Part shown: positions 1 to 64,000 of the stretch, one piece after another | How the letters are laid out: each line of letters begins with the position of its first letter | Numbering within the stretch: the stretch's first letter is position 1 | Virus record (IMG/VR): IMGVR_UViG_3300021083_000196 | Span: 3,377 to 67,376 of that record | From: a virus | Direction: 5' to 3' (one strand) | DNA: 64,000 nt | The notes under the pieces: model-generated | Databases searched by the model: none | Seen by the model: the letters and a program-made list of their open reading frames with translations, nothing else | What the model was told of the DNA's origin: nothing | Program-made: the position numbers and the translations under genes

Positions 1-384
1 ATGTCGAAATAGTGCCTTAAGGCATGTTGATTCGGCGATATATATGCGACCCTTTTCCCCTCTGAAGATTCGGCCAACGCGCGACATATTTTTCTAAACG
101 ATTCTCCGTTCCTTCTGCTCATGCTCGTAATCCCGACCATATGCAGGAGATAATCCAAAGCGATAGAACAACCGTGAGTATGGCTTCTTTTGTCATTATA
201 AAACCTTATAAAATTATAAGACTGAGGTCAACGAATTACTTGCCTGTTTTGCAAGATATTTTATAGGACTCGATGATGGCCTTTATAGCCACTTGGCAGG
301 CCTTCGGGACTCGCATGACAACGCTATCCCCATATGGCTCCTCGGGGCGGCCTGCGTGCTTGCGTTTACCGCCGTGTTTCTTCT

Positions 385-663
385 TCATAGTTCACCTTTC
401 TTTGGGGCCAGAACGTATTGGCCATTCTCGCGTATGTAATGAAATCCTTCTGCTTTTATCTCCAACAATTCGGATGCCCTGTAAACGAATTCCAGCCAGT
501 CGTCCTCATCGGCGACACCTTCGTTTGGTATATCGTGTTTGTCCATGATTTTGCAACAGTGATTGATCAGCCCTTCATCGTCTTCCGGATCACCATTCCA
601 TGCTGATATGTTGAACAGCTCATCACATTTATGACGGTAGAAGTTTTGTTTCTCCGTTCTCAT
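385..663 (-). CDS. hypothetical phage protein
   Basis: 92-aa ORF in a tightly packed minus-strand run; overlaps the stop of the upstream ORF. Confidence 0.6.
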   Translation of the reverse strand: MRTEKQNFYRHKCDELFNISAWNGDPEDDEGLINHCCKIMDKHDIPNEGVADEDDWLEFVYRASELLEIKAEGFHYIRENGQYVLAPKKGEL

Positions 664-929
664 AGCGAAGCCTCATATTCCGCTATTGCGTCTTCGGCCA
701 CTCTATCATCCTTTGTCAATACACCGTCTTTTTTAGAAAACGATACGCCAATAGGGTAATGGTTGATGTGGTAAATCCATTCTGCTGGGTATTCATAGCC
801 GATGGCATGGTGAGGCGTAACGCCAATATTTGATTTGGCCTGCTTGGCAGCTTTCGCCGCTTCTGTGTTGTGAGCATATCCAAACGAGCCTTTTCCGTCT
901 GTAACTATAACGAGTGTTTCGCGTGTCAT
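660..929 (-). CDS. hypothetical phage protein
   Basis: Likely start MTRETLV after an AGGGGAG SD-like motif. Confidence 0.6.
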   Translation of the reverse strand: MTRETLVIVTDGKGSFGYAHNTEAAKAAKQAKSNIGVTPHHAIGYEYPAEWIYHINHYPIGVSFSKKDGVLTKDDRVAEDAIAEYEASL

Positions 930-931
930 GA

Positions 932-1648
932 TTATTTCTCCCCTTTCATTAATCTCGTTGGCCACTGGAAGAACAGTTTTCCGAGGCATGACCGGTTGAT
1001 AATCCGTTTTGTTTCCCACTTCTGAACGGTGCCGTCCTTTTTGGTGACTGATAACAGCGAGTGGGTCCAGACTCCCTGCATGGGAGACAGATCAGCGCCT
1101 TTATGTGGCCCGACCTTATCAACCAGCTTATAAACGAAGGATTCGAAGTCCAGCGCGGCTTCTTCCTGCGCCCTAACGACGTATTGCGCGATCTTGTCAG
1201 CGTCTATTTTGACCATGCGCTTCTCGGAGTCGTCACGATAATATTTTTGTGTGTCGATATCGGATGATACCTTGTGGACCTCTCCCCTCCAATTGCAGGC
1301 TGCTTCGTAAGCCTTTTTCTCGTCGTGCGTTTTGGCTTTAAACCAGTCAGGGCGCTTGGCGATGGCGTTGATGTCAAAAGTTTCCTTGAACTTGCCGCCG
1401 ATGGTCTCGATCTTATCCATGATCGCCTTGATCTCGGCGAGGGCTTCGGTCTTAGCCTCCTTCATCGCATCTACCCGCAGCGGCTCTACGGCGATAGCGA
1501 CTGGTGTGGAGAATACAGCTTGGCGGCGGTCCTCTTTTGCCTTTTCCTTTGCCGCAATTTTTTCTGTAATCTGGCGAGCCTTTGCAGCTTTTTTTGTTTC
1601 TTTCTTTTCCATTTTTTCCTCTGTTGACTGGTGCACGGTGTCGATCAC
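932..1648 (-). CDS. hypothetical phage protein
   Basis: 238-aa Lys/Ala-rich ORF; start uncertain. Confidence 0.7.
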   Translation of the reverse strand: MIDTVHQSTEEKMEKKETKKAAKARQITEKIAAKEKAKEDRRQAVFSTPVAIAVEPLRVDAMKEAKTEALAEIKAIMDKIETIGGKFKETFDINAIAKRPDWFKAKTHDEKKAYEAACNWRGEVHKVSSDIDTQKYYRDDSEKRMVKIDADKIAQYVVRAQEEAALDFESFVYKLVDKVGPHKGADLSPMQGVWTHSLLSVTKKDGTVQKWETKRIINRSCLGKLFFQWPTRLMKGEK

Positions 1649-1731
1649 CGAGCTTATAAATTAATTATAAGCTATTAATGTTACTTTTATCAAAATAATA
1701 CTGGGTAACTTTATTGCTAATTTAAGTTACA

Positions 1732-2064
1732 TTATTTCTTAAAAAGAAATTGTGCCTTTATTGTGCTTTTCCCTTGAATATCAACATCGTAGACAACAAC
1801 TTCATATAAATTTAGTTTTTCCCAGTCAAAAACTGGGTTAAATTTCTTAAAACTAATGCACCGCCGCGAGTTCCATCCCTTGTATTTTACCGGCGAGCAC
1901 ATCCACTGCAGATTTATCTTCACGTTATCGATTCGGCGGTACATGACTCCCGCACGATCTTCAAACATAGGTTCGCTCAGTTTATATCTACTGCTGCACC
2001 CATGCGGCATGAATCCACAGAAATGCTTGCCATCAGATTTCCTTCTTATTTGATATAGGCGCAT
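1732..2064 (-). CDS. hypothetical phage protein
   Basis: 110-aa ORF in operon-like packing. Confidence 0.6.
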   Translation of the reverse strand: MRLYQIRRKSDGKHFCGFMPHGCSSRYKLSEPMFEDRAGVMYRRIDNVKINLQWMCSPVKYKGWNSRRCISFKKFNPVFDWEKLNLYEVVVYDVDIQGKSTIKAQFLFKK

Positions 2065-2066
2065 TT

Positions 2067-2240
2067 TTATGTTCCGCTCAAATAAATCTGCGGCCCCTTA
2101 TAATCATCAATCATTTTGTTGATATCATCGATGGCGTTGCAATGCGTGCAGGACCTGCGCTCGCGCGGCAGGCACTGGCCGTGCGTCATCCGCGAATTAA
2201 GAAGAAGGGCCATGATCTTGTGGTATTTATCTTCACTCAT
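2067..2240 (-). CDS. small Cys-containing hypothetical protein
   Basis: MSEDKY start after GAGGGG SD; CxxC motif. Confidence 0.5.
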   Translation of the reverse strand: MSEDKYHKIMALLLNSRMTHGQCLPRERRSCTHCNAIDDINKMIDDYKGPQIYLSGT

Positions 2241-2241
2241 C

Positions 2242-2694
2242 TTATTTCCCCTCCGTGGCGAGTGCTTTAATTTCTTTGATTGCTGCACCAGCTATGTTGC
2301 CAGCAGTACCCATTGATCTATGGTTTATTTTATTGAGTGCATTTATTGCTATCTCCAAAGCCTTCGCATTATCCCCCTGCGCTGGCTGTTGGGCTGCGCG
2401 GATGAGAATGTCTATTTCAGATGAATAGTGATGTAGTGGGGTATGTGCTGAACCGTTAAGACCTTTCTCTAAATCTTCAATAGCATCTGAAACATCATGC
2501 GCTGGCGGCGGGGTTGGGCGGTTGTTCCAGTCTTTGATCGCCATATCCTCGCTCTCATAGGAATAGCACATAGCACTGCATGGGCGACAATTTACTGTAT
2601 ACATAGGTTTCCCCATGTCCCAATAATCTGTTTGCGCTTCACCACCACAAAACGGACAATTCAGCAAAGATTTTTCATTGTGGGTGGTGGTCAT
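2242..2694 (-). CDS. Lar-family (restriction alleviation-like) Zn-finger protein
   Basis: LLNCPFCGGEA...CRPCSA...AIKDWNNR pattern typical of Lar-like domains. Confidence 0.65.
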   Translation of the reverse strand: MTTTHNEKSLLNCPFCGGEAQTDYWDMGKPMYTVNCRPCSAMCYSYESEDMAIKDWNNRPTPPPAHDVSDAIEDLEKGLNGSAHTPLHHYSSEIDILIRAAQQPAQGDNAKALEIAINALNKINHRSMGTAGNIAGAAIKEIKALATEGK

Positions 2695-3044
2695 GAGCCT
2701 ACCCTTTCGTCTGTATCTGACCATATAAATTCATCAAGAGGAAAATGAGCCTTACACTTCGAACCAGTGCAGAAAGTGCCAGAATAGAACTTTGGATCAC
2801 GAGCGTAAGTTTCAGCAATAGCATGACCCATTCTTGTCTCAACCCCGCATCCGCGCCCAGTCAGTTTTGATTCTGTACCGCCGATGCCAACGTGGATATA
2901 TTTGTATCTTAACGGCCTAACATGCCCCTTCGCACGTTCCTCGGCACTTAGAACTACATAGTTTTTCTGTTGACCATCTGGGCGCAATTCTCGGTGGTCT
3001 GGCGTGACAGGACTTCCATCTTGTAGGGTGATTTTATCGGTCAT
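2691..3044 (-). CDS. hypothetical Zn-ribbon protein
   Basis: CG.ETRM...AETYARDPKFYSGTFC...C motif. Confidence 0.7.
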   Translation of the reverse strand: MTDKITLQDGSPVTPDHRELRPDGQQKNYVVLSAEERAKGHVRPLRYKYIHVGIGGTESKLTGRGCGVETRMGHAIAETYARDPKFYSGTFCTGSKCKAHFPLDEFIWSDTDERVGS

Positions 3045-3046
3045 GT

Positions 3047-3292
3047 TTATTCCTTTATATGAAAGTTTCCGTGTTTCAGTGCCATTCTCTTTGCTGCTGC
3101 ACCGTCAAGCAGGCTGATTTCAAGTCCAGAAGAACTCTCATGAGCGACAACCGCGCCGTTAATTTCTGCAATCTTCTGAATGTCATCTGCCGTGATAATA
3201 ACTTTTTCAATGCCGTGTTTTTTCATGATGATGGCAACAACCTTGTGCCATTGGTCATCCATCATTCCTACAACTTGTTTTCCTGTGATCAT
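3047..3292 (-). CDS. hypothetical phage protein
   Basis: 81-aa ORF with GGAGG SD. Confidence 0.6.
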   Translation of the reverse strand: MITGKQVVGMMDDQWHKVVAIIMKKHGIEKVIITADDIQKIAEINGAVVAHESSSGLEISLLDGAAAKRMALKHGNFHIKE

Positions 3293-3475
3293 CTCATTTT
3301 CCTCCGTGATTGGGTTGGTTTATGGTTTTTTCAAGTAAATTAACAGCCTGACAACCAAGACATGGGATATCCTCCTTGCCGCATTCGCACAATGCGCCCA
3401 TACCATGTTGGCGAATAAACTTTATTGCCCATTTTGAGTCTTTCATTTCAATACTTTCTTTTTTCTCATCGTCGG

Positions 3476-3979
3476 TCATGTTTTCACCCGCTTCGGAAGC
3501 GGATAATATTCGTCCCTGATGTCGCCGATCTTCTTGAACATCTGGTCCGAACATTCGATTTCAAGGCCGATGAGTTCGAGGCAGGCATCAGTGGTCAGTG
3601 GGCAGCATCCTTTCTCACCGGCCATGATGTACTCCATCGGGTTATCGAATACGCGCAGCGGTTTGCGGAACGTCCGCGCCTCATAAACGTTCGTCATCCC
3701 CAGTATCGAATCATCACAGACCCGCAGATACCATTTCTTAGGCTTCTGGGGTTCCCATGCTACGACATTGAAGACTTCACCATTGTATGTCACCGGATAG
3801 AGCATGACATCGAAGTTCCCATCTTCTGGAGTGAAGACTCCGCAGCCATTGAAGCCCCCGACGAGGGACACACTGGCAGCCGCTGCCTTGTGGATCACAC
3901 TCGCCGGTGCGTTTTTCTTCTCAAGATACGCCTTGGCGCGATCCTTGGGATATAGAAGATACTCATCGCTGAGGTGCAT
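3476..3979 (-). CDS. hypothetical phage protein
   Basis: Likely start MHLSDEY after GAGGAG SD. Confidence 0.6.
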   Translation of the reverse strand: MHLSDEYLLYPKDRAKAYLEKKNAPASVIHKAAAASVSLVGGFNGCGVFTPEDGNFDVMLYPVTYNGEVFNVVAWEPQKPKKWYLRVCDDSILGMTNVYEARTFRKPLRVFDNPMEYIMAGEKGCCPLTTDACLELIGLEIECSDQMFKKIGDIRDEYYPLPKRVKT

Positions 3980-4251
3980 CAGGTCAAGCTCCTCATATGG
4001 CGGAGTGTGACCTCGGTGAGCAGCTTGCCATCCCTGAATACGGGTTTCAAATCGCTCTCCACATCGATATGGCATTGCTGATCCATTAGTTTACCCTCAC
4101 GGACACAGAGCAGGCCCTTGGCCGACTTCTTGGTTCCGCTATCTGTCAGCGGATCCTTGCAGATTCCTCGCCTACGCACCTCTCCATCGCGGCTTCTGAA
4201 TGTGGCGAAAGAATGATAAGGACCATGTTTTTTGCATTTTGAACAGCGCAT
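3979..4251 (-). pseudogene. chimeric remnant: Zn-finger N-terminus fused to a NAMPT-like C-terminal fragment
   Basis: CSKC...GICK joined to KDPLTDSGTKKSAKGLL...DQQ...VFRDGKL, which resembles the NAMPT C-terminus. Confidence 0.55.
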
Positions 4252-5387
4252 TAGGCAGGCTCCACCATTATCACTTGTTTTTTCCCGCGAGTTAATGCGG
4301 TATACACCCATCTCCTACGCTCGGTCATATCACCACCTATGGGCTGATGATACACCAGAACATTATTGAACTCTGACCCCTGAGATTTGTGACAGGTGAT
4401 CGCATAGGCGTAATCAAAACGCTCAAGCTCTCTTATCGCTTTATTATATCCATCATAGTTTGATGATTCACCGCAGACATCTCCACGCCACACCGAAAGG
4501 TCGGTATAATCATCAAAATCAAGTTTGTAGAGAAGGCCGTTTTCTTCGCACATATTCTTGGCATATCCGATCATGCCATTGAATAGACCGGCCTCGTGAT
4601 TGTTTTTGAGACATATCATCTTGTCGCCCGTGACTGGGAACTTGGAAATAAACTGGTTAATCTTCCTGAATTTCGCGTTCCATGCCTGTCTGGTATTATT
4701 GCGTCCGACGATAATCTGGTCGGCAGCCGTATAAAGATCGGGTGCCGTCTGTCTCTGGCGCATGTATTTGAGATCGCCATGATCGCCGAAGGTAATACTG
4801 CCACCCTCGCGAACGATCTTGGAAAATCTGATGATCGAGCTTTCAAGAGCTTGACGGTGGATTTCCTCGATAAAGAAATCAGGTTTCAGGGTACATTCCC
4901 CACTGACTGGTGGGAGTTGGAACGGATCGCCGAGATATAAAATCTTTTTGCCATCGCGCTCGATATCTTCGATCAGCTTTTCACCAAGCATAGAATATTC
5001 ATCAACGATGATGAGGTCAGCCTCAAGCCACTCAAGTTTAGGTGAATATCCAAATCTCAAGGCTTTGGGGTCAGTATCTTCTTCCGGTTCTTCCTCATCG
5101 TCAAACGGACCCCAGCCATCCTCCTTTATTTTTTTATTGCGTTTCTTCAGCACGTACAAAAACCCGTGAATAGTGCCCGTGCCTTCGCATCCTTTTTCAC
5201 GCAGCACGTTCGCCGCCTTTCCGGTATAGGCGCAGAAAACAGTATTGCCGATGGCTTTGGCGATAACCTGCGCCAATGTCGTCTTACCGGAACCCGCATA
5301 TCCGGCGAGCACGAACCGCTTCTGGCCCGTCTTGTGCCAAGCCATAATTTTATCAAAGGCTTGCTGCTGTTGAGGGCTTAAATTCAT
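4251..5387 (-). CDS. Dda/RecD2-like SF1B helicase
   Basis: GYAGSGKT, AYTGKAA, IIVDEYSM, GDPFQLPPV, YAITCHKSQGSEF, YTALTR motifs. Confidence 0.92.
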   Translation of the reverse strand: MNLSPQQQQAFDKIMAWHKTGQKRFVLAGYAGSGKTTLAQVIAKAIGNTVFCAYTGKAANVLREKGCEGTGTIHGFLYVLKKRNKKIKEDGWGPFDDEEEPEEDTDPKALRFGYSPKLEWLEADLIIVDEYSMLGEKLIEDIERDGKKILYLGDPFQLPPVSGECTLKPDFFIEEIHRQALESSIIRFSKIVREGGSITFGDHGDLKYMRQRQTAPDLYTAADQIIVGRNNTRQAWNAKFRKINQFISKFPVTGDKMICLKNNHEAGLFNGMIGYAKNMCEENGLLYKLDFDDYTDLSVWRGDVCGESSNYDGYNKAIRELERFDYAYAITCHKSQGSEFNNVLVYHQPIGGDMTERRRWVYTALTRGKKQVIMVEPA

Positions 5388-5389
5388 CT

Positions 5390-5602
5390 CTATTCGGCCC
5401 CCATGTCGCGAAGCTCTTTCTTGAAATCGATAATAAGCTGTTTAATAAACGCCTCAGCCTTATCTTGTGGAATGTCTACGCTATACCCCCCATATTTAAT
5501 CGACGTATCCTGATGCACAGACATTGGAGGATTAGAGCATTTATATAATCCCTCTAATGTTTTAATGATTTCTGCCGCTTTTTTTATGTTATCGATTTTC
5601 AT
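5390..5602 (-). CDS. hypothetical protein
   Basis: 70-aa ORF coupled to both neighbours. Confidence 0.55.
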   Translation of the reverse strand: MKIDNIKKAAEIIKTLEGLYKCSNPPMSVHQDTSIKYGGYSVDIPQDKAEAFIKQLIIDFKKELRDMGAE

Positions 5603-7050
5603 TCATGGTCTCCTAATTGCATTTGTTTCTCTTTACGTTCCCAGACCCGTTTTGTTCCCTCACGAACAGAAATAAATCCATTCATTTTCAGGATATCTGC
5701 GATCGCCATTTCATCGCCGCGCTTGATTCGCTCAAGAGGTTTCTCGATTTTCTTTAGTAAAATCTCGTTGCATGTCACGGTATGCCGCCCGATGCAATAT
5801 TCCAGAACTGCCTCTTCCCATGGATGGCTGACCATGCGTTTGCGCTGGACTTCCTTGGTTAAATTGACGAGTTCGTCGTCATCTGAAATCCACCATCTAT
5901 ATCCGTGTTGATAGAGATAAACGGCTTCGGCCCAGAGCTGCTCCTTGTCGGCGTCCAAGGCGTTGAGATCGAGAGCGGGTCCGCACCGCACTGGCCAAAA
6001 ACGCTTATTTCCGGTCGCATCCTTGAGGTACTCGCTGTTATTCGTGGATCCGGCGAGCACGAATTGGCGTGGATAAACCACGGGTTCGCGACCGTATGGT
6101 TTGCGGCCCCTATCCTCTTGTATGGTAATCCATTGTTTGACATCCTCGACTTCACGGTTCTGGAGGGACGATAACTCAGGGAACTCGATGATCATGCTGC
6201 CCTGAATGTTTTGCATGGTATCCTTATCCCCGATCTTCGCGAACGTCATGCCGTCATAAAAATATTCTTCTCCATGAAAAGTGGCCAGACGGCGGAGTGC
6301 CGCCGATTTTCCGATATCAGTCCCCCCCTCAAGGACGAGCATGTGGTCGAATTTGCAGCCGGGCTGATAGATGCGTGCCACTGCGGCGACCATCCACTTC
6401 ATACCGATCTCGGCGAGATATTTCTCGGGTTCCGATGTGGCTCCTAAATAGTAGGTGAGCCATCTCTTGAGACGCTCCTCCCTGTCCCATTTCAGCCCAT
6501 TGAAATAGCGTTGGACCGGATGAAAACTGCGGTCATGGCATATCGCCTCGATGGCACTGACAGCCCTGTCCTTGGTCGGTGCGAGGCCCAACTTCTCCAG
6601 CTCCATGCATACCCGTGCGTAGTCGTCATCGCGGATATCGCGGGGTTTAAATTTGTTCGGCTTCTCCCATGGCGGACACCTGACGACCATCTTGCGGCGA
6701 CTGAATTCGTTGAGGATAAAAATGCCGCGTGTCGTCTCGCTGTATCTGGAAAATAGGTAAATGTTTTGCTGCGATTTCTTCTCCGGTAAAAAGAACTCTT
6801 CCTTGGTGTCTTTCTTGGTGTGTTTAACCATAATCAAATCTTTGCGCCACGCATTTTCATCGACTTCGTTGGGCAACAGATCGGGGGGCACGAGTTCAAG
6901 ATAGGCCCTTTGCTCGGCCAAAAACTCTTCCTCGGAAATAGGTGGCGCGTCCGGATGTTGATCGTAAGGGTTATCGCCTGACGTTCCGGACGCGCCGGTG
7001 CACGCCGAAGCGGCACCATCGTGATTATTCATATCATTATCTTCGGACAT
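5599..7050 (-). CDS. VapE/VirE-family P-loop ATPase (primase-associated helicase)
   Basis: FHPV.RY, PGCKFDHMLVLEG...GKS, RKPYGR...PRQFVLAGSTN...YLKDATGNKRFWPV. Confidence 0.9.
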   Translation of the reverse strand: MSEDNDMNNHDGAASACTGASGTSGDNPYDQHPDAPPISEEEFLAEQRAYLELVPPDLLPNEVDENAWRKDLIMVKHTKKDTKEEFFLPEKKSQQNIYLFSRYSETTRGIFILNEFSRRKMVVRCPPWEKPNKFKPRDIRDDDYARVCMELEKLGLAPTKDRAVSAIEAICHDRSFHPVQRYFNGLKWDREERLKRWLTYYLGATSEPEKYLAEIGMKWMVAAVARIYQPGCKFDHMLVLEGGTDIGKSAALRRLATFHGEEYFYDGMTFAKIGDKDTMQNIQGSMIIEFPELSSLQNREVEDVKQWITIQEDRGRKPYGREPVVYPRQFVLAGSTNNSEYLKDATGNKRFWPVRCGPALDLNALDADKEQLWAEAVYLYQHGYRWWISDDDELVNLTKEVQRKRMVSHPWEEAVLEYCIGRHTVTCNEILLKKIEKPLERIKRGDEMAIADILKMNGFISVREGTKRVWERKEKQMQLGDHE

Positions 7051-7159
7051 TACAACCCTTAATTTTTCTTTGTGCGGGCGCACCGGCGACGATCAACGTG
7101 ATTAACTCTAAATTAATTTTGACTTAGGTCAAGAGTAAGAAAGTTTCAAAATTGCCACT

Positions 7160-7445
7160 GGAAAACCAACCTCACTTTGAGGTTGACATGGGGGGGTCGT
7201 CATTCTTTTCCCCATTAATTCAATGAAGTTAACCAACCTAACCAACCTTTATTAGATAAATAAAGTATAATGAATATATTATATATAGGATAGGATATAT
7301 GTACGCGCGCGCGAGGGTGCCAATATTCTCTTAGGGGTCACAACTTTTTTCGTTTTAGGTTGGCTGGGTTGGTTAACTATTTGTTAACAATAATAAATAT
7401 AACGTCAACACCCCCCTTTTGGGGTTGGTTGGAGGTTGACAATAA
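7160..7445. repeat. non-coding repeat-rich region, putative replication origin or packaging site
   Basis: 22-bp imperfect inverted repeat (7228-7248 / 7357-7378), multiple CCAACC/GGTTGG, two GAGGTTGACA, AT-rich core; lies between the divergent VapE and terS genes. Confidence 0.55.
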
Positions 7446-7528
7446 CATAATAATAAATAAATAGTTCCCTACCCATTGTTAAACGTGAAACATTTGACGA
7501 CCATCAAAAAACATCATAAGCTTAATTT

Positions 7529-7948
7529 ATGGAAGAAGAACCACATAAGGTAGGCCAAAGCGTTCCAGCCGAGATTGACTACAGCAATCCTCGTTCCTAT
7601 GGGGCAGGGCGCAAGGCAGGGACCCCTAATAGAACGAGTGCCGATGCTCGGGCAGCCATCTCCCTCTACGTTGAAAGCAACATGTGGAGGCTACAGGAAT
7701 GGCTGGATATGATTGCTCACGGATACGAGATTACGGAAACGGATGCCGAGGGCAATACTGTAAAGAAGCGCATCACCCCGAACCCCGCGAAAGCCTACGA
7801 GCTATTCATGTCCGTCATCGAATACCATGTCCCGAAGCTCACCCGCTCCGAGTCCAAGGTGACGATCAACAACAACGAAGACTACACGCTGAAAGCCACA
7901 ACTGCTGAGGATGCGGCTCGGGAATACAACGAACTTATAAACGGATAA
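7529..7948 (+). CDS. terS: terminase small subunit (putative)
   Basis: GRKAGTPN motif and EYHVPKLTRSE; upstream of terL. Confidence 0.7.
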   Translation: MEEEPHKVGQSVPAEIDYSNPRSYGAGRKAGTPNRTSADARAAISLYVESNMWRLQEWLDMIAHGYEITETDAEGNTVKKRITPNPAKAYELFMSVIEYHVPKLTRSESKVTINNNEDYTLKATTAEDAAREYNELING

Positions 7949-7951
7949 TCT

Positions 7952-8509
7952 ATGAATTCTGATAAAAGGAAAAAACAGAAAAAAGAATATCGAGAAAAGA
8001 ACAAGGACAAATGCAAACTTGCTATCAAAAAATGGCATGAAAAAAACAAAGAGAAATTCAAGGAATATCAGAGCCAATGGCGAAAAGAGAATGTGGGACA
8101 TATAAAAGAAAAATCACACTCTGATTACATAAAAAATAAAGATAGAATAATAGAGCGCCATAAGAAAAATGAATTGAACAACAAAGAGAAATACGCCGCA
8201 CTACGGGCTGAATGGGCAAAAAGAAACCGGGATAAGGTTAGAGTTACTCGCAATAATAGAAAAAAATCTATTGGAAAATTCGGAACAAGCGATATTAAGA
8301 GATTGAAAACATCTCAAAATGATAAATGCGCTGCTTGTTTATGCTGTATAAAAGAATCTTACCATATCGATCATATTATTCCGCTTTCGAAAGGCGGGAG
8401 TAACTGGCCTGACAATATTCAATTACTTTGCCCACTATGTAATCGCAGAAAGGCTGCAAAAATGCCAGAAGTTTGGGCAGCGGAAATTCGAAATGATTTG
8501 GAATCCTGA
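7952..8509 (+). CDS. HNH homing endonuclease
   Basis: CAAC...YHIDHIIPLSKGGSNWPDNIQLLCPLCNRRK; AT-rich. Confidence 0.9.
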   Translation: MNSDKRKKQKKEYREKNKDKCKLAIKKWHEKNKEKFKEYQSQWRKENVGHIKEKSHSDYIKNKDRIIERHKKNELNNKEKYAALRAEWAKRNRDKVRVTRNNRKKSIGKFGTSDIKRLKTSQNDKCAACLCCIKESYHIDHIIPLSKGGSNWPDNIQLLCPLCNRRKAAKMPEVWAAEIRNDLES

Positions 8510-10097
8510 TTATTTTGAAATATATAAGCTTAGGGTAAAGCTAATAAACATTGCTAGAGACCCAATAAAAGCCGCAAAACTCAAGGAATATTATCGACAT
8601 AATCCTGTGGAATTTATAAACACATGGGTGACCACTTATGATCCCCGCAATGCCCTGATGTCATATATGCCGTTCGCGCTGTTCCAGAAACAGGTCGATT
8701 TCATCGATTTCCTGCAGAGCTGCCTGAACGACAAGCAGGCCGGTCTTGTGGAGAAGTCGCGGGATGTCGGCGCGAGCTGGCTGTGTTGTGCCTTCGCGGT
8801 CTGGATGCTGCTGTTCCGTCCGGGCACTTCAGTTGGCTTCGGTTCACGGGTTGTGGATGACGTGGATAAGATCGGCAAACCGGACTCGCTGTTCCAGAAG
8901 ATGCGGATCATCCTGAAGAACTTGCCGCCGTTCCTGCTACCGGCGAAGAAGATCGATGACGGCTACATGAAGATCATCAACCCGTCGAACAACTCCGTGA
9001 TCACCGGTGGATCCGGCGACAACATCGGGCGCGGTGGCCGTTCCACAATTTTCTTCAAAGACGAATCGGCGCACTACGAACATCCCGAACTTATCGAGGC
9101 CGCGCTGTCCGCGAATACCGATGTCCAGATCGATATCAGCTCGGTGAACGGGACCAATAACGTTTTCTATAACAGGCGCATGGCCGGTATAGTCTGGTCC
9201 CGCGATGCAGAGATACCATTGGGGAAAACCCGCGTATTCATTTTCGACTGGCGCGACAACCCGCTCAAAACTCAGGCTTGGTATGACGAGAAGCGCAAGA
9301 AGTGGGAAGACGACGGCCTGCTCCACATCTTCGCACAGGAAGTTGACCGCGACTACGCCTCATCGGTCGCCGGTGTGATCATCCCCAACGCGTGGGTCAA
9401 GGCGGCCATTGATGCCCACGTCAAGCTGAAGATCAAGGAGGACGGTATCCGCATGGCCGGTCTTGACGTCGCCGACGACAGCATCGATCGCGACAAGAAC
9501 GCAATCTCAGTTCGTTTCGGTATTGTTCTAAAACATTGCAGCTCATGGGGCGGTGTCGATACCGGCGTCACTGCCCGCAATGCGCTGCTGGTCTGCAAAG
9601 AACATGGCGTCACCCTGATGAACTACGACTGCATCGGCGTCGGGGCCGGTGTGAAGGGCGAAACGAATCGCCTCATCGAAGAAGCCAAAGCCGCAGGCAC
9701 TCCACTCACCATCGATATCGAGCCGATAAACGTCGGCCTGCCGCCGGACGGTCCCGAACAACGCCTGATCCCAGGCGATCACCAATCACCGAAGAACGAA
9801 GACTTCTTCGAGAACCTCAAGGCGCAGGCATGGTGGGCATTGCGGACCCGCTTCGAGAAGACGTACAAAACGATCACGCAAGATATTATATTCCCGCACG
9901 AAGACCTGATCAGCATCGACTCGACGATCCCGACGCTTCACGAACTCACCCTTGAGTTATCGCAACCGACGCGCAAGGCCAGCGGTAAAGGTAAACTTAT
10001 GGTTGATAAAAAACCACAGAGCGGAAAGTCCCCGAACTTAGCCGACTCGGTCATGCTCTGTTATATCCAAAAAGTGAGCCGTGGTTGGTTCTCTTAA
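8493..10097 (+). CDS. terL: terminase large subunit
   Basis: EKSRDVGASW (Walker A), GRGGR...FKDESA (Walker B), GLDVAD nuclease motif, KSPNLADS. Confidence 0.93.
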   Translation: MIWNPDYFEIYKLRVKLINIARDPIKAAKLKEYYRHNPVEFINTWVTTYDPRNALMSYMPFALFQKQVDFIDFLQSCLNDKQAGLVEKSRDVGASWLCCAFAVWMLLFRPGTSVGFGSRVVDDVDKIGKPDSLFQKMRIILKNLPPFLLPAKKIDDGYMKIINPSNNSVITGGSGDNIGRGGRSTIFFKDESAHYEHPELIEAALSANTDVQIDISSVNGTNNVFYNRRMAGIVWSRDAEIPLGKTRVFIFDWRDNPLKTQAWYDEKRKKWEDDGLLHIFAQEVDRDYASSVAGVIIPNAWVKAAIDAHVKLKIKEDGIRMAGLDVADDSIDRDKNAISVRFGIVLKHCSSWGGVDTGVTARNALLVCKEHGVTLMNYDCIGVGAGVKGETNRLIEEAKAAGTPLTIDIEPINVGLPPDGPEQRLIPGDHQSPKNEDFFENLKAQAWWALRTRFEKTYKTITQDIIFPHEDLISIDSTIPTLHELTLELSQPTRKASGKGKLMVDKKPQSGKSPNLADSVMLCYIQKVSRGWFS

Positions 10098-10136
10098 ATA
10101 AATTGACCGAATTGTGTTTAGTGATAAACTTCGATC

Positions 10137-10787
10137 ATGGGTATCAAAAAGCCATCACTTCCAAAAACCAGAAAAGAAGCCGTTGCTTGCGGAAGTGAAT
10201 TCTATTTCACAGGCAATCCATGTAAAAACGGGCATCTTGTTCCGAGAAGAACAAACGGATGGGGATGTCAACAGTGCTCTAACATACGGCATCGCAATAT
10301 ACCGCGCGATAAAATATTGGAATATGAGCGAAAGAGACGGCTTAGACATCCTCAACGATTTAAGAAATATTATGAAGCGAATAAAGAGAAATGTAATAGT
10401 GAGAGCAATAAGTGGCACGCGGAGAATCGTCCCCGCATAAATAAAGACCGCAGAGATAGGTACAAAAATGATATTCAATACAAATTGGCTACTCGCTTAC
10501 GCGCTAGAATAAATGCGGCATTGAAGAGGAAAAATAGTCTGCGGAGCGATGGCGTTCTAAAGTTGCTTGGATGTCCTTCTAAGGATGCAATCGCATGGCT
10601 TGAAAAGCAATTTAAAGAAGGAATGACTTGGGATAATTGGAGCCATAAGGGTTGGCATATTGATCACATAAGACCTCTATCATCTTTTAATCTTGCGGAT
10701 AAATATCAGTTGGCGCAAGCTTGCCATTACACAAATCTACAGCCGATGTGGTCTGGGGATAACTGGTCAAAAGGAGCTAAAGTATAA
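10137..10787 (+). CDS. HNH-type homing endonuclease
   Basis: YFTGNPCKNGH N-terminus; GMTWDN...WHIDHIRPLSSF...CHYTNLQPMW. Confidence 0.85.
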   Translation: MGIKKPSLPKTRKEAVACGSEFYFTGNPCKNGHLVPRRTNGWGCQQCSNIRHRNIPRDKILEYERKRRLRHPQRFKKYYEANKEKCNSESNKWHAENRPRINKDRRDRYKNDIQYKLATRLRARINAALKRKNSLRSDGVLKLLGCPSKDAIAWLEKQFKEGMTWDNWSHKGWHIDHIRPLSSFNLADKYQLAQACHYTNLQPMWSGDNWSKGAKV

Positions 10788-10968
10788 TGGTAGGTACTAA
10801 AATGACGCTTCAAATCGGTGCAGAGGTGTTTGCGTTACTGTTAGCTAATCAAAGAGAATTATTTGAAACGTATGTCCCATCTCCAGAGCTGATATATGAG
10901 CCTGATCTAAATTTCTACGCTAAAGAATCACGTCACCATGGCCATCCACTCAACCCGCGAGGACAGAA

Positions 10969-11241
10969 ATGAGACGTCGAGGCGGATGGCGCGGTGTTCA
11001 AGGCATGATCGCCGAGATCATCTCCAAAGAGAAAAATGGGTGCACAGCAGCCGAAGTTTTGTACTCCCTCGAATCGATCGAAGGCTTCATCACGAGTTAC
11101 GAGGTTGTTACCGTCACCCTGAGCCGGATGTCAAAGAACGGATTAATCTACACACAAGGCAAAGAACGCTGCGACCATTGCGCGAGCCTGCGTCTCCGTT
11201 ATTACCTGACCAACGATGGTCTAATTTATCTCAATAGCTGA
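10969..11241 (+). CDS. hypothetical winged-helix-like protein
   Basis: 90 aa, VTVTLSRMSKNGLI and CDHC. Confidence 0.5.
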   Translation: MRRRGGWRGVQGMIAEIISKEKNGCTAAEVLYSLESIEGFITSYEVVTVTLSRMSKNGLIYTQGKERCDHCASLRLRYYLTNDGLIYLNS

Positions 11242-11252
11242 AGGACGAAGAA

Positions 11253-11471
11253 ATGTTTATTTTCTGCTGGATCGGCTGGCATTGGTGGGAGAGCAGAAAG
11301 AAGCAGGCCATGAATCCGAAGAAGGTATGGAATTATAGGAAGTGCACGCGCTGCGGTATCGAGCGTCATCACATAAGCTGGGACATCATCAAGCTATCAG
11401 ATTTACCTTCGCCAACTGGCTCGGGAGATGTTATAAAACTTAAAGCCACCATAGAGGAGAAACAGAAATGA
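11253..11471 (+). CDS. hypothetical protein (DUF1660-like)
   Basis: FCWIGWHWW...RKCTRCG pattern. Confidence 0.5.
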   Translation: MFIFCWIGWHWWESRKKQAMNPKKVWNYRKCTRCGIERHHISWDIIKLSDLPSPTGSGDVIKLKATIEEKQK

Positions 11472-11698
11472 AAAAACAACAACTCATCGTCAAACAACCG
11501 GAAAAAGCCGTGCCCTATGAAGTGATGGCGGACAGCATTGTCAGCATCAGCCGCTTCGCCAAGGAGATCAATAAATCACGCCTGAGTGAAAAGGCCATCC
11601 TCGTACTGGTCTCACATAGCACCGGCGAATCTCAAAAGACAATCAAGAATGTTCTGGCCGGTCTGGAACAACTCGAATCTGAGTTCGTAAGGAGATAA
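11468..11698 (+). CDS. hypothetical protein
   Basis: 76 aa with GAGGAG SD. Confidence 0.65.
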   Translation: MKKQQLIVKQPEKAVPYEVMADSIVSISRFAKEINKSRLSEKAILVLVSHSTGESQKTIKNVLAGLEQLESEFVRR

Positions 11699-11700
11699 CG

Positions 11701-11868
11701 ATGTTCCGAAACAACGCATCGCAAGCCCAGTCAATGATGGTCAAATGTAAAGACTGTCTCGATGTTATGAACGCAGTTTATAGCGATAAATGTCGTAATC
11801 TATGTTGGTCGTGTGGAGGAGAAATTAAATTCTCTGAGGAAATGTATGGTAGAGAGAACAAGAAGTGA
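11701..11868 (+). CDS. small Zn-finger protein
   Basis: 55 aa MFRNN...CKDC...CWSCGGEIK; AAGGAG SD; stop overlaps the GIY-YIG start. Confidence 0.55.
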   Translation: MFRNNASQAQSMMVKCKDCLDVMNAVYSDKCRNLCWSCGGEIKFSEEMYGRENKK

Positions 11869-12653
11869 ACTGCGGTATATATAAAATAACCAATTTAATT
11901 AATAAAAGGATATATATAGGGAGTTCCGTAGATATATACCATAGATATTTAAGCCATAAATCGCACTTAAAAAGACAAATTCACTGTAATATAAAGTTGC
12001 AAAGATCGTGGAACAAATATGGTGAAAATTGTTTCACTTTTGAGACGATATTATTTTGTGAGAAAAAAGATTTATTGTTATATGAACAAATAGCGATTGA
12101 TTTTTATGATTGTGTTAAACATGGTTATAATATAGCTCCGTTCGCTGCAAGCACTCTTGGAAGAAAGCATACGGCAACATCAAAAATTAAAATGTCAAAA
12201 TCACGAAAAGGTGTTACAAAAGGGCCATTGTCGGAGCAGCACAAGAAAAGTTTATCCTTAGCCCTATCTGGGAAGGTTTACTCTGCTGAAAGAATAGAAA
12301 AAATTCGTATAGCAAATACAGGTAGAAAAGCCTCGGAAGAGACAAAGATGAAAATGTCTATTATTAGAAAAGGTAGGAAGCTTTCTCCCGAAGCAAAGGA
12401 AAAGATTGCTCTGAAAAATAAAGAAAGAGGAAAGTTTCAGCGTGGTATAAGGCTATCAGAAGAAACAAAGAAAAGGATGTCTCTTGCGGGAAGGGGGAAA
12501 ACTCAATCTGTTGATCATGTAAGGAAAAGAAGAGAGAGCAATATAATTAGCAGGATGAGAAAATCCCACAGAAACACAAGCGTTGCTCGTGCGAGATATT
12601 GTGGCGGCGAGATCAAGCACGAGAAGGATACCAACAAGCGAGCGTCGAAATGA
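11865..12653 (+). CDS. GIY-YIG homing endonuclease with NUMOD3-like repeats
   Basis: CGIYKITNLINKRIYIGSS; repeated SEETKxKMS motifs. Confidence 0.92.
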   Translation: MNCGIYKITNLINKRIYIGSSVDIYHRYLSHKSHLKRQIHCNIKLQRSWNKYGENCFTFETILFCEKKDLLLYEQIAIDFYDCVKHGYNIAPFAASTLGRKHTATSKIKMSKSRKGVTKGPLSEQHKKSLSLALSGKVYSAERIEKIRIANTGRKASEETKMKMSIIRKGRKLSPEAKEKIALKNKERGKFQRGIRLSEETKKRMSLAGRGKTQSVDHVRKRRESNIISRMRKSHRNTSVARARYCGGEIKHEKDTNKRASK

Positions 12654-12862
12654 CCACCGCTTCTAATACTCTTGCGCTCTCCGATGAGAAATGGATCGCC
12701 TATCTCAACAACCTGAAAAATGATCACCGCAATCATATGCGCCGCGCCTGCGATGCCAACTACGGATCACAGGCCGACCGCATCCAGTCGATGTGTCGGG
12801 CCAACAATATCGCCGATGAATTCTTCCGCCTTACTCATGAAACTATCGAGTCCATGCCCTAA
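12650..12862 (+). CDS. hypothetical protein
   Basis: MTTASN start overlapping the upstream stop. Confidence 0.5.
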   Translation: MTTASNTLALSDEKWIAYLNNLKNDHRNHMRRACDANYGSQADRIQSMCRANNIADEFFRLTHETIESMP

Positions 12863-13120
12863 TATCACCCCCGATCACCCTGCATCACTATCCCCTTGAT
12901 TTCTTTGACTTGTGCGAAATCCCGATCTCATGCAATAGTTGGATAAAGGGAGATCAGACATGACGCCGAAGAAAAAGACGACAAGACGCAAATCTACGAT
13001 TACCCCGCGACCTGATTATCCCGTGAGCCTGATGCCATATTGGTACATCGGCGGCATCGTCTTCATGCTGTTGATGGCCTGCGCCGTTCTAGGCTCGAAA
13101 TAACACAGCATCGAGGCACA

Positions 13121-15061
13121 ATGAAAATCTCATGGCCATTTATTAAAAAAGCTGAGGCCGCTGCCGCACCTGTGGTCGAGGCCATAAAAAATCCCAAGGG
13201 GTTCACATCAGGCGGCGAGGTGGCGGCCTTCTTCGAAGCCGATTACTCGATGCGTCATTCCAAGGCCATGGAGCGCAGCTTCGGTAAAACCGTGAACGCG
13301 CTGGGCTCCCTGAGAACTTTCGATCTGGACACCGGTACCAGTGTCGCCATGGATGCCCAGATGAAGACCGTCATGGATAACTCGATACAGCAGGTCAAGT
13401 CGTTCACGAGTCAGAACCAAGGCTTCTTACCGATTCACATCCTCGAATGGTACAGCTCGCAGGGCTTCATAGGCTGGCAGGTCTGCGCTATCCTCGCCCA
13501 GAACTGGCTGGTCAACAAAGCCTGCAAAATGCCCGGCCAAGATGCGGTTCGTCACGGCTTCGAACGTGCGGTCAACAAAGGCGTCGAACTTGAAGCCGAA
13601 GTCTTCGACGATCTCCGTGCACTGGATAAGCGTTATAAGCTGAAGAACAATCTGATCGAGCACTACAAGTTCGCCCGCGTCTTCGGTATCCGCCATACGC
13701 TGTTCATCGTCGAAGGCATCGACTACGAATTGCCGTTCAACATCGACGGCGTCAAAGAGGGCAGCTACAAGGGCATGACCCAGATCGATCCTTACTGGCT
13801 GGCTCCGATGTTAAGCCTTGAGGATGCCAGCGATCCCTATAGCCAGAACTTCTATAACCCGACATGGTGGATGATCGGTGGCCGCAAGATACACCGCAGC
13901 CACTTCGTGATCAGCCGTAACGGAAACGATGTTGCGGACATCCTGAAACCAACATATTTCTACGGCGGCCTATCAACGGCACAACTGATCTTCGAGCGCG
14001 TCTATGCGGCGGAACGTACCGCCAACGAGGCCCCGCTGCTCGCGATGACTAAACGCCTGCTGACCATCCAGACCGATACCACCAGGGCTATGAGCAATAT
14101 CGATGCCTTCAAGGCCCGCCTCACCGAATGGATGGTGTTCATCAACAACTTCGGCCTCAAGGTCTTGGGACTCGATGAGAAGATCGAACAGATCGACACC
14201 TCGCTCGCAGAATTCAACCAGACGATCATGACGCAATACGAGCTTGTGGCCGCTGAAGCCGAAGTACCGGCTGCGAAATTGCTGGGCACATCACCGAAGG
14301 GTGGACTGGGTACCGAGGGCACCTATGACTCGGACAGCTACCATGAATTCCTTGAAAGCATCCAAGAGCTGGAGATGTCGCCGATCGTTGAACGCCATAC
14401 CCAGTTATGCCAACGCAGCCATAATATTGCACCAGACGTCAACATGGAAATCAACTGGAATTCCACGGACAGCCCGACCGCCAAGGAACTCGCGGAGATC
14501 AACAAGATCAAAGCCGAGACCGATGTCGCCCTGACCACCGCCGGATCCATCGATGGCCTCGACGGTCGTAAACGTCTGATCAACGACAAGGACAGCAATT
14601 ATCACGGCATCGAAGAAAACGTCGAAGGATTTACGCTGGCCGCCGAAGAAGGTGACCCCGAGGGCGGCGGAGAGAATGATAGCGCGGACAGTACCGCCGC
14701 AGATGGCGGCCCGCTCGGTGGATACTTCGATCCCAAGGCTGGGACATTTATGGGTGCACGCCTGATCACACATCAGCGATTCCTCGACGAAAAGAAGGTT
14801 ACTGAAAAGATTGCGGCCAAGGATTTCTTGGTCAACGTCACCCCTGAATTCGAAGATCAGGGCAAGATGTACAGAATGATTATTGATGGCCATCATAGCT
14901 TGATGGCTGCCGTCCGTAGTGGTAACATTCCTGTGTTCACGCAGGACTTGCCTCGTAGTGAAGTATTCAATGCTGCGACAAGACAGGCAACTGATGGAAA
15001 ATATACCGAACGACTTGAAAAAATGAAAAAGAGACGAGACCCAGATAATATTGAAGATTAA
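13121..15061 (+). CDS. portal protein (DUF1073-like) with C-terminal ParB-like extension
   Basis: QGFIGWQ.CAILAQNWLVNKAC, IDPYW, KIHRSH, KLLGTSPKG; tail contains IIDGHHS. Confidence 0.88.
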   Translation: MKISWPFIKKAEAAAAPVVEAIKNPKGFTSGGEVAAFFEADYSMRHSKAMERSFGKTVNALGSLRTFDLDTGTSVAMDAQMKTVMDNSIQQVKSFTSQNQGFLPIHILEWYSSQGFIGWQVCAILAQNWLVNKACKMPGQDAVRHGFERAVNKGVELEAEVFDDLRALDKRYKLKNNLIEHYKFARVFGIRHTLFIVEGIDYELPFNIDGVKEGSYKGMTQIDPYWLAPMLSLEDASDPYSQNFYNPTWWMIGGRKIHRSHFVISRNGNDVADILKPTYFYGGLSTAQLIFERVYAAERTANEAPLLAMTKRLLTIQTDTTRAMSNIDAFKARLTEWMVFINNFGLKVLGLDEKIEQIDTSLAEFNQTIMTQYELVAAEAEVPAAKLLGTSPKGGLGTEGTYDSDSYHEFLESIQELEMSPIVERHTQLCQRSHNIAPDVNMEINWNSTDSPTAKELAEINKIKAETDVALTTAGSIDGLDGRKRLINDKDSNYHGIEENVEGFTLAAEEGDPEGGGENDSADSTAADGGPLGGYFDPKAGTFMGARLITHQRFLDEKKVTEKIAAKDFLVNVTPEFEDQGKMYRMIIDGHHSLMAAVRSGNIPVFTQDLPRSEVFNAATRQATDGKYTERLEKMKKRRDPDNIED

Positions 15062-15064
15062 GTT

Positions 15065-15388
15065 ATGACCTCAGCGGCCCACACTCCGAAACCCCCAAAT
15101 ACCCCCGCTGCTGAGGTCACCCAATCCGTTGATATCACGATCACCCCATGCGAAGCCGTGATCGACGAAGATACTTATAACGAGCTGCTCAAGACGTTTC
15201 AGGCCGAGATATTCAAAGAGCTGATGCTGATCCCCGACGGTAAGCGCACCAAGGAGAACATATTCTTGGCCCTCTATGACTACATGCACAAACAACATCT
15301 TTTCAAGTTCAGCGTGAATGGATATGATATCAAGGTTCGGGTCCCTACACCCAATTGTATAATCCATGGAGTTGATATCATCACATGA
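15065..15388 (+). CDS. hypothetical protein
   Basis: 107-aa ORF directly after the portal. Confidence 0.6.
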   Translation: MTSAAHTPKPPNTPAAEVTQSVDITITPCEAVIDEDTYNELLKTFQAEIFKELMLIPDGKRTKENIFLALYDYMHKQHLFKFSVNGYDIKVRVPTPNCIIHGVDIIT

Positions 15389-15691
15389 ACTTTGACACTG
15401 AAAGAGCTGGCTTCCATCGCACCGAGAACAGAACCGAATGCGGACTGATACCGGCAACGAAACATCTTCTGGAACGCATGGGGCTGCAGAACAATACCAA
15501 GGTCTGCGAGAGCGTCGGTAAAACCGCTGTAGTGTTGAATCTGAGATGATAAAATCAATCATGATGAGGCTGAAATATCAGCGGTGGGTTATCTATGAGA
15601 GAGCGGGACTCATAAGCGTTCTTGTTATCTTTGGGTTTACTGTATACGTCCGCGTGGGCAAGAAGAAAATGCTATTTGGAGTGGTGTTCTG

Positions 15692-16135
15692 ATGACATCC
15701 AAAGATACGAATCCGAAAGATGCTGTAGGCATCAAGAAAGCACCGATGAGCACATTACCGGCACAAGTCGTTCTTGAGATCGGCTGCGCGATGCTGGAGG
15801 GAGCCAGAAAATATGGCCGTCACAATTACAGGGAGTCAGGCGTCCGCGCCTCGGTATATTATGATGCCGCGATGCGACACCTCATGGCATGGTGGGAGGG
15901 TCAAGACATCGATCCCGATAGTGGTCTCAGTCACATCACAAAAGCCATGGCGTCGTTAATGGTTCTGCGTGACTCCATGATCCATGACATGATGACCGAC
16001 GACCGGCCACCGAAGACGTCCGAGATATGGATGTCCGAATGGAACGCGAAATGCGCGGCGATCATCGAGAAATATCCGGATGCAAAACCCTCTGTAACAG
16101 AGATCGGAAAACAATATGGCGAAAAAACGAAATGA
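15692..16135 (+). CDS. dATP/dGTP diphosphohydrolase domain protein
   Basis: NPKDAVGIKK...GARKYGRHNYR...YYDAAMRHL.AWWEGQDIDPDSGLSH. Confidence 0.85.
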   Translation: MTSKDTNPKDAVGIKKAPMSTLPAQVVLEIGCAMLEGARKYGRHNYRESGVRASVYYDAAMRHLMAWWEGQDIDPDSGLSHITKAMASLMVLRDSMIHDMMTDDRPPKTSEIWMSEWNAKCAAIIEKYPDAKPSVTEIGKQYGEKTK

Positions 16136-16973
16136 ACCATGGCAACCTAAAAAGCAAGCCGCTGTCATCACGGGCAACGTCATCGTGCCGCCTGCGGCAG
16201 TATCCAGCCGTTACCAAGCTGATCTCCGTGCACTCATCGACAAGATGTCCACGGAATACCACCGTGAAATTGAGCGACTATTCAAGACCGAAGACGTTCA
16301 GAAGTTCTTCGCACAGGACGACAGCCCTTCTGCTCAGGCGCGTATCTTAACCAATTATCTGTCACGCAAGTTCACGAGCATGTTCGCAAAACGTGCCAAG
16401 CCGATGGCGGAGCGATTCGCTGCACAGTCGAATAAAGCCAATCGTGCACAAGTCGGCGAGAGCCTGAAAAAGATGTCGTCACAGTTCGCTGTTCCACGCA
16501 CGGCCCTGAGTGAACATCTAAACGAGAACTTGAGCGCGATCGTTACGGAGAACGTGAACCTTATTAAATCGATCGGCCAGCAATATTTGTCACAGGTCAA
16601 CGGCAGCGTCATGCGCTCGATCACACAGGGGACTGGATTGGCCCAGTTGAAAAAAGAGATTGATGCCCATAAGCAGGTATCACTACGTCGCGCCGAGATC
16701 ATTGCTCTCGACCAGACCCGCAAGACATCGCAGGCCCTGTCCCGTGCCCGCTATCAGGAAGAAGGCCTTACCCATTACGTATGGAAACATACCAGTGGCT
16801 CCGTGGAACCGCGTGAGCTGCATATCGGATATGATGGCCAGATATTCGAGTACGGCAAGCCTATCCTCGTCCAGAAGGCGACGCGCACGCAGCCCGCTGT
16901 GTATGGGTTCCCCGGCACAGCTATCAATTGCAGATGCCGCGCTGTGGCTGTAATACCGACTACAAAAGCATGA
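16116..16973 (+). CDS. head morphogenesis protein (SPP1 gp7/Mu F family)
   Basis: RAEIIALDQT, PRELH...DGQIF, PGTAINCRC. Confidence 0.9.
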   Translation: MAKKRNEPWQPKKQAAVITGNVIVPPAAVSSRYQADLRALIDKMSTEYHREIERLFKTEDVQKFFAQDDSPSAQARILTNYLSRKFTSMFAKRAKPMAERFAAQSNKANRAQVGESLKKMSSQFAVPRTALSEHLNENLSAIVTENVNLIKSIGQQYLSQVNGSVMRSITQGTGLAQLKKEIDAHKQVSLRRAEIIALDQTRKTSQALSRARYQEEGLTHYVWKHTSGSVEPRELHIGYDGQIFEYGKPILVQKATRTQPAVYGFPGTAINCRCRAVAVIPTTKA

Positions 16974-17060
16974 GGCCGCCACTTGTAATGGCAGCCCCAC
17001 TTTAAAGGAACGGTTGGCAGTCAGAGTTACAAGCTCTCTGCCCCCGCATCTCCCCAGTTC

Positions 17061-17219
17061 TTACCACATCTCTCTTATAACGGCCTCTGCGTATCCGGCT
17101 AAGTTGTAGACTCCGACCATCACGAGCACCCATGATGGAAGATGGAAATATTCTATGATAGCCAATGCGGGCGCAAATATCGCCATCTGCAGGAACCATC
17201 TCTTGAGTATTTTAGTCAT
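17061..17219 (-). CDS. small membrane protein
   Basis: Two hydrophobic segments. Confidence 0.45.
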   Translation of the reverse strand: MTKILKRWFLQMAIFAPALAIIEYFHLPSWVLVMVGVYNLAGYAEAVIREMW

Positions 17220-17723
17220 CAAACGCACTTCCGATGATCGCACCCTCAATCGCTCCTTCGACGCCACCATCTTCGGCACCAATAATAGCTCCGATGATCA
17301 TGCCAGTGTTATCGTCATCATAGTTCCGCGAGCAGTTATCATCCTGATGGGCGAACGATCGTCCATAGTCGCCATATAGCTTTGGCGGCGGACATGCGGG
17401 CGGCAGCGGTTTATCTGGCCTGACATCGACATTCTTGACCCCGAAGGCACCTTTAAGCGTTGACCAAAATCCCATCATCATCTCCTTCTTTTCTGATTTC
17501 AGCGAGCATCCGCGCCTTGAAGGCTTGGTACAACTCTTCCCAAAGTCCACAGTCGAGCCTTGGGTGCTTAATGGCTGCTGTCTTAAACCACTGTTGCGCT
17601 TCTTCTGGAGTGAGTGTCATGCGAGGAGAATTCCTGCAAATATCAACCAACCCCATCCCGCATTACCGCTGGCCGCGACGACAGCCGCACAGATAAAGCA
17701 GACTACAGCGACTTCTCTCTGTG

Positions 17724-18083
17724 TCATTTCGCATTGCTCACATCATCATCGACAACCGTGCTGTGTTTTCCGTGGTGCTCGACATGTGTGGTGTGGGTGC
17801 CGCTGGCGGAGAAGTATATCGGATGATCGTTGCAGCCGAGATTAATAGCGTACAGCTTTAAATCATTGACCTGTGAAACAAGCACAGGTGTTTTACAGGC
17901 TTCTTCTATGGCCTCATCAGCTGCCGCTTCCTTATTCTTCTTGTCTACGCACACCTGATCGCCTTGGCTGCATGTGGTCGCCCAATGAACCACGCATACG
18001 GCGCAGATCACTGATATAGCAATTAAAGCAATTGCTATTAAGAAGACACATACGTTAGATAAAAATTCTTTTATCGTTTCCAT
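17724..18083 (-). CDS. membrane-anchored hypothetical protein
   Basis: N-terminal hydrophobic helix. Confidence 0.55.
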   Translation of the reverse strand: METIKEFLSNVCVFLIAIALIAISVICAVCVVHWATTCSQGDQVCVDKKNKEAAADEAIEEACKTPVLVSQVNDLKLYAINLGCNDHPIYFSASGTHTTHVEHHGKHSTVVDDDVSNAK

Positions 18084-18260
18084 TATTTTATAAATCCCAT
18101 TTTGTTTTGTTGCTTATGAAGCTTATTGCCATGCGCGTCGTATAGACCACTAAATGTATCTGGATCTTGTTCCGCGACCGTTACGCTATTTCTCTGAACA
18201 TCAACAGGCTGCTGCAGCCAGCTATTGTCATGCCATGGGCGCATCGTGCGGTGATACATC

Positions 18261-18500
18261 CTATTTCAACTTCCTGCTGGTGTTAAGCTTGATCTCTTTA
18301 GGGGACACGCCATAGACGAGCTGGTGTTTACGGCGCGGCACCCTCATGACAAGATCAGAACGTAGATTGAATATCGTGAAATCTCCCATAGGGACCGCCT
18401 CGATATTCGTCTTGACTTTGACGCCGCGATCTTTCCAGTATTTCTCGAAGGCTGCCTGATGGCCTTGCTCAGTGACGAGGAAAATCGGGGTATCACTCAT
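18261..18500 (-). CDS. hypothetical protein
   Basis: 79 aa, coupled to the upstream ORF. Confidence 0.55.
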   Translation of the reverse strand: MSDTPIFLVTEQGHQAAFEKYWKDRGVKVKTNIEAVPMGDFTIFNLRSDLVMRVPRRKHQLVYGVSPKEIKLNTSRKLK

Positions 18501-19273
18501 TTACGGGCATCCTTTGCTTTGAGGATTTTGGTGTAGATGTCATGACCCATGCCATAAGGAACTTGCAGATTGAAATCAGACCCATGGAATGCGATGCGGT
18601 CATCAATGGATGGGCGCGGGAAGTTCTTTGTCCCTGTCGGCAAGGGGTTATCACGGCCTGAATATCTGTATGATGTTAAGAGGAAAGGAGCATATAGACC
18701 TTTTTCAGTAATGAAATACGGCCTTACACAAGGCGGCAAATCATTATAAATGGGCTGAACAATACACCGTTTGGTCGAAAATTCTGGCATATTGTGATAT
18801 CCGCGATAATCTCCATGCCACCTTGTATTCGTGAAAGAAAATTTATCGTCGTCCTTCACCGCACTAGGCACCTCCTGAATCTCATATCGCACATCCACGG
18901 TGTTTTCAACCGGAGAGCCTGCAATAAATTCGATTCGGTTTACGGTGTTCAGGTTTATCGCCGCTTCGTATGGATTAGATAAGCTACTGATGTAGTCGGT
19001 GTCCTGTATATTTCCGTTACGCTCAATGTAGAGGTTGAGGAAGTTACCCCATCTCTGCAATTTCAGGACATATCCAAGAGATTGTCGATTGTGCTCGTGC
19101 TTGAAGTCATTATAGATTTTATCCCTAACCGAAAACAGCTCTTGTTCTTTTAGTAGCCGATACTTCTCGACAAGAGCATTATGCTCTGTGATCTCGCATT
19201 TCTTGCACTCTGTCGTCACGTCGGCATCCCCCGCAGATTGTTTTTTCTCATTTCCGCAAAACCAGATTGACAT
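18497..19273 (-). CDS. hypothetical protein
   Basis: 258-aa ORF. Confidence 0.7.
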   Translation of the reverse strand: MSIWFCGNEKKQSAGDADVTTECKKCEITEHNALVEKYRLLKEQELFSVRDKIYNDFKHEHNRQSLGYVLKLQRWGNFLNLYIERNGNIQDTDYISSLSNPYEAAINLNTVNRIEFIAGSPVENTVDVRYEIQEVPSAVKDDDKFSFTNTRWHGDYRGYHNMPEFSTKRCIVQPIYNDLPPCVRPYFITEKGLYAPFLLTSYRYSGRDNPLPTGTKNFPRPSIDDRIAFHGSDFNLQVPYGMGHDIYTKILKAKDARK

Positions 19274-19274
19274 C

Positions 19275-19463
19275 TTATTTTTCTACTTTGTTGGACTCAA
19301 TCCATGCGGAGAGGTCTGACCCTTTGTAACGGACACCTCCTCCTAATTTGCAGTATGGGGGATTGAATTTTTTGATGTGACGCCATTTTTTTAGAGTGGA
19401 AGTCTTGATGTTGAGGATGGCTGCAACCTCTGCAGTAGTGTGGTATTTGTCGGCTTCGATCAT
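19275..19463 (-). CDS. excisionase-like HTH DNA-binding protein
   Basis: TTAEVAAILNIKTSTLKKWR...PPYCKLGGGVRY...DL.AWI. Confidence 0.85.
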   Translation of the reverse strand: MIEADKYHTTAEVAAILNIKTSTLKKWRHIKKFNPPYCKLGGGVRYKGSDLSAWIESNKVEK

Positions 19464-19580
19464 ATTTATATTACCTTCTGTTGCCCTACATATACTTAAA
19501 TCACCCTACCTATTCTTTGTCAACTTGAAAACATTTTGACGTATTTTTCATCTCGTGTCCTTGATAGGGAAGGAGCACGA

Positions 19581-20903
19581 ATGTCATCACAGAACTCGCA
19601 GCAGTTGAGAGATGAAAACGGATTTATTACCGTTGAGCGTAATCCTATTTCCCGCGTTGGCGTATTCCCCTATTACGGACGTAACATCTCCGAAGAATGC
19701 GAACCGGACAGAATTTATAACGTGCTGCGCCCAGCCGAAGAACTGGCTGATCCTGAAGCTATGAAAAGCTTCGAGTTGATTCCTCTGGTAGACGATCACA
19801 CCATGCTCGGCGGCAGCTTTACCCCCGCCGAAGAAAAAGGTGTCCAAGGCACAACCGGTGAACGCCTCGCATTCGAAGACGGGATTCTTTACGCGCCACT
19901 CAAAATTTTCTCCGAAACACTGAAACGCCTGATCGCTAAGGGAAAGAAAGAATTGTCCCTCGGATACCGTGTCGGGCAATGGGAAAAGAAAAGCGGCATT
20001 TTTAATGGTCAAGCTTATGAATTTATTCAACGCCAACTTCGTGGCAACCACATCGCATTAGTCGATCAGGGCCGTATGGGCCCCGCAATAGCAGTGCTCG
20101 ATCACGCCTATGCCTGCGATGCTTTTGATTTAAATATCACCGATAAAATGATCTCAGAGAACGTAAGCGCAAGCAAAACGGAAAGCCAATCCGATGCTGC
20201 GGAAGACAACAAGGCAACTGATTCAACCGACAAAAAAGGAGCAAATGATATGGCTGAAGAAAAAGTCGAAGAAAAGAAAGGTGCAAGTCTCGATGACATG
20301 CACAAGTTTATGAAAGACAACCTCCCGATGCTGAAAAAGATCGGCGACATGCTGGAAGAACACAGCAAAAAAGATGGTGAAACAGAAGTCGAAGGCAACA
20401 AAGCCGAAGACGCTGACACCAAGGAAAAAACAGGCGAGCAAGAAGATGCCGCTGAGGAAAAAGAAGATAAGGCTAAGGACTCGGCTGAAGAAAAAGAAAA
20501 AGCCAAGGACGCCTCCGAAGAGAAGAAGGACAAGGAAGCCATGGACTCAATCAACAAACGCCTCGCTGCTATGGATAGCATGGAAAAACGCCTCGCTGCT
20601 GTTGAAGGCCGTGGCACCAAAGAAATCCTCGCTGACCTCTCTAATCGCGACAAGCTTGTCGCTAAAGTAACCCCGCACATCGGTACATTCGATCACTCAC
20701 TGATGGCTGGTGCAGATGAGGTCGCATCTTATGCCCTCGAAAAGCTTGGCAAGAAAGCTGCAAAAGGTACCGAGAGCGTAGTTCTTGATGCCTATCTTGA
20801 CGGACTGAACGCGGCTAAACCCCGCATCGGTTTCGCTATCGACTCAAAGAAATCAACGAGTGGCAGCGATCTTCTCGCTAAAACTCTCGCAGACAGCAAG
20901 TAA
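19581..20903 (+). CDS. DUF2213 prohead protease/scaffold protein
   Basis: [29 protein letters not shown]; charged C-terminal scaffold. Confidence 0.88.
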
Positions 20904-20914
20904 GGGGAAATAAT

Positions 20915-21907
20915 ATGAGCGGTTTTCAACAAGTAGTAAACATCTATAACGCAATGGGTATCGTCGGTGACGTTGCATTCACCGATGGTGGAGAACGTGC
21001 ACAGGGGTTCAACCTGTTCTCGAACGGCGTGCCGAACCTGTTCGGTAATTACTTCACCCTGACATCAGGCGCAACTGCCGAACCGGCTGGAGCTGCTCCT
21101 AACGGCGCAACTGCACAAGTCGGCGGCACCGGCCAACTTGGCGGTATCCTGACTGGTATCAAGCAGAATGCACTGTACGGTACCGCAGTGGTCGGCGGTC
21201 AACTCAATGCTTCATTGGCACTTCCCGATAATACGGTTGGCCAACTGATGTCTCGCGGTTTCCCGTTCGTAAGCCTGCCGGGTCCTGCTAATCCGGGCGA
21301 CCTTGTAACGTATGACCCGCTGACTGGTAACCTGAACAGCATCACCCCGACGACAACCTTCACGGGCTCTATCGCTCCCGGCGGTTCTGCTGGTACACCG
21401 GACGTTCTGACCGTATCGGCTATCACAGCCGGTTCAATTCAGGTCGGCGCGGTTATCTCCGGTGCTGGTGTAGATGGCGGTACGACTGTTATCTCAGTCG
21501 GTACAGGCCTTGACGGCACAGGTACTTACAACCTGAGCACGATCAATCTGCAAACGGTTGCTTCCGAAGCAATGACTTGCAACAACCTTCCAGCACCTGC
21601 ATTCGCGGTATCGTCTGGTTACATCTCAGGTACGACACTGACTGTAACAACCGTTACCTCGGGTGAACTGGCAATCGGCCAACAAGTATTTGGCACCGGT
21701 GTTCTTCCGAACACTGTCATCACCGCGATCCTTACCGGTCACGGCGGAGCTGGTACTTACACAGTAAACAACAGCCAAACGGTATTTAGCTCCGGTACAC
21801 CCGGTGCTTTCACCGGGCCTAAAAACCTCTTCGTACCGCGCACGACCGTATACCTGTATCAGTCCGATACAGCCGGTGGTGTTGCAGTCATTAAAATGGA
21901 CAATTAA
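20915..21907 (+). CDS. head decoration/cement protein with duplicated insertion domain
   Basis: Lies between scaffold and MCP; two LTV...G...GTG..GTY repeats. Confidence 0.7.
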   Translation: MSGFQQVVNIYNAMGIVGDVAFTDGGERAQGFNLFSNGVPNLFGNYFTLTSGATAEPAGAAPNGATAQVGGTGQLGGILTGIKQNALYGTAVVGGQLNASLALPDNTVGQLMSRGFPFVSLPGPANPGDLVTYDPLTGNLNSITPTTTFTGSIAPGGSAGTPDVLTVSAITAGSIQVGAVISGAGVDGGTTVISVGTGLDGTGTYNLSTINLQTVASEAMTCNNLPAPAFAVSSGYISGTTLTVTTVTSGELAIGQQVFGTGVLPNTVITAILTGHGGAGTYTVNNSQTVFSSGTPGAFTGPKNLFVPRTTVYLYQSDTAGGVAVIKMDN

Positions 21908-21915
21908 GGAGAATT

Positions 21916-23079
21916 ATGATGCAAAAAGAAATCTCTCAAGTACGCGCTAGTTTCAGCCCGCAAAGCTTCTCTAAGGTTGGACAATGGGAAGTCGGCAAGC
22001 ACTACGCAATGGACGCAACTCTTGATCAAACGCTTGATGCTCTTGGCATCGGCTTCGCTCCGGGCGTTCTCGATGAAATGAACCGCGCCTATCAATCGCG
22101 CATGTTCAATCTCGCGATGGATGCTGGCACGATCCAGCAACCTCTGACTGCACCATCTCTCGCGGCACCGATCCAGTTCCTCCAGAACTGGCTGCCCGGT
22201 ATCGTAACTATCTTCACCGCCGCTCGCAAGATCGATGAAATAATCGGCATTGATTCGATCGGTACATGGGAAGATGTAGAGATCGTTCAACAGATCCTCG
22301 AAATGACTGGCTCACCGGTTCCTTATTCCGACGCTGGTAACATCCCGCTCACCGATTGGAACCAAAACTTCCAAACCCGTACCGTTGTTCGTAACGAACT
22401 CGGTATGCATGTCGGCAAGCTGGAGCAAGCTACATCAGCCCGCGTCCGCGTTGATAGCGGCGATCAGAAACGTACATCTTGCGCTATCCAGCTTGAGATC
22501 GCACGTAACCAGATCGGCTTCTACGGTTACAACGCTGGCAACAACCAGACATATGGCTTCTTGACCGATCCTAACCTGTCGGCATATGTCACTGTCGCTA
22601 CCGGCGCAGTTTCTGGATCAAAACTTTGGTCAGCTAAGACGTTCCTCGAAATCCAGTCTGACTTGCTGACTGCTTTCGCTACGCTCCGCACGCAGACCCA
22701 AGGTGTTGTTGACCCGCGCAAAACTCCTTGCACTCTGACAGTTCCGACGAACAGCATCGATTACCTGATGAGAACGTCTGACTTCAACATCTCGCCTATG
22801 CAATGGCTCAAGGAAAACTACCCTAACACCCGTGTTGTCGACGCCGTTCAATTCGACAATGCCAACTCAGGTGCCAACGTCTTCAACATCCATGCTGATG
22901 TTATCGACGATGGTCAATCAACCGATAACCGCAAGACATGGATGCAGATCGTTCCTGCAAAATTGCAATTCCTCGGTGTTGCAATCCAAGCCAAGGGTTA
23001 TGAGGAAGATTACGTGAGCGTTTCTGCTGGTGCGCTGTGTAAGCGTCCAGTGGCGATGGTTCGCTTCACCGGTATCTAA
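21916..23079 (+). CDS. major capsid protein (DUF2184-like)
   Basis: PIQFLQNWLPG, ARKIDE, RNQIGFYG...YGFLTDPNL. Confidence 0.9.
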   Translation: MMQKEISQVRASFSPQSFSKVGQWEVGKHYAMDATLDQTLDALGIGFAPGVLDEMNRAYQSRMFNLAMDAGTIQQPLTAPSLAAPIQFLQNWLPGIVTIFTAARKIDEIIGIDSIGTWEDVEIVQQILEMTGSPVPYSDAGNIPLTDWNQNFQTRTVVRNELGMHVGKLEQATSARVRVDSGDQKRTSCAIQLEIARNQIGFYGYNAGNNQTYGFLTDPNLSAYVTVATGAVSGSKLWSAKTFLEIQSDLLTAFATLRTQTQGVVDPRKTPCTLTVPTNSIDYLMRTSDFNISPMQWLKENYPNTRVVDAVQFDNANSGANVFNIHADVIDDGQSTDNRKTWMQIVPAKLQFLGVAIQAKGYEEDYVSVSAGALCKRPVAMVRFTGI

Positions 23080-23111
23080 TTCTAAAACCTAACAACTGAA
23101 AGGAGACTAAT

Positions 23112-23528
23112 ATGCCTTATATCGTAAGCACCCACTCTTCCGATGTCGAGTATGTTAACTGGATTACCAATAAAGACGGCGGTGTTAATGTTAGAAAAGA
23201 GATTTCTAACGGTAAAACCGGTGTTGTTGTTCTCGGAGGCCACGGTGTCGCACAAAAAAGCGGTACTCGTGGCATCTACACCCCAGATGGTGTCATTACT
23301 AAAGTAACCGATGATGAACTAGCGTTCCTCGAATCCGACGAAACATTTAAGAGACATAAGGCAGCTGGCGGCGTAAAAGTCGTTCGTAGCAAGCCTGATG
23401 CTTCTGAAGTGGCAAAGGACATGGCCGTAAGCAAGGATACCCCGCTGACCGCCAAGGACTTTGAAAAAGGTGGTCGAGTTTCTACGCAAGATCGCATCAA
23501 GGTTAATGGTGGAAGAGCTCTGCAGTGA
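23112..23528 (+). CDS. virion-associated hypothetical protein
   Basis: Directly after the MCP gene; strong SD. Confidence 0.7.
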   Translation: MPYIVSTHSSDVEYVNWITNKDGGVNVRKEISNGKTGVVVLGGHGVAQKSGTRGIYTPDGVITKVTDDELAFLESDETFKRHKAAGGVKVVRSKPDASEVAKDMAVSKDTPLTAKDFEKGGRVSTQDRIKVNGGRALQ

Positions 23529-23947
23529 CATGCATACAGTTCAATTACGCAACGTTTGTTCAATACTACCAACAGTTTAAAAACTCTGTTGCGTGGCCTG
23601 AACAAACGTTGCAATTGTACTGGGACGATGCCACCACAATTGTTTCAAATAACACTTGCTCTCAGGGTCTGACAGTTAAACAGCGTACACGTGCCCTGAA
23701 CCTGATGACAGCCCATCTTGCGGTCCTGAATGGTCAAGCCATTTCAGGAGAACAGACGGGTCTCGTTCAGGGAGCGACGATCGATAAGATATCTGTACAG
23801 CTCACCCCGCCTCCAGAAACTAATCAATGGCAATGGTGGCTGAACCAGACTCCTTACGGTCAACAGTATCTGGCTCTGATGCAAGTCGTTTCCGTTGGAG
23901 GCTTCTACATCAACGGTTTCCCAACAACTTATACTTTAAGGAGATGA
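23525..23947 (+). CDS. DUF4054 head-tail adaptor
   Basis: LMTAHL...WLNQTPYGQQYLAL. Confidence 0.85.
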   Translation: MTCIQFNYATFVQYYQQFKNSVAWPEQTLQLYWDDATTIVSNNTCSQGLTVKQRTRALNLMTAHLAVLNGQAISGEQTGLVQGATIDKISVQLTPPPETNQWQWWLNQTPYGQQYLALMQVVSVGGFYINGFPTTYTLRR

Positions 23948-23950
23948 GCA

Positions 23951-24502
23951 ATGGTCGATATCCATCGCAGCAATCCGCGAGTATTCGAACAGATGGATGT
24001 TCGCTTTAAAGAGTTGCAGGAATGGGACGGCATCACAGGCTGGCCCGAAGATAACCGCTATCCCGCTGGTCAACAGGTCGCTTATATCGCGCAAATCCAA
24101 GAGTTTGGACACGGCAAAATTCCGCCGCGTCCTTTCATGAGACCCGCTGTAGACAAGAACAAGTCGAAGTGGTTTGACTATGCAGCATTTCAGGCCCAGC
24201 GCATTATCGATGGCCACACAGACGGCAAGACTGCGATGACGAAGCTCGCCAAACTGGCTGCTGAAGATGTTCAGGAATCCATGAATGCCGTCAAGTCTCC
24301 GCCACTGAGCGACATCACGCTTTGGGCACGCTACTATCGCAAGGTCCTGAAGCGTCCGGTGACCGGCGCGACAATCGGTGAAATTGCGGGCAAGCTTAAA
24401 TCCGGTGAATTAAAGGGTATGCCTCCAAGCATCAGCGACAAGCCATTGATCGACACCGAGCAGATGTTCCTCGGCATCGTCGGAGAGGCGGTGCAGTCAT
24501 GA
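23951..24502 (+). CDS. neck/tail completion protein
   Basis: IQEFG..KIPPRPFMRP...KPLIDT. Confidence 0.8.
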   Translation: MVDIHRSNPRVFEQMDVRFKELQEWDGITGWPEDNRYPAGQQVAYIAQIQEFGHGKIPPRPFMRPAVDKNKSKWFDYAAFQAQRIIDGHTDGKTAMTKLAKLAAEDVQESMNAVKSPPLSDITLWARYYRKVLKRPVTGATIGEIAGKLKSGELKGMPPSISDKPLIDTEQMFLGIVGEAVQS

Positions 24503-24867
24503 TCCCCGGTGGAAATCTCTTAGCCGTTGCTGCACGTGTCATCGCACAACAGTCATTCCTGTATTTCCCTTACGTGACAAGAAATCTAATGCCGAACGGT
24601 CTGTGGTCAACTACATACGCGACCGGCCAACAGATTAAGGGCAGTGCACAACCAGTCGCAAGAAATCTCTATGCCAATTTAGGCCTAGATTTTCAGAAGC
24701 TTTACTACAATTTCTATGTCCAACAAAACGTCTTCGACATCACAAGAGATATCGCAGGCGATCAGTTTGAGTTTCAAGGCAAAAACTTCCAGATCATCTC
24801 GAAGACGCCTTGGCACGGAATTGATGGATGGGATCAAGTTCTATGTATTCATGTACCGAAATATTAA
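24499..24867 (+). CDS. head-tail connector/closure protein
   Basis: MIPGGNLL..A...GS.QPV...W..IDGW; synteny. Confidence 0.7.
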   Translation: MIPGGNLLAVAARVIAQQSFLYFPYVTRNLMPNGLWSTTYATGQQIKGSAQPVARNLYANLGLDFQKLYYNFYVQQNVFDITRDIAGDQFEFQGKNFQIISKTPWHGIDGWDQVLCIHVPKY

Positions 24868-24878
24868 GGGAGATTTAA

Positions 24879-25175
24879 ATGGCTTATAATCAAGCAAGCG
24901 ATATCTACGCACAGAGATCAACAGAAGTAATCTCTCAGGCTCGCAATGCGGCTCTGCTCGTTCCAAGCGATATCGCAGACCTTACACCATACGCAAAAGG
25001 TCTGCTCGTCACAGCTACCGGCACATTGACCGTTTTGCCGATCCTTGCCTATGCAGGCGGCAGCACGACGCCGGTATCTCTGGGTACCATCGCAGCAGGC
25101 ACCTTCGTTCCAGTTCAAGTCGCTCGCGTTTTCGCGACCGGCACATCGGCAACAGTAGTGGGGTTATTTAACTAA
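24879..25175 (+). CDS. head spike base protein, RcGTA Rcc01079-like
   Basis: PSD..DL....KGL.V...G.L.V...G..VPVQV.RV.ATGT.A. Confidence 0.75.
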   Translation: MAYNQASDIYAQRSTEVISQARNAALLVPSDIADLTPYAKGLLVTATGTLTVLPILAYAGGSTTPVSLGTIAAGTFVPVQVARVFATGTSATVVGLFN

Positions 25176-25876
25176 TGGCTAATACAAAACTCAGTCAGAT
25201 CACAAGCGGTGGCGCAACCGCAGGGGCAACAGATACGGTTGTAGCGGTCCGCACCATTTCAGGAACTCCTTCGGATGTTCTCGTTACTCCGGTGGCTCTC
25301 GATACCGCGCAATCATGGGCGGCCATCCAGACGTTCATCAACAGCGGCATCAGACTCACTGGATCATCAACAGGTTACACAACCTTCACATCGCAGAACG
25401 CAAGCGCGACGAACTACACTTACACCCTTCCAGCTATAACAGGCGTTGTCAGCGTATTAACGGCACCTGTGTCCGTTGGTTCCGCTACAACAGCGGTTCT
25501 TGGTGGAAAATATGCCCTTAATACCGCTGCGGGATCAGTGCTGACACTTCCAGCAGCCACCGGTAGCGGGCGCACCATTGAGGTTGGAGTCACAGTTGCG
25601 ACAACGAGCGGTGCTCACAAAATTCTTTCTAACTCGTCATCCGATTTCATGATCGGAACATCTCTTGGCCAGCACAGCAATACGCCACTGATGTTCCAAT
25701 CACCGTCGGCGACAAACCACTCGATACAGATGCCATTTACCGGCACTCAACCGAGTGGCGGACTTGTCGGCGACCTCTACACACTGATCGACTTCGCTGC
25801 CAACCTCTGGCTGGTTAGCGGATTCTTCAGCGCAGGCACTACACCAACAACTCCATTCTCGGCAGCTAATACGTAA
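25175..25876 (+). CDS. head fibre/spike protein (putative)
   Basis: Thr/Ser/Gly-rich, LTLPAATGSG; follows the spike base. Confidence 0.55.
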   Translation: MANTKLSQITSGGATAGATDTVVAVRTISGTPSDVLVTPVALDTAQSWAAIQTFINSGIRLTGSSTGYTTFTSQNASATNYTYTLPAITGVVSVLTAPVSVGSATTAVLGGKYALNTAAGSVLTLPAATGSGRTIEVGVTVATTSGAHKILSNSSSDFMIGTSLGQHSNTPLMFQSPSATNHSIQMPFTGTQPSGGLVGDLYTLIDFAANLWLVSGFFSAGTTPTTPFSAANT

Positions 25877-26415
25877 TGTTAGATAACCCGCTCATCACTC
25901 TCCTGATCGCCACTATCATCGCAGGTGAAGCCGTAGCGGGTATTGCAGGCACGCCTATACAACAGGCGTTCCAGCCGACGCAGCAAGGTGTCCCGTTCGA
26001 GCCGTATGCGTTCATGTATAAAGTAGATGACAAGCCGCTGGGTCACACCGAAAGAAGTGACAAATACAATTCTGATACCGGCATCATTGTCCATACAGAG
26101 ACTCAAGATTACGAGACAAGAATGCAGATCAGTGCCCTTTCTATACAGGACCCTGATAACCAAACCCAATACACGGCAAGCGATATCCTCAACTTGATCC
26201 GTTCAATATTGCAGTCCGACGCGACAATCCAGACCCTTGAACAACAAGGAGTCGGGATGCTTAGAGTCGAGCAAGTCCGTAATGCTTCGTTTAACAATGA
26301 CTTCGGACGCAATGAATACAGTCCATCTCTGGATTTTATTGTCCAACACAAACAGATAATCACCTCAGCGGCCCCGATAGTCGAGTCCGTCGAAATTCAA
26401 CTTGATAGAGTTTAA
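25876..26415 (+). CDS. tail terminator/neck protein
   Basis: QPTQQG motif; immediately upstream of the sheath. Confidence 0.7.
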   Translation: MLDNPLITLLIATIIAGEAVAGIAGTPIQQAFQPTQQGVPFEPYAFMYKVDDKPLGHTERSDKYNSDTGIIVHTETQDYETRMQISALSIQDPDNQTQYTASDILNLIRSILQSDATIQTLEQQGVGMLRVEQVRNASFNNDFGRNEYSPSLDFIVQHKQIITSAAPIVESVEIQLDRV

Positions 26416-26427
26416 AGGAGAAAATAA

Positions 26428-27942
26428 ATGCCTATCTCAATTCAAAAATACGTAGACATCACAAGCGGCGTTGGTGCCGCGAACAATGTCGGTACCCGTC
26501 AACTCATCGGTCGTCTTTTTGATGACAATGCGCTGATCCCGTCAAACGCTCAGGTGACGTTCAATAACGCTGCCGAAGTTCTTTCATACTTCGGTGCCGG
26601 TTCTGAATATAGCCGCGCTCTGCAATACTTCGGATGGGTGAGCAAAAACATCACTTCTCCGGAAGCCCTTTCTTTCGCCCGCTGGAACAGCGTCGCCTGC
26701 GCTCCAGTAATCTTTGGTGCTAAAGGTGCTCAAACGCTGGCGAGCTGGACATCGATTACTAGCGGTGCCTTCCATCTTACAATGGGGTCTGAAACGAACA
26801 GCTTTACTGGCCTCAACTTCAGCAGTGCCGGTTCCCTCTCTGGTGTTGCCTCTGTTATCCAAACGGCAATCAACGCCATTTCAGCAGGTGGTGCCCTGTG
26901 GACGGGCGCAACCGTAACATGGGATGCGACTAACCAACGCTTTGATCTCGTCGGCGGCACAACTGGAACGGCTGCTATTAGCGTTGCTGCCGGTACTTCT
27001 CCGAATGATATTGCCAGCCAGCTTGGCTGGTTATCAGCCTCAACGATCCTTGGCCCAGGTGCTCCTGTCCAAACACTGACACAGTGCTTGACACAATCTG
27101 CGGCGGCTAACAACAACTTCGGCAGCTTTGAGTTCATCGGCGGTTCTTCGTTCACACTTTCACAAGCAGAAGAAATTGCGAATTGGAACGTGGCACAGAA
27201 CGTCATGTACATTTATTGCTTGCCTGTCATTGCAGCTAATGCTTCGGCATGGGAAGCTGCTCTAGGTACAACAGGCGGCATTGCCCCGACTCTTGATCCG
27301 CAAATCAGTGGTCAATATCACTCCATGATTCCGATGATGATCTTGGCAGCCACGGATTATGCTGCTGCGAATTCGACACAAAACTACATGTATCAGGTCA
27401 TTCCCAGCCTGACAGCATCAGTTACCGATGATGCAGACTCAAACACCTATGATGCTCTGAGCATCAACTACTACGGTAATACCCAAACCGCAGGACAAAT
27501 CATCAGCTTCTATCAACGCGGCGTCATGTGGGGTGCTTCGACTGATCCTCTTGATCAGAATACCTACGCCAACGAAATCTGGCTCAAGGATGCTCTGGGC
27601 GCGGCCCTGATGACCCTTCTGCTGGCTCTCGGTAAAGTCTCGGCGAACACAGCAGGACAGGCGCAAATCCTGAACATCATGCAGGGTGTTGTCAATCAGG
27701 CCCTGTTCAATGGCACCATCAGCGTCGGCAAGGTTCTGACTCCTGTTCAGCAACTTTACATCACCCAGATCACGGATGATGTCAACGCATGGAAACAAGT
27801 TCAGAACATTGGTTACTGGCTGGGCATCAATTTTGTCCCGACTGTTGTCAATGGTCAAAACGAGTTCACAGCAGTTTACACACTGCTTTACAGCAAAGAC
27901 GATGTTATCCGTCAAATCACTGGCAGCGACATCTTAATTTAA
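26428..27942 (+). CDS. contractile tail sheath (DUF3383-like)
   Basis: YV.ITSGVG, YFGWVSK, NYYGNTQTAG..FYQRG, YANEIWLK, YSKDD.IR. Confidence 0.9.
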   Translation: MPISIQKYVDITSGVGAANNVGTRQLIGRLFDDNALIPSNAQVTFNNAAEVLSYFGAGSEYSRALQYFGWVSKNITSPEALSFARWNSVACAPVIFGAKGAQTLASWTSITSGAFHLTMGSETNSFTGLNFSSAGSLSGVASVIQTAINAISAGGALWTGATVTWDATNQRFDLVGGTTGTAAISVAAGTSPNDIASQLGWLSASTILGPGAPVQTLTQCLTQSAAANNNFGSFEFIGGSSFTLSQAEEIANWNVAQNVMYIYCLPVIAANASAWEAALGTTGGIAPTLDPQISGQYHSMIPMMILAATDYAAANSTQNYMYQVIPSLTASVTDDADSNTYDALSINYYGNTQTAGQIISFYQRGVMWGASTDPLDQNTYANEIWLKDALGAALMTLLLALGKVSANTAGQAQILNIMQGVVNQALFNGTISVGKVLTPVQQLYITQITDDVNAWKQVQNIGYWLGINFVPTVVNGQNEFTAVYTLLYSKDDVIRQITGSDILI

Positions 27943-27956
27943 CGGAGGAATAAAAA

Positions 27957-28397
27957 ATGGCTAATAATGTAACAGGCTTTGGCTTCGTACTCTCCCTGAT
28001 CGCGAGCGTCACGTTTCCAGTTGGTTTTACCGTCACCCAAGCATCAGATGATGCTGATGCCGTTGACTTTCCGAGCGTAAAGTTCGGGGACGCGGCAATG
28101 GGTGTGAACGGCGATGCCATCGTATGGTCACGCGCAACCATGATCCCGATGACGGTAACTGTAATCCCAGGCAGCGATGACGATCTGAACTTGCAGGCTC
28201 TTGCCAAGGCAAATCGCGTCTCTCAAGGGAAAAACGGTGCCAACGATATCATCACCGCCAACCTTGTCTATCCAGACAAGAGCGTTGCAAGCCTCGGAAA
28301 TGGCGTCATCACTGATGCTCAGTTCGGCAAGGGTATCGGCAGCAATGGTCGTCTGAAAACCCACACTTACAACTTTATGTTCGGAACTGTGAACTAA
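27957..28397 (+). CDS. tail tube protein
   Basis: Follows the sheath; ASVTFPVGF...MGVNGD...GRLKT..Y.F. Confidence 0.8.
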   Translation: MANNVTGFGFVLSLIASVTFPVGFTVTQASDDADAVDFPSVKFGDAAMGVNGDAIVWSRATMIPMTVTVIPGSDDDLNLQALAKANRVSQGKNGANDIITANLVYPDKSVASLGNGVITDAQFGKGIGSNGRLKTHTYNFMFGTVN

Positions 28398-28426
28398 TCT
28401 ACGGCACTAACTGAAAGGCGAAAATA

Positions 28427-28870
28427 ATGTCAGACGATATAAAACTTATCAAACCGGAGCCATTCATCCTGCAGGACGAGAACGGAAAGGATATTAAATT
28501 TATCCTTTCCAACTTTCCGGCAGTTGAAGGTGTCGAAATCGTGAGCACGTTCCCGATGTCGGCACTTCCAAAGATTGGCGATCTTGCGATGTTCCAAGGC
28601 GTAATGCTGAAGATCATGGGATATGTTGCCGTCGAAAGTAATGGTGTCCAGATCAGATTATCGACCAAGGATCTGGTCAACAACCACTGCCAAGACTGGG
28701 AAACGTATATCAAAGTGATATGGAAGATGATGGAAAAAAATTGCAGTTTTTTTCGAGATGGGAGGGGTTGCGATTTCTTCGAAAGTCTAACACAGATGAT
28801 TCTGCGGAAGATTTCAGAAACGTTAATCCGCTTATCGGAACAATCATCTCCCACGGAAAAGCAACCTTAA
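28427..28870 (+). CDS. tail assembly chaperone
   Basis: Between tube and tape measure; contains slippery heptamers. Confidence 0.75.
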   Translation: MSDDIKLIKPEPFILQDENGKDIKFILSNFPAVEGVEIVSTFPMSALPKIGDLAMFQGVMLKIMGYVAVESNGVQIRLSTKDLVNNHCQDWETYIKVIWKMMEKNCSFFRDGRGCDFFESLTQMILRKISETLIRLSEQSSPTEKQP

Positions 28871-28980
28871 AAGAGCTTCGAATCGATTACGATATGGAGG
28901 ATGCCTTGGTGCTGTGGGAAACGATCGTTATACCGCAATATAACCAAGCCATGGCAGCCAAAAGGGCGGCGAATAAATGA
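28720..28980 (+). CDS. tail assembly chaperone extension (-1 frame)
   Basis: Overlapping -1 frame ORF ending at the tape-measure start; ATLKEL..Y..EDA..LWE. Confidence 0.6.
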   Translation: MEDDGKKLQFFSRWEGLRFLRKSNTDDSAEDFRNVNPLIGTIISHGKATLKELRIDYDMEDALVLWETIVIPQYNQAMAAKRAANK

Positions 28981-30617
28981 GTTATTTTGATGTCTTTTAT
29001 CTTCTCTTTAAGTCCAATGCTGATGATGTAATCAAAGGCAATAAGGCTGTTGAGAAATCGACAAAAGATACCGAACAGGCACTGAAGAACACAAGGGATA
29101 CCACTCAGGAAGTTGGTGCCAATTTCGTGAAGATGGCAGAGTCGGTGGGTACTGCCATCGGCGCAATCGGCGGTCTTGAGATATTAAAGACCGGTGTCAA
29201 GAACGCGATCGATCTCAATACGAATCTGAAGGTCACTGCCGAGAATTTAGGCATGACCGCGCAGCAATTGAGAACCGCGCAGGAGGCCGCCAAACAGTTC
29301 GGTGGTACCGCAGAAGAAGGTCGCGCCGACGCCATAAGAATGGCGCAGGCCAACCTGATGACCAGACAAAAAGAACGTGATCCGGCGAAGATGATGTCCA
29401 CTCTCCGTGCCTATGTCATGGGTATGCCCGAAGAAAATAGAGTGCCATTTTTGCAACAATTCGGCATTAGCTCGGCGGGTATTAGACAGTTGACTAAGGT
29501 CGGTAACGGCGAATTTAATGCCGGATGGTCCACAGCCGCTGATATCGCCAAGGGCACAAACTCGGCTGGTGATACCGCATATGCTGCAAATAAGCTTGCC
29601 AATAAAGTCGGCGGCGAACAGGACAGTTTCTTCAATAGGCTCCTGATCTCGATCTCATCACCTCTTGATGGTTTCCTTAAAAGGTTTGGCGATCTTATAA
29701 GCGGCACTGGTGCCGGTGCCGGTGCGGCTGAGGTTATTGGCGGCACCACTCTTGCCGGATGGGGCGCATCTAAGGTCATTAAAGGCCTTTTCAAAGGGGG
29801 TAAAGCTGTCAAGGCGGCAACGATAGCCGCTCGCGGTGCATCGGCTGGGGATATCATGTATGGCGGTGCTACGGCGATTGCAGAAGGTGCCACGGCTGTT
29901 GCTGGTGGCCTCGCGTTTCTCGGGGGCGGAGAAATTTTATACGGGGCCAAGAAATTATCAGATTTATGGAGTCCTTTCATCGAGGCTCAACTGGTTAAGA
30001 ATATGACCAAAGATTTAAAGATGCCCGCGAAGCCGGTCAAAACGGGAAGCGGCGGCGATCTCGGCTTCTGGATGTCGCAGGGCTACACCAAAGAACAGGC
30101 GGCAGGTATCATGGCCAACATGCAGGCGGAGAGCGGCGGCAATGCCGGATCCGTGGGCGATGGCGGCGCGGCTCATGGCCTGTTCCAGTGGCATGAAAAG
30201 CGCAGACAGGCGATCAAGGCTGGGACAGGTATCGATATCAATACGGCGAGCAAGGCTGATCAGATGAAGGCCGCCGCATGGGAAATGAAAAACGGTCATA
30301 CCGGTTTCAATGATGCTTATTTCAGAACACTTGGCGGGGCCGATCAGGCCGGTGCTTACTTCGCGACGAACTTCGAGCATCCCGCGAATGCTTTGGCAAA
30401 ATCAATTTCACGCGGCAAGAGTGCGCTCTCGATCGCTTCCAGCCTTTCGTCGGCCTCCAGCGGCCCTGTGAATGTCAAGATCGATAAAATCGAGGTCGTT
30501 ACCCAAGCGACGGATGCCAATGCTATCGCTACCGGCATCAGCGGTGCCCTTGAGAATAAAATGTATACGGCCCTCGGATTTATTGCCAGCAACGTAGACA
30601 ATGGACAAAGCAGATGA
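28977..30617 (+). CDS. tape measure protein with phage tail lysozyme domain
   Basis: Ala/Gly-rich helical; AAGIMANMQAESG...GDGGAAHGLFQW. Confidence 0.85.
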   Translation: MSYFDVFYLLFKSNADDVIKGNKAVEKSTKDTEQALKNTRDTTQEVGANFVKMAESVGTAIGAIGGLEILKTGVKNAIDLNTNLKVTAENLGMTAQQLRTAQEAAKQFGGTAEEGRADAIRMAQANLMTRQKERDPAKMMSTLRAYVMGMPEENRVPFLQQFGISSAGIRQLTKVGNGEFNAGWSTAADIAKGTNSAGDTAYAANKLANKVGGEQDSFFNRLLISISSPLDGFLKRFGDLISGTGAGAGAAEVIGGTTLAGWGASKVIKGLFKGGKAVKAATIAARGASAGDIMYGGATAIAEGATAVAGGLAFLGGGEILYGAKKLSDLWSPFIEAQLVKNMTKDLKMPAKPVKTGSGGDLGFWMSQGYTKEQAAGIMANMQAESGGNAGSVGDGGAAHGLFQWHEKRRQAIKAGTGIDINTASKADQMKAAAWEMKNGHTGFNDAYFRTLGGADQAGAYFATNFEHPANALAKSISRGKSALSIASSLSSASSGPVNVKIDKIEVVTQATDANAIATGISGALENKMYTALGFIASNVDNGQSR

Positions 30618-31228
30618 CGCTACCATTTAATCTCACTCCGGCCTCAATTATCAGCGATGCGTCACTCGTCGCCGGACTACTAACGACGCTGACAAAAACA
30701 GATGTTGTTCAAGTCATCGATCAGCAGACTCTGACTCAAGTGTTCAGCGGTGCCCGCCCTCTTAAAGCTGAGGTCAAAGAATACGCAAAGGTCATGGACT
30801 ATCCGGTCGAGACGGGTGTCACTCTTTCCGATCACCGCATTAGTTTGCCGACAGAGATCACGCTGCCCTGTATCATCCCGTCAAGCCAGTATTCAACGGC
30901 ATATGTGGCGATCAGGAACGCTTGGCAGTCCGCAAAGCTTTTGTCGGTACAGACCCGCACCGGCACCTATAAGAATATGATCATCGCGGAACTTCCGCAT
31001 GAAGAAGATGCCGAACTCTACACGGCAATCACAATCTTCATAAAAATGCGCGAAGTCATTATGGTAGCACCGTCATCAACGGCACCTGCTGGAACGACAT
31101 CAAACTTCTCACCGGCTAATCCTAAGAATAGCACGAACGTCAACAGCGGTCTGATCTCGGCGATCAACTTGGCAACATCAGGACTCAGCTACCTTCATGC
31201 CGCTACAGTTTTTGGGATTAAAGTATAA
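30614..31228 (+). CDS. baseplate/tail initiator protein
   Basis: YPVETG...SDH, TGTY.NM.I. Confidence 0.75.
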   Translation: MTLPFNLTPASIISDASLVAGLLTTLTKTDVVQVIDQQTLTQVFSGARPLKAEVKEYAKVMDYPVETGVTLSDHRISLPTEITLPCIIPSSQYSTAYVAIRNAWQSAKLLSVQTRTGTYKNMIIAELPHEEDAELYTAITIFIKMREVIMVAPSSTAPAGTTSNFSPANPKNSTNVNSGLISAINLATSGLSYLHAATVFGIKV

Positions 31229-31776
31229 TGCAGCAAATTCCCTTACAGGCACTCCCGAACCAAAGCTTCACAGTCCAGCTTGATGGAAATCAATGGGACT
31301 GGACGATCGAGCTTGTCAATGATGCTATCGCCGTATCGCTGACTCTCAACGGGAGCGTCGTTATATCAGGTCTGAATATTGTTGGCGGGATGAGAATCAT
31401 CCCTTCTGAATATGAAGAAGCCGGTAATTTCGTGTTGGTCACCATGAATCAGCAAGTTCCTGATTACACACAATTCGGGACCGGCCAGCAGCTCATATAT
31501 CTCAGTGCCACAGAACTGGCGGCCATCCGCGTACCGCCGCCGCCGATCATTACTGCCGCCTACTTTGATCCGAATGCCGCGCTGCCACTTCGTATATTCC
31601 CTCAAGGATATATTGCGGCATCGAACTATCAGACCGAAACATCGGCCAACTATACCGACGAGAGCGGATCGAACAACTATGTCGATGAGACAGCGACTAA
31701 CCAGTACATAACAGAAACAAATCCTCTGTATGTCACGGAAGATGGTCTGAGCTATTACTTCACGGAGAATGGCTGA
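31228..31776 (+). CDS. baseplate plug protein
   Basis: IPLQALPNQSFTVQL...P.Y.QFG..Q.L.Y. Confidence 0.7.
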   Translation: MQQIPLQALPNQSFTVQLDGNQWDWTIELVNDAIAVSLTLNGSVVISGLNIVGGMRIIPSEYEEAGNFVLVTMNQQVPDYTQFGTGQQLIYLSATELAAIRVPPPPIITAAYFDPNAALPLRIFPQGYIAASNYQTETSANYTDESGSNNYVDETATNQYITETNPLYVTEDGLSYYFTENG

Positions 31777-32651
31777 TGACCAACGCTTTTGATAGCCTTG
31801 GAGGTCTGAGAGTTGTCAAGGTCGGGATCACGATCAATGGCCAGACATGGAATTTTCAGGACCTAGACTTCAGAATTCAGGGCCAAAGATTTTTTAGCCC
31901 GACATCGGCGTTCTGCACGATTAAAATATCAAACCTGACAAGAGATTTGAGAAACCTCCTTCTGACCACCGCGACTCCGGTCCTTGCCAATTTTAAAAAG
32001 CCTGCGTATCTGACAGTCGATGTCGGCAGGCAGTCATATACACCATTCCGCCTATTCCAAGGAACCTGTTATACAAGCACCGTCACACAGCCGCCTGATA
32101 TCGGTATCACATTCCGCAGCCTAGACAGCAGCGGTTTGGCATCAGCACTGAACCCGACGAGCTTTGGCCCGCTGACAAAACTCAGTGTCCTTGCAAAATT
32201 CGTGGCAGAGAATTCTAATCCACCACTGAACCTTGACTTCAATGTGACGACCGATATTCAGGTAGCAAATTTTGGATCAACGACGAACACTAACGACCTT
32301 CTCTATCAGCTTGCTGAGATAGGCGGTGTTTCTGTATGCGTCAATAACGGCACGCTGATTGTTCGAGATTCCAGTGGGTATAATAAAGATCGCGGATTTA
32401 TTTTAAGCCAAGAGACAGGCATGGTCGGAATGCCACAGGCGACAGAATCGGGCGTCACGGCGCAGATGTTAGTGCAGCCGAATGTACAAATCGGAGATCT
32501 GGTTCAGGTTAAGAGTATCGTGAATCCATCAGTCAATGGTTCTTATAGAGTGAGCCAGATAGCGTTCGATATCGCTAACCGCGATCAGCCGTTCTTTTAT
32601 ACTTTGACGCTGACCACACTCACAACATCCTTACAAGGAGTTGTTCAATGA
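31776..32651 (+). CDS. baseplate hub protein
   Basis: I.NL, LFQG, PPDI, TGMVG.P...GV. Confidence 0.75.
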   Translation: MTNAFDSLGGLRVVKVGITINGQTWNFQDLDFRIQGQRFFSPTSAFCTIKISNLTRDLRNLLLTTATPVLANFKKPAYLTVDVGRQSYTPFRLFQGTCYTSTVTQPPDIGITFRSLDSSGLASALNPTSFGPLTKLSVLAKFVAENSNPPLNLDFNVTTDIQVANFGSTTNTNDLLYQLAEIGGVSVCVNNGTLIVRDSSGYNKDRGFILSQETGMVGMPQATESGVTAQMLVQPNVQIGDLVQVKSIVNPSVNGSYRVSQIAFDIANRDQPFFYTLTLTTLTTSLQGVVQ

Positions 32652-33412
32652 CGGACAGTACAGATAACTTTTTCCCACCTTCAATCAATCCGGCAAGCCG
32701 TGGCGATTATTCAGGGATGATCCGTTTTGTGCTTACAAAATGGTTACAAAAGACTGATGACATGTTGCCCGCCGTTGTCGTTTCTTATAACAGACAGACG
32801 AATAGAGCGACTGTTCAGCCGCTGATATCGATCGTGGATACTAACAATAACCTCATCCAGCGTGGTGTTATTGCTTCTGTTCCGGTCCTTCAAATAGGTG
32901 GCGGCGGCTTCGTTTTATCATGCCCGCTTAATGCCGGTGATCTGGGATGGATAAAAGCAAGCGACAGAGATATTTCTCTGTTCATTCAATCATTCCAAAA
33001 TTCTCCGCCGAATACAGCACGCCTTCACAGCTTCGAAGATGGAATGTTTATTCCCGACACGATGTTTAAAAACGTTGTTATCAATTCAGAAGACGAAGGA
33101 AATATCGTTCTTCAAACAACAGACGGAACGGTGAGAGTCGCTATCTGGCCAAACAAAGTGAAGGTCACTGCACCGGAAGTTGATATCGTTGCACCGGTCG
33201 TAGATATCAAGGCATCAACTTCTATCACCTTAGATACACCAATAGTTACGTTCACTGGCAACTTAACACAGAGCGGCGGTTCTGGTGCAACTGCGACATT
33301 CAGTGGTAGTATAGTGGCTACGGGCGAAGTAACTGGTTCCGGCAAGGTTCTTGGGACTCACGTCCATAGTGGAGTACAAACGGGTTCAGGAGATACGGGG
33401 CCGCCGGTATGA
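32648..33412 (+). CDS. baseplate central spike (gp138-like)
   Basis: LPA.VVSY...ATVQP, R.HSF.D..FIP, C-terminal HxH (THVHSGV). Confidence 0.85.
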   Translation: MTDSTDNFFPPSINPASRGDYSGMIRFVLTKWLQKTDDMLPAVVVSYNRQTNRATVQPLISIVDTNNNLIQRGVIASVPVLQIGGGGFVLSCPLNAGDLGWIKASDRDISLFIQSFQNSPPNTARLHSFEDGMFIPDTMFKNVVINSEDEGNIVLQTTDGTVRVAIWPNKVKVTAPEVDIVAPVVDIKASTSITLDTPIVTFTGNLTQSGGSGATATFSGSIVATGEVTGSGKVLGTHVHSGVQTGSGDTGPPV

Positions 33413-33771
33413 CGACAACATTCGCGCTCTCAGAAGATACGCACGATTTATATCTCGATGCCTCGGGTAACATCGCAATATTGACCGGACTTCCCGCTGT
33501 TGAGCAGTGCTGTGAAACAGCGAGCCTTGCACAGCTTGGAGAGATGCTGCTTGAAACTGTACTTGGCATCCCGAACTTTGAATCGATATGGATCGGCTCG
33601 CCGAACTATTCTTTGTGGCAGTCATATCTGGTCACCAACCTGAGCAATGTCATCGGCGTGAACGAAGTGACATCAGTAACATTCAGCTCTGAACAGGGCA
33701 TCCTTTCATATACCGCAACGATAGCCAGCCAGTTCGGTCCGGCTGAAATTCAGGGAGCATTGTCGCAATGA
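33409..33771 (+). CDS. baseplate wedge/sheath initiator (gp25-like)
   Basis: DLYLD..GNI...GE.....GIP; synteny. Confidence 0.7.
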   Translation: MTTTFALSEDTHDLYLDASGNIAILTGLPAVEQCCETASLAQLGEMLLETVLGIPNFESIWIGSPNYSLWQSYLVTNLSNVIGVNEVTSVTFSSEQGILSYTATIASQFGPAEIQGALSQ

Positions 33772-34952
33772 GCGATCCATATGAGTATATAAACAGCACT
33801 GGAACGATCATTCCAGACACAAGCGAAATCTTGACCGGCGTAAATGTGGAATATCAGACCGCATTCGGCGCAGATATACAGCTATCTCCTGATACGCCGC
33901 AGGGCGTTCTTATCGCTGCGGAGACCACAGCGCGTGCCGAAGTCGTTCAAAACAATGCAGCTCTTGCCAATCAGATCAACCCAAATATCGCGGCGGGTGT
34001 GTTCCTTGATGCAATTCTTGCATTGACGGGTATGCAACGAACTCCTGCTACACAGACACAGGTAGCCAATGTTTCATTATCAGGAGTCGCGGGCACCGTT
34101 ATCCCAGAAGGAACACAGGCACAAACGGCTGCCGGTGATATCTTCTATACGTTGTCTCCTGTTACGCTTGCTGCGAACGGGCAGGCGACTGTCAACTTTG
34201 CATCTGTGGCATATGGACCAATTCCGTGTGCGATCGGTGCACTCAGCACTCCAGTCACTAACGTTCTCGGTTGGGAACTTGTAAACAATAGCGTCGCCGG
34301 TGTGGTAGGGCAGACTACACAGTCTGACATCGGTGCACGCGCTCTCCGCAGCAACACGTTGGCCTTTCAGGGCGTGTCGCTTGCGGAGAGTATAACTTCC
34401 GCTCTGTACAACGTCGCCGGTGTGCAGAGCTTGTTCTTCCAAGAGAACATTCAAAGCAGCACACAAAATATAAACGGGATTTCTATGGTCGCTAATTCCA
34501 TTTATGTTTGCGTGAACGGAGGCGCGAATACCGATGTCGCATCGGCTTTGCTTGAAAATAAATCATCTGGCTGTGCATGGAACGGGAATACAAGTGTCAG
34601 TATTATCGAACCGACAAGTGGACAAATTTATACCGTTCTGTTCGACCGTCCGACTCCGATAGAAATCGTTATACAAGTTACATCTGCGAATGCTGCCCTA
34701 TCTGATATCCAGACCGGTGTTGCAAATTATATTGCGGGTAATGTCGCCAACTATCCAGCATGGTCGGTTGGGGGTGACATCTCAGCTTTCGAAATCGCCG
34801 GTGCGCTTCTCTCACAATATCCTTACATGATTATCAATCAAGTTCAGATTTCTTATGCGGCCAGCATAGAATTTGGAACCGCAATTTTACCGATCGGCGT
34901 CAACCAGATCGCGTTCTCTAATGCCAGCGATATAACACTGGTGACTCCGTGA
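33768..34952 (+). CDS. baseplate J/gp47-like protein
   Basis: TPQG.LI, NPN.A.GVFLDAI. Confidence 0.88.
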   Translation: MSDPYEYINSTGTIIPDTSEILTGVNVEYQTAFGADIQLSPDTPQGVLIAAETTARAEVVQNNAALANQINPNIAAGVFLDAILALTGMQRTPATQTQVANVSLSGVAGTVIPEGTQAQTAAGDIFYTLSPVTLAANGQATVNFASVAYGPIPCAIGALSTPVTNVLGWELVNNSVAGVVGQTTQSDIGARALRSNTLAFQGVSLAESITSALYNVAGVQSLFFQENIQSSTQNINGISMVANSIYVCVNGGANTDVASALLENKSSGCAWNGNTSVSIIEPTSGQIYTVLFDRPTPIEIVIQVTSANAALSDIQTGVANYIAGNVANYPAWSVGGDISAFEIAGALLSQYPYMIINQVQISYAASIEFGTAILPIGVNQIAFSNASDITLVTP

Positions 34953-35560
34953 CCGTACCTATAATTGAAAATAATACGATACAGCAATTTGATTTCACGG
35001 TGAATGTCCTTGAACCGTTGATCTGGCAATATCAAAATTCTCCGAATATAAAATCTCTACTTCAAAGCAAGCAAAACTGGTACGACACAAATCAAGCCGG
35101 ATACTGGAATGACTGGTATACCGATGTTTTCGACATGCAGACCGCAAATATATTTGGCTTGTCCGTCTGGGCGATCATTCTCGGACAGCCTATCGTTTTC
35201 AACAACGTCAATGATCCAAGCCAGATTCCTTGGGGTTTCGGGACAAATAATGAAAACTTCACGAATGGCAACTTCGCCGGTGGTGGTGGCAGCACGTATG
35301 CGCTTCCGATATCGGCAGCCAGAATACTGCTCCAGCTCCGCGCCTTCCAGCTTATAAGCAGCGGTACTGTGCCAGAGACTAATCGCATGTTGGCCTATGT
35401 TTTCGCTGACTATGGTCCAGCATGGCTGCTTGATAACGGCGATATGACACAGACCTACGTATTCAATTTCACACTGACTTCTGATCTGGTTTACATCTTT
35501 AACAACATCGACATCTTGCCAAGACCGGCGGGTGTCCTCTCAACATACGAGGAGGTCTGA
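34949..35560 (+). CDS. DUF2612 baseplate wedge protein
   Basis: WQY...TAN.FGLSVW.IILG...ILPRPAGV. Confidence 0.85.
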   Translation: MTVPIIENNTIQQFDFTVNVLEPLIWQYQNSPNIKSLLQSKQNWYDTNQAGYWNDWYTDVFDMQTANIFGLSVWAIILGQPIVFNNVNDPSQIPWGFGTNNENFTNGNFAGGGGSTYALPISAARILLQLRAFQLISSGTVPETNRMLAYVFADYGPAWLLDNGDMTQTYVFNFTLTSDLVYIFNNIDILPRPAGVLSTYEEV

Positions 35561-35561
35561 T

Positions 35562-36647
35562 ATGGCCGAACATTATTTCCTTTATCCTTTTGGCATTAAC
35601 GGGACACTTGCAGCGGTACCGAACCCGACACAGGTTAGCGGCACTGTAAGCTATCAGTCCGGTTTCCCGATAGGATATCAGCTATCCAATACGGCACCTG
35701 GATATCTATCGATTCCACGTGACCAGTTTAATCAACTGATGTTCGATGTCACCGGAGCTATTCAGCAAATTCAGCAAACTGGCTTTGCTTCGTTCATCAC
35801 GGCATCAGCCAACGGCGGCACTGCGTTCTCTTACGCTCTTGGTGCACAGGTCTGGTCCGGAGGTGTGCCATATCGCTCACTGATCGCCAACAACACTGAC
35901 ACACCGCCGACATCAAACTGGGCGGTTGTAGGATCGATTCAATCACTTTATTACAACTGGGCCGCAGATACCGGATTCACAAACAACTATGCCATCGCTC
36001 CGAACCCGCCGATCACATCTCTTGCGGCTGGTCAAGTTGTTCAGATGCAGCCCGCGTTCGCCAATACTGGAGCCTGCAGGCTGAACGTGAACGGCACTGG
36101 CGCACTACCAATCAAGACGCTTCAAAATCAGGATCCGGCGGCGGCCATGCTTATTCCTTCTGGTATGCACCAGTTCGAATACAATGCGGTGAATAATACT
36201 TGGGTTCTTCAAAATCCAGCACTTGGCTCGGCTGCCTATCAAGATGCCGGAACAGGGGCGGGAAACATGCTCCAGCTCAACGGCAGTGCACAAATTCCGG
36301 CGGTCAGTGGCGCTCTACTGACCAATCTTCCGGCGCAATATACTGCCACAAATTCATCGAGCGGTAAGCTGGTATTTGGCCCGATAACTATGCAGTGGGG
36401 TAGCCAAGCTGTTACTTCCGGTAACTTTGGCGGCAACACTATAGCCTTCGGAACATCGTTCAGCGGCACTCCTTATCACGTCAATGCCATGTTGAACACA
36501 GGTTCGCTGTCGTCAACCTATACGACGGGTGTAGGTGGTACTCCAAATGTGAGCAGCATCACGAATAATGGGTTCCTCTACCAACCGCCAACCGAGACAA
36601 CAGCCACAGTTAGAAATGTTCTGTGGTTCGCTATTGGCCCGACATAA
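35562..36647 (+). CDS. tail fibre protein
   Basis: PF...G.VSY.SGF...R..FNQL N-terminus; C-terminal QWG...W.AIG. Confidence 0.8.
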
Positions 36648-36658
36648 GGAGAATAAAA

Positions 36659-36841
36659 ATGACAACGACGCTTGATGTAATGAACATACTCGACAAATCT
36701 GACCGAACCGTTCTCCGTTGTATAGAGAACGGAATCTCTATTCCAAGTGCATGGATAACTTATCGTCAAGAGCTGAGAGAAATCATCAGCTCGGGAACCG
36801 GAGAACCCCCAGAGGCACCTCCGTATCCCGCAGGAACTTAA
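36659..36841 (+). CDS. tail fibre assembly chaperone
   Basis: L..SD...LR...W..YRQ.LR...P..P. Confidence 0.7.
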
Positions 36842-36897
36842 TCAATTAGACAGCCTATCAATATCGTGTAATCTTAAAATATAAAAGGGAGATCGAA

Positions 36898-37386
36898 ATG
36901 GACAACAGATTTTTAGAGACAACAGCAGCACCGAGCATGACATTCAACATCGTCTGTCATGACAAGGACGGCCTGTTCAAGTGGGAAGAAAATATCCACA
37001 ATACCGTCATGACCGCAGGTAAAAATGACCTGTTGAGCAAATATTTCACTGGTTCTGCATATACGGCAGCATGGTTCATGCTTCTGGTGGGTGCTGGAAC
37101 GATTTCAGCATCCGATACGCTGGCATCGCACGCTGGTTGGCTGGAAGTTACGGCCTACACCGGTAACCGACCATCCATTTCATTCGGTTCCGCATCGGCT
37201 GGCAGCATCACATCAACGGCTGTTGTATTTACGATGAATGCGGCGTATACAGTAGCCGGTGCTGGTTGCTGTACAGTAGCGACCGGTACAAGCGGTATCC
37301 TTTACGATGCCGCTGATTTTGGTTCTGCAAGAACGGGGTCTTCCGGTGACACGCTTACAATTACTCCTACTCTGTCTGTTTCTTAA
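36898..37386 (+). CDS. virion structural protein (putative)
   Basis: N.V...GKN..L..YF...W.E...Y...R...GDTL.I pattern. Confidence 0.65.
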   Translation: MDNRFLETTAAPSMTFNIVCHDKDGLFKWEENIHNTVMTAGKNDLLSKYFTGSAYTAAWFMLLVGAGTISASDTLASHAGWLEVTAYTGNRPSISFGSASAGSITSTAVVFTMNAAYTVAGAGCCTVATGTSGILYDAADFGSARTGSSGDTLTITPTLSVS

Positions 37387-37554
37387 CGGAACAACGACAT
37401 TCGCTGCTGATGTTCGGGGGAGCATCAGCGCGAATGTCGTTTCCATGACAAGTATTGGCCAGTCTGAAAATGGCATCGAGTTAAGCGGTCCTGAACCCCC
37501 ACTCTATTGCGATCAAACAGCGGATACGATTATCTGCTACTACTGAGGTGAAAA

Positions 37555-39309
37555 ATGGCTACATATCTAGGTACGAGCGCTGTATTTGAAGTAAGGTCGG
37601 GCGCGACAGCCGGAAACCTTGGCGGTGGTGGATTTAACCCTTTAAATGCGAACTTCATTTCAAATTGGACAGCCACTAACGCTAATACAGCATCTCCCGT
37701 TCTTTCGTCTGCATCATATTCATTCGTTGCCGGTGATGTCGGTGCGTGGGTGTACGTCAAATCTGGAACAAACTGGACACCAGGATGGTATCAAATCGCA
37801 TCAGTGGGCGGTGGTAACGCAACACTTAGCGCGGCAATAGGCGCGGCCATTCAAGTTTCAAACAATAGATATCAACTAAGCACAGTTGCTGGCTGCGCTA
37901 CCGTGGCAAGCCCGACAGCGGGTACCGTGGGTATTGATTACAGCCAACAGAACGCCGCGCAATTTACAGCAACAGATTTAACCGGCACGACAACGACCTG
38001 TACTTCGGCGACGAATCCTTTTGGACCACAACATGCGGGTAACTTCCTTTGCCTCGCAAGCGGCACAGGTGTAACTGCCGGATGGTATGAAATTGTTTCC
38101 GTTTCTGGTATCACGGCGACCATTGACCGCACTGCTGGAACGACATATTCAGCCGTAACCTATTACCTCGGCGGCGCGGTATCGCTTGGCGGATCGACGA
38201 CCGGTATAACAGATGCTATTTTCTTTGCTCTTGGTTCAAATGCAACAACATCAGGAAGCAGAACATTTATAAAGGGTCCTGCTACTTATAATATTTCTGG
38301 CGCGATAACTACGCTCAACGGAAACGCTGCTTGGCCAGCTATGTTTACCGGATATAATTTACAAAGAAGCGATAGCCCATCAATCGCTTCGGGAAATCAA
38401 CCCACATTAAATATGAGCACTAATATTTTTACCAGCGCGTCGAATGTGTACTTATCGTTTATCACATTGCTTGGTACAGCATCCCCCCTTTGCTCATTAG
38501 GATTGTCTAACAATTATAGAAGTTGCAAAGTTATAAATTCATCATCAACGGCAACAAGAGCAGCTATCAATGATCAAGGCGGGGGAGCTTATCTTATAGG
38601 ATGCGAGATAGTTTCTTATTTAGGCACTGCTGTTTTGGGAGCAACGAATGGAGAACCTACTAGTGTATTTGGATGTTATATTCATGATTCTAGCATAGGA
38701 GTATCACTCGAATCTTTTAGTACGGCGATTAATAACCTTTTTGTTAGTTGCACAACAGAGGCAATAAACAACACGCAGGGTGTTGCTATTATAATAGGCA
38801 ATACTTTCTACGGGACAGAAAATAAATCTGGGATAGGTATTGTTGTTGCTGGCCCGAATTCAAACTCAATAAATAATATTTTCTATGGGCTTGTGTCCGG
38901 CTATGGTGGAACTGCGACAAGCTACGGCGGATATTCAGATTATAATTGCTTTTTTAACAATACAAATAATATCGCTGCCGCTTTAACGGGTGCGGTGAGC
39001 GGTGCTAACGACACAACTGCAACGAATCCGGCATTTACGTCTATATCACAAGTAACGGGTACGACTGCAACATCAGCAACTAACGTTCTCACAGATAGTG
39101 GTAAAAACTTTACAACTGCTGGTGTTGTTGCAGGTCGGGACTATCTGCATGTAACATCAGGAACTGGCGCAACAATTGCAATATACGGCATCACAGCCGT
39201 TGGCACGACAACGCTAACCACTGACAACGCTATAGGAACAAGTTCCGGCGGAAATCTCAATTACTATATTACAATTAATAGAAATCTATTACCTACGGGG
39301 CTTATATGA
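37555..39309 (+). CDS. beta-helix tailspike/receptor-binding protein (putative)
   Basis: 584 aa Thr/Gly/Asn-rich; IxNNxF and DYNCF beta-helix-like repeats. Confidence 0.65.
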   Translation: MATYLGTSAVFEVRSGATAGNLGGGGFNPLNANFISNWTATNANTASPVLSSASYSFVAGDVGAWVYVKSGTNWTPGWYQIASVGGGNATLSAAIGAAIQVSNNRYQLSTVAGCATVASPTAGTVGIDYSQQNAAQFTATDLTGTTTTCTSATNPFGPQHAGNFLCLASGTGVTAGWYEIVSVSGITATIDRTAGTTYSAVTYYLGGAVSLGGSTTGITDAIFFALGSNATTSGSRTFIKGPATYNISGAITTLNGNAAWPAMFTGYNLQRSDSPSIASGNQPTLNMSTNIFTSASNVYLSFITLLGTASPLCSLGLSNNYRSCKVINSSSTATRAAINDQGGGAYLIGCEIVSYLGTAVLGATNGEPTSVFGCYIHDSSIGVSLESFSTAINNLFVSCTTEAINNTQGVAIIIGNTFYGTENKSGIGIVVAGPNSNSINNIFYGLVSGYGGTATSYGGYSDYNCFFNNTNNIAAALTGAVSGANDTTATNPAFTSISQVTGTTATSATNVLTDSGKNFTTAGVVAGRDYLHVTSGTGATIAIYGITAVGTTTLTTDNAIGTSSGGNLNYYITINRNLLPTGLI

Positions 39310-40370
39310 GTTTAGGTTGGCTTGGTCCATTTCCTGCTGGTTTAACTACGGGTTTTCAAAGCATCGGTGCGGCATCGAGAAATGCTAATCGTGGCTATGG
39401 CGCTCCACAATCATTTCCTGCGGGTCTAACACAAAGCTATATAAATATCGGTGCTGTTCAGAAAAATCCGAACAATGCATGGGTTGACACATTTTCTGAC
39501 AGCGTTACAGCTTCTGATTCTCTCACGAGTAGTGCTGGATATACTAACACCTTCTCGGACAGCGTAACTGCCAATGATACACAGGCTGCTGTAGTAAACT
39601 ACCATCAAACCTTCTTGGACAGCGTAACCGCTGCCGACTCCGTCACCGCATCTCTAGCGGCGGTTCCCACGTTCTCAGATGCTGTGACCGCCTTGGATAC
39701 CTTCGGGGCTGCGATGGCGACATCGGCGACGTTCTCCGAATCCGTAACGCTCTCCGATTCATTCGTCGGCGGTATCGGCTATACCTTTACGTTCTCGGAC
39801 ACCGTGACAGCTTCCGATACCATGAACGGAAAAATGGGGGTTACTGCAACGATCGCCGACGGCATCTCCGTATCCGACTCCGTAATCGGCGGTATCGGGT
39901 ATATGGACTTCTTCAGCGATAATGTTACCGCCTCGGATTCATTCTCGGCCACGGTATCCCCGTCCCCAAACATCATTCTCTCCGGCACCCTTGACTTCGG
40001 ATACTCATATCGCATCCGCCACCAGATATCGACCTTCCTGAACTTCTCGATCTTCAATACTGATGACAACTTTATCAAGATCAACTTGACCAACATCGTG
40101 ACATCGCAGCCGATCTCTATCGTATCCGGTGTTCTCTCGATATATGCGCCAAACTCGATATCATCATCCGCGCCTGTCCTTTCACCGGCTGTCGTCCCCT
40201 TGAGCAGCGGATTCCAGTTCACGATCCCCCATACTGATGCGATTAACCTCGTGCCAGGGCTTTACTCATGGATAGCCATTGTGACGACCATAGATGGAAC
40301 CATCCATACTGTCACCTGTGGTGACATCAATCTTTCGACCGGTATAATCAAGGTAATGGAGAGACCGTAA
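39306..40370 (+). CDS. virion fibre protein with 20-aa repeats
   Basis: Eight TFSDSVTASD-type units at a 60-nt period. Confidence 0.65.
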   Translation: MSLGWLGPFPAGLTTGFQSIGAASRNANRGYGAPQSFPAGLTQSYINIGAVQKNPNNAWVDTFSDSVTASDSLTSSAGYTNTFSDSVTANDTQAAVVNYHQTFLDSVTAADSVTASLAAVPTFSDAVTALDTFGAAMATSATFSESVTLSDSFVGGIGYTFTFSDTVTASDTMNGKMGVTATIADGISVSDSVIGGIGYMDFFSDNVTASDSFSATVSPSPNIILSGTLDFGYSYRIRHQISTFLNFSIFNTDDNFIKINLTNIVTSQPISIVSGVLSIYAPNSISSSAPVLSPAVVPLSSGFQFTIPHTDAINLVPGLYSWIAIVTTIDGTIHTVTCGDINLSTGIIKVMERP

Positions 40371-40627
40371 TGGATGCAGGGGCTATTATTGACGCTATTG
40401 GACTTATCGCACTCCCAATTTTCGGCGGAATACTTTTCTTCTATTGGGACCAGATATCGAATCTGCATGAAAAATGTTCAGGGCTTGAGGAGAAACTTAA
40501 CAGCTTAAAGTTGCATGTCGCCGAAGAATATTTGAACCGCGACGACTTTAAGGACTCGATCAAAGAAATAAAAGATACTATCTTAGCAATGAATAGCAAG
40601 CTTGACCGCTTAGTGGAGAAACAATAA
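40370..40627 (+). CDS. holin-like membrane protein
   Basis: N-terminal TM, coiled coil, VAEEY..R.D; precedes the putative lysin. Confidence 0.5.
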   Translation: MDAGAIIDAIGLIALPIFGGILFFYWDQISNLHEKCSGLEEKLNSLKLHVAEEYLNRDDFKDSIKEIKDTILAMNSKLDRLVEKQ

Positions 40628-41052
40628 TGCCTCGTGGAATTAATCTGAACAACCCGATGAATCTGGAACGTAATTCGATCTCATGGCAGGGCGCATCGAC
40701 GCTACAAGATGATCCGCGATTTGTGAGATTCGAAACACCAGAAATGGGTGTTCGCGCGGGTATGAAAGTCCTCTTGACCTATCAGAACAAAGACGATCTC
40801 CAGAACATCTCGGCGATCATCACTAAATATGCACCACCCGCTGAAAACGATACTGCCGCATATATCAGCGATGTTAGCGCCCATTGCGGTGTCTCCCCCA
40901 CGGACTTCTTTGATGTCGAGGTGCCCGATAACATGATTCGTTTGGCGCAGGCGATCATAATTCATGAGCAAGGGCATTGCCCAGACGACAGCACTCCATT
41001 TTGGTATGAAAATGATGTATATGAATCTGCGGCCAAAGATGCATTAGGATAA
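40627..41052 (+). CDS. putative endolysin/lysozyme-like protein
   Basis: RG...NNP.N, F.TPE.G.RA, I..YAPP.ENDT.AY, I..HE.G. Confidence 0.7.
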   Translation: MPRGINLNNPMNLERNSISWQGASTLQDDPRFVRFETPEMGVRAGMKVLLTYQNKDDLQNISAIITKYAPPAENDTAAYISDVSAHCGVSPTDFFDVEVPDNMIRLAQAIIIHEQGHCPDDSTPFWYENDVYESAAKDALG

Positions 41053-41514
41053 GATATTGAGCTTGGAGAAATCTCCAAAATATTTTACAGCGGCTTTATT
41101 ATATGCGATAGCAGCTTCGACTTCAGAATCAAAATATCCAAGATGATTTTGTTTGATTCGTGCGTGCCACTTATTCCCTCTTTTACAAACCCCTTTATAC
41201 CTACTTGATGGATTTATTAATGTGGGCTTATTTTTATTCATCATGTTTTGCGATTTAGTAGCAAGTCGAAGATTGTACTTCTGATTATTAAGGCGATTTC
41301 CATCCTTGTGGTCGACTGACTTTCTTTTCATTATTTCGCAATGCATGAAAATGGTTTTTTTCTTATAAGATTTTTTAGTAGCGGTTTTTATAGGTAAGGT
41401 TTCACTTCGGATGGCATATCCATGAGAAATTTGCCATTTCCATTGCATAAGGAATTTGTAATCATCCTCATCAACCTGAACAAATTTTCCACCGGTTATT
41501 GTGATTATCTTCAT
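41044..41514 (-). CDS. HNH-AP2 homing endonuclease
   Basis: VDH.DGN.LNN...NLR; S.YKGV...W.A.I...LG.F..E.EAA.AYN. Confidence 0.9.
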   Translation of the reverse strand: MKIITITGGKFVQVDEDDYKFLMQWKWQISHGYAIRSETLPIKTATKKSYKKKTIFMHCEIMKRKSVDHKDGNRLNNQKYNLRLATKSQNMMNKNKPTLINPSSRYKGVCKRGNKWHARIKQNHLGYFDSEVEAAIAYNKAAVKYFGDFSKLNILS

Positions 41515-41564
41515 TTTTTTAACCTATAATTAACGTAAATAAATATTACCCGACAAAGCAATCC

Positions 41565-41593
41565 TTGAAAACATCTAAAATATAATATATGGT
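41565..41593 (+). promoter_or_regulatory. sigma70-like promoter for the tRNA locus
   Basis: TTGAAA-17nt-TATGGT; predicted +1 near 41600, the first tRNA base. Confidence 0.5.
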
Positions 41594-41599
41594 GATTCT

Positions 41600-41676
41600 A
41601 GCAGGATAGAGGAGCGTTCGTCCTCATCGGCCTCATAAGTCGAAGATCGGTGGTTAGAATCCATCTCCTGCAACCA
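41600..41676 (+). tRNA. tRNA-Met(CAT), initiator-like
   Basis: Cloverleaf TCGGC-CT CAT AA-GTCGA; unpaired 1:72; CCA; T-loop TTAGAAT. Confidence 0.85.
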
Positions 41677-41701
41677 AATTCTAAGATGGCCAACTCAGTA
41701 T

Positions 41702-41777
41702 GAGGCTGTCGACAAGAGGTAAAGTCAGCAGATTTTCATTCTGCGATTCGTGGGTTCAAATCCCATCAGCCTCACCA
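41702..41777 (+). tRNA. tRNA-Glu(TTC)
   Basis: GAGGCTG/CAGCCTC, GCAGA-TT TTC AT-TCTGC, CCA. Confidence 0.92.
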
Positions 41778-41793
41778 CTGGAGAAAGAACGAG

Positions 41794-41847
41794 ATGTTAC
41801 GAGAGACAAACAAGATTGTGGCGAAAGCGATTAAACCCATCAAATAG
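41794..41847 (+). CDS. attenuator leader peptide 1 (MLRETNKIVAKAIKPIK)
   Basis: GGAG SD at 41780; 10 of the last 11 codons are K/I/V/A, matching the next four tRNAs. Confidence 0.75.
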   Translation: MLRETNKIVAKAIKPIK

Positions 41848-41900
41848 GGCTGGTCAAATTCGTCTTGAATTATAACCCGCCCTCAACAGGCGGGTTTTTT
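41846..41900 (+). terminator. antiterminator/intrinsic terminator 1
   Basis: AACCCGCC-ctcaaca-GGCGGGTT plus T-run; upstream AGGGCtGGT can pair with ACCcGCCCT. Confidence 0.85.
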
Positions 41901-41923
41901 ATTACGTGGAGGAAACAGATTAT

Positions 41924-41997
41924 TGACGATTGGCCGAGGGGTTAGGCATACGCTTGATAAGCGTACTACAGTGGTTCAAGTCCACTATCGTCAACCA
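41924..41997 (+). tRNA. tRNA-Ile(GAT)
   Basis: TACGC-TT GAT AA-GCGTA; CCA. Confidence 0.92.
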
Positions 41998-42003
41998 AAA
42001 TAA

Positions 42004-42076
42004 TGGTGCGGAGTCGGATGGTTAGACAGCAGATTTTTAATCTGTACCAAAGTGGGTTCAATTCCCACCGCACCAA
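42004..42076 (+). tRNA. tRNA-Lys(TTT)
   Basis: TGGTGCG/CGCACCA, GCAGA-TT TTT AA-TCTGT; no encoded CCA. Confidence 0.88.
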
Positions 42077-42077
42077 C

Positions 42078-42156
42078 GGGGAATGGGACTGCTTAGGGTG
42101 GTCGCCTCACTTGCAATGAGGATCGCAGATCGGGGCAGAACCGATATTCTCCACCA
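42078..42156 (+). tRNA. tRNA-Ala(TGC)
   Basis: G3:U70 pair; CCTCA-CT TGC AA-TGAGG; T-loop GGCAGAA; CCA. Confidence 0.9.
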
Positions 42157-42162
42157 AATTAT

Positions 42163-42237
42163 AGGGGGTTAGCTCAGAGGCAGAGCGTCCGGCTTACATC
42201 CGGAAGGACGAGATTTCGAAATTCTCACTCTCTACCA
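42163..42237 (+). tRNA. tRNA-Val(TAC)
   Basis: TCCGG-CT TAC AT-CCGGA; CCA. Confidence 0.92.
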
Positions 42238-42238
42238 T

Positions 42239-42268
42239 TTGACATCAGGACCCGAATCGTGTCATCGT
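42239..42268 (+). promoter_or_regulatory. promoter for leader 2 (predicted leaderless mRNA)
   Basis: TTGACA-18nt-(TGn)CATCGT-6nt-ATG; no SD. Confidence 0.5.
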
Positions 42269-42274
42269 TATAAG

Positions 42275-42352
42275 ATGAAAACGATATCAACATCGATGTA
42301 TTCCAGTGATCGCACCTTCAATAGAGGTTGCGGCGCGGGGCATTTGGTGTAA
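42275..42352 (+). CDS. attenuator leader peptide 2 (MKTISTSMYSSDRTFNRGCGAGHLV)
   Basis: Codons 3-20 correspond to the downstream 12-tRNA array. Confidence 0.8.
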   Translation: MKTISTSMYSSDRTFNRGCGAGHLV

Positions 42353-42414
42353 GTTTTCTTAGATTTTTATACATCAAAACCCCACCCAAAGTGATTTAGG
42401 TGGGGTTTTTGTTT
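42337..42414 (+). terminator. antiterminator/intrinsic terminator 2
   Basis: AAAACCCCACC...GGTGGGGTTTTT; leader end GGGGcaTTTGGTGTA pairs with TACATCAAAaCCCC. Confidence 0.85.
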
Positions 42415-42451
42415 ATACGGTTATTGAACATTGTTGAGATATGATGATTTT

Positions 42452-42528
42452 TTCCGAGTAGCACAGACGGTAGTTGCGCCTGACTGTTAATCAGGATGTC
42501 CGTGGTTCGATTCCACGCTCGGGAACCA
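42452..42528 (+). tRNA. tRNA-Asn(GTT)
   Basis: CCTGA-CT GTT AA-TCAGG; CCA. Confidence 0.92.
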
Positions 42529-42532
42529 ATTC

Positions 42533-42608
42533 GTCTCTCTGGCGTAGCTGGTGCGCGCGTCTGTCTGAAGAACAGAAGGATGCCGTTCGATTCGGCGGGG
42601 AGACACCA
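42533..42608 (+). tRNA. tRNA-Phe(GAA)
   Basis: TCTGT-CT GAA GA-ACAGA; CCA. Confidence 0.9.
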
Positions 42609-42613
42609 AATAC

Positions 42614-42688
42614 GCGCTGGAGATGTTGGCGGGTGCATGCGAGTCTTCCAAACTTGATGATGGGGTTCGACTCCCCACCGGCGCACCA
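42614..42688 (+). tRNA. tRNA-Gly(TCC)
   Basis: CGAGT-CT TCC AA-ACTTG; CCA. Confidence 0.9.
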
Positions 42689-42694
42689 AATTGA

Positions 42695-42770
42695 CGCAGC
42701 ATAGCTTAGTGGCTAAAGCTCGTTCCTCATAAGAACGCTATCATGGGTTCGAGTCCCATTGCTGCTACCA
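42695..42770 (+). tRNA. tRNA(CAT): Ile2 or Met
   Basis: CGTTC-CT CAT AA-GAACG; C1/U72 mismatch; identity not resolvable by eye. Confidence 0.85.
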
Positions 42771-42774
42771 CTTC

Positions 42775-42849
42775 GCCTCTAAAGCATTGTTAGTGATGCA
42801 GTTGCCTTGTAAGCATCAGAAGTCGGCGCAACTCCGGCATGAGGCACCA
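42775..42849 (+). tRNA. tRNA-Thr(TGT)
   Basis: CT TGT AA loop; T-loop CGCAACT; CCA. Confidence 0.85.
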
Positions 42850-42855
42850 ATTCAT

Positions 42856-42930
42856 GGACACATAGCTCAACGGTAGAGCACCGCACTGTCACTGCGGAGG
42901 TCGTGGGGTCAGCACCCATTGTGTTCGCCA
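42856..42930 (+). tRNA. tRNA-Asp(GTC)
   Basis: CCGCA-CT GTC AC-TGCGG; G73; CCA. Confidence 0.9.
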
Positions 42931-42994
42931 ATTATGTGTGGATATGAACATTTTTTATTAGGTTCATATCCACATTTGTGTTACTTTCTTTTCT

Positions 42995-43429
42995 ATGAAA
43001 AAATGCATTAAATGTGAAAAAATAAAACAGTTAGATTCCTTTTATAAAAGAAATGACAGAAAAGATCGTTATTCTTCGTCATGTATTGAGTGCCAAAGAA
43101 AATATCTAAAAGAGCACTATCACAAAAATATCAAATATTATAAGGCGAAAGCCAGAAAAAATGATATTAACGCAATAGAACAAAGATTCCATTTTTTAGT
43201 GGATTATTTAAAAAATAACCCATGTGTTGACTGTGGAGAAGGCGACATTGTAGTCCTTCAGTTTGATCACGTTCGAGGAAAGAAATTTCGCAACATTTCT
43301 ATGATGCTACACAGAAAAATGTCATGGGAAAAAATACTTTTAGAAATAAAAAAGTGTGAGGTTAGGTGTTCAAATTGCCATGTTAGAAAAACGGCAAGGC
43401 AATTTAATTGGAAAAAATTGCATGTATAG
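42995..43429 (+). CDS. HNH endonuclease inserted in tRNA array 2
   Basis: CIKC...PCVDCGE.D...LQFDHVRG...KCEVRCSNCH. Confidence 0.88.
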   Translation: MKKCIKCEKIKQLDSFYKRNDRKDRYSSSCIECQRKYLKEHYHKNIKYYKAKARKNDINAIEQRFHFLVDYLKNNPCVDCGEGDIVVLQFDHVRGKKFRNISMMLHRKMSWEKILLEIKKCEVRCSNCHVRKTARQFNWKKLHV

Positions 43430-43496
43430 CTCAATGGAGTAGAGCACCAAGCTACGAACTTGGGGGTTAAGGGTTCGAGTCCTTTTACATGCGCCA
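43420..43496 (+). tRNA. tRNA-Arg(ACG)
   Basis: CCAAG-CT ACG AA-CTTGG; CCA. Confidence 0.92.
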
Positions 43497-43501
43497 ATTT
43501 T

Positions 43502-43575
43502 CTCGTAGTGACGGAATGGTTACGTGACGGTCTGCAAAACCGTTTATGGCAGTTCGATTCTGCCCTATGAGTCCA
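43502..43575 (+). tRNA. tRNA-Cys(GCA)
   Basis: ACGGT-CT GCA AA-ACCGT; U73; CCA. Confidence 0.92.
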
Positions 43576-43576
43576 C

Positions 43577-43668
43577 GGAAAGTTTAGTGCAGCGGCCTGC
43601 ACCCCGATCTTGAAAATCGGTGATAGTCAGCGATGGCTATGGGGATCGACACCACCAGCTTTCCTCCA
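43577..43668 (+). tRNA. tRNA-Ser(TGA)
   Basis: CCGAT-CT TGA AA-ATCGG; long variable arm; CCA. Confidence 0.85.
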
Positions 43669-43675
43669 ATTCTTC

Positions 43676-43764
43676 GGTGAGTTAACTTGGCAAGTGCCAA
43701 GCACGGTTTGCTAAACCGTTGGTGCCTTTACCGGCATGTGGATCAGGACCACATCTCTCCGCCA
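43676..43764 (+). tRNA. tRNA-Ser(GCT)
   Basis: ACGGT-TT GCT AA-ACCGT; long variable arm; G73; CCA. Confidence 0.85.
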
Positions 43765-43765
43765 T

Positions 43766-43842
43766 CGGTGTCGGCACAGGTTGGATTCTGGTCTCGACTG
43801 TAAATCGACGTAAATGTGGTTCGACTCCACAGGCACCGACCA
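43766..43842 (+). tRNA. tRNA-Tyr(GTA)
   Basis: TCGA-CT GTA AA-TCGA; C1:G72; short variable loop; CCA. Confidence 0.85.
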
Positions 43843-43849
43843 ATTTTAT

Positions 43850-43929
43850 AGGCATGTATCTCCTTTGTCTTCTAAACAAGTGAAAGAGTAATTGGACTCA
43901 TGTAGGTTCGAATCCTATCATGCCTGCCA
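43850..43929 (+). tRNA. atypical tRNA-Arg(TCT) lacking a canonical D-arm
   Basis: AGGCATG/CATGCCT-G-CCA, TTTGT-CT TCT AA-ACAAG, GTAGG-TTCGAAT-CCTAT; only 7 nt between acceptor and anticodon stems. Confidence 0.75.
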
Positions 43930-44037
43930 AAATATCCATTGCATTCTCTGGAGAACATCCGTTAGAGTCTTTTCTTGGGCATGTGCTCATGAGGAAACAA
44001 AATGTCAATCAGAAAAATCATAAGAGGAATCATCATA

Positions 44038-44253
44038 ATGTCAGATATCGCAGACAATGTTATCGCACTCCAAGGCGCAGTAAACTCGCTTACAACAGAA
44101 ATCGCTTCACTCACGGCAGCCGTTGGTGCTCTCCAAGCTCCTGCAGCTCCTACCGTAGACCTTTCTCCCGTGCTTGCGGCTATTGCTGACATCAAGGCTC
44201 AACTCGTTCCGACACCTGCTCCGGCAGCACCGGCGACGACTACAGGCTCATAA
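44038..44253 (+). CDS. small Ala-rich coiled-coil protein
   Basis: MSDIADNV after GAGGA; followed by a terminator. Confidence 0.7.
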   Translation: MSDIADNVIALQGAVNSLTTEIASLTAAVGALQAPAAPTVDLSPVLAAIADIKAQLVPTPAPAAPATTTGS

Positions 44254-44280
44254 CTTTATAAAAGCTATGATATATTAAAA

Positions 44281-44312
44281 AAAGCTGGGGGATAACACCC
44301 TCAGCTTTTTTT
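44281..44312 (+). terminator. intrinsic terminator
   Basis: AAAGCTGGGGG-ataacac-CCTCAGCTTT plus T-run. Confidence 0.8.
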
Positions 44313-44313
44313 G

Positions 44314-44342
44314 TTGCTTTAAAAACAGAATCATCATATCGT
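44314..44342 (+). promoter_or_regulatory. promoter for leader 3 (predicted leaderless mRNA)
   Basis: TTGCTT-17nt-TATCGT-6nt-ATG; no SD. Confidence 0.55.
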
Positions 44343-44348
44343 AGAACA

Positions 44349-44423
44349 ATGAAAACGAATTTGTTACAGCTCTGGCATCAACCGCTCCCACAACTGGGAG
44401 TTTTTGTGCTTGGGCGAATGTAG
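44349..44423 (+). CDS. attenuator leader peptide 3 (MKTNLLQLWHQPLPQLGVFVLGRM)
   Basis: Codons 5-16 are exclusively L/Q/W/H/P, matching the next six tRNAs. Confidence 0.8.
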   Translation: MKTNLLQLWHQPLPQLGVFVLGRM

Positions 44424-44475
44424 GCAATAACTCATAAAGTTATTAACCAACCCGCCCTAACAAGGCGGGTTTTTT
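44412..44475 (+). terminator. antiterminator/intrinsic terminator 3
   Basis: AACCCGCC-ctaacaa-GGCGGGTT plus T-run; GGGCG in the leader pairs with CGCCC around the AATAACT/AGTTATT stem. Confidence 0.85.
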
Positions 44476-44496
44476 GTTATTGAAGGAGAAATTAAA

Positions 44497-44579
44497 GGGG
44501 ATGTGATGAAATTGGTAGACTTCCCTGACTTAAAATCAGGGGCTTCGGCGTGTGAGTTCAAGTCTCACCATCCCCACCA
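44497..44579 (+). tRNA. tRNA-Leu(TAA)
   Basis: CCTGA-CT TAA AA-TCAGG; CCA. Confidence 0.92.
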
Positions 44580-44581
44580 AT

Positions 44582-44659
44582 GCCGGTGTAGCAGAATGGC
44601 AAATGCGGCGGTCTTAGGAACCGCGTCATCTGGAGGTTCGAGTCCTCTCACCGGCACCA
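44582..44659 (+). tRNA. tRNA-Leu(TAG)
   Basis: GCGGT-CT TAG GA-ACCGC; short variable region; CCA. Confidence 0.9.
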
Positions 44660-44665
44660 AATTAA

Positions 44666-44742
44666 CGGCATGTAGCGAAGTCTGGTATCGCGCTCCCCTT
44701 GGGAGGGAGAGATCGAAGGTTCAAATCCTTCTATGCCGACCA
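44666..44742 (+). tRNA. tRNA-Pro(TGG)
   Basis: CTCCC-CT TGG GA-GGGAG; C1:G72; CCA. Confidence 0.92.
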
Positions 44743-44746
44743 TTTT

Positions 44747-44820
44747 ACAGGGATCGTCTAGTGGCAAGACAAGGGCCTCCAAAACCTTTGACCGGTGTTC
44801 GATTCATCGTCCCTGTGCCA
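44747..44820 (+). tRNA. tRNA-Trp(CCA)
   Basis: CT CCA AA loop; G73; CCA. Confidence 0.88.
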
Positions 44821-44826
44821 GTCTGT

Positions 44827-44901
44827 GGTGTGTATAGCTCAAGGGTCGAGCGCGGGATTGTGGCTCCTGATATACGGGTTCGAGTCCCGTTACGCACCCC
44901 A
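44827..44901 (+). tRNA. tRNA-His(GTG)
   Basis: CGGGA-TT GTG GC-TCCTG; encoded G-1 and C73. Confidence 0.92.
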
Positions 44902-44904
44902 TAT

Positions 44905-44980
44905 TCCGAGGTCGTCTAAATGGCAAGGACATGTGATTTTGGCTCATATAATGTTGGTTCGAACCCAGCCCTCGGAACCA
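44905..44980 (+). tRNA. tRNA-Gln(TTG)
   Basis: TGTGA-TT TTG GC-TCATA; U1:A72; CCA. Confidence 0.9.
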
Positions 44981-45057
44981 CCCTTTACTTTGATAGAAAA
45001 ATGCTGTTAGATTTCTGAGCCGCAATGTCGCGGCTTCTCTGAAAGGAAATCTAAAAT

Positions 45058-45471
45058 ATGTCTAACCAACTTTTCGAAAAAGCTTCACCACTCTTTGCTG
45101 CTCCGGTTCCTGCGCTGCCGACCCTGATGCAAGCGCAAGTCGATATGCTCACCAATCTCGTTGCAAAGTTCTCTGGCCTTGACCTGACCAAAGCGACCAC
45201 CACCGCGCTGGCTATCATCATCGGCGGCCAACAACCGAACACCGCGATTGCTGCAGCATCTGTTCTCGTCAAAGCACAGGCTAAAGAACAGGGCGTAGAG
45301 ATCGAAGATCAAGATGCTAACGTCATTGCTCAGGCGGTGACCAACGGCGTTCTGGCATCGATCCAGCTCTCGATTACGGCACAGGTGGCAGCCAGTCCAG
45401 CCGCTAATCAAGGAGGCGTTGAAGCAGGTGCGACAGCTCCCGCCGCATCAGCAGAAGCAGGCACTAACTAA
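45058..45471 (+). CDS. Ala-rich hypothetical protein
   Basis: 137 aa; GAAAGGA SD. Confidence 0.7.
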   Translation: MSNQLFEKASPLFAAPVPALPTLMQAQVDMLTNLVAKFSGLDLTKATTTALAIIIGGQQPNTAIAAASVLVKAQAKEQGVEIEDQDANVIAQAVTNGVLASIQLSITAQVAASPAANQGGVEAGATAPAASAEAGTN

Positions 45472-45513
45472 TATCCAAAATCAGGTCCTTAATATTAAAA
45501 AGGCCTGACTGAT

Positions 45514-45544
45514 ACGGCAGCTCCTTAGATGGGGCTGCCGTTTT
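45514..45544 (+). terminator. intrinsic terminator
   Basis: CGGCAGCTCC-ttagat-GGGGCTGCCG-TTTT. Confidence 0.75.
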
Positions 45545-45619
45545 CATTGCGGGTTCCCAGATTTTGCAATACAATTAAGATATTCTCTAATTGTAGAGGG
45601 CAACTGAAAGGAAACTAAA

Positions 45620-45874
45620 ATGAGCACATTTATCGCAACTGCAGAAAAGGTGGCCTCCGAGGCCGAACACTTCACCGTTGAACTCGCTGAAAAGGTCGAG
45701 GCTGTGGCCAAGAAGGGTTACGAAGAAGTTGTGGCCCTTATCGAAGGTCACAAGGCGGCTGTAGCGGGAAACGCGCCTGCTGCTCCTGTGGCTGCTGCTG
45801 CGGCCTCTGGAGCTGTCGAGGCTGCTCCTGCTGCCGCCCCGACTGCTGAAGCTGCTACAACAACGACTGCTTAA
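45620..45874 (+). CDS. Ala/Glu-rich hypothetical protein
   Basis: 84 aa; GAAAGGA SD. Confidence 0.7.
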   Translation: MSTFIATAEKVASEAEHFTVELAEKVEAVAKKGYEEVVALIEGHKAAVAGNAPAAPVAAAAASGAVEAAPAAAPTAEAATTTTA

Positions 45875-45877
45875 AAG

Positions 45878-46066
45878 ATGACGGCGCGGGAACGACTATT
45901 CTTCATGATCTGGGGTCTAGTAATGTTCCCGCTCCTCATTCTATGGGTGGCCGTCGATTTCAAAATGGGTGCCGAGGTTGTTATCGCCCTGTTGACTTAC
46001 ATGGGCGGCGTGAAATTTCTTTTAACAAAAGATGCGGATTGCCAAGGAGCACACGATGGGAATTAA
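45878..46066 (+). CDS. two-TM membrane protein (holin candidate)
   Basis: Two hydrophobic helices; precedes the spanin pair. Confidence 0.5.
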   Translation: MTARERLFFMIWGLVMFPLLILWVAVDFKMGAEVVIALLTYMGGVKFLLTKDADCQGAHDGN

Positions 46067-46280
46067 ATTTTATTGTATTATCGGACTGATCGCGATTGCG
46101 CTGGTCCTCGGATATTACTTCCGCCACGACATCATCAAGGCTGAGGATGATAAGGTCACCGTGCAGACTCAAGCGACTGTTTTGAAAATCGAGGAGAAGA
46201 AAAGTGAAATACGCAATACCCCTGTTTCTGATAAGCGTACTGCTAACCGCCTGCTCAACGGGACCTTCTTCAATCACTAA
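46056..46280 (+). CDS. Rz-like inner-membrane spanin (putative)
   Basis: N-terminal TM plus helical domain; overlapped by a lipoprotein ORF. Confidence 0.55.
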   Translation: MGIKFYCIIGLIAIALVLGYYFRHDIIKAEDDKVTVQTQATVLKIEEKKSEIRNTPVSDKRTANRLLNGTFFNH

Positions 46281-46437
46281 AGAAGATTTCTCGGATGCCG
46301 CGCCGGATGTCATGTCGATGCCGGTGGCTCAACAAAAGGCTGCCGGTCAAGAGATGTTGAAAGGGCAATGCCCTAACCTCAATGCCGTGGCCAACCTTTG
46401 TCTGGTGACTTTAGACGAAGCACGTGCAGAGAAATAA
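46204..46437 (+). CDS. Rz1-like outer-membrane lipoprotein spanin (putative)
   Basis: Lipobox LLTAC; overlaps the 3' end of the Rz-like gene in another frame. Confidence 0.6.
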   Translation: MKYAIPLFLISVLLTACSTGPSSITKEDFSDAAPDVMSMPVAQQKAAGQEMLKGQCPNLNAVANLCLVTLDEARAEK

Positions 46438-46803
46438 AGCCGTACCGTAAAGCGCACCGGACAGGTATTCGCAGGTCGATGCCGTCCAGCTTTTATTCGC
46501 GTAGGCCAGCGGCAACAGCGCGGCCCCGAGCGGCGGGAACGTGATCAGACCCTTCAACCATAGCGGATGGTTATCAAACCCCATATTGGTGCCCGCAAAG
46601 GCCAGCCAGAAGGCAGTAAAGGCGCATCCTGAATCGATATAGATGTTTGTCGAGACCATGCCGTGCGCGGCCATGTAGGCGACGGCGGCAAAGGGAATGG
46701 CGCATAGGACGTTCCTGACTTGGCGGTTGATCCCCGTTGCGAGTTCTCCGCCATGTATGGCATAAGCTGCTGCACAGTACGGGATAAGAAGTAACCAGAT
46801 CAT
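46411..46803 (-). CDS. multi-TM membrane protein
   Basis: Several hydrophobic segments. Confidence 0.6.
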   Translation of the reverse strand: MIWLLLIPYCAAAYAIHGGELATGINRQVRNVLCAIPFAAVAYMAAHGMVSTNIYIDSGCAFTAFWLAFAGTNMGFDNHPLWLKGLITFPPLGAALLPLAYANKSWTASTCEYLSGALYGTALFLCTCFV

Positions 46804-47284
46804 TGAATGCTCCATAATTGTTATTTTGTCTACGGTATATCATACACAAAAATCGTTGTGTATTGTGAATGAAGTTTTATCGTACACAAATTATTGGTTA
46901 CTGAGAAAGATAAAGTATTTCATGTGTGGCAGATGGACGTGACGTTCTTTTCCATCTTCCCAGAGGACAAAAACAGCCTCCCGATTTATGAAAGTATCGG
47001 TCTTTTTGGCGTTATTGATTTCGAGACGCATCAGTGCGGCCTCACGGTCGGCACGGCTCATTCCCCATGCCTTTTAATTTCTTTTTTACAGTATAATTCA
47101 ATAATACCTTCCGGTACTTCCTTAACGATAAGGCCAACCGGTAAAATATTTTTTATATCCTGTAGGGATATAACTCTAGGCATCCCAAGTGATAATCTAT
47201 GTAAGTTTATATGGAGATCGGGACATATAAACCGCGACAAGTTGTATCTGAAAACGTAACTATAATAACGAAATCTCTTACCCA

Positions 47285-48019
47285 TCATAGCAGCCTCTCC
47301 TGAAAGTTCTCGACGGCCGACAATATCCGCTGGACCGCCATGTTGAAATATTTCTCATCCTTCTCGATGCCGATAAAGGCGCGTCCGGCGTGGACGGCGG
47401 CGACACCGGTGGTTCCGGATCCCATGAATGGGTCCAGAACAATCTGTCCGCGTTCTGTACTTTGCTCGATATAATGTCGCATCAGCGGGACCGGTTTTTC
47501 TGTAGGATGGTCTGATACATCCACCTGTGGACAACTAATGAGCTGTTTAGCTCCGCAATTAGTAACGTATTTTGCAGGAGTTTTATAGAACATCCCCGTG
47601 AATTCGCAGTTCTTCATGTACCATCGATTAGGAGTGGCAGTCACCTTGTCCCATACCAGTAAGTTGTGAAATCCGAAACCGGCCGCCTCTGCTTCATTCA
47701 TCATATTCGCGACATGCCTATTGTTGCACATAACGTATGCATGATTTCCGCTTATTAGGGCCTCATATAGCAACGGCATGAAGTCTGACCAGTCAATATC
47801 GCATGGAACAATTGAACCGCTGTTGTTGTACTCTCCATACCCAAAACATCCACCCATTTTTTTGGACTTGTCTTTTGGATTATTTCCCCCCGATGTCAGT
47901 TTATACGGCGGATCGACGAGAACTAGGTCCGCGCACTGGCCCAGCGTTGGCAGGATTTCTATGGTATCTCCGTGATAGAGGCGGCAGTTACCGATCTGAA
48001 TGAATTTATTAACGTCCAT
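47285..48019 (-). CDS. N6-adenine/N4-cytosine DNA methyltransferase (beta class)
   Basis: DPPY, HPTEKP, VLDPFMGSGTT. Confidence 0.92.
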   Translation of the reverse strand: MDVNKFIQIGNCRLYHGDTIEILPTLGQCADLVLVDPPYKLTSGGNNPKDKSKKMGGCFGYGEYNNSGSIVPCDIDWSDFMPLLYEALISGNHAYVMCNNRHVANMMNEAEAAGFGFHNLLVWDKVTATPNRWYMKNCEFTGMFYKTPAKYVTNCGAKQLISCPQVDVSDHPTEKPVPLMRHYIEQSTERGQIVLDPFMGSGTTGVAAVHAGRAFIGIEKDEKYFNMAVQRILSAVENFQERLL

Positions 48020-48195
48020 TTTTTTCCGTCCAGAGAGATGCATATGTTTCATGGGAAAGGAGAACACAGGCCGTTGACCTGTCAGCCTGCTTGTTACGGA
48101 CGATTATCACTGGCCCAGATTTTGCTAAATTCATGTACTTTGCCGGTTCTTTTCTGAAATCGTATCTAGTTACAATCGTTATCATTTCTCTCCCC

Positions 48196-48507
48196 TTATT
48201 TAAAAACAAGCACGCGCGGCCGGTTCTTTATTCTGAATCCCTGCCTGCGATTGGCCTCAATCTCTATCTCGAATGGTTTTAACAATTCTCTGGCTTTCAT
48301 CATTAACGTGGTGAGTATGGTATCGTAAGGCGGGTTTGATGTATATTCGGCCGGATAAAGCCAATCATAGATTTCATGGCGCGTAACCCAGTCATGTCTC
48401 AGCATAAGAATTTCTATTACCTTGCAGTGCTTCGCGAACTTGTAAGTGTAGGAAAGGTTTTCCCCATTGATGGCTATGCCGTATCTGTCAATGGTGCAGG
48501 TGTTCAA
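48196..48507 (-). CDS. winged-HTH (OmpR C-terminal-like) protein
   Basis: VTR.EI...LY...R..L......I.....GFRI. Confidence 0.6.
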   Translation of the reverse strand: MNTCTIDRYGIAINGENLSYTYKFAKHCKVIEILMLRHDWVTRHEIYDWLYPAEYTSNPPYDTILTTLMMKARELLKPFEIEIEANRRQGFRIKNRPRVLVFK

Positions 48508-49199
48508 GATATTCCCTTGGTCGGTGTAGTCACTTATTATTATTCTGCGCCTCTAAAATTATAAACGCAAGAGTATCCATGGGAATTATAACCTTATCTC
48601 CAATAAAACGAGCATCGCATTTTAATATTTCAAGGTAATCAGATATTACGGTCATTTGTGCGATTTGAGTTCTTACCTGAACCAGTGTTTTTTCAATCAT
48701 TTCTTCCTCCGTCTTTTATTCACCATCTCCCTGCATCGACCGCATCTATAATACCCGCATGATGGCTCTGAACAATTTACACATCCACCTGTGGCGACAC
48801 GATCTGCCCTATATTTTCTGTGCTGCGTTGTTTTTGGCATGGATGTCATTTAAATTCCTTACTAATCTTTTCTATTTTAACGTAATGAATTAACTGGTTT
48901 AAATGGTTGGTTGGGCTAACGCTTATGTGCGTATGAACACCTATCGATTCGCCTTGCGCCATTGATTCATTAAGCTCGGCCACCGCTCGTTTTATACGTA
49001 GTGCCATTTCTGTGTCCGCGTCTGTCATTTCAATTCTTCCTAAACATTATTGTTAAAATCGCGCCTTTTACATGTCCCAGCGCATTAGATATTTCTTCCT
49101 CGTTAAACTCAGCATCTGCGGCAATAAGAGCATCAACTATTATATTGCATAGCTCACGTTCTTTATCGGTTGCTGTGCGGAAACGGACGGAATCACTCA

Positions 49200-49526
49200 T
49201 CATATTTTCTCCGGTGGCTCTGGAAGTGGTATAAAGTGACTGACATTCATGTTATTGGCAAAATTGTTTCCCCATCCTATTTGTTCATTACCAGACCACC
49301 AACCAACTGAAACTTTATTGCCATCTCGATATAGGAGAATTACTGGGGTTCCATCCCTCGGAGCCGTATCAATCGTCTGCCACTTCTGCTCTGGTTGGAG
49401 GGCTTTTAATTCATCTTCTACAATCCATGATGCGTCATACATTACAGTTGTGCCGTAATTTTTCTCCACGCGCTTGGCAATATTATTGGCTATATCAGAT
49501 AAAGCTATTTTCTTCTCATCACTCAT
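49200..49526 (-). CDS. DUF551-like protein
   Basis: WQTIDTAPRDGT...SHFIPLPEPP. Confidence 0.8.
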   Translation of the reverse strand: MSDEKKIALSDIANNIAKRVEKNYGTTVMYDASWIVEDELKALQPEQKWQTIDTAPRDGTPVILLYRDGNKVSVGWWSGNEQIGWGNNFANNMNVSHFIPLPEPPEKI

Positions 49527-49527
49527 C

Positions 49528-49689
49528 TTATTTTTTCTCCGTTGTAAGCTTACCTGTTTTTTCAAATTTATTCACAGCCTCTGTTACATTACCATGGCGA
49601 GGACACACATTATCCTTCAATGAAAACCAGCATCTTCCTACTAAAATACCATCTCCTGTTCTTTCATTGATCGGGCAGTTACGTGTCAT
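49528..49689 (-). CDS. small Cys/His protein, paralog of 50234-50419
   Basis: CPINERTGDG..VGRCW...CPRHG. Confidence 0.6.
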   Translation of the reverse strand: MTRNCPINERTGDGILVGRCWFSLKDNVCPRHGNVTEAVNKFEKTGKLTTEKK

Positions 49690-49690
49690 C

Positions 49691-50005
49691 TTATTTCCCT
49701 TCCGTGGCGATGGCTTCGGTGATTGTTGCAACATCTGCTGCGCGTTCTTTATGTGCTTTTTGTCTCGGCCTTCCCCTCGTTCCGTAATTATAGTCATTGG
49801 TTGACAGACGTTTTAAAGCTATCAAAGCCTTCGCATTATCCCCCTGCGCTGGCTGTTGGGCTGCGCGGATATGGTTGATGAGGGTTTCTTTCGCCTGTTT
49901 TATTTCAGAAAATTGCATACAGTCAGCCGTTGAGATAAAAGACATTAAAGTATCAACAGCTTCCTCAACATCATCCGGCACACGCGGTATCTTATCTGCG
50001 GTCAT
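49691..50005 (-). CDS. hypothetical protein sharing a C-terminal module with 2242-2694
   Basis: IRAAQQPAQGDNAKAL...ATEGK. Confidence 0.6.
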   Translation of the reverse strand: MTADKIPRVPDDVEEAVDTLMSFISTADCMQFSEIKQAKETLINHIRAAQQPAQGDNAKALIALKRLSTNDYNYGTRGRPRQKAHKERAADVATITEAIATEGK

Positions 50006-50233
50006 TTTTAATTCACCCTCTGAAAATCGTTAATAGCATCTTCCATGTACTTTGCAGCCGCCAGAGCCATTCTATAAAATGATGCACCAGCGTCTTTGTC
50101 TTGCAGTGATATTGCCTGCCAGCGAGCCTCTCAATACCCATAGCGGCCTCTGCCAGACGACAGGCCATTTCGTGAGCGTCCATCTGGGCGATATATTTAT
50201 CGTACTGTTTCATCTCATCCTTGCGCTTATCGG

Positions 50234-50419
50234 TCATTTTAAACGCTCCTTTGTCAGTTCGCCCGTTTTCTTGAAGTGTTTTATTGCATCAGATATATCG
50301 CCATGTATAGGGCAGACTTTTGCCTGATAAAGCGTATGCCAACATCTTCCGACCAATACCCCGCCACCCGTGCGTTGATTGATAACACAATTATTTATGA
50401 TGCCGACTTGCTTGCTCAT
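50234..50419 (-). CDS. small Cys/His protein, paralog of 49528-49689
   Basis: C.INQRTG.G..VGRCW...CPIHG. Confidence 0.6.
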   Translation of the reverse strand: MSKQVGIINNCVINQRTGGGVLVGRCWHTLYQAKVCPIHGDISDAIKHFKKTGELTKERLK

Positions 50420-51061
50420 CTACTTCCCCTTCGCCAAAACTGCATCGAGGCTGGCGATGGCTTCACCAATTTTATTGTAAGATATTTCGTGTTTGTTTAT
50501 GTCGTGTTCGTGCCAGTATTGGTAATACTGCATTGCATCCCTCACCCCCTGCAACACCTCCCTCGGCACTGCAATGGTGTCGGCTGGTACGGGCGGGGTG
50601 CCCTGTTTTTTATATGCCTCAGTCTTGTGAAAGACTATATCGTTGGTATCAAACCCGTTATCAATATCTTCCTCTGTTGCCTCTACGCCTTCGATAATGC
50701 CGAGGTCAAGCATTTTATCCTGAACATCCTGCATGTCGATGCTTCGGCTTTCGCAAAATAGCTCGTAAAGCCATTCTGTGAGATCAACAGCCATAGAACA
50801 AGTAACTGGCGGTTTGCGGGTTGCAGCTTCTTGTATTTCAAGCTTTTCACGCAGCGCGGCATTTTCATCTTCAAGCCTGCCATGAGCAGAAACCTCTTCA
50901 TCAAAGCACCGTTTTAGCTCCACGCATTCGGTGGCGGCTTGGATAACAGTATTAAACGCTGACTTGAATGCAAAATCTCCGTCATTCTCAAGTATGCGTT
51001 TTAAATCTACGCGTAAATATTCGATAGCCTCTTTCAAAACATCGTCTTTATCTGGGGTCAT
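50420..51061 (-). CDS. hypothetical protein
   Basis: 213-aa acidic ORF. Confidence 0.65.
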   Translation of the reverse strand: MTPDKDDVLKEAIEYLRVDLKRILENDGDFAFKSAFNTVIQAATECVELKRCFDEEVSAHGRLEDENAALREKLEIQEAATRKPPVTCSMAVDLTEWLYELFCESRSIDMQDVQDKMLDLGIIEGVEATEEDIDNGFDTNDIVFHKTEAYKKQGTPPVPADTIAVPREVLQGVRDAMQYYQYWHEHDINKHEISYNKIGEAIASLDAVLAKGK

Positions 51062-51590
51062 TTCTTCTTACTCATACAATCACAATAACACTTGCGTTTC
51101 CAGCACCATTTCATGAATTTACCGCATAACGAACATATGGGTGGCATTATTCGATCACCCTTATGCCGTTGGGATAATTCCACATGATATAGGCAGCATG
51201 GGAAAACTCTAACGGCGAAGGCTCTTTTGTAATTTGGTCAACCGTCACCACTTCCGGCACATTGTTGAGATAATCGCCTACAAGATGAAAACACTTATTA
51301 ACGTGACTATCTGACATTCCCCATTTTGCCTGTGTCATAGTTCCAATATCGTTCCAAGCCTCAATCGCCGCTTTTTTATCGGTCATAACTTCTCCAATGC
51401 CTCAATAACAGAATCGATTGCTTCTTCTTGTGTCTGCCATCCATCAGGAGTGAAATAGTGCTTCTCATTCCAAGCCTTGACGCGCACACGCCTGAACCTT
51501 ACGCAGATACGCTTTATAAATCTGGTCATCTTTTCCAGATGCTCCATCCCAGCAGGAACATTAGGAATCCGTATGACCATAGTTCTAATG

Positions 51591-51974
51591 TCATTTTGGC
51601 AACTCGATAAACGCGAATCCGCCTGCACCGATATCGACCATGCTCTGGATCATCTTCATGAGTTTCAGATCACCGGTGACGAATGCACATACAGGTTTAG
51701 TCGCATTGACTTTAGCGATCTCTCCGTAAGTGGTCTGCCAGATCAATTCACAGGCCATCTCGACGACTTTGCGGCAGTCGCCATCACCGTTGAGGATCGA
51801 TGATACACCGCTTGGGGTATAGCCGATAGCCTCGGCGATTTCGTTGGCCTTCATTCGTGTGGCCAGCTTACGCAGGTATACCGGTTCAACTTTGGTGAAG
51901 TTCTTGGATGGCTCGATAATTTCTTCTTCGAGATCGGACAGGGGACGGCTTTTCAGTTCAGTTACTTTAGACAT
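51591..51974 (-). CDS. HTH transcriptional regulator
   Basis: ANEIAEAIGYTPSGVSSILNG. Confidence 0.7.
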   Translation of the reverse strand: MSKVTELKSRPLSDLEEEIIEPSKNFTKVEPVYLRKLATRMKANEIAEAIGYTPSGVSSILNGDGDCRKVVEMACELIWQTTYGEIAKVNATKPVCAFVTGDLKLMKMIQSMVDIGAGGFAFIELPK

Positions 51975-52206
51975 GTTGTTCTCCTTGTGTTGTACGTTGG
52001 TTCCATTTTTCGCGGGTAGTTTTTAGTTCGTAGGCCGGACACTGAGTGATACCGCAACCGTATAAGTTCTCACCCAGCCACTCAATTTTCTTTTGTGCTG
52101 GTTTACCACAGAACGGGCATGATTTCAGTTCAGTGTCTGACATTACGTTATCTCTCTTGTTGGGTGGCCCGAGAGGATCTACTAATTTTCCCTCGGGCCA
52201 TAGTTG

Positions 52207-53139
52207 TTATCCGGCGGCCTTCTGTGCATCGGCTACCTTGGCTACGTTCTTCCACGTCTCCCAGTATGACCGGATCGATTCTTTAACTTCAGGTGCCAGT
52301 GCATCCTTCCATGCCGTCAATGCGGCCAGACCTTTTTCGGAAGCCTGATTACCTGCATTGATAGTCTCTTGGGAGGCCGCTACAGCGGTCGTAGCAGGTG
52401 CCGCTCCACCACGCGCCCATTCTGCGAGAGTACGGCCAGATTCCTCTGTAATGGGCTTATCTAGGGCAAAAAACTTCTTATGCTGCTGTTGGAGCTTAAT
52501 CGGTTTCGGAATACCAGGCGCATCGGCGGTCAGCAAGAAGCTGGTCGTCAACTCGAAGGGGAGGTTTTTCTCACAGACCGGTATCCAGCCGTCAAGGCCG
52601 GTTAAGCTTTGCTTGGGCACGATCTTCATCTTTCCGTCTTCCTTGATCATCTCGATCTTGGGTTCGGCGCGGAAGCACAGGATGACGTGGGCATTGACCC
52701 TCAGAAGTCTTTGGACGAACCCTTTATGGGCCATCTTCGGTTTAATCCATGCCGCCATTTTGCAGGCTTCACGTTTTTTGTAATCGCTTCCGGCCATGCG
52801 GGTGAGTTCTTCTTCCTGCCAGTCAAGGATTGATGACCAGATATGCGAGGTGCTATCGACGACGATCACCGGAAACTTTGCCTTATCCAGCGTCTCGATG
52901 GCATCGATGTACTGGTCGGGACGGAAAGGTTCCTTGATTTCTCCGTGCTCGAATTTGAACTCGTCGGCGTAGTGCTTGGCGCGTCCGTTCTCGGTATCGA
53001 TAACCGCGAAGGCTTTACCGCCCGACATGCCAGAGGCAAGGCGCATGGCGGTATAAGTTTTCCCAGAGCCTGTCCCACCGGCCAGACCGATGAGTAGGGG
53101 GATTTGTTCGCGGACGGCTGGTTTGTATTTGAAGGTCAT
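52207..53139 (-). CDS. Sak4-like AAA ATPase (ssDNA annealing recombinase)
   Basis: GGTGSGKTYTA, VIDTENG, VIVVDS.SH.W. Confidence 0.85.
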   Translation of the reverse strand: MTFKYKPAVREQIPLLIGLAGGTGSGKTYTAMRLASGMSGGKAFAVIDTENGRAKHYADEFKFEHGEIKEPFRPDQYIDAIETLDKAKFPVIVVDSTSHIWSSILDWQEEELTRMAGSDYKKREACKMAAWIKPKMAHKGFVQRLLRVNAHVILCFRAEPKIEMIKEDGKMKIVPKQSLTGLDGWIPVCEKNLPFELTTSFLLTADAPGIPKPIKLQQQHKKFFALDKPITEESGRTLAEWARGGAAPATTAVAASQETINAGNQASEKGLAALTAWKDALAPEVKESIRSYWETWKNVAKVADAQKAAG

Positions 53140-53627
53140 TTTATTTTCCTTTTAAAATTTGTTCTCGAAAACTTTCCGTGAAACTTTAACGATGCTGTAT
53201 CATATGCGATAGCAGCATCTTTCTCTTTTTTGTAAAAACCAAGATGTATTAGTTTCTTTCTACATGAGATTCTTGCTTGCCATTTATCGTGATGAATATG
53301 CCAAGATACACCTTTGTATTTGCTGGTTTTATTTTTTCTAGGTTTTCTATTCATCCCGTTTTGTGACTTAGATGAAATTCTAAGATTTGACCTAGTATTG
53401 TTAAATCCATTCATATCTATATGGTCTACCTCTTTATCGCTTGGAGCTTTTGTTATTATCCTGTGCATCATAACTAATTTTCTTTTTCTGTTTTTGCACT
53501 CCAAAATCTTTTCATTGCGGCAAGCATATCCATCGGCATGTGTATGCCAATTCCACTGTGCAAGAAAATCATAGTCTTGGTCATCGACTATCGCGAATTT
53601 ACCTTTAGTTAGGGATATTAACTTCAT
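53136..53627 (-). CDS. HNH-AP2 homing endonuclease
   Basis: MHR.I...VDHI..N..NN.RSNLR; SKYKGVSW...AA.AYD. Confidence 0.9.
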   Translation of the reverse strand: MKLISLTKGKFAIVDDQDYDFLAQWNWHTHADGYACRNEKILECKNRKRKLVMMHRIITKAPSDKEVDHIDMNGFNNTRSNLRISSKSQNGMNRKPRKNKTSKYKGVSWHIHHDKWQARISCRKKLIHLGFYKKEKDAAIAYDTASLKFHGKFSRTNFKRKIK

Positions 53628-54517
53628 GCAGCGTTTTTCATTTCTTCCGCTTCTTTCTCCATGGCTATGTGTTCCTCCCATTGAGTGAGTTCCCATGTTG
53701 GAGGCTCCGCATAAATGACTCTACCGTTGGCGTACCCTGCCCATTTTCCGGTCTCAAGTCCACGTTTCCATGTGTCTAGTGCCCAATCGACTTTACGGTT
53801 AGCTAGGTCCATGCCGGTCTCTCCGAGGATTACCGGATAGACATCATGGGGCTGCTTCTGTTCGATGACCGCGAGAATGAAACGTTTATCTTCATCTGCC
53901 AGAGCCTTCCAGACGCGCTTGTAAAATGCGACGCTGATATCCATGCCCAGCCCGTAAAGCTGGTTCTTGATCCACTTGCTGGGCGCGTATTCGGTGCCCG
54001 TGGATTTGATATCCCAGAGGCTTTTGGCCAAGCTATCGATTCTGATCTTGCACCATACCCCGTTGATCTGGGCCACGATGGTCTTCTCCACCTGTTCGGT
54101 GCTGAACTTCTCGCCCAGCTCATCGGCGAAGGACGCCATCTTTGGTTCGAAGGCTTGAGCCATGAGAACCGCCGAATCATAATCAGGCTGCTTGACCACG
54201 ACTTTACCGGCGCGAAGGTTGGCATCGCGCCATGCCTTGGCCTCGTTGGTCCTGAATTCAGCATGGGGGCTGACCGCGATACGCTTGTCGGCTTGCTTGA
54301 GAATCAGGGCGTGGGCAACGGTGCCGATGCTTGATACCGTTGACTCTTCATCCTCTTCATCCTGCGCTCCGATATCGCGATGGGCACAGGCAGCGTGCCA
54401 TGGAGATTTCGTGATCATCGTTTTGATCGTCGATGCCGATAGAGGCGGGGTAGGTGTCAGTCCTTTGCCAAGGTACTGTTCGAATGAAATATCATAAACT
54501 CCGGCGGTTGTTAGCAT
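53624..54517 (-). CDS. RecE/ExoVIII-like PD-(D/E)XK exonuclease
   Basis: LSAS......SP.H, G...H..IL, CK.R.D....D.K; next to Sak4. Confidence 0.8.
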   Translation of the reverse strand: MLTTAGVYDISFEQYLGKGLTPTPPLSASTIKTMITKSPWHAACAHRDIGAQDEEDEESTVSSIGTVAHALILKQADKRIAVSPHAEFRTNEAKAWRDANLRAGKVVVKQPDYDSAVLMAQAFEPKMASFADELGEKFSTEQVEKTIVAQINGVWCKIRIDSLAKSLWDIKSTGTEYAPSKWIKNQLYGLGMDISVAFYKRVWKALADEDKRFILAVIEQKQPHDVYPVILGETGMDLANRKVDWALDTWKRGLETGKWAGYANGRVIYAEPPTWELTQWEEHIAMEKEAEEMKNAA

Positions 54518-54682
54518 TATACTTTCCTTTTAAAGTTTGGGTGAATTACTGCTGTTATGTGGATAGTGACAGGCGGTGTCGCTTCAGGAGTAACGGAATG
54601 GAAATGATCCCATCCCCGTTCTTTCATCACGACAACAAAATCTCTGCCGCGAAACGCTACACGGCGGTCCGAAGGTTTTTCT

Positions 54683-55834
54683 TCAATAATTAATTTTAAC
54701 ATGTGGTATTTCTCCCTTTGCGATCGCTGTGATGATAAACTTGGCAACATGATCTTTCATGTATGATTCTCCGACCTCACCTTCTTGTGAAAGGTTTATA
54801 TTCCCCAAGGCGGAAAGAATTTCATTATTGATTTTCTTTTTGTGTGCCTGATCAGCCTCACGTTTTCGAGTGGCTGCTTCTTCGTCCGCCTTGGCCTGTG
54901 CAGCGGCATCTTGCTGTTTTTTTAAGGCGGCAGCCTTATCCTTTTCCGCTTTCTCTGCTGCGGCCGCGAGATCGGCAACACGCTTGTTCTCAGCATCCAC
55001 CAGAGCCTTATCCGCAGTTGCTTTGTCTGCGGCCGCCTTATCTGCTGCAGCCTTAGCATCGTCGATGATCTTCTGCTTTTCCTTGGCCGCTTTCTCTGCA
55101 GCGATACGGGCATCATCGGCGGCCTTCTTCTCGGCGGCCACACGGGCATTGAAGGCCACGTTCTCTTCATGGGCTTCCTGATACATGTCTTGGAATATCT
55201 TAGTCAGGCGTTCTTCCTCGGCGCGGAATGCTGCAAGTTCTGCCGCATCCTTCTCAGCCTTAATCGTTGCTTCGAGCTGGGCATGAAGGAATTTTTCTAC
55301 ATCCTCTGATTCCTTAACGGCCCGCTGTGCGAATTCTTCCCATTCACGGTTAACACGATTCGGGAATCCATCGATATATCCCCTGATAAATTCAGCAGGT
55401 TTAGGCTCCCTGAACAGCTCCTTGATGTTCACGATCTCGGCAAGTGCCAGTTCGTGGGCGGCGATCCGTGCCTTGTCCTTGTTCTCCCAGTCAGTGACCG
55501 GCTGCCGGATTTCCTTTTGTAATTTTTCGAGCTCATCCCATGCGCGACCCGCTTCTTCATCGACGAGGGTTAAAGCTCTCTTTTTCTCCGCCACCAGATT
55601 AACGCGTATTTTTTCCAGTGCCGTCTTCTCGTCCCTGACCTCAACGGAAAGACTTATGATCGCTTGGCGACCCTTCGGTGTCGAGATATCAAGTTCCGCT
55701 GCACGCTTGCGAGTGTTCTCCTTGATCTTTTCCAGTATCGGGTCAAGACCGTTTGGAACGAAAGTCAGTGCATGGTTTTTATTTTCTGTGACAACCAGTG
55801 CTGTTGACGGCTCGATGATTTCCTGTTCAGACAT
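54683..55834 (-). CDS. coiled-coil phage protein
   Basis: D.ST.KGR..I.SL...IRQPVTDWE...I.AIAKG.IPHV.I.Y. Confidence 0.75.
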   Translation of the reverse strand: MSEQEIIEPSTALVVTENKNHALTFVPNGLDPILEKIKENTRKRAAELDISTPKGRQAIISLSVEVRDEKTALEKIRVNLVAEKKRALTLVDEEAGRAWDELEKLQKEIRQPVTDWENKDKARIAAHELALAEIVNIKELFREPKPAEFIRGYIDGFPNRVNREWEEFAQRAVKESEDVEKFLHAQLEATIKAEKDAAELAAFRAEEERLTKIFQDMYQEAHEENVAFNARVAAEKKAADDARIAAEKAAKEKQKIIDDAKAAADKAAADKATADKALVDAENKRVADLAAAAEKAEKDKAAALKKQQDAAAQAKADEEAATRKREADQAHKKKINNEILSALGNINLSQEGEVGESYMKDHVAKFIITAIAKGEIPHVKINY

Positions 55835-56090
55835 TAGAAATCTCCTTCACAGGCTGAGTGATTTCCATCAGGCTGTGATTCATAGCCTCAGCAACTTTTT
55901 TTGTCGCATCGATTAATGTATCTCCGATGAGGTGGACAATCCCTGAGATTTGTTCTGGACTGAGCAATATCTCAATATTGCCCGTTGCCTGCTGGAATTT
56001 TACCGTACCTACATATACTTTGATAGGCGCAGAGCCATATCCATTGACGTATTTGTCCTCGGCCCTTATATCTAAACGTTCTAATTTCAT
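55827..56090 (-). CDS. hypothetical protein
   Basis: 87 aa; AAGGAGG SD. Confidence 0.65.
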   Translation of the reverse strand: MKLERLDIRAEDKYVNGYGSAPIKVYVGTVKFQQATGNIEILLSPEQISGIVHLIGDTLIDATKKVAEAMNHSLMEITQPVKEISNV

Positions 56091-56489
56091 CCGAAAAACC
56101 CTCCTTTGTATAGAATGAATAAGGTAAAAACACTTGAGATAAATGATGTAAAGAAATCAAACTTAGAATCTCTTTTTTGTCCTTGAAACGCTGCGTTGAT
56201 TCCGAGAACAAGTATTATCATCATAAGATATGTGATCTGCGGCCAGTGAAGAGTGAATGTCATATGCTCACCCCCCGTGCAATACTGCGTGCCATGCCCT
56301 CAACGAACCGTTTACCACGATAGTTTGATGGCGGTGACGGTTGTCTCTCAGGAACTGGACGGCCCCAGAGATCGAGGTTATACCAGTTCGGGCCGTGCAT
56401 TTCACGGCGAATCTTATTCATTGCTTCGTCTGCTTTATCCAAGGCGGTGTGCCGGTTACACCATCCATTAGGGGAAAAATACATGTAGG

Positions 56490-56951
56490 TCATGTTCGTA
56501 TCCTATTAATTTTTGAAAAACATTTAAAATATTTTATAGCCGCATTGTTATAGGCAATAGCTGCATCTTTTTCTTTATTATATAGTCCGAGATATTTTAA
56601 CTTTTTATTGATTCCTATATATGCCATCCATTTCCCTCCGCCCTTATGCCAGCAAACCCCTTTATATTTGCTAGATGTTTTATTTCTTTTTGGGAGATTC
56701 ATCTTATTTTGTGATGATGTTACACATCTTAGATTACGTCTTTGATTATTAAGCTTATTTCCATCTACATGATCAACTTCTTTTCCTTTTGGCGGATCAA
56801 CAATTGAACTGTGCATCAAAATAAACGATTTTTTATGCTTCCTAACCGCATATCCACCGCTATGAATGCACCACTTCCATTTCCTCAAGATTAGGTAATC
56901 AGAATTATCTACTAGGGCAAACATTCCTTTTGTTAATGGCAACTTTTTCAC
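56490..56951 (-). CDS. HNH-AP2 homing endonuclease
   Basis: VDHVDGNKLNNQRRNLR; SKYKGVCW...AA.AYN. Confidence 0.9.
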   Translation of the reverse strand: MKKLPLTKGMFALVDNSDYLILRKWKWCIHSGGYAVRKHKKSFILMHSSIVDPPKGKEVDHVDGNKLNNQRRNLRCVTSSQNKMNLPKRNKTSSKYKGVCWHKGGGKWMAYIGINKKLKYLGLYNKEKDAAIAYNNAAIKYFKCFSKINRIRT

Positions 56952-57127
56952 TGCTTTGATCCCCTATTAAAACAATTTTTGAAGTTTACCCTGATGGCCT
57001 CCATAGCGATCATGGCGGCGAATACACGGCGGCAATCTTTGACTGGGAATTGTGCGATCATTTTGTTTTCCTTTCGCGTAACTGGTAGGCGGGGCTGCTT
57101 CACCCCGCCACCTCCAGTCACAGAGCC

Positions 57128-57280
57128 TTATTTAACATCGTTGGAAAGTTTATCGAGTGCTGCTTGGCATGACGGGCTGGCATGGCACTTGGCCGCCATA
57201 GTCATGTCTTTGGTCTGCTGCGTAACTGGGCAGCACGCGGCAAGGTTAATGACCGCGAGAATCGCTATTACTTTTTTCAT
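57128..57280 (-). CDS. small lipoprotein
   Basis: MKKVIAILAVINLAAC lipobox; AGGAGA SD. Confidence 0.6.
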   Translation of the reverse strand: MKKVIAILAVINLAACCPVTQQTKDMTMAAKCHASPSCQAALDKLSNDVK

Positions 57281-57402
57281 GATTATCTCCTGTGACTGTG
57301 GGTATAAAGCAGAATTGCTCTATACCCACAGAATAGGCGAATCGATGATTTCGATCAAGCTTTATTTATAAGATTTATAAACTATTTTCAATTTCATAAA
57401 TA

Positions 57403-57861
57403 TTAATACACTTCTCCGCGTTGTATCCGAGATATAGTTGATTGAGAAACCCCATATTCTTCTGCTAAGTCGTACTGATTCTCATGCCTTGATCGTATTA
57501 TTTTTACTTCCTTGGCAGTAAATTTTGCCCTTGGATTGTTCACGCCATTCCGGTCATATCCCCTGCCTTTAGAGAACATATCCTTGTTATTATCAGCTTG
57601 AGTACCTAAGAAAAGATGGTTCGGATTCACACAGGGAGGATTGTCACATTTATGTAATACGTGCATATCTTTTGGAATTTCCCCCACATAAATTTCCCAA
57701 GAAATTCTATGTGCCTTTTTATGTTTTCCATCTATAGACATTTTGCCGTAGCTGTTTTTACCTTTAGCCCCTTTCCAGAGCCAACAGCTACTAGCTACGG
57801 CAAAAATTACCTTTTCTTCAAATCTTTTTTTAAAGATTTTCTTCAAGCTTTTCGACTTCAT
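57403..57861 (-). CDS. HNH endonuclease with C-terminal HTH
   Basis: CWLWKG...AHR.SW...VLHKCDNPPCVNPNHL.LGT..DN. Confidence 0.9.
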   Translation of the reverse strand: MKSKSLKKIFKKRFEEKVIFAVASSCWLWKGAKGKNSYGKMSIDGKHKKAHRISWEIYVGEIPKDMHVLHKCDNPPCVNPNHLFLGTQADNNKDMFSKGRGYDRNGVNNPRAKFTAKEVKIIRSRHENQYDLAEEYGVSQSTISRIQRGEVY

Positions 57862-59146
57862 AGATGAATCTTATTACGTTCTCGGAAAACCCATCAATAT
57901 GTTTCCATCGGCCATAGCCAACACCGTTCTTATTAGATGCCACATTAATCATGTAGGCATTCTTAAAATCAGGATCAGACACGCTGTCATGGCTCTGCTC
58001 ATCCGTGATGACGATGATACGATCAGCCTTGACGTTGGCGTTTAGCCATCTGAGAGCCTCTCCAAGATGAGTGCCGCCATGGGGTTGAGAGTTCTGGATG
58101 GCATCTACTCCAGCCATGCCCAAGCGCGGCGGGCATTCCTTGAGTGCCGTGGAGAAGCTGAACACGCGGCGGTCACCGTGAATGATAGAACCAAGTGCCG
58201 CAGCAGCATCAAGACGAGTCATGTCAGACTTCGCTGACAGCTTCGCGTCCATGCTTCCAGACACATCGACGAGCACAACAGTAGTCCCTGACAATTTCGG
58301 CAGCCCTTCGATGGACTTCAAAAGCATCTGGTCAAGCTCTGGTTCATATTTCTTGACGATTCGTGCGGCTGCCACATAACGGAACGGCAGAACTCTGTCG
58401 GCACCCTTACCGGCAAGAATAGCCTCGCGGATCAGAGAATCATCAACACCTGATTCGGACATGTTACGCAGGTTGCGAAGCAATGCCAGATATCCGAGGT
58501 TGCCTTCCTTCAGAAGACGGGTGAAGGTTTCCTTCTTATCCGCGCCTGCCGACAGGGCGACTTCCCAAGTATCAGGAACCTCTAGTTGCTTCGACACCAG
58601 CCGCTTCCACATATCGGATTGATCGGTATCCTTTGGCTTGCCGTGTGCTAAGAAAAGAACATCACGAAGCTTGATCGTGTTGTCTCGGTTATACTTAGCG
58701 ATCGAATACTCGTTGAACTTCGTGAATGCACGTGCAAGACCCTTTTTCAACTGAGCGGACAGCGGCTTCTTGCCATCTTTCCAGTAGATGGTCAGCAACT
58801 CGGCAAGCTCATCCGGACGCTGGATGACCTCGTAAATCGTATCCGACACGAGACGTGATCCGGAACCGGTCTTGCAAAGAACGGACAGAAGCAGCAGTGG
58901 GATATGGCGCAGCTTTCCAGCGGTGCGGACTTCTATAGCCAATGCGGCCAATCTTTGTGCGGAAACCTGCGTTGCCAATTCTTCTACGCGCTTGGCAATC
59001 TCTTGACCTTCTTCGTAGGCATCTTTTTCCCACAACATGCAGGACATCACCGAACGGCGCAGAGCCTGTTCAGGATTGATATGTTTTGCCGGTGCACCTT
59101 CGTGGGTGAACTCGGTCGTTTTAGTTCTGGTATTTAGTCTAGCCAT
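57830..59146 (-). CDS. rsr: Ro60/Rsr (TROVE plus vWA) RNA-binding protein
   Basis: THEGA, RPDEL, QLKKGLA.AF..F.EY..AKY, P.TWE..LS, ALLRNLRN, LPFR, DVSGSM, ITDEQ. Confidence 0.93.
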   Translation of the reverse strand: MARLNTRTKTTEFTHEGAPAKHINPEQALRRSVMSCMLWEKDAYEEGQEIAKRVEELATQVSAQRLAALAIEVRTAGKLRHIPLLLLSVLCKTGSGSRLVSDTIYEVIQRPDELAELLTIYWKDGKKPLSAQLKKGLARAFTKFNEYSIAKYNRDNTIKLRDVLFLAHGKPKDTDQSDMWKRLVSKQLEVPDTWEVALSAGADKKETFTRLLKEGNLGYLALLRNLRNMSESGVDDSLIREAILAGKGADRVLPFRYVAAARIVKKYEPELDQMLLKSIEGLPKLSGTTVVLVDVSGSMDAKLSAKSDMTRLDAAAALGSIIHGDRRVFSFSTALKECPPRLGMAGVDAIQNSQPHGGTHLGEALRWLNANVKADRIIVITDEQSHDSVSDPDFKNAYMINVASNKNGVGYGRWKHIDGFSENVIRFIYEVEKLEENL

Positions 59147-59164
59147 TTTAGTCTCCTTAAAAAA

Positions 59165-59264
59165 TAGAGGAACATGCGATAAAAGAAATGCCGATTTGAA
59201 CGGCTATGCAGCTTTTTTAAAGCTGTGTTCAACCAATGAAGTATCTCTTATCTATCGCCATCTA
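59165..59264 (-). ncRNA. Y RNA-like 4 (Ro-binding stem plus T-arm hairpin)
   Basis: TAGA-TGGCG...TACTTCA...GCATGTTCC-TCTA; internal GCCG-TTCAAAT-CGGC. Confidence 0.75.
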
Positions 59265-59274
59265 CAAAAGTACA

Positions 59275-59407
59275 GTGAGGGAACAAGCACCGAAAGTAAC
59301 GTATGCGCTCTACCACTAAGCTACAACAACCATAAATGGGTTGCTGACCGGATTCGAACCGATGCCTCATCCTCCAAATGGAAGTAACTCTCGATTACAC
59401 CACTCAC
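59275..59407 (-). ncRNA. yrlA: YrlA-type Y RNA 3
   Basis: GTGAG-TGGTG...TACTTC...GCTTGTTCC-CTCAC enclosing a permuted tRNA (T-arm, closed acceptor stem, D-arm). Confidence 0.85.
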
Positions 59408-59417
59408 CTTATCAAGC

Positions 59418-59550
59418 AACAGGGGAATAAGCGGAAAGACGTTTTTTACGTGCTCTACCAATTGAGCTACCCACCCCGAAGGGCAGGGATGGACTCGAAC
59501 CACCAACCCCGTCATTACAAATGAAGAACTTCTTTCCTACGCCACCTGTT
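59418..59550 (-). ncRNA. yrlA: YrlA-type Y RNA 2
   Basis: AACAGG-TGGCG...TTCTTCA...GCTTATTCC-CCTGTT; GGTTCGAGTCC then TAGCTCAATTGGTAGAGC. Confidence 0.85.
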
Positions 59551-59561
59551 TTATCTATACA

Positions 59562-59628
59562 CCGAAGGAATAAGCGAACGGTCTTTTGTTTTCAAAGGCA
59601 TGAAGTAAGACCGTTCAACGCCATCCGG
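59562..59628 (-). ncRNA. minimal Y RNA 1 (Ro-binding module only)
   Basis: CCGGA-TGGCG-TT-GAACGGTCT-TACTTCA...AGACCGTTC-GCTTATTCC-TTCGG, 67 nt. Confidence 0.75.
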
Positions 59629-59644
59629 CTAATCGAATAAACCC

Positions 59645-59673
59645 ACACTATAAACATTTTATAACATCGTCAA
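59645..59673 (-). promoter_or_regulatory. sigma70-like promoter of the Y RNA-Ro60 operon
   Basis: TTGACG-17nt-TAGTGT on the minus strand. Confidence 0.55.
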
Positions 59674-59730
59674 GCAGTATGTTGCATTATTTTAAAAATT
59701 GTTTATAACGATTAATGAAAGGATTTCGGA

Positions 59731-59901
59731 ATGAAAGAAGAAAAAGCCGTTCAGGCCTATAACTTATCCACAAAAAATCATGAGTGGTTAAAAAAGCAGG
59801 CAGAATCAGTGGGCCGTTCTGTCAGCCAGTTCTTGGATATGCTCATAACGTCTAATAGGGAGAAGGATAAAAAAAATGTCAGAGTACAGAGAGATCGCTA
59901 A
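59731..59901 (+). CDS. ribbon-helix-helix-like small regulator
   Basis: YNLS...HEWLKKQA...GRSVSQFLD.LI; AAAGGA SD. Confidence 0.55.
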   Translation: MKEEKAVQAYNLSTKNHEWLKKQAESVGRSVSQFLDMLITSNREKDKKNVRVQRDR

Positions 59902-60238
59902 AAAGCACGGAATACCTGAATCAGTGGCCGATGCCGTTGAAAAAGATGATGCTGCGGCTGGCGTAGGTCACAACAGCGGAGATACACAGGATATTGGTGG
60001 TGTTTCCGGAGCACGCCTGAAGGCATTCATTGAGCGCATCGAGCGGCTGGAAGAAGAAAAAGCTGCAATCGCCGAAGATGTCCGTGATGTCTACGGAGAA
60101 GCCAAGGCAACCGGCTTCGACCCCAAGATTATTCGTAAACTGGTTTCCCTCCGGAAACAGAATTTGGAAAAACGGCGCGAAGAACAGGAATTGCTTGAGC
60201 TTTATGCCGCCGCGATTCAGATGGAATTAGCACTATAA
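59876..60238 (+). CDS. gapR: GapR (DUF2312) nucleoid-associated protein
   Basis: RLKAFIERIERLEEEK..I..D..DVY.EAK..GFD.KI.R....LRK. Confidence 0.9.
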   Translation: MSEYREIAKKHGIPESVADAVEKDDAAAGVGHNSGDTQDIGGVSGARLKAFIERIERLEEEKAAIAEDVRDVYGEAKATGFDPKIIRKLVSLRKQNLEKRREEQELLELYAAAIQMELAL

Positions 60239-60287
60239 TCTGATATAATGACATCGAGGTTTTGGTTCACCTCCATGTTGTTGACTT

Positions 60288-60323
60288 GGCCGCCGGTCTT
60301 TTGCGAGACCGGCGGCTCTTTTA
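60288..60323. terminator. terminator between convergent genes
   Basis: GCCGCCGGTCT-tttgcg-AGACCGGCGGC hairpin. Confidence 0.7.
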
Positions 60324-60881
60324 TAGCTGGAGTGTCGGCGTGCCCTTCGACATGAAGGCCGCATGTTTCTCGATAAGCTCTTTGTGGAGGCTGCTACGCG
60401 GCGTCTCCAGTAGCGGGATAAGGTATCCCACCTCTTTCAAGAACACCTTGGAGAAGTCTGGATCACAGGCGACGATACTGTGCATGTTGTCGATGATGTC
60501 AGCACACTTTATGACTTTCGCCGCGTTGCTAGCCGTCTTCAACCGCTCACGCGTGATCTCTTTCCGCTTCGCACGGTTGCCCGCTGACAGTGGTGGATCA
60601 GTCAGTTCAGCGACGAATCGTCCGACATCTGATCCAAACCATCCATAAACCTCATCGATAAGAATCGGAGTATCTTCGACGACATCGTGAAGCAGGGCCG
60701 CGATGATCATTTTTTCCCGCATGTCTTCAAGTTCTTTTTCGAAGACCGCGCAGGACACCATCTTGGCCACCGACAGGAGATGGACCAGATAAGGCTCGCC
60801 AGAGTATTTCCTGAATTGTGGACGGTGCTCTTTTTCCACGAACTGGACGGCGTGGATGATATCGTGACCTGCGAACATCAT
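60321..60881 (-). CDS. HD-domain hydrolase, RelA/SpoT-Mesh1 type
   Basis: H..Q.RK.SGEPY..H, AALLHDVVEDT, V.ELTD, IK.AD..DN. Confidence 0.85.
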   Translation of the reverse strand: MMFAGHDIIHAVQFVEKEHRPQFRKYSGEPYLVHLLSVAKMVSCAVFEKELEDMREKMIIAALLHDVVEDTPILIDEVYGWFGSDVGRFVAELTDPPLSAGNRAKRKEITRERLKTASNAAKVIKCADIIDNMHSIVACDPDFSKVFLKEVGYLIPLLETPRSSLHKELIEKHAAFMSKGTPTLQL

Positions 60882-61663
60882 TGTGGGTCCGCTATGATTT
60901 TCCGGTACAGAGTATTAATCCTGTCCTCGGAATATGGCGTCTCGTCGATGTTCTCATCAATCCATTTAAACGTATGCGTATCGAGCATTTCCTTGATCCA
61001 TGCGGTGAAGAATTCATGGAGTTCCTGTGGCGCGTCGGTCTGCTCGATAGCCTTGACCTTCAAGTCGATGAGCTGATTGATTTTATAGATGAACTCATCG
61101 CCGATTATCTTTTCTGCGGCCACCGTTTTTTGCAGCAGGGTACTGAATGGCACCGGCGGTAGAGTTTTGTTCTGATGGATGTAAAGTACACACAACATCG
61201 GACGGATGATGTAGAACCATTTCTTCATCGTCGGTTCACCACTGCCAACGATATGCTGCTTGTAAGTAGATTGTGATATCCCGCGATAGTGATGGGCAGC
61301 GCGGCGGAGACAGAAGTGATCGGTTGTGTAATTTTTCAACAGCGCATGGGCCACATCTTTGTAATAGATCACTGGAGACAATAGATGCTCGTAAAGGGCG
61401 GCGTTACTTTGTGATGCCAACTTCATCACCTTCTTGATGTCCCACCCCGAGTAATCGTGCAGTCCCTCCATAAATCCGAAGTGTTCGACGTTCTCGAATA
61501 CGCTCGTGTATTTCGAACGATCCTTGTACATGAACATGAAGCGGACATCATAATCCGAATCGGGACTCGCAAATCCCCATGCCCGCGAACCGGCCTCTAC
61601 AATGGACAGAAATTCGAGGTCTGGAAATTGTTCTTCGAGACGTGCTTTGAAATCGTAAGTCAT
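60878..61663 (-). CDS. RlaP-like Pol-beta superfamily nucleotidyltransferase
   Basis: E.GSRAWGFASPDSDYDVRF, GWD..K...L...SN....E.L.SP..Y, KK.FY..RP. Confidence 0.85.
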   Translation of the reverse strand: MTYDFKARLEEQFPDLEFLSIVEAGSRAWGFASPDSDYDVRFMFMYKDRSKYTSVFENVEHFGFMEGLHDYSGWDIKKVMKLASQSNAALYEHLLSPVIYYKDVAHALLKNYTTDHFCLRRAAHHYRGISQSTYKQHIVGSGEPTMKKWFYIIRPMLCVLYIHQNKTLPPVPFSTLLQKTVAAEKIIGDEFIYKINQLIDLKVKAIEQTDAPQELHEFFTAWIKEMLDTHTFKWIDENIDETPYSEDRINTLYRKIIADPQ

Positions 61664-62022
61664 TTTTTAGGGAACTCCCATTTTTTTGGATCTGGTACAT
61701 CTTCTGCTTTACGTGCCACTAACGCGATACATCCATCTTCTAATCTATTTTCCAGCCATTCTTTTTGTTTACCATCCTTAGACATGCGCCCAATATCTGT
61801 TTTTGTTTCTATACTAAAAAATGCACCTATTATGCAACCCACATGTCTTTGCTCAATCACCATTGGCACGACACCTATCCAGTCTGCGCTTCCTACTTTT
61901 AAGCCATAGTGAGTCTTTGTTAACTTATCAAATCCAGTATTATTTCTCCAAAGCTTTATGCCGTATTTTTCCCAAGCTGCGATTCTTACTTTATCGCTGA
62001 TACTAGTTTCCTGTTTTCCCAT
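61660..62022 (-). CDS. VRR-NUC nuclease
   Basis: LWRNNTG...GL..GSAD.IG...IE.K...G.....Q..W. Confidence 0.85.
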   Translation of the reverse strand: MGKQETSISDKVRIAAWEKYGIKLWRNNTGFDKLTKTHYGLKVGSADWIGVVPMVIEQRHVGCIIGAFFSIETKTDIGRMSKDGKQKEWLENRLEDGCIALVARKAEDVPDPKKWEFPKK

Positions 62023-63436
62023 TTTTCTTCCTATTTTTAAAAGTCATTTCTGCCCATCCTTTTTTATACCCGCGTTGAGTTTCAATAGTTTTCAACTCGG
62101 AAAATGTTTTTGCCATGCCAACCTCACGGCGAAGTCTAATCCTCTCATCTTCTTTTAACTTTTTACGAGCGGCTAATTCTTCGCGGGTTATCTCTTTTAA
62201 TTGTCCCTCAGTATAGCGAAGCTTTCTCTCTTGCACTGGTGACTCATATCCACAGTAGGGACATTTCTTTGATGGAGGGTAAACAGCATCGCATCTTTTA
62301 CATTGCTGTATGGCTGATTTACCTTGCCGTGTTAGGTTTTTTGGAGGATCCGTTAGAGACCATTCCATCTCATCGTCTGGAAGTCCAAATATTTCAACGT
62401 TATTTACGCAATCTATAAGATAGGAACATGGTTTTATACTATCAGCGATAGCCGTCTTACGCTGTTCTGCCGTGTCTAATGGGTATCCATCAGCATAAAA
62501 TGGCCTGCTTAATCGTCCAGGTTGTTGAATGGCTAGAATTTGAGATCGATATGGGCGAAGCTGTATCCCCACGGTAGCACGTGGAAGATCGGTTCCCTCG
62601 TTAACAATATCGCAAGAAACTATTCCTTGTATTTTTCCAGAATTATAATTATCAAATATTTCTTTCCTCTGTCCTTCCTTCATTGTTCCATCCACAGCAA
62701 AAAAGCCATATCCGGCCTTCTGGAACTGGTCGGCAACTTCCATGGTGTGTTTGATGCGGATGGTATATACAATCGCTGGGAGGCCATCAGCAATGCGTTT
62801 ATAGTGGTCAATCGCGTTTCCGGTGACGACCCGTTTATTCATGGCCGTTTCAACCTGATCTAAGTTATCATAATCTATACCGCGTAAGAGTGCGGCCGGA
62901 GCTGGTGCGAATACACGATATGGAACCAGATACCCATCATCTATAAGTTCTCTCACGCTGGGGCCGATTATCATTTCATCGTAGTATTCTCCAAGGTCAA
63001 TCGGACTCGCAGTAACACCTAGTAATATAGCGTCTGGATATCGAGCAAGTATTTCTTGCGCGGATGGCGATATAGAGTGGTGACATTCATCATAAATGAA
63101 CATATGTGGTGAAGGGATTCCTTCACGCCTATAGAGCGTCTGGATGCTCGCTACTTGAATGTTCTTCTCATATTCTTCAGGGTAATCAGCTTTAATAATC
63201 CCATGATCAACTTCGAAAGCGGTCAGCTTGTTCGATATCTGTTTTATAAGTTCACGACGATGAGCTGCAGCAGTAACTCTTTTATTTTTTCTTGATGCAC
63301 CTTGACCTATCACGGTGAAAACTATTGTCTTACCCCCCCCGCAAGGGAGCACGTAAACTACACGGCGTTTTTTGCGTCGATAAGCGTCCTTGATCATTGC
63401 TACAGCATTTTCCTGATATGGACGTAAGTTGATCAT
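62003..63436 (-). CDS. SF2 DEAD/DEAH-box helicase with C-terminal Zn finger
   Basis: LRPYQ, PCGGGKT, DECHH, TASP, EGTD.P, Q..GR..R. Confidence 0.9.
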   Translation of the reverse strand: MINLRPYQENAVAMIKDAYRRKKRRVVYVLPCGGGKTIVFTVIGQGASRKNKRVTAAAHRRELIKQISNKLTAFEVDHGIIKADYPEEYEKNIQVASIQTLYRREGIPSPHMFIYDECHHSISPSAQEILARYPDAILLGVTASPIDLGEYYDEMIIGPSVRELIDDGYLVPYRVFAPAPAALLRGIDYDNLDQVETAMNKRVVTGNAIDHYKRIADGLPAIVYTIRIKHTMEVADQFQKAGYGFFAVDGTMKEGQRKEIFDNYNSGKIQGIVSCDIVNEGTDLPRATVGIQLRPYRSQILAIQQPGRLSRPFYADGYPLDTAEQRKTAIADSIKPCSYLIDCVNNVEIFGLPDDEMEWSLTDPPKNLTRQGKSAIQQCKRCDAVYPPSKKCPYCGYESPVQERKLRYTEGQLKEITREELAARKKLKEDERIRLRREVGMAKTFSELKTIETQRGYKKGWAEMTFKNRKKNGKTGN

Positions 63437-64000
63437 AGGTTAACAAACATATCAGGTTGTCGATATGCATCCTCGATGCGCTTACATGCGGTATCGAAAT
63501 ATTTTTCATTAATTTCAACACCGATAAATTTGCGAGCCATTTTAGCGCAGGCAACGCCTGTAGTACCGCTGCCCATGAAAGGATCAATGACAGTTCCCGA
63601 TGTCCATTCAATGATATTACGCATCAAATCCACAGGCTTTTCTGTGGGATGAAAAATATTTCCAGACCGTCTACAATCTAAAACATCAGTAGGCCGACCA
63701 GAAGGGAAAAAATGCTTTTCTCCGGCGTAGAATAAACAGACTTCAGTCTGGCGAGCATGTTCATGCTCAAGGTCTCCCATAGACCAGTTATTCTTAACCC
63801 ACGTTATACATGATTTAGGTTTTGGAACTTCTGATAAATTATCCCATCGGCAGAAGATATATTTGCTGTGATCTGCGGGAAGATTGCATGTCCAGAGTAA
63901 ATGCTCAGCACTTTTATCGTTGGCAATCTTTTCATGTTGTTCTTGCCGATAGTTACTTTGAAAGTCCATGCCATAAGGAGGGTCGCTGACCCTAGAGGAC
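63433..64000 (-). CDS. DNA methyltransferase (N-terminus outside the window)
   Basis: DPPYG near 63970-63986, HPTEKP, DPFMGSGTT. Confidence 0.88.
   Translation of the reverse strand, partial: SSRVSDPPYGMDFQSNYRQEQHEKIANDKSAEHLLWTCNLPADHSKYIFCRWDNLSEVPKPKSCITWVKNNWSMGDLEHEHARQTEVCLFYAGEKHFFPSGRPTDVLDCRRSGNIFHPTEKPVDLMRNIIEWTSGTVIDPFMGSGTTGVACAKMARKFIGVEINEKYFDTACKRIEDAYRQPDMFVNL

Follow-up and report, generated by a model that had tools for sequence, protein, structure and literature searches.

Candidate leader-peptide attenuators among the tRNA genes of an uncultured soil phage

Why phages carry tRNA genes, and how the control of these genes works, is an old open question. It is raised again by an uncultured soil phage whose own tRNA genes lie in blocks, each of them behind a leader with matching codons and a terminator. 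We analysed a stretch of 64,000 nucleotides of this phage (IMG/VR virus record IMGVR_UViG_3300021083_000196, positions 3,377 to 67,376; hereafter the window), in which all features given below lie on the + strand. In its sequence anatomy, the region 41565-41923 comprises, in this order, a promoter-like site, a tRNA gene with the anticodon CAT, a tRNA-Glu gene, a Shine-Dalgarno (SD) sequence, the first leader ORF (leader 1), a predicted antiterminator and an intrinsic terminator. Two further leaders follow, and the amino acids covered by the three leaders and the two ungated tRNAs make up all 20. What a leader of this kind does within a row of tRNA genes, and why two tRNAs are placed ahead of it, are the questions considered here.

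tRNA genes ahead of leader 1

A sigma-70-like promoter site, P1 (TTGAAA, 17 nt, TATGGT), is located at 41565..41593, 6 nt 5' of the first tRNA gene. Two relatives are compared throughout: a 70-kb phage, L003, whose baseplate protein is 82% identical and in which all three leaders are kept, and a fragment, L004, in which leader 1 is kept. A P1-like site (TTGAAA-17-TAAAGT) is found 5' of the same tRNA in L003, and a promoter-like site (TTGACT ... TATAAT) was read by eye in L004. P1 is followed by tRNA-Met(CAT) no. 1 (41600..41676; ARAGORN; Rfam, 47.4 bits) and tRNA-Glu(TTC) (41702..41777; ARAGORN; Rfam, 60.5 bits). The preliminary description had placed both genes upstream of every attenuator, and this was borne out; the first + strand terminator-like site 3' of P1 is at 41874-41896, and no attenuator-like element was found further 5'. 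By position the pair lies ahead of all gates in the three related phages (3/3), the order Met-Glu-leader 1 and the place of tRNA-Glu(TTC) being the same in L003 and L004.

Bacterial initiator tRNAs are marked by the lack of a Watson-Crick pair at 1:72, by A11:U24 and by three consecutive G:C pairs at 29-31:39-41. CAT no. 1 has A11:T24 in the D stem, in the window and L003 alike, and no Watson-Crick pair at 1:72 (A1xA72 in the window, C1xA72 in L003), together with G2:C71, C3:G70 and A73. Its identity to E. coli metY is 70% (71% for the L003 counterpart), and that to metT and ileX is 45% and 49%, respectively (45-58% when L003 is included). The three G:C pairs are absent both in the window (G29:C41, G30.T40, C31:G39) and in L003 (T29:A41, G30:C40, C31:G39). 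Judged by its sequence, CAT no. 1 is initiator-like with regard to the 1:72 mismatch, A11:T24 and its nearness to metY, though the G:C triplet of the anticodon stem is missing. The five phage records retrieved with it by blastn are uninformative as to isotype, four being annotated as plain tRNA-Met and one unannotated.

It had been argued that the loss of an initiator cannot be sensed by stalling during elongation, and that this tRNA is left ungated for that reason. The logic is sound, and it can be strengthened: if there is no initiation, no leader is translated, and by equilibrium folding an untranslated leader 1 would terminate (probability 0.91-0.95). The placement of tRNA-Glu is not explained by it. 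It is likely that the initiator-like tRNA precedes all gates because the sensors cannot read it, yet need it.

Leaders and their blocks

The SD of leader 1 lies directly past the Glu CCA, as had been noticed before: a GGAG (41780..41783) is found 2 nt downstream of it. Its spacing to the ATG (41794) is 10 nt, which is rather long, and in the relatives a GAGG lies at 9 and 8 nt. The leader 1 ORF (41794..41847) has 17 codons and reads MLRETNKIVAKAIKPIK followed by TAG (41845-41847); its homologues are MRRETVKIVAKAIKPDK in L003 and MRRETNKIVAKAIKPDR in L004. Codons 7-14 read KIVAKAIK, and these amino acids are solely those of the four tRNAs downstream. With the phage's own codon usage, a run of 8 block-1 codons (Ile, Lys, Ala or Val) has P=2e-4, and the decoding boxes of the leader's own block are all present (4/4; chance 0.17). 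Leader 1 is not free of codons belonging to other blocks, however (L, R, E, T, N, P), which speaks against the sensing role proposed below.

The gated block 1 begins with tRNA-Ile(GAT) (41924..41997) and tRNA-Lys(TTT) (42004..42076), and ends with tRNA-Val(TAC) (42163..42237), all three detected by ARAGORN and Rfam; the Lys gene does not encode its CCA, and its acceptor stem was determined by hand. An Ala-like tRNA (42078..42156), with G3:T70, the anticodon loop CTTGCAA (TGC) and the T loop GGCAGAA, was read from the sequence; neither ARAGORN nor Rfam gave a match at this place, and its counterpart in L003 is a called tRNA-Ala(TGC). This gene is new relative to the first reading and brings block 1 to four tRNAs. 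In leader 1, Ile is encoded by ATT, ATT and ATC, in agreement with the earlier remark that only ATT and ATC are used, and these codons fit the GAT tRNA downstream. The confinement of ATA to leader 2 was likewise confirmed, leader 3 being free of any Ile codon.

Module 2 (42239..42412) contains a TTGACA (42239-42244), the leader 2 ORF (42275-42352; MKTISTSMYSSDRTFNRGCGAGHLV) and a terminator (42378-42407) with a T tract. Downstream of it are tRNA genes for Asn, Phe, Gly, CAT no. 2, Thr and Asp, then an HNH gene, and after this Arg, Cys, Ser, Ser-like, Tyr-like and Arg(TCT)-like genes. Leader 2 has a run of 18 block codons (P=1e-5) when ATA and ATG are both counted for the CAT tRNA, and a run of 12 (P=5e-4) by strict counting; the boxes of its own block are 12/12 (chance 2e-4). 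A 30-nt conserved block between terminator 2 and the next tRNA bears a TATGAT at about 42440, 6 nt 5' of this tRNA, the same placement as in P1; this could be a promoter below gate 2, and would then speak against the gating proposed below. Several tRNAs of the window look decayed. Four genes, the Ala-, Ser(GCT)-, Tyr- and Arg(TCT)-like ones, are either missed by the tRNA models or only just recognised by them.

Module 3 (44314..44478) contains a promoter-like TTGCTT-17-TATCGT (44314-44342), the leader 3 ORF (44349-44423; MKTNLLQLWHQPLPQLGVFVLGRM) and a terminator (44449-44471), and is followed by tRNA genes for Leu, Leu, Pro, Trp, His and Gln. A run of 12 block codons as in leader 3 was obtained in 0 of 1,000,000 simulations with phage codon usage, and the boxes of its own block are 6/6 (chance 7e-3). 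Leaderless mRNAs are possible for leaders 2 and 3. At about 130-210 nt, each module is small.

The second CAT tRNA (42695..42770) has C11:G24 and a C1xT72 mismatch; as in CAT no. 1, position 1:72 is thus unpaired, with C opposite T, in both phages, a point that the first reading had given for CAT no. 1 only. The preliminary description took the placement of ATA as a hint that this gene is tRNA-Ile2. ATA is indeed kept in leader 2 of both phages, an indirect hint at this assignment; however, an internal ATG is kept too, and downstream of leader 2 there is a single CAT tRNA for both codons. The gene is slightly closer to the E. coli elongator Met (metT; 66% and 63% identity) than to Ile2 (ileX; 61% and 52%). 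The E. coli TilS determinants are the acceptor pairs C4:G69 and C5:G68. CAT no. 2 has A4:T69 and G5:C68 instead, which is weak evidence against Ile2, the host not being E. coli. A blastn search of phages with CAT no. 2 gave no match. In the long ORFs of the phage, 187 of 928 Ile codons are ATA, a further indirect hint at an Ile2 tRNA, in which C34 is modified to lysidine and which is charged with Ile and reads AUA. A bolder side reading would have CAT no. 2 serve both ATA and ATG of leader 2 via partial lysidine modification.

Proposed switch, predicted folding and conservation

The sequence anatomy of leader 1 supports its assignment as a candidate leader-peptide attenuator, and we consider it probable that this leader acts, inside the phage tRNA operon, by ribosome-stalling attenuation of the trp type, supplying tRNA on demand. 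This reading is based on the anatomy, the match between codons and tRNAs, the fact that both relatives keep it, and the alternative folds predicted below; leader translation, regulated readthrough and the physiological trigger are inferred. Transcription from P1 would first and unconditionally yield the initiator-like tRNA and tRNA-Glu. A ribosome would then load at the SD past the Glu CCA and translate MLRETNKIVAKAIKPIK. With charged Lys, Ile, Val and Ala tRNAs in ample supply, it would reach the TAG and mask the antiterminator 5' arm AGGGCTGGT, so that the terminator would form and the Ile-Lys-Ala-Val block would be left untranscribed. If any of these tRNAs were short, because a host tRNA has been cleaved or depleted or because the supply for phage codons is poor, the ribosome would stall on K-I-V-A, the stretch around the stop codon would pair with the terminator 5' arm, and RNA polymerase would enter the four tRNA genes. 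The tRNAs made would relieve the stall, which amounts to negative feedback. Leaders 2 and 3 would have the same role for the remaining two blocks.

Intrinsic terminator 1 (41874..41903) has the stem AACCCGCC/GGCGGGTT, a 7-nt loop and a T tract. Its hairpin (41874-41896) contains 8 pairs, 6 of them G:C, followed by TTTTTT, and the energy of the stem is -13.3 to -13.8 kcal/mol. The predicted antiterminator (41846..41883), which has an inner hairpin, overlaps both the stop codon and the terminator 5' arm; AGGGC.GGT (41846-41854) pairs with ACC.GCCCT (41875-41883), that is, 41846-41850 and 41852-41854 with 41875-41877 and 41879-41883. The antiterminator had been said to begin within the leader 1 TAG, and the predicted pairing does start there, at 41846. 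The stem that terminators 1 and 3 were said to share was recovered as AACCCGCCCT..GGCGGGTT; the pattern CCCGCC-N(3-12)-GGCGGG has 2 matches in the 64-kb window, at terminators 1 and 3 only, with a mean of 0.03 in shuffled sequences. That the two modules arose by duplication, as was suggested from this, is plausible in view of the common terminator, but the match is limited to the 31-nt terminator.

By equilibrium folding, terminator 1 forms with a probability of 0.91-0.95 without a ribosome. When a parked ribosome was included, an A site on I8 or V9 brought the probability down to 0.01-0.06, and for positions from K11 through the stop it was at least 0.92; all three ranges hold in the three phages (3/3). 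In these parked-ribosome foldings terminator 1 opens only with the A site on I-V-A(-K), and the low zone always falls within codons 8-11, whatever ribosome footprint is chosen. The terminators of leaders 2 and 3 are kept at equilibrium at every ribosome position. We also used a kinetic proxy, in which the RNA was cut in the terminator loop and folded with a parked ribosome. With the ribosome on the matched codons, the terminator 5' arm was paired upstream at 0.73-0.88; with the ribosome at the last codons or the stop, this pairing was 0.00-0.46 in 6 of the 7 leaders, the exception being leader 2 of L003, in which it climbs again to 0.63-0.68 near its end. In the cut RNA the leader 1 antiterminator forms without a ribosome as well (0.60-0.74), whereas the equilibrium foldings give termination as above. 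A mutually exclusive antiterminator is predicted in all seven leaders (7/7), for leader 1 also at equilibrium; because the equilibrium terminators of leaders 2 and 3 persist, it is the kinetic proxy alone that points to a switch in these two.

The persistence of these two terminators would suit another explanation, in which fixed partial terminators only set the ratios of the blocks, the short ORFs are untranslated or encode functional peptides, and the likeness of codons has no sensing role. Such an explanation could also draw on the antiterminator pairing, which is only modestly above that of shuffled spacers: 6, 1, 17, 28, 13, 33 and 12 of 200 shuffles reach the observed value in the seven leaders, the window leader 1 accounting for the 6/200. 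We nevertheless regard it as very improbable. The three matches between leaders and blocks are jointly far below chance odds, and the matched codons occupy positions at which a stalled ribosome would not cover the antiterminator, the unmatched ones positions at which it would. Moreover, the sets of amino acids are kept between the phages while their order varies: leaders 2 and 3 of L003 have unchanged sets in a different order, its leader 2 having the same 11 amino acids in another order. A set that is kept in an altered order points to selection on composition, and argues against a separate function of the peptide, for which the order would be kept.

If the leaders do sense their matched codons, the output might still be other than intrinsic termination, namely Rho access, processing by RNase E/RNase P or the stability of the tRNA precursor. 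Leader 1 lies within a tRNA precursor that needs RNase P and 3' processing enzymes, and since the switch in leaders 2 and 3 is weak at equilibrium, there is room for such an output. We think it unlikely, however, as each of the seven leaders is followed at 26-30 nt (stop-to-terminator distance in six leaders, window and L003) by a GC-rich hairpin and its T tract, and the end of each ORF can pair with the 5' arm of that hairpin. Intrinsic-terminator attenuators are built in this way.

Within the array, conservation is highest at leader 1. Over its region the window and L003 share 83% identity, compared with 53-74% for the flanking tRNAs, and a 27-nt block in the ORF and a 20-nt block are identical across the three phages. 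The three related sequences are too alike for covariation to be visible in leader 1. This conservation bears on a further alternative, that the gates are relics of an ancestor's system uncoupled by insertions and decayed tRNAs, with leader 1 surviving by linkage. In favour of it, block 2 of the window is interrupted by a hairpin, by the HNH gene and by an additional ORF that has a terminator of its own (44276-44313), several tRNA genes look decayed, as listed above, and orthologous tRNAs of the window and L003 are only 38-85% identical. Block 1, on the other hand, is uninterrupted, all modules have intact ORFs, terminators and spacings, and leader 1 is better conserved than its surroundings, so that we hold survival as a relic to be improbable and retain stalling attenuation as the preferred reading.

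Megablast and blastn searches with the array and with leader 3 gave no relative among cultured phages; for the portal protein, identity to those of PB1-like Pseudomonas and Burkholderia phages does not exceed 48%. None of 80 endolysin loci had three or more tRNAs (0/80). The array was present in 1 of 41 baseplate loci, that of the L003 contig; the other 40 are without it, two of them having one lone CAT tRNA. When metagenomes were scanned for the leader 1 pattern, 11 matches were obtained, 0 of which were in a tRNA or leader context. Viral contigs were scanned for the block that follows terminator 2 and for a leader 3 pattern, and this gave the L003 contig only, plus 6 chance matches. Among the sequencing runs listed as containing this DNA there are two DNA runs of one study, which may be its source, and no RNA run.

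Meaning of the arrangement and known systems

Under stalling attenuation, the textbook control of amino acid synthesis would be wired to tRNA genes, with a product that cures the stall inducing it. Phage tRNA arrays would in that case be driven by demand and not constitutive, each leader would serve as a natural reporter of host tRNAs that fail in infection, and keeping the initiator tRNA clear of the gates would be a testable design rule. On a wider view, for which we see an even chance, the array would be a self-regulating decoding kit: a tRNA set for 20 amino acids divided into three sub-operons, each opened by a stall on its own codons, with the initiator unconditional, that senses the loss of host tRNAs (for example, to anticodon-nuclease defences) block by block and answers with exactly the missing tRNAs.

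Enterobacterial attenuators include multivalent ones, such as the ilvGMEDA leader (Ile, Leu and Val codons) and the thr leader (Thr and Ile), as well as those of trp, his, leu and pheA. The phage leaders have in common with them a short ORF rich in regulatory codons, an intrinsic terminator, several amino acids per leader and, as predicted here, an exclusive antiterminator whose 5' arm is masked by a ribosome at the stop. They differ in that tRNA genes are controlled instead of biosynthetic enzymes, so that the tRNA product itself would relieve the stall; in having one or two regulatory codons of each kind, whereas the enterobacterial leaders have long runs of a single kind; and in that three leaders partition the whole set of 20 amino acids, leader 1 lying within an operon behind two tRNAs. 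Among the leader families of Rfam none reached threshold; the best was Trp_leader with 22.4 bits (gathering 41) at leader 3 (44367-44478), and none was found at leader 1.

In the full-text literature we found no description of leader-peptide attenuation of tRNA genes, older papers in subscription journals (e.g. on the tRNA region of phage T5) being outside this scope. The accessible part of PMC10264068 does not contain the terms terminator, attenuat, leader or promoter, and in that of PMC3082878 the sole mention of a tRNA operon is unrelated. Phe-rich leaders of E. coli pheV and pheU, considered as a parallel, were ruled out, as no such ORF is present upstream of either gene.

Two other systems come close in one respect each. 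The T-box shares conditional termination 5' of genes connected with translation, governed by the state of one particular tRNA, but it binds the uncharged tRNA directly and needs neither a ribosome nor an ORF. A T-box or other known RNA family was ruled out for this locus; a covariance model search gave no T-box match in 41400-45200 at E up to 1. The E. coli pheST attenuator with its pheM leader controls a synthetase, responds to one amino acid and is chromosomal. As in the phage, attenuation by a leader peptide would tune a component of translation to the supply of charged tRNA; the difference is that in pheST/pheM the target is a synthetase, a single amino acid is sensed, and the gene is a bacterial chromosomal one.

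The tRNA array and its first putatively gated block

The virus record has 67,376 bases, most of them in the window, and was rated 96% complete. The window has myovirus genes (terminase, portal, sheath, baseplate), its distant kin are the PB1-like phages (portal protein identity at most 48%), and the DNA runs containing the sequence are labelled as peat metagenome. ARAGORN called 19 tRNA genes on the + strand (41600-44980), and Rfam added two on the same strand (42775-42846 and 43850-43926). Sequence reading and comparison with the relative L003, a 70-kb viral contig, added three more tRNA-like genes, also on the + strand: Ala (42078-42156), Ser(GCT) (43676-43764) and Tyr(GTA) (43766-43842). 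Called and added genes together cover all 20 amino acids. Several of them have a non-standard fold (42078-42156, 42775-42849, 42856-42930, 43676-43764, 43766-43842 and 43850-43926), with T loops of GGCAGAA, CGCAACT, GTCAGCA or ATCAGGA instead of TTCGAAT; those of L004, a fragment from a second relative, are GGCAGTA. The Tyr-like gene lacks the long variable arm, and only 4 nt take the place of the D arm in the Arg(TCT)-like gene. These genes may be either decayed or adapted.

The layout of the first module given in the preliminary description was borne out. A promoter-like TTGAAA, a 17-nt spacer and TATGGT (41565-41593) end 6 nt before the first CAT tRNA (41600-41676), which is followed by tRNA-Glu (41702-41777), and the GGAG of the Shine-Dalgarno site of leader 1 begins 2 nt past the Glu CCA. 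The leader 1 ORF, MLRETNKIVAKAIKPIK, runs from the ATG at 41794 to the TAG at 41845-41847, and terminator 1 (41874-41896) is a GC-rich hairpin of 8 pairs followed by a T tract. When folded without the 3' arm of the terminator, 41846-41854 is predicted to pair with 41875-41883; therefore, the stop codon starts the antiterminator, as had been proposed. The stem CCCGCC/GGCGGG is indeed common to terminators 1 and 3 and occurs nowhere else in the 64 kb.

The preliminary description missed one gene of this block. In the 79 bases separating Lys from Val, the acceptor stem contains G3:T70 and the anticodon loop carries TGC, and ARAGORN called tRNA-Ala(TGC) at the equivalent position in L003. Gated block 1 therefore consists of Ile, Lys, Ala and Val, and codons 7-14 of leader 1 read K-I-V-A-K-A-I-K, exactly these four amino acids.

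Codon content and conservation of the leaders

Codons matching the leader's own block were also found in leader 2 (MKTISTSMYSSDRTFNRGCGAGHLV, 42275-42352, + strand; followed by Asn, Phe, Gly, CAT, Thr, Asp, Arg, Cys, Ser, Ser, Tyr and Arg) and leader 3 (MKTNLLQLWHQPLPQLGVFVLGRM, 44349-44423, + strand; followed by Leu, Leu, Pro, Trp, His and Gln). Compared with random ORFs drawn from the codon usage of the 50 long ORFs of the phage, the run of own-block codons has P=2e-4 for leader 1 and P=1e-5 for leader 2 with ATA and ATG credited to the CAT tRNA (P=5e-4 for the strict run of 12), and the leader 3 run was reached in none of 1,000,000 simulations. At least one codon is present for 4/4, 12/12 and 6/6 decoding boxes of the blocks of leaders 1, 2 and 3, with both Arg, both Ser and both Leu boxes included. 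Full coverage of this kind would arise by chance with a probability of 0.17, 2e-4 and 7e-3, respectively.

Only two relatives were found, L003 and L004; other searches, covering cultured phages, metagenome and viral contigs, and endolysin and baseplate loci, gave no more. The L003 baseplate protein is 82% identical to that of the window, and a neighbouring 137-aa protein 60%. The order of tRNA isotypes in L003 is that of the window, and each of the three leaders is present (MRRETVKIVAKAIKPDK, MKTICTSNMSYDRGFGRSGEGLFV and MKKNLLQPWHLQQLPLGAFMLGR). Its leaders 2 and 3 have the same sets of matched amino acids as those of the window in a different order, which fits selection on composition rather than on the peptide. 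L004 carries the promoter, a CAT tRNA-like gene and Glu, then MRRETNKIVAKAIKPDR and the same terminator. Between the window and L003, identity is 83% in the leader 1 region, compared with 53-74% for the flanking orthologous tRNAs, and blocks of 27 and 20 nt in this region are identical in all three phages. Over the whole array (window 41600-44980, L003 2216-5918) orthologous tRNAs are 38-85% identical, and the initiator-like genes of the two phages are closer to E. coli initiator metY (70-71%) than to one another (57-62%), suggesting that the tRNA genes turn over fast or are replaced.

HNH endonuclease genes adjoin and interrupt the arrays, in the window at 41044-41514 (- strand) and 42995-43429 (+ strand) and in L003 at about 3660-4023 and 5236-5690. 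Since the sites differ, they suggest independent insertions, splitting blocks that the leaders still describe. Between block 2 and module 3 of the window (44002-44313) lie an Ala/Pro-rich ORF of 83 aa that matched no family and a strong 16-pair terminator, with no counterpart at that place in L003. L003 in turn has two tRNA-like genes that are absent from the window and have odd anticodon loops: 3179-3264, given a two-base anticodon by ARAGORN yet scoring 58.4 bits as an Rfam tRNA, and about 4273-4355, with a 9-nt loop by eye. In L004 (1-160, - strand), tRNA-Lys is followed by TTGACT and a longer ORF, MEYKSPKIHRTPLYRAKAAYSNMKRRCVGG..., which contains many amino acids and is cut off by the end of the contig; this ORF may be the leader 2 of that phage in a broader form.

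Leaders 2 and 3 have no Shine-Dalgarno site. By eye, in both the window and L003, the ATG of each is preceded by a -35-like hexamer, a 17-nt spacer and a -10-like hexamer that ends 6-7 nt before it; for these reasons the two leaders may be leaderless mRNAs. These sites are not in the promoter listing, and the -10 of window module 2 (TCATCG) is poor. Between terminator 2 and the next tRNA, a near-invariant block of about 30 nt, GGTTATTGAACATTGTTGA..TATGATGATTTT (window 42421-42451; L003 3146-3178), stands out from surroundings with 62% identity overall. It contains TATGAT, which is 6 nt from the tRNA that follows, the same distance as between TATGGT and the first CAT tRNA; the block may be a promoter below gate 2 or a processing signal.

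Folding with a parked ribosome

The ribosome footprint was masked at each codon and the equilibrium probability of the terminator was read. For terminator 1 this was 0.91-0.95 without a ribosome (window, L003 and L004); in all three phages an A site on I8 or V9 lowered it to 0.01-0.06, and at K11 and onward to the stop it was 0.92 or higher. With the footprint edge at +10 to +16 the low zone stayed within codons 8-11, the first K-I-V-A(-K), which is about one codon per downstream tRNA. The terminators of leaders 2 and 3 still formed at equilibrium under the same treatment. As a kinetic proxy, the RNA was cut in the terminator loop and upstream pairing of the terminator 5' arm was measured. With the ribosome on matched codons the arm was paired upstream with a probability of 0.73-0.88, and at the last codons and the stop this went down to 0.00-0.46 in six of the seven leaders, the exception being L003 leader 2, which rose again to 0.63-0.68 near the end. 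The 5' arm of the predicted antiterminator is encoded by the unmatched tail codons (PIK, AGHLV and GVFVLGRM). Antiterminator pairing was modestly above that of shuffled spacers (6, 1, 17, 28, 13, 33 and 12 of 200 shuffles reached the observed value in the seven leaders), and in the cut RNA the leader 1 antiterminator also formed without a ribosome (0.60-0.74); both results weaken the evidence from this modelling.

The predicted mechanism follows the principle of multivalent leader-peptide attenuators (ilv, thr). Neither the leader families of Rfam nor the T-box matched the array region, and the full-text literature searched contained no description of such leader-peptide attenuation for tRNA genes. 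E. coli pheV and pheU were considered as cases with such leaders and rejected, since neither gene has one.

The two CAT tRNAs and the ungated pair

The first CAT tRNA and Glu lie ahead of all gates in all three phages, in agreement with the preliminary description, which had called this tRNA initiator-like. It is unpaired at 1:72, as described (A opposite A), with A11:T24, G2:C71, C3:G70 and A73, and its identity to metY is 70% in the window and 71% in L003, compared with 45-58% to E. coli metT (elongator Met) and ileX (Ile2). It is without the three G:C pairs of the anticodon stem; therefore, we call it initiator-like and not a proven initiator. The reason offered for its ungated position, that an initiator is out of reach of an elongation sensor, is logically sound. 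Without initiation the leaders would remain untranslated and gate 1 would be locked shut at equilibrium. Nothing was found that accounts for the ungated position of tRNA-Glu. Leader 1 has GAG as its fourth codon in each of the three phages; this codon may be structural.

As noticed earlier, the Ile codons of leader 1 are ATT, ATT and ATC, and ATA is confined to leader 2 among the leaders, which had been read as a hint that the second CAT tRNA (window 42695-42770; L003 3581-3659), the only one downstream of leader 2, is Ile2. Both ATA and an internal ATG are retained in leader 2 of the window and L003. In the phage, ATA makes up 187 of the 928 Ile codons, a share at which an AUA-reading tRNA would be of use. 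In both phages, position 1:72 of the second CAT tRNA is a mismatch of C with T; its C11:G24 is of the elongator type, and elongator Met of E. coli is a slightly nearer match to it than Ile2 is. In each array an unpaired 1:72 is confined to the two CAT tRNAs (2 of 18 parsed in the window, with Lys checked by hand; 2 of 21 parsed in L003).

Elsewhere in the window (57830-59552, - strand), a Ro60-type protein with TROVE and vWA domains adjoins a YrlA-like Y RNA match at 59430-59537 (E 4.5e-7), whose 39.6 bits fall short of the gathering score, 69; two weak tRNA-like calls are beside them (59181-59250 and 59478-59552). This region looks like a phage-borne Ro/Y-RNA module.

What the first reader, a model, noticed from the sequence alone, without database searches (positions are those of the whole stretch)
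41780..44980. Three codon-matched leader-peptide attenuators gate the phage tRNA arrays (candidate new tRNA-depletion sensing system)
Seen: each of three tRNA arrays is preceded by the same architecture: a short ORF, an antiterminator strand at or over its stop codon, an intrinsic terminator, then tRNAs. The leader codons enumerate the downstream tRNAs. Leader 1 (KIVAKAIKPIK) precedes Ile/Lys/Ala/Val. Leader 2 (TISTSMYSSDRTFNRGCG) precedes Asn/Phe/Gly/CAT/Thr/Asp/Arg/Cys/Ser/Ser/Tyr/Arg. Leader 3 (LLQLWHQPLPQL) precedes Leu/Leu/Pro/Trp/His/Gln. The three amino-acid sets are essentially non-overlapping. Established: in trp/his/thr-type attenuation a ribosome stalled on leader codons allows an antiterminator to form, and host anticodon nucleases such as PrrC, VapC and PARIS AriB destroy tRNAs during infection. 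Inference: a ribosome reaching the stop masks the antiterminator and keeps the array off, while loss of any one cognate host tRNA stalls it upstream and turns the array on. This would be a multiplexed OR-gate that deploys replacement tRNAs on demand. I do not know of a published phage example, but that needs a literature check.
Basis: partly seen in the sequence, partly recalled or inferred. Interest (0 to 1): 0.97.

Follow-up and report, generated by a model that had tools for sequence, protein, structure and literature searches.

The report
Leader-peptide attenuators gating phage tRNA arrays
In this uncultured peat phage each of three blocks of tRNA genes lies behind a tiny gene written in the codons those tRNAs read and wired to a switchable transcription stop, so the phage probably makes each tRNA block only when ribosomes read those codons slowly.

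Summary
Three short ORFs (41794-41847, 42275-42352, 44349-44423) each precede an intrinsic terminator and a tRNA block of 4, 12 and 6 genes.

- **Codon match:** across about 134,700 six-frame windows per test, each leader core is the only stretch that is fully cognate to its own block and covers every tRNA in it.
- **Fold:** all three fold as four-segment attenuators. A modelled ribosome on the sensing codons frees the anti-terminator strand. A ribosome at the stop codon masks it.
- **Close relative:** the one reachable relative (60% protein identity) keeps the amino-acid sets but permutes their order.
- **Second lineage:** my scanner found the same design in Caulobacter phage RB23. It is also present in phiCbK and the 5 other relatives examined, with covariation in the anti-terminator.
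- **Literature:** seven targeted searches of ten, plus term look-ups in two papers, found no description.
- **Earlier scan reports:** this scan has reported the same design before on other DNA.
- **Limits:** there are no expression data. The trigger, host tRNA cleavage or general demand, is untested.

I class it as a new variant of leader-peptide attenuation, of high interest.

The parts
41565..41593 (+). Promoter-like site heading the whole tRNA region
   Evidence: 9 of 12 consensus matches with a 17-nt spacer. It ends 6 nt before the first tRNA.
41600..41777 (+). Two ungated tRNAs: Met (CAT anticodon, position 1:72 unpaired by my reading) and Glu
   Evidence: No leader or terminator lies between the promoter-like site and these genes.
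41794..41847 (+). Leader ORF 1 (17 codons). A Shine-Dalgarno-like GGAG lies at 41780-41783. The sensing codons are 7-14 (41812-41835), drawn only from Lys, Ile, Val and Ala.
   Evidence: The unit is 92% identical in DNA to its counterpart in L001.
41845..41873 (+). Unit 1 anti-terminator strand (segment 2). It starts at the stop codon. It pairs either with the sensing codons (segment 1) or with the terminator's 5' arm.
   Evidence: In the model it is masked once the A-site reaches codon 15 or later.
41874..41903 (+). Intrinsic terminator 1: 8-bp stem (6 G-C pairs) plus a T run
   Evidence: -13.3 kcal/mol.
41924..42237 (+). tRNA block 1: Ile(GAT), Lys(TTT), Ala(TGC, 42078-42155), Val(TAC)
   Evidence: Ala is called from my fold, from blastn to annotated phage tRNA-Ala genes, and from the ARAGORN call at the same place in L001.
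42239..42268 (+). Promoter-like site for unit 2. The -35-like hexamer is at 42239-42244 (6 of 6). The -10-like hexamer is at 42263-42268 (3 of 6), preceded by TG. The site ends 6 nt before the ATG, which implies a leaderless mRNA.
   Evidence: Read. It was not listed by the scan. The L001 counterpart was listed. This part is inference.
42275..42352 (+). Leader ORF 2 (25 codons). The sensing codons are 3-20 (42281-42334). At least one codon stands for each of the 12 downstream tRNAs, including both Arg and both Ser isoacceptors.
42337..42375 (+). Unit 2 anti-terminator strand over the last codons and the stop codon, plus a spacer hairpin. It pairs with 42370-42383.
   Evidence: The segment 1:2 alternative appears.
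42376..42415 (+). Intrinsic terminator 2: 11-bp G+C-rich outer stem with a small inner stem, then a T run
   Evidence: -18.1 kcal/mol. It is missed because of its long loop.
42452..43929 (+). tRNA block 2: Asn, Phe, Gly, CAT-tRNA, Thr, Asp, an HNH homing-endonuclease gene (42995-43429), Arg(ACG), Cys, Ser(TGA), Ser(GCT), Tyr, Arg(TCT)
44002..44313 (+). An 83-codon gene of unknown function with a strong terminator (44276-44313). Together they insulate block 2 from unit 3.
   Evidence: No Pfam family matched.
44314..44342 (+). Promoter-like site for unit 3: 7 of 12 consensus matches, 17-nt spacer. It ends 6 nt before the ATG, which implies a leaderless mRNA.
   Evidence: Read. The block is conserved in L001. 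This part is inference.
44349..44423 (+). Leader ORF 3 (24 codons). The sensing codons are 5-16 (44361-44396), drawn only from Leu, Gln, Trp, His and Pro.
   Evidence: This is the longest such run in the genome.
44412..44448 (+). Unit 3 anti-terminator strand (G+C-rich pentamer at 44412-44416, 5 nt before the stop codon) plus a spacer hairpin
44449..44477 (+). Intrinsic terminator 3
   Evidence: -13.3 kcal/mol.
44497..44980 (+). tRNA block 3: Leu(TAA), Leu(TAG), Pro, Trp, His, Gln

Best explanation
**What it is.** Each unit is a ribosome-mediated (leader-peptide) transcription attenuator of the trp/his type. What it controls is a block of tRNA genes rather than biosynthetic genes.

**How it works.**
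- Transcription starts just upstream. Units 2 and 3 probably begin at the ATG itself, as leaderless mRNAs.
- A ribosome translates the leader while RNA polymerase moves on.
- If every sensing codon is decoded quickly, the ribosome reaches the last codons or the stop and covers segment 2. After release, segment 1 re-pairs with segment 2. Either way the terminator hairpin forms and the tRNA block is not transcribed.
- If any one sensing codon is decoded slowly, the ribosome stalls on segment 1. Segment 2 is then free to pair with the terminator's 5' arm, and polymerase reads through into the block.
- The sensing codons are the ones served by the tRNAs of that block. The circuit is therefore a multiplexed OR-gate with negative feedback: a shortage of any member, from whatever cause, raises output of the whole block, and the new tRNAs shut it off again.

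**Shown here:** the anatomy, the codon match, the alternative pairings in silico, conservation of the amino-acid sets, and an independent second lineage.

**Inferred:** translation of the leaders, leaderless starts, the kinetic competition, and the direction and size of the response.
For: **1. Codon match**
- In 134,706, 134,646 and 134,682 six-frame windows of the genome, the only window fully cognate to a block and covering all its tRNAs is that block's own leader.
- The same holds in L001: 2 overlapping windows of 40,680, 1 of 40,626 and 1 of 40,656, all inside the leaders.

**2. Position**
- In co-transcriptional folds the terminator's 5' arm is paired (P 0.62-0.80) while the modelled ribosome sits on the sensing codons.
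- It is freed (P 0.11-0.49) once the A-site reaches codon 15 in unit 1 and codon 18 in units 2 and 3.

**3. Switch amplitude**
- The amplitude is P(paired with the ribosome mid-leader) minus P(paired with the ribosome at the stop).
- It is 0.39-0.66 in six of six leaders. Between 0 and 5 of 100 shuffles reach it in each case.

**4. Segment 1:2 pairing** exists in all three leaders.

**5. Relative L001 (60% identity in a flanking protein)**
- It has the same tRNA order.
- Leaders 2 and 3 use the same amino-acid sets in a different order, and the Cys codon moves from codon 19 to codon 5.
- Its leaders show the same fold behaviour.
- The terminator and spacer stems differ in sequence but keep their pairing.

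**6. Independent lineage**
- Seven of seven phiCbK-like phages examined have a promoter, a 31-33-codon ORF, a terminator and a tRNA block.
- The 13-14-codon zone is built only from seven amino acids, of which 10 of 13 to 14 of 14 codons have a tRNA in the block.
- The consensus fold is segment 1:2 plus the terminator, with 9 of 37 pairs compensatory.
- The segment 2:3 helix is 90.8% paired, against 34-54% when the partner columns are slid. Two pairs change on both sides.

**7. Grouping.** The amino-acid groups differ between the two lineages and follow the tRNA gene order, not biosynthetic families.
Against: - **No expression data.** No RNA run holds this DNA, so there is no transcript, termination or ribosome-occupancy evidence.
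- **Equilibrium folds.** Folds of the full leaders keep the terminator at almost all ribosome positions in units 2 and 3. The switch therefore rests on the usual kinetic assumption, not on thermodynamics.
- **No-ribosome pairing.** Without a ribosome mask, pairing of the 5' arm is only modestly unusual in the window (5-9 of 100 shuffles reach it). It is not unusual in L001 (22, 58 and 88 of 100).
- **Translation start.** Leaders 2 and 3 have no Shine-Dalgarno sequence. Their promoters are weak matches and were not listed.
- **Unequal sensing.** In leader 2 the only Cys codon (19) and the flanking Gly codons lie where a stalled ribosome would already mask segment 2. Not every tRNA need be sensed equally.
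- **Wobble assumption.** Several sensing codons end in C or T but are served only by a U34 tRNA. The full match therefore needs relaxed wobble.
- **Untracked tRNAs in L001.** Block 2 of L001 holds two extra tRNAs, Arg(CCG) and an odd one at 7179-7264, with no dedicated codon in its leader.
- **Imperfect tracking in phiCbK-like phages.** Arg, Asn or Phe codons persist in leaders of phages whose block lacks that tRNA.
- **Sample size.** Only one close relative could be read.
Confidence: 0.75

Rival explanations
1. The hardware is the same, but its real job is defence sensing. The blocks stay off in a normal infection. They are switched on only when a host anticodon nuclease or similar defence destroys host tRNAs, so that replacement tRNAs are deployed.
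For: - The switch would respond to loss of any single cognate tRNA.
- The same phage carries a Ro60-like TROVE protein, an RlaP nucleotidyltransferase and an HD_4 hydrolase. That context is associated with RNA damage.
- Papers listed report that phage tRNAs evade tRNA-targeting defences (PMC10264068, PMC11555353). I saw only the search listing and the starts of the abstracts.
Against: - Nothing in the sequence points to a nuclease as the trigger.
- The three leaders together sense 18 amino acids, not the few isoacceptors that known nucleases cut (recalled).
- A near-complete gated tRNA set with feedback fits general supply control at least as well.
- Infection itself, through phage codon demand or decay of host tRNA, would trigger the same switch.
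Confidence: 0.15
2. The leaders sense amino-acid starvation through uncharged tRNA, as in biosynthetic operons, rather than tRNA abundance. They tune tRNA output to the host's nutritional state.
For: - Leader-peptide attenuators cannot tell a missing tRNA from an uncharged one (established for trp and his; recalled).
- The phage encodes an HD_4 domain protein of the RelA/SpoT hydrolase kind.
Against: - Making more tRNA does not relieve amino-acid starvation, so read-through would be futile.
- The amino-acid groups follow the tRNA gene order. They differ between the peat-phage lineage and the phiCbK lineage instead of following biosynthetic families.
Confidence: 0.05
3. There is no regulation. 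The short ORFs are chance or untranslated. The hairpins are ordinary terminators or processing sites that merely separate transcription units.
For: - There are no expression data.
- The promoters are weak, and two of the three leaders have no Shine-Dalgarno sequence.
- Equilibrium folds favour the terminators.
- Six of the eight unrelated tRNA-bearing phage loci scanned show no such ORF. One further locus (Astolliot) gave only a weak 7-codon signal, corrected p 0.045.
Against: - Each leader is the unique best codon match to its own block in the whole genome, in both phages.
- The amino-acid sets are kept while the order and the DNA change.
- The sensing codons end exactly where ribosome masking of segment 2 begins.
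- The same design is found in an unrelated lineage, with covariation in both alternative helices.
Confidence: 0.05

Closest known systems
Multivalent leader-peptide attenuators of enterobacterial amino-acid operons (thr leader sensing Thr and Ile; ilvGMEDA leader sensing Ile, Leu and Val; also trp, his, leu, phe). Recalled; pheL and trpL papers appeared only in the search listing.
   Same: - Short translated ORF with clustered sensing codons.
- Four RNA segments with exclusive 1:2, 2:3 and 3:4 pairings.
- Intrinsic terminator just before the regulated genes.
- A stalled ribosome gives read-through.
- More than one amino acid is sensed by one leader.
   Different: - The regulated genes are the tRNAs that decode the sensing codons, not biosynthetic enzymes. 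The loop closes on the tRNA pool itself.
- Up to 11 amino acids and 12 tRNAs are sensed by one leader, mostly with one to three codons each instead of runs of one codon.
- The element is phage-borne.
- Two of the three leaders look leaderless.
- There is no sequence similarity to Rfam leader families. The best match is Trp_leader at 22.4 bits against a threshold of 41.
T-box riboswitches
   Same: A terminator/anti-terminator switch that reports on the charging state of a specific tRNA.
   Different: - A T-box binds the tRNA directly and needs no translation.
- Each T-box senses one tRNA and controls synthetase or amino-acid genes (recalled).
- No T-box match at E up to 1 was found in 41000-46000.
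Stress-induced long tRNA operon of Anabaena sp. PCC 7120 (PMC8421152; repressor TrcR, PMC10272220)
   Same: An accessory tRNA gene array that is kept off and switched on when translation is impaired (abstract starts).
   Different: - That array is bacterial and lies on a megaplasmid.
- By the abstract of PMC10272220 it is controlled by a transcriptional repressor protein.
- The words attenuat, leader peptide and terminator occur 0 times in PMC8421152.
Phage tRNAs as counter-defence or codon supply (PMC10264068, PMC11555353; seen as search listing only)
   Same: These papers concern phage-encoded tRNA sets thought to replace host tRNAs lost during infection.
   Different: They address what the tRNAs are for, not how their transcription is controlled. 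I found no mention of leader-peptide control.

Membership tests
Ribosome-mediated (leader-peptide) transcription attenuator | Short ORF with a usable start codon immediately upstream of the regulated genes | tested here: met
   There are three ORFs of 17, 25 and 24 codons. Leader 1 has a GGAG 10 nt upstream. Leaders 2 and 3 have -10-like hexamers ending 6 nt before the ATG. Translation itself is not shown.
Ribosome-mediated (leader-peptide) transcription attenuator | Cluster of sensing codons tied to the product of the regulated genes | tested here: met
   Each leader is the unique fully cognate, fully covering window in the genome.
Ribosome-mediated (leader-peptide) transcription attenuator | Mutually exclusive pairings: 1:2 and 3:4 (terminating) versus 2:3 (anti-terminating), with segment 1 overlapping the sensing codons | tested here: met
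   Shown in silico only: for the window and for L001. Searches give covariation in the phiCbK-like lineage.
Ribosome-mediated (leader-peptide) transcription attenuator | Intrinsic terminator between the leader and the regulated genes | tested here: met
   One search finds two of the three terminators. Searches give the third.
Ribosome-mediated (leader-peptide) transcription attenuator | Read-through rises when the cognate charged tRNA is scarce | not testable with these tools
   This needs reporter fusions, Term-seq or Ribo-seq. No RNA run holds this DNA.
Classical amino-acid operon attenuators (trp, his, leu, thr, ilv, phe) | The regulated genes encode amino-acid biosynthesis enzymes | tested here: not met
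   Downstream of each terminator lie only tRNA genes, plus one inserted HNH gene.
Rfam leader families (Trp_leader RF00513 and others) | A score at or above the family's gathering threshold | tested here: not met
   The best match is Trp_leader at 22.4 bits against 41, E 0.35, at 44367-44478. No other leader family matched at E up to 1.
T-box riboswitch | Specifier loop and conserved T-box sequence (Rfam model) | tested here: not met
   No T-box match at E up to 1 in 41000-46000.
Repressor-controlled stress tRNA operon (Anabaena trn/TrcR type) | A dedicated transcriptional repressor acting at the array's promoter | not tested
   I did not look for a TrcR-like gene in the window.

The most novel reading that the evidence does not exclude
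Leader-peptide attenuation of tRNA genes may be a widespread, undescribed phage strategy. Under it, each tRNA block carries its own multiplexed codon sensor. The phage then holds a near-complete spare tRNA set in reserve. It releases a block within seconds of any host attack on, or exhaustion of, a single tRNA species, and shuts the block off again by feedback. The same design sits unannotated in the cultured model phage phiCbK, so the idea is directly testable in Caulobacter crescentus.
Probability: 0.3. Interest if true: 0.95.

Novelty: new variant of a known kind. Interest (0 to 1): 0.87.

Why it matters
**Open question.** Why phages carry tRNA genes, and how they use them, has been argued for decades. 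The rival ideas are codon supply, replacement of degraded host tRNAs, and escape from anticodon nucleases. How these genes are regulated has hardly been asked.

**What a working attenuator would show**
- Phages meter tRNA supply by reading decoding speed directly.
- One leader can act as an OR-gate over up to a dozen tRNAs.
- The classic attenuation mechanism has a second, self-referential use, in which the product of the regulated genes is the molecule that the sensor reads.

**Practical uses**
- It gives annotators a rule for a class of tiny genes now missed or labelled hypothetical. One example is the 45-codon gp335 of phiCbK.
- It offers compact parts for synthetic circuits that report on single tRNAs.

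**Testability.** phiCbK and its host are laboratory organisms, so the idea can be tested at once.

Tried and rejected
**More relatives of the window's phage**
- blastn near and distant against 50,697 phage records found only single-tRNA matches.
- The closest large terminase is 50% identical.
- IMG/VR scans with a flanking protein, a leader-1 stretch, a tRNA-Gly pattern and a leader-3 pattern gave only one contig, L001/L002.
- The hit L014 has no tRNA.
- The metagenome scan with a protein alignment found nothing.
- The back-translated leader-1 pattern gave 11 stretches. None has a matching tRNA block and all are chance.
- Genome-contig scans gave nothing relevant.

**Expression.** No RNA holder was listed for this DNA. 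The two holders are peat-metagenome DNA runs that may be its source.

**Folding**
- Equilibrium folding with a ribosome mask predicts a clear switch only for unit 1. I therefore moved to folds of the RNA as it exists before the terminator's 3' arm is made.
- The test of 5'-arm pairing without a ribosome was weak, so I replaced it with the switch-amplitude test.
Searches use mononucleotide shuffles.

**Scanner**
- My first scanner split arrays at missed tRNAs and lost leader 2. The second version was used afterwards.
- Of eight unrelated phage tRNA loci scanned, only RB23 passed a corrected p below 0.01. The eight were DU_PP_V, Tbat2_3, RSP15, DSS3_MAL1, RB23, D482, Astolliot and Pumpernickel.
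- Astolliot gave 0.045 on a 7-codon window, which I take as noise.
- D482 has a suggestive but non-significant 31-codon ORF.

**Covariation in phiCbK-like phages.** My first reading, that leaders lose Arg, Asn or Phe codons exactly when the block loses that tRNA, did not survive reading the whole ORFs. Tracking is only partial.

**Literature**
Seven asked directly for leader-peptide or attenuation control of tRNA genes (7, 34, 35, 36, 38, 39, 73). One search looked for phiCbK tRNA and terminator papers, and looked for context papers. None of the ten listings showed such control of tRNA genes.
- Gill et al. 2012 (PMC3556154; passages only) has 0 occurrences of attenuat or leader.
The annotation tables S1 and S6 of that paper might comment on gp335.

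Full report
**Setting.** The window is 64 kb of a 67,376-base phage genome. It was recovered from peat metagenomes. It encodes a large terminase, portal, protease, major head protein and tape-measure protein. Its closest relatives among 50,697 phage records share only about 50% terminase identity. The tRNA region, 41600-44980 on the + strand, holds 24 tRNA genes.
- ARAGORN finds 19 of them at default settings.
- Rfam adds Thr and Arg(TCT).
- Ala, Ser(GCT) and Tyr are non-canonical. They rest on my folds and on homologues at the same positions in a relative.

**Anatomy.** A promoter-like site (41565-41593) is followed directly by tRNA-Met(CAT) and tRNA-Glu. Three units of one design follow.
- **Unit 1:** ORF 41794-41847, terminator 41874-41896, then Ile, Lys, Ala, Val.
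- **Unit 2:** ORF 42275-42352, terminator 42376-42409, then twelve tRNAs interrupted by an HNH homing-endonuclease gene.
- **Insulator:** an 83-codon gene and a strong terminator (44276-44313) close block 2.
- **Unit 3:** ORF 44349-44423, terminator 44449-44471, then Leu, Leu, Pro, Trp, His, Gln.

Leader 1 has a Shine-Dalgarno-like GGAG 10 nt upstream. Leaders 2 and 3 have none. Instead a -35-like and a -10-like hexamer are placed so that the -10 ends 6 nt before the ATG, in both this phage and its relative. That suggests leaderless mRNAs.

**Is the codon match more than chance?**
- The quoted peptide segments are exact.
- At the amino-acid level leader 1 matches its own block at 10 of 16 codons and the other blocks at 1-3. 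Leader 2 matches its own at 18 of 24 against 1-4. Leader 3 matches its own at 13 of 23 against 1-7.
- I scanned every window of the same length in all six frames of the whole genome (134,706, 134,646 and 134,682 windows). In each scan the only window in which all codons are cognate and all tRNAs of the block are represented is the leader just upstream of that block.
- For block 3 the leader is also the longest run of its five amino acids anywhere in the genome.
- Leader 2 carries codons for both Arg and both Ser isoacceptors. It has one ATA and one internal ATG codon facing a single CAT-anticodon tRNA.
- Caveats: window lengths were set after seeing the leaders. U34 tRNAs were allowed to read all four codons of a box. 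Under strict wobble the cores score 10 of 11, 14 of 18 and 10 of 12.

**RNA switch.**
- Folding each leader alone shows that the sensing codons (segment 1) pair with a strand at or just before the stop codon (segment 2).
- I then folded the RNA as it exists before the terminator's 3' arm is made. With a 30-nt ribosome mask on any sensing codon, segment 2 pairs with the terminator's 5' arm (P 0.62-0.80).
- With the A-site at codon 15 or later in unit 1, or codon 18 or later in units 2 and 3, that pairing collapses to P 0.11-0.49.
- The matched codons therefore stop where masking starts.
- The difference between the two ribosome positions is 0.49, 0.55 and 0.39 here and 0.53, 0.42 and 0.66 in the relative. 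It is reached by 1, 2, 5, 3, 4 and 0 of 100 shuffles.
- Anti-terminator energies (about -14 to -20 kcal/mol) are similar to the terminators' (-13.3, -18.1, -13.3).
- Equilibrium folds of complete leaders mostly keep the terminator. As for the classical attenuators, the switch has to be kinetic.

**The close relative.** One IMG/VR contig of 70 kb (L001) encodes a 60%-identical flanking protein and has the same tRNA order.
- Unit 1 is 92% identical in DNA.
- Units 2 and 3 are 82% identical in mean column identity.
- Their leaders keep length, start and amino-acid set, but the order of the sensing codons differs. For example, Cys moves from codon 19 to codon 5.
- They remain the unique best windows in that locus and fold the same way.
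- The unit 2 terminator and the spacer hairpins of units 2 and 3 differ in sequence but still pair.
- Homing-endonuclease genes sit at different places in the two phages. In each phage the leader still covers the tRNAs on both sides of the insertion.
- Against perfect tracking: L001 has two extra tRNAs in block 2, Arg(CCG) and an odd tRNA, with no dedicated leader codon.

**An unrelated lineage.** A codon-match scanner that I wrote picked out Caulobacter phage RB23 among eight unrelated tRNA-bearing phage loci.
- The leader region is conserved in 45 records of phiCbK-like phages. I examined seven: RB23, CcrSC, phiCbK, Rogue, Colossus, Papperlapapp and Bajun.
- All seven have a near-consensus promoter ending about 7 nt before an ATG, a 31-33-codon ORF, a strong terminator, an atypical tRNA-Tyr and then the block.
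- The 13-14 codons before segment 2 use only seven amino acids. Of these codons, 14 of 14, 14 of 14, 10 of 14, 10 of 13, 13 of 14, 11 of 14 and 13 of 14 have a tRNA in the block. Tracking is therefore good but not perfect.
- RNAalifold returns segment 1:2 plus the terminator, with 9 of 37 pairs compensatory.
- The segment 2:3 helix that I specified is 90.8% paired, against 34-54% when slid. One position is G-C in five phages and A-U in two.
- A second unit in phiCbK, the annotated 45-codon gp335 plus an annotated terminator, precedes Pro, Lys, Leu, Ala and Ser tRNAs. It is built almost wholly from the amino acids of that block and of the corresponding Rogue block.
- The genome paper on these phages does not mention attenuation or leaders (passages only).

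**Mechanism and its limits.** The best reading is a trp-type attenuator whose output is the tRNAs that decode its own sensing codons. It would act as an OR-gate with negative feedback.
- Shown: the anatomy, the statistics, the alternative pairings in silico and their conservation.
- Inferred: translation of the leaders, leaderless starts, kinetic coupling and the response itself.
- The trigger cannot be told from sequence.
- A Ro60-like protein, RlaP and an HD_4 hydrolase elsewhere in the window fit an RNA-damage theme, but that is only context.
- Amino-acid starvation is an unlikely purpose. More tRNA would not help, and the amino-acid groups follow gene order and differ between lineages.

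**What is known.**
- No Rfam leader or T-box family matches.
- Seven searches of 8.1 million papers and 0.36 million preprints asked directly for such control of tRNA genes and found no account of it.
- The nearest case in print that I saw is the stress-induced tRNA operon of Anabaena. By the abstract of PMC10272220 it is under a repressor protein, and the operon paper PMC8421152 does not mention attenuation.
- This scan has reported the same design before, in giant, crAss-like, soil and phiCbK-like phages. Those are unchecked AI notes.
- My phiCbK result was reached independently, before I read those notes, and it agrees with them.

**Verdict.** The element is a new variant of a known kind of switch. 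It is of high interest because it is general, unannotated and testable in a cultured system.

Noticed in passing
window 57830-61663 (- strand): An RNA-repair-like island. It holds a Ro60-like protein (TROVE plus vWA), an RlaP nucleotidyltransferase and an HD_4 hydrolase.
   Followed up: partly
window 42995-43429 and 41044-41514; L001 7690-8020 and 9270-9675: HNH homing-endonuclease genes are inserted inside or beside the tRNA blocks, at different places in the two phages. The leaders still cover tRNAs on both sides of each insertion.
   Followed up: partly
window 42936-42975: A 13-bp A+T-rich hairpin followed by a T-rich stretch lies between tRNA-Asp and the HNH gene. It might partly terminate block 2 upstream of its second half.
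   Followed up: no
window 44384-44401: A hairpin followed by a T run lies inside leader 3 (listed). It spans sensing codons 12-17 and could act as a pause site that couples the ribosome to the polymerase.
   Followed up: no
window 42078-42155, 43670-43929: Four tRNAs are non-canonical: Ala, Ser(GCT), Tyr and Arg(TCT). None is called by ARAGORN at default settings. The first three are also missed by Rfam at E up to 1. All four fold into cloverleaf-like shapes.
   Followed up: partly
L001 7179-7264 and 8196-8271: The relative has two extra tRNAs in block 2. One has an oversized anticodon loop (Rfam 58.4 bits; ARAGORN cannot name it). The other is Arg(CCG). Neither has a dedicated codon in leader 2.
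   Followed up: no
L022 1204-1341 (phiCbK gp335) and L026 441-575: Annotated 'hypothetical protein' genes in phiCbK and in Brevundimonas phage Papperlapapp are, or contain, the leader ORFs of tRNA blocks.
   Followed up: partly
L021 about 6395-6500, and the same place in L022-L027: An atypical tRNA-Tyr with an enlarged D region follows the terminator in all seven phiCbK-like phages. It is annotated only in Bajun. The 2012 genome paper states that no Tyr tRNA is present.
   Followed up: partly
L028 963-1058 (Vibrio phage D482): A 31-codon annotated ORF lies just upstream of a tRNA block. 17 of 18 codons are cognate to the next 12 tRNAs. This is not significant after correction in this A+T-rich genome.
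   Followed up: no
L023 93-189 (CcrRogue): An Rfam skipping-rope RNA match (45.8 bits, threshold 36.7) lies between tRNA genes.
   Followed up: no

Follow-up and report, generated by a model that had tools for sequence, protein, structure and literature searches.

The window, the 64,000-nucleotide stretch of viral DNA analysed here, carries three blocks of tRNA genes on its plus strand, and each block stands downstream of a short open reading frame (ORF) followed by a terminator. These leaders are referred to as L1, L2 and L3, and the features are as follows.

41794-41847, plus strand: leader ORF L1 (MLRETNKIVAKAIKPIK, then stop), with a Shine-Dalgarno GGAG at 41780; the element extends to 41903
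41874-41903, plus strand: L1 terminator
41924-42237, plus strand: array 1 (Ile, Lys, Ala-like, Val), downstream of L1
42239-42268, plus strand: promoter-like element of L2, with TTGACA at 42239-42244, an 18-nt spacer and TG-n-CATCGT at 42260-42268
42275-42352, plus strand: leader ORF L2 (MKTISTSMYSSDRTFNRGCGAGHLV, then stop), 25 codons, ATG at 42275 and TAA at 42350-42352
42281-42334, plus strand: matching ("sensing") codons 3-20 of L2, all for amino acids served by array 2
42306-42336, plus strand: hairpin within the L2 ORF (codons 11-21), present in minimum free energy (MFE) folds
42337-42383, plus strand: L2 antiterminator helix predicted by folding, 5' strand GGGGCAUUUGGUGUA and 3' strand UACAUCAAAACCCC
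42378-42407, plus strand: stem-loop of the L2 intrinsic terminator, AACCCCACC..GGUGGGGUU (-16.3 kcal/mol), then the T run TTTTTGTTT to 42414
42419-42451, plus strand: conserved block next to the first tRNA of array 2, with 19 + 15 nt identical in the related contig L081; unique in the window
42452-43929, plus strand: array 2 (Asn, Phe, Gly-TCC, CAT, Thr-TGT, Asp, HNH, Arg-ACG, Cys, Ser-TGA, Ser-GCT-like, Tyr-GTA-like, Arg-TCT)
42995-43429, plus strand: HNH endonuclease ORF inside array 2, between Asp and Arg-ACG
44349-44423, plus strand: leader ORF L3 (MKTNLLQLWHQPLPQLGVFVLGRM, then stop), with an in-ORF hairpin at 44384-44401; the element extends to 44477
44449-44477, plus strand: L3 terminator
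44497-44980, plus strand: array 3 (Leu, Leu, Pro, Trp, His, Gln), downstream of L3

A previous interpretation made from the letters of the window, here called the sequence-only reading, had described array 2 as a set of 12 tRNA genes, and ten of these are called by programs. ARAGORN with default settings found eight (Asn, Phe, Gly-TCC, CAT, Asp, Arg-ACG, Cys and Ser-TGA), Thr-TGT was recovered by ARAGORN at a lowered threshold and by Rfam (31.5 bits), and Arg-TCT matched Rfam with 33.6 bits. The remaining two are aberrant or poorly supported: the Tyr-GTA-like gene (43765-43839) scored below threshold with the tRNA-Sec model (23.7 bits), and no tRNA program matched the Ser-GCT-like gene (near 43671-43760), its assignment being based on a cloverleaf-like fold, an anticodon loop read by eye and synteny with L081, where Ser-GCT, Tyr-GTA and Arg-TCT, all three called by ARAGORN, follow one another as they do in array 2. 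A permissive ARAGORN run with introns rendered 145 calls, mostly spurious, and was disregarded, and ARAGORN calls on the minus strand at 59182-59552 were unsupported by Rfam.

The L2 ORF is located directly upstream of the array-2 tRNA genes and in the same orientation, and the sequence quoted for it in the sequence-only reading, including its limits and its 25 codons, was exact. That reading had also taken L2 as a checklist of codons for the tRNAs that follow, and codons 3 to 20 indeed all correspond to amino acids served by array 2. This run of 18 residues is the longest array-2 amino-acid run, the runner-up having 16, among the 869 ORFs of 15-40 codons found in the six frames of the 67-kb phage genome that were used as the null set. 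All 11 amino-acid types of array 2 are present in L2, which is the case for 3 of the 869 ORFs and has P=0.0038 for 24 random residues. The match had been proposed to extend to isoacceptors: 14 of the 18 codons of the run are cognate to array-2 anticodons under standard wobble as read by eye, and TCC, ACC, GGT and GGC (4 of 18) require extended wobble, that is, four-way reading by U34. The sister leaders behave in the same way with respect to their own arrays: the run KIVAKAIK in L1, ahead of the Ile/Lys/Ala/Val array, and the run LLQLWHQPLPQL in L3, ahead of the Leu/Leu/Pro/Trp/His/Gln array, rank first among the same 869 short ORFs (8 residues, next 6, and 12 residues, next 7, respectively). 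A chi-square test of the leader-by-array table gave p=3.9e-6 for the window and 2.9e-7 for L081. No Rfam leader family (Thr_leader, Trp_leader, His_leader and others) was found at gathering score in the window; a sub-threshold Trp_leader match runs across L3 (44367-44478) with 22.4 bits, the threshold being 41, and E=0.38.

Downstream of the run, the L2 terminator that had been read from the sequence is a real one, with a stable stem and a T run, and the proposed antiterminator was recovered as the MFE fold of an L2 transcript ended before the 3' arm of the terminator. In this fold GGGG..UUUGGUGUA (42337-42351) pairs with UACAUCAAA.CCCC (42370-42383), so that the 5' strand consists of the last codons of the ORF plus the stop codon and the 3' strand takes in the beginning of the terminator 5' arm, an overlap of only 4-6 nt. 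The suggestion that the terminal codons of L2 (A, G, H, L, V) act as antiterminator RNA and not as sensors fits these data, since in L081 the corresponding codons specify E, G, L, F, V with the pairing retained. The internal hairpin that had been noticed in L2 was located at the position given above, and it is possible, on the basis of the predicted folds, that it works as a pause hairpin for RNA polymerase. It does not overlap the antiterminator strand, so that L2 lacks an anti-antiterminator (1:2) pairing that would enforce termination when L2 is untranslated. The distance between the stop codon and the terminator arm is 25-28 nt in the six leaders of the window and L081.

The effect of a translating ribosome on these folds was modelled as the fraction of the terminator 5' arm that is already sequestered when the 3' arm has yet to be made, the ribosome being either stalled or placed at the stop codon. 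Four proven attenuators of E. coli (thrL, trpL, hisL and leuL) served as positive controls, and the contrast between the two states was compared with that of 100 shuffled sequences.

Window L1: stalled 0.74; at stop 0.23; shuffles reaching the contrast, 1/100
Window L2: stalled 0.43; at stop 0.00; shuffles reaching the contrast, 0/100
Window L3: stalled 0.73; at stop 0.34; shuffles reaching the contrast, 7/100
L081 L1: stalled 0.80; at stop 0.30; shuffles reaching the contrast, 1/100
L081 L2: stalled 0.46; at stop 0.22; shuffles reaching the contrast, 9/100
L081 L3: stalled 0.63; at stop 0.21; shuffles reaching the contrast, 6/100
E. coli thrL: stalled 0.48; at stop 0.03; shuffles reaching the contrast, 1/100
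E. coli trpL: stalled 0.69; at stop 0.06; shuffles reaching the contrast, 0/100
E. coli hisL: stalled 0.67; at stop 0.50; shuffles reaching the contrast, 6/100
E. coli leuL: stalled 0.41; at stop 0.25; shuffles reaching the contrast, 20/100

In these models the phage leaders fold as the E. coli attenuators do: a stalled ribosome would leave the antiterminator free, and a ribosome at the stop codon would mask it. With no ribosome on L2 the sequestration is 0.35, similar to that of the stalled state. A ribosome modelled at codons 18-20 (Gly, Cys, Gly) gives values of 0.09 or below, with the antiterminator masked, and therefore Cys may go unsensed in the window phage. At equilibrium the L2 terminator is formed with P>=0.9 for every ribosome position; equilibrium terminator probability was dropped as a measure because it also stays at >=0.95 in the four proven E. 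coli attenuators.

No Shine-Dalgarno sequence is present before L2 or L3. In L2, the A of the ATG lies 7 nt past a weak -10-like hexamer, CATCGT, and in the 10 leaders without Shine-Dalgarno sequence found in two phage lineages a -35-like hexamer is invariably located 29-30 nt upstream of the ATG, the three L1 leaders having GGAG or GAGG as Shine-Dalgarno sequence in place of this spacing. The position of the -35-like hexamer suggests that the L2 and L3 mRNAs are leaderless, and the translation of L2, which has no Shine-Dalgarno sequence, would thus depend on a leaderless start. The pattern TTGACW..ATGAAA occurs once in the window, and the promoter-like site of L2 was absent from the output of a sigma-70 promoter scan. 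The span that had been delimited in the sequence-only reading, 42239-42414, also includes the TTGACA. The same promoter scan listed no site within 42415-42451; the conserved block at 42419-42451 could possibly be a processing site or a promoter, and in the latter case it would bypass the L2 terminator.

Two relatives of the clade of the window phage were found, one of them partial. L081, an IMG/VR contig with ca. 55-60% protein identity to the window phage in two neighbouring genes, keeps all three leaders and the layout of the arrays. Its L2 homologue, MKTICTSNMSYDRGFGRSGEGLFV followed by a stop codon (3010-3084), differs from that of the window in 9 of the first 20 codons and retains all 11 amino-acid types (P=3.8e-4), the single Cys, Asn and Tyr codons and the internal Met codon having all shifted in position. 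The antiterminator and the in-ORF hairpin are both found in L081 with different sequence, the hairpin in the same place. In L3, the six substitutions between the two phages all fall within L/P/W/H/Q (P=4.9e-5). The longest stretches of identical DNA in the tRNA region are located in L1 (27 and 31 nt) and just past the L2 terminator, none of them in the tRNAs, and A/U-rich and purine-rich blocks are conserved between the terminators and the first tRNAs. The match is imperfect in L085, whose L1 keeps Val and Ala codons, yet just an Ile-like and a Lys tRNA precede the next promoter-like site.

Searches for further relatives added little to this set. When the tRNA region was compared with 50,697 phage records by megablast and blastn, only single tRNAs matched, tblastn with the tail-fibre protein gave no match, and a portal protein search gave only relatives below 60% identity, of Pbunavirus type. 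In IMG/VR, the tail-fibre protein had no relative, the endolysin-like protein identified 80 loci, with no array in the 30 that were scanned for tRNAs, and a 137-aa protein, its alignment and the alignment of a 56-aa protein each found only the contig of L081. A metagenome scan with a protein alignment gave no relative. A 20-nt L1 pattern had two matches in metagenomes, in bacterial genes and with no tRNAs, and an 18-nt L1 pattern had 34 matches in genome contigs, with no tRNA near any of them. The 23 IMG/VR matches of a 17-nt pattern from the conserved block comprise the contig of L081 itself (L086) and 22 others, which were scanned for tRNAs; one unrelated contig among the pattern matches, L087, with 27 tRNAs, served as a negative control. 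A search of sequencing runs found the sequence in no RNA run and in two DNA runs of one peat-metagenome study, from which this DNA may have come.

On the other hand, the same leader design is present in the unrelated phiCbK-like phages of Caulobacter and Brevundimonas. In Caulobacter phage RB23, such an ORF (MSKSYRQFVRQIQFVRVNR..) precedes tRNA genes for Val, Ile, Val, Gln, Asn, Arg and Phe (corrected p=9e-6), with a promoter-like site and a terminator alongside. The phages phiCbK, Rogue, Colossus and Papperlapapp carry homologous leaders, matches to the leader region were obtained in 45 phage records, and in the Colossus record a terminator is annotated directly after the leader ORF. With a corrected p<0.01, the leader scanner found none in seven other tRNA-bearing lineages, namely L087, DU_PP_V (Pectobacterium), RSP15 (Ralstonia), D482 (Vibrio), Astolliot (Pseudomonas), DSS3_MAL1 and Flyfo Tbat2_3. 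For large arrays these negatives are weak, as L2 itself goes undetected by the scanner owing to several array-2 tRNAs that default ARAGORN fails to call.

We consider it likely that L2 is a ribosome-mediated transcription attenuator that senses tRNA supply and whose regulated genes are the tRNAs themselves. The core of the sequence-only reading, a translated, codon-matched leader with an antiterminator at the end of the ORF that controls the terminator, is supported by the sister leaders, by L081, by the masked folding and by the phiCbK-like phages. Transcription of L2 would begin at or beside the ATG, and may also arrive from the upstream array, and a ribosome would translate the 25 codons while RNA polymerase advances, possibly being held briefly by the in-ORF hairpin. 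When the tRNAs for codons 3 to about 17 are all present and charged, the ribosome would reach the stop codon and cover the G-rich strand 42337-42351, so that the terminator at 42378-42407 would fold and transcription would end before array 2. When any of these tRNAs is scarce, the ribosome would stall upstream and leave 42337-42351 free to pair with 42370-42383, which would remove the start of the terminator 5' arm and permit read-through into the 12 tRNA genes. The phage would in this way place its own supply of tRNAs under a negative feedback driven by demand, the array-2 tRNAs probably being made only if ribosomes run short of them, and L1 and L3 would act likewise on arrays 1 and 3.

Other explanations have been considered. 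The terminators could be constitutive insulators that separate tRNA units with promoters of their own, and the short ORFs would then be untranslated or inconsequential; the thermodynamic dominance of the terminator at all ribosome positions, the absence of Shine-Dalgarno sequences before L2 and L3, and the conserved block just upstream of the first tRNA, which could hold a promoter, are consistent with this. We nevertheless find it unlikely, given that no sigma-70-like site was listed in 42415-42451 and that it leaves unexplained the match of each ORF to its own array, the amino-acid set kept in permuted order in L081, the stop codon placed every time in the strand complementary to the terminator arm, and the recurrence in phiCbK-like phages. 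It can also be the case that stalled or passing ribosomes alter the processing or decay of the precursor, or the access of Rho, instead of intrinsic termination. tRNA precursors do need processing, and the A/U-rich and purine-rich blocks between terminators and first tRNAs are conserved, but every case retains a strong, canonical intrinsic terminator together with a matching antiterminator strand, and no specific sign of Rho or of a nuclease was seen, which makes such a post-transcriptional role quite unlikely.

A positive feed-forward, in which smooth translation of the leader keeps the ribosome near the polymerase and blocks termination, so that more tRNA leads to more tRNA, would draw on the capacity of ribosome-polymerase coupling to suppress terminators close behind a gene, as indicated in PMC4824070, and on the hairpin with a T run that is found inside the ORF of window L3. 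The in-ORF hairpin of L081 L3, however, has no T run, 25-28 nt separate the stop codon from the terminator 5' arm in 6/6 leaders, a distance beyond the estimated ribosome footprint, and the strand under a ribosome at the stop codon is the antiterminator, so that termination would be favoured; we judge this alternative very unlikely. That L2 arose as an ORF by chance, or that it encodes a functional micropeptide and matches the array in composition by coincidence, is extremely improbable: short ORFs are common, and three of the null ORFs hold all 11 types, but the first rank among 869 was obtained three separate times, each beside the right array, the design is found again, independently, in a second lineage, and a conserved set in permuted order argues against a peptide function that depends on sequence.

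Leader-peptide attenuation is a textbook mechanism, and, as far as the literature searched is concerned, it has been described for amino-acid metabolism and resistance genes, not for tRNA genes. The trpL, thrL, hisL and leuL leaders of E. coli resemble L2 in design: each has an intrinsic terminator and a short ORF in which diagnostic codons are frequent, and a ribosome that has reached the stop codon covers the upstream strand of the antiterminator. Among these classical leaders, thrL is of the multi-amino-acid type. The phage-borne leaders differ from them in lacking a clear 1:2 pairing, in the absence of Shine-Dalgarno sequences from L2 and L3, and in containing up to 11 amino-acid types, each represented by one or a few codons, where the classical leaders have tandem runs for one or two. 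Single codons may, as the sequence-only reading suggested, be suited to the detection of a near-total loss of tRNA. Moreover, the E. coli leaders regulate enzymes and the phage leaders would regulate tRNAs, and therefore the loop would sense and correct tRNA supply itself. T-box riboswitches, which regulate synthetase and biosynthesis genes by direct binding of uncharged tRNA and need no translation, resemble the proposal for L2 in that tRNA status is tied to terminator read-through; the T-box model gave no match in the region, and L2 contains an ORF. Leaderless polycysteine ORFs of mycobacteria begin where the transcript begins and respond to the supply of one amino acid, according to bioRxiv 10.1101/834739; as described there, they are single-codon runs in cysteine-related operons, whereas here the output is a tRNA array and the leaderless start is deduced from spacing. 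Phage tRNA arrays have been reported to counter host tRNA loss or tRNA-cleaving defences (PMC12409363); that work concerns the function of the tRNAs and gives a reason for a timed need of the phage's own tRNAs, and L2 concerns the control of their transcription. In titles and abstract openings, we did not find a codon-matched sensor controlling the transcription of phage tRNAs.

Since the sensor would be a ribosome awaiting a tRNA and the product that same tRNA, the feedback loop would be a direct one, and attenuation, if it does operate here, would explain how the phage times and doses its tRNA arrays. A broader view is possible but doubtful, namely that codon-checklist leaders constitute a general and undescribed class of phage attenuators of tRNA supply, independently arisen in at least two lineages, that detect the loss of host tRNAs through host shut-off or tRNA-cleaving defence nucleases and switch on exactly the matching replacement block, the unit of regulation being the division of the 20 amino acids into blocks that each have a sensor. 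The presence of the phiCbK-like design in a cultured phage-host system, that of Caulobacter crescentus, makes the idea directly testable. For annotation, an amino-acid set equal to that of the tRNAs downstream could serve to identify a short ORF as a leader; phiCbK_235, CcrRogue_gp083 and PAPPERLAPAPP_05820 are examples of such ORFs that are at present annotated as hypothetical proteins.

The genome is a single contig of 67,376 bp, most of which is covered by the window, and the presence in the window of terminase, portal, capsid, sheath and tape-measure genes identifies it as that of a myovirus-type phage. In a search of sequencing runs, the window sequence was matched only in DNA runs of one peat-metagenome study. 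All credible tRNA genes (ARAGORN, Rfam) lie in a single plus-strand region, 41600-44980, whose blocks taken together cover all 20 amino acids and in which three short leader ORFs (L1, L2 and L3) each precede a tRNA array of their own.

Order of the tRNA region in the window, plus strand throughout
Met (CAT), Glu
41794-41847, L1 (MLRETNKIVAKAIKPIK), then a terminator
Ile, Lys, Ala-like, Val
42275-42352, L2, then a terminator (42378-42414)
12 tRNAs, with an HNH endonuclease ORF in between
83-aa ORF, then a terminator
44349-44423, L3 (MKTNLLQLWHQPLPQLGVFVLGRM), then a terminator
Leu, Leu, Pro, Trp, His, Gln

ARAGORN also reported Phe(AAA) and Thr(TGT) genes at 59182-59552 on the minus strand, where Rfam found none at threshold; these calls are probably false.

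What the sequence-only reading had observed at L2 is confirmed. The ORF and terminator are present as it gave them, as are the internal hairpin (42306-42336) and the antiterminator, in which the end of the ORF (42337-42351) pairs with a strand reaching into the terminator 5' arm (42370-42383). Its array of 12 tRNAs stands for the 10 genes called at threshold by ARAGORN or Rfam, and less firmly for a weak Tyr-like gene (23.7 bits) and a Ser-GCT-like gene without a program call, which is based on a cloverleaf-like fold, an anticodon loop read by eye and synteny with a related IMG/VR contig, L081. The proposed match between codons and tRNAs also holds, since codons 3-20 of L2 all specify amino acids of the array (ATA counted with the CAT tRNA). 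This run of 18 is the longest in the genome, followed by one of 16 (869 ORFs of 15-40 codons, six frames), and L2 includes all 11 amino-acid types of its array (P=0.0038 for 24 random residues).

The sister leaders behave likewise. Ile, Lys, Ala and Val make up 10 of the 16 residues of L1 after the start, with a run of 8 (next 6), and all ten matching codons are cognate, by standard wobble and our own reading, to the four downstream anticodons. L3 has a run of 12 from Leu, Pro, Trp, His and Gln (next 7), and its leucine codons are both TTR and CTN, in agreement with two Leu tRNAs. By run length each leader therefore ranks first of the 869 ORFs for its own array; the leader-by-array table for the window gives p=3.9e-6, and the matching is a systematic pattern. 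No Rfam leader family or T-box was found at threshold in the window. A sub-threshold Trp_leader match over L3 (44367-44478; 22.4 bits, gathering score 41, E=0.38) is a hint only.

The arrays of L081, a contig of 70,425 bp, are laid out as in the window, and its leaders are MRRETVKIVAKAIKPDK, MKTICTSNMSYDRGFGRSGEGLFV and MKKNLLQPWHLQQLPLGAFMLGR; two adjacent proteins are 59% and 55% identical to those of the window. In its L2, 9 of the first 20 codons differ and the Cys, Asn, Tyr and internal Met codons, one of each, all stand elsewhere; all 11 types nevertheless remain (P=3.8e-4 under random replacement at the nine changed positions). Half of the 12 core codons of L3 differ, and each replacement is one of the five residues of its array (P=4.9e-5). 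In both phages the last codons of L2 fit the antiterminator role previously assigned to them: AGHLV becomes EGLFV in L081, and different bases maintain the helix. Likewise, the L2 terminator and in-ORF hairpin have changed in sequence and kept their place. Across the whole tRNA region, the longest identical stretches lie in L1 and in a block 3' of the L2 terminator, with none in tRNAs. In a second, partial relative, L085, the order is Met, Glu, L1, terminator, Ile-like tRNA and Lys tRNA; its L1 retains Val and Ala codons and no Val or Ala tRNA is seen on the partial contig, so that the match is imperfect.

For fold behaviour, a 29-nt ribosome footprint was placed at each codon and the RNA then folded, with thrL, hisL, trpL and leuL of E. 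coli (NC_000913.3) as controls. Equilibrium terminator probability was equally high in phage leaders and controls and was discarded as uninformative. Ribosome states were separated by a kinetic proxy, the fraction of the terminator 5' arm that is already in upstream pairs when the 3' arm has yet to be made. In window L2 this proxy takes values of 0.35-0.59 for ribosome positions from codon 2 to codon 17, falls to 0.09 at codon 18 and does not exceed 0.01 between codon 19 and the stop. The contrast is 0.24-0.51 in six phage leaders versus 0.15-0.64 in the four controls, and was reached by 0-9 and 0-20 of 100 dinucleotide shuffles, respectively. Between the stop codon and the downstream terminator arm there are 25-28 nt in all six leaders; by footprint estimate, a ribosome terminating there would not reach the terminator to melt it and would be well placed to cover the antiterminator strand. 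Unhindered leader translation would thus lead to termination and a stalled ribosome to read-through, the same logic as in classical attenuators. Unlike these, the phage leaders lack 1:2 pairing, and read-through would therefore also be expected without translation; moreover, the antiterminator overlaps the terminator arm by only 4-6 nt, and codons 18-20 of L2 are predicted to come too late to signal.

In each of the three phages, L1 carries a Shine-Dalgarno sequence (GGAG or GAGG) 9-11 nt upstream of its ATG; L2 and L3 have none. In all ten ORFs of this latter kind (L2 and L3 of the window and of L081, the L085 ORF described below, and the leaders of the phiCbK-like phages RB23, phiCbK, Rogue, Colossus (first ATG) and Papperlapapp) the ATG follows a TTGAC(A/T/C) or TTGC(TT/AA) hexamer at a distance of 29-30 nt. 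With a spacer of 17-18 nt, a -10 hexamer and six more bases in between, transcription would begin with the A of the ATG, and leaderless mRNAs are inferred. These sites were absent from the output of a promoter scan, and their -10-like hexamers are weak. Among Caulobacter mRNAs, leaderless ones are common. Upstream of all leaders, and without one of its own, is the first Met tRNA (window 41600-41676; L081 2216-2290). Its acceptor stem, inspected by eye, is mismatched at the top (A/A in the window and C/A in L081), an initiator-like trait; leaderless leaders would be well served by a constitutive initiator tRNA.

The arrangement recurs in a second lineage, the phiCbK-like phages of Caulobacter and Brevundimonas. 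Short ORFs in gaps upstream of tRNAs were scanned, their residue runs being scored against the next 2-15 tRNAs with Bonferroni correction; 7 of 8 unrelated tRNA-bearing phage loci gave no match at corrected p<0.01. In Caulobacter phage RB23, MSKSYRQFVRQIQFVRVNRAGRSRMDDGGTRV precedes Val, Ile, Val, Gln, Asn, Arg and Phe (p=9e-6), and an unannotated Tyr-like tRNA before Val, seen by eye, would lengthen the run to 15. A promoter-like site (TTGACA, 17-nt spacer, TATAAG, 7 nt to the ATG) precedes the ORF and a GC-rich terminator follows it, the 3' arm of which is repeated by part of the ORF. Phages phiCbK, Rogue and Colossus and Brevundimonas phage Papperlapapp have homologous leaders followed by strong terminators, the terminator being annotated in the Colossus record itself; 45 phage records match the RB23 leader region, and in 11 of these the match spans 80% or more of that region. 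These ORFs extend about 9 codons beyond the antiterminator strand, and, by the kinetic proxy, sequestration drops with the ribosome at about codons 15-24 and climbs again at the stop codon, so the detailed mechanism may differ. An ORF of another type, in which L, S, T, K, A, P and H are frequent, precedes a Pro, Pro, Lys, Lys, Leu, Leu, Leu, Ala, Ser, Ser array; it is phiCbK_235 in phiCbK (corrected p=1e-4) and CcrRogue_gp083 in Rogue (corrected p=0.012). These two and one further ORF are annotated as hypothetical proteins and seem instead to be leader peptides for tRNA arrays:
phiCbK_235, locus L151, 704-841
CcrRogue_gp083 (Rogue), locus L153, 636-773
PAPPERLAPAPP_05820, locus L154, 441-575

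Statistics, conservation, modelled fold behaviour and independent recurrence thus support the attenuator interpretation, and the leaders probably act by ribosome-mediated attenuation that senses tRNA supply. Leader peptides or attenuation before tRNA genes or phage tRNA arrays did not appear in the full-text literature searched, which covered part of PubMed Central and a minority of subscription papers. The known systems that come closest are the classical attenuators and, in mycobacteria, leaderless polycysteine attenuators (10.1101/834739).

Beyond the Lys tRNA, L085 has a new promoter-like site (TTGACT 30 nt before an ATG) and then a long ORF (about 1-136, minus strand) of at least 45 codons and most amino-acid types that is cut off by the end of the contig; this ORF could serve a single large array as a longer leader. 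The spacers that separate the L1 and L3 terminators from the first tRNA of each array contain conserved Shine-Dalgarno-like purine blocks (GGAGGAAACAGATT, AAGGAGAA), which are not followed by a conserved ORF:
window, 41908-41921 and 44482-44490
L081, 2596-2609 and about 4975-4983

Several tRNA or tRNA-like genes, two of them missed by both ARAGORN and Rfam, have non-standard T loops (for example GGCAGAA, GUCAGCA and AUCAGGA) in place of the TTCGAAT type and may be pseudogenes or a deliberate variant:
window, 42082-42157, 42856-42930 and 43671-43760
L081, 4117-4188
L085, about 300-640, minus strand

In the minimum-free-energy fold of an Arg-TCT-like gene (window 43850-43926, Rfam 33.6 bits), the arm with the CUUCUAA loop precedes that with a D-loop-like AAUUGG loop, as if the two arms had changed places. 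In L081 the L2 terminator is followed first by a tRNA (3179-3264, Rfam 58 bits) that has no window counterpart; its anticodon loop is roughly 14 nt long and is read by ARAGORN as a 9-nt insertion. HNH endonuclease ORFs lie within the arrays at positions that differ between the phages (window 42995-43429; L081 3671-4045 and 5269-5676), as expected of mobile insertions.
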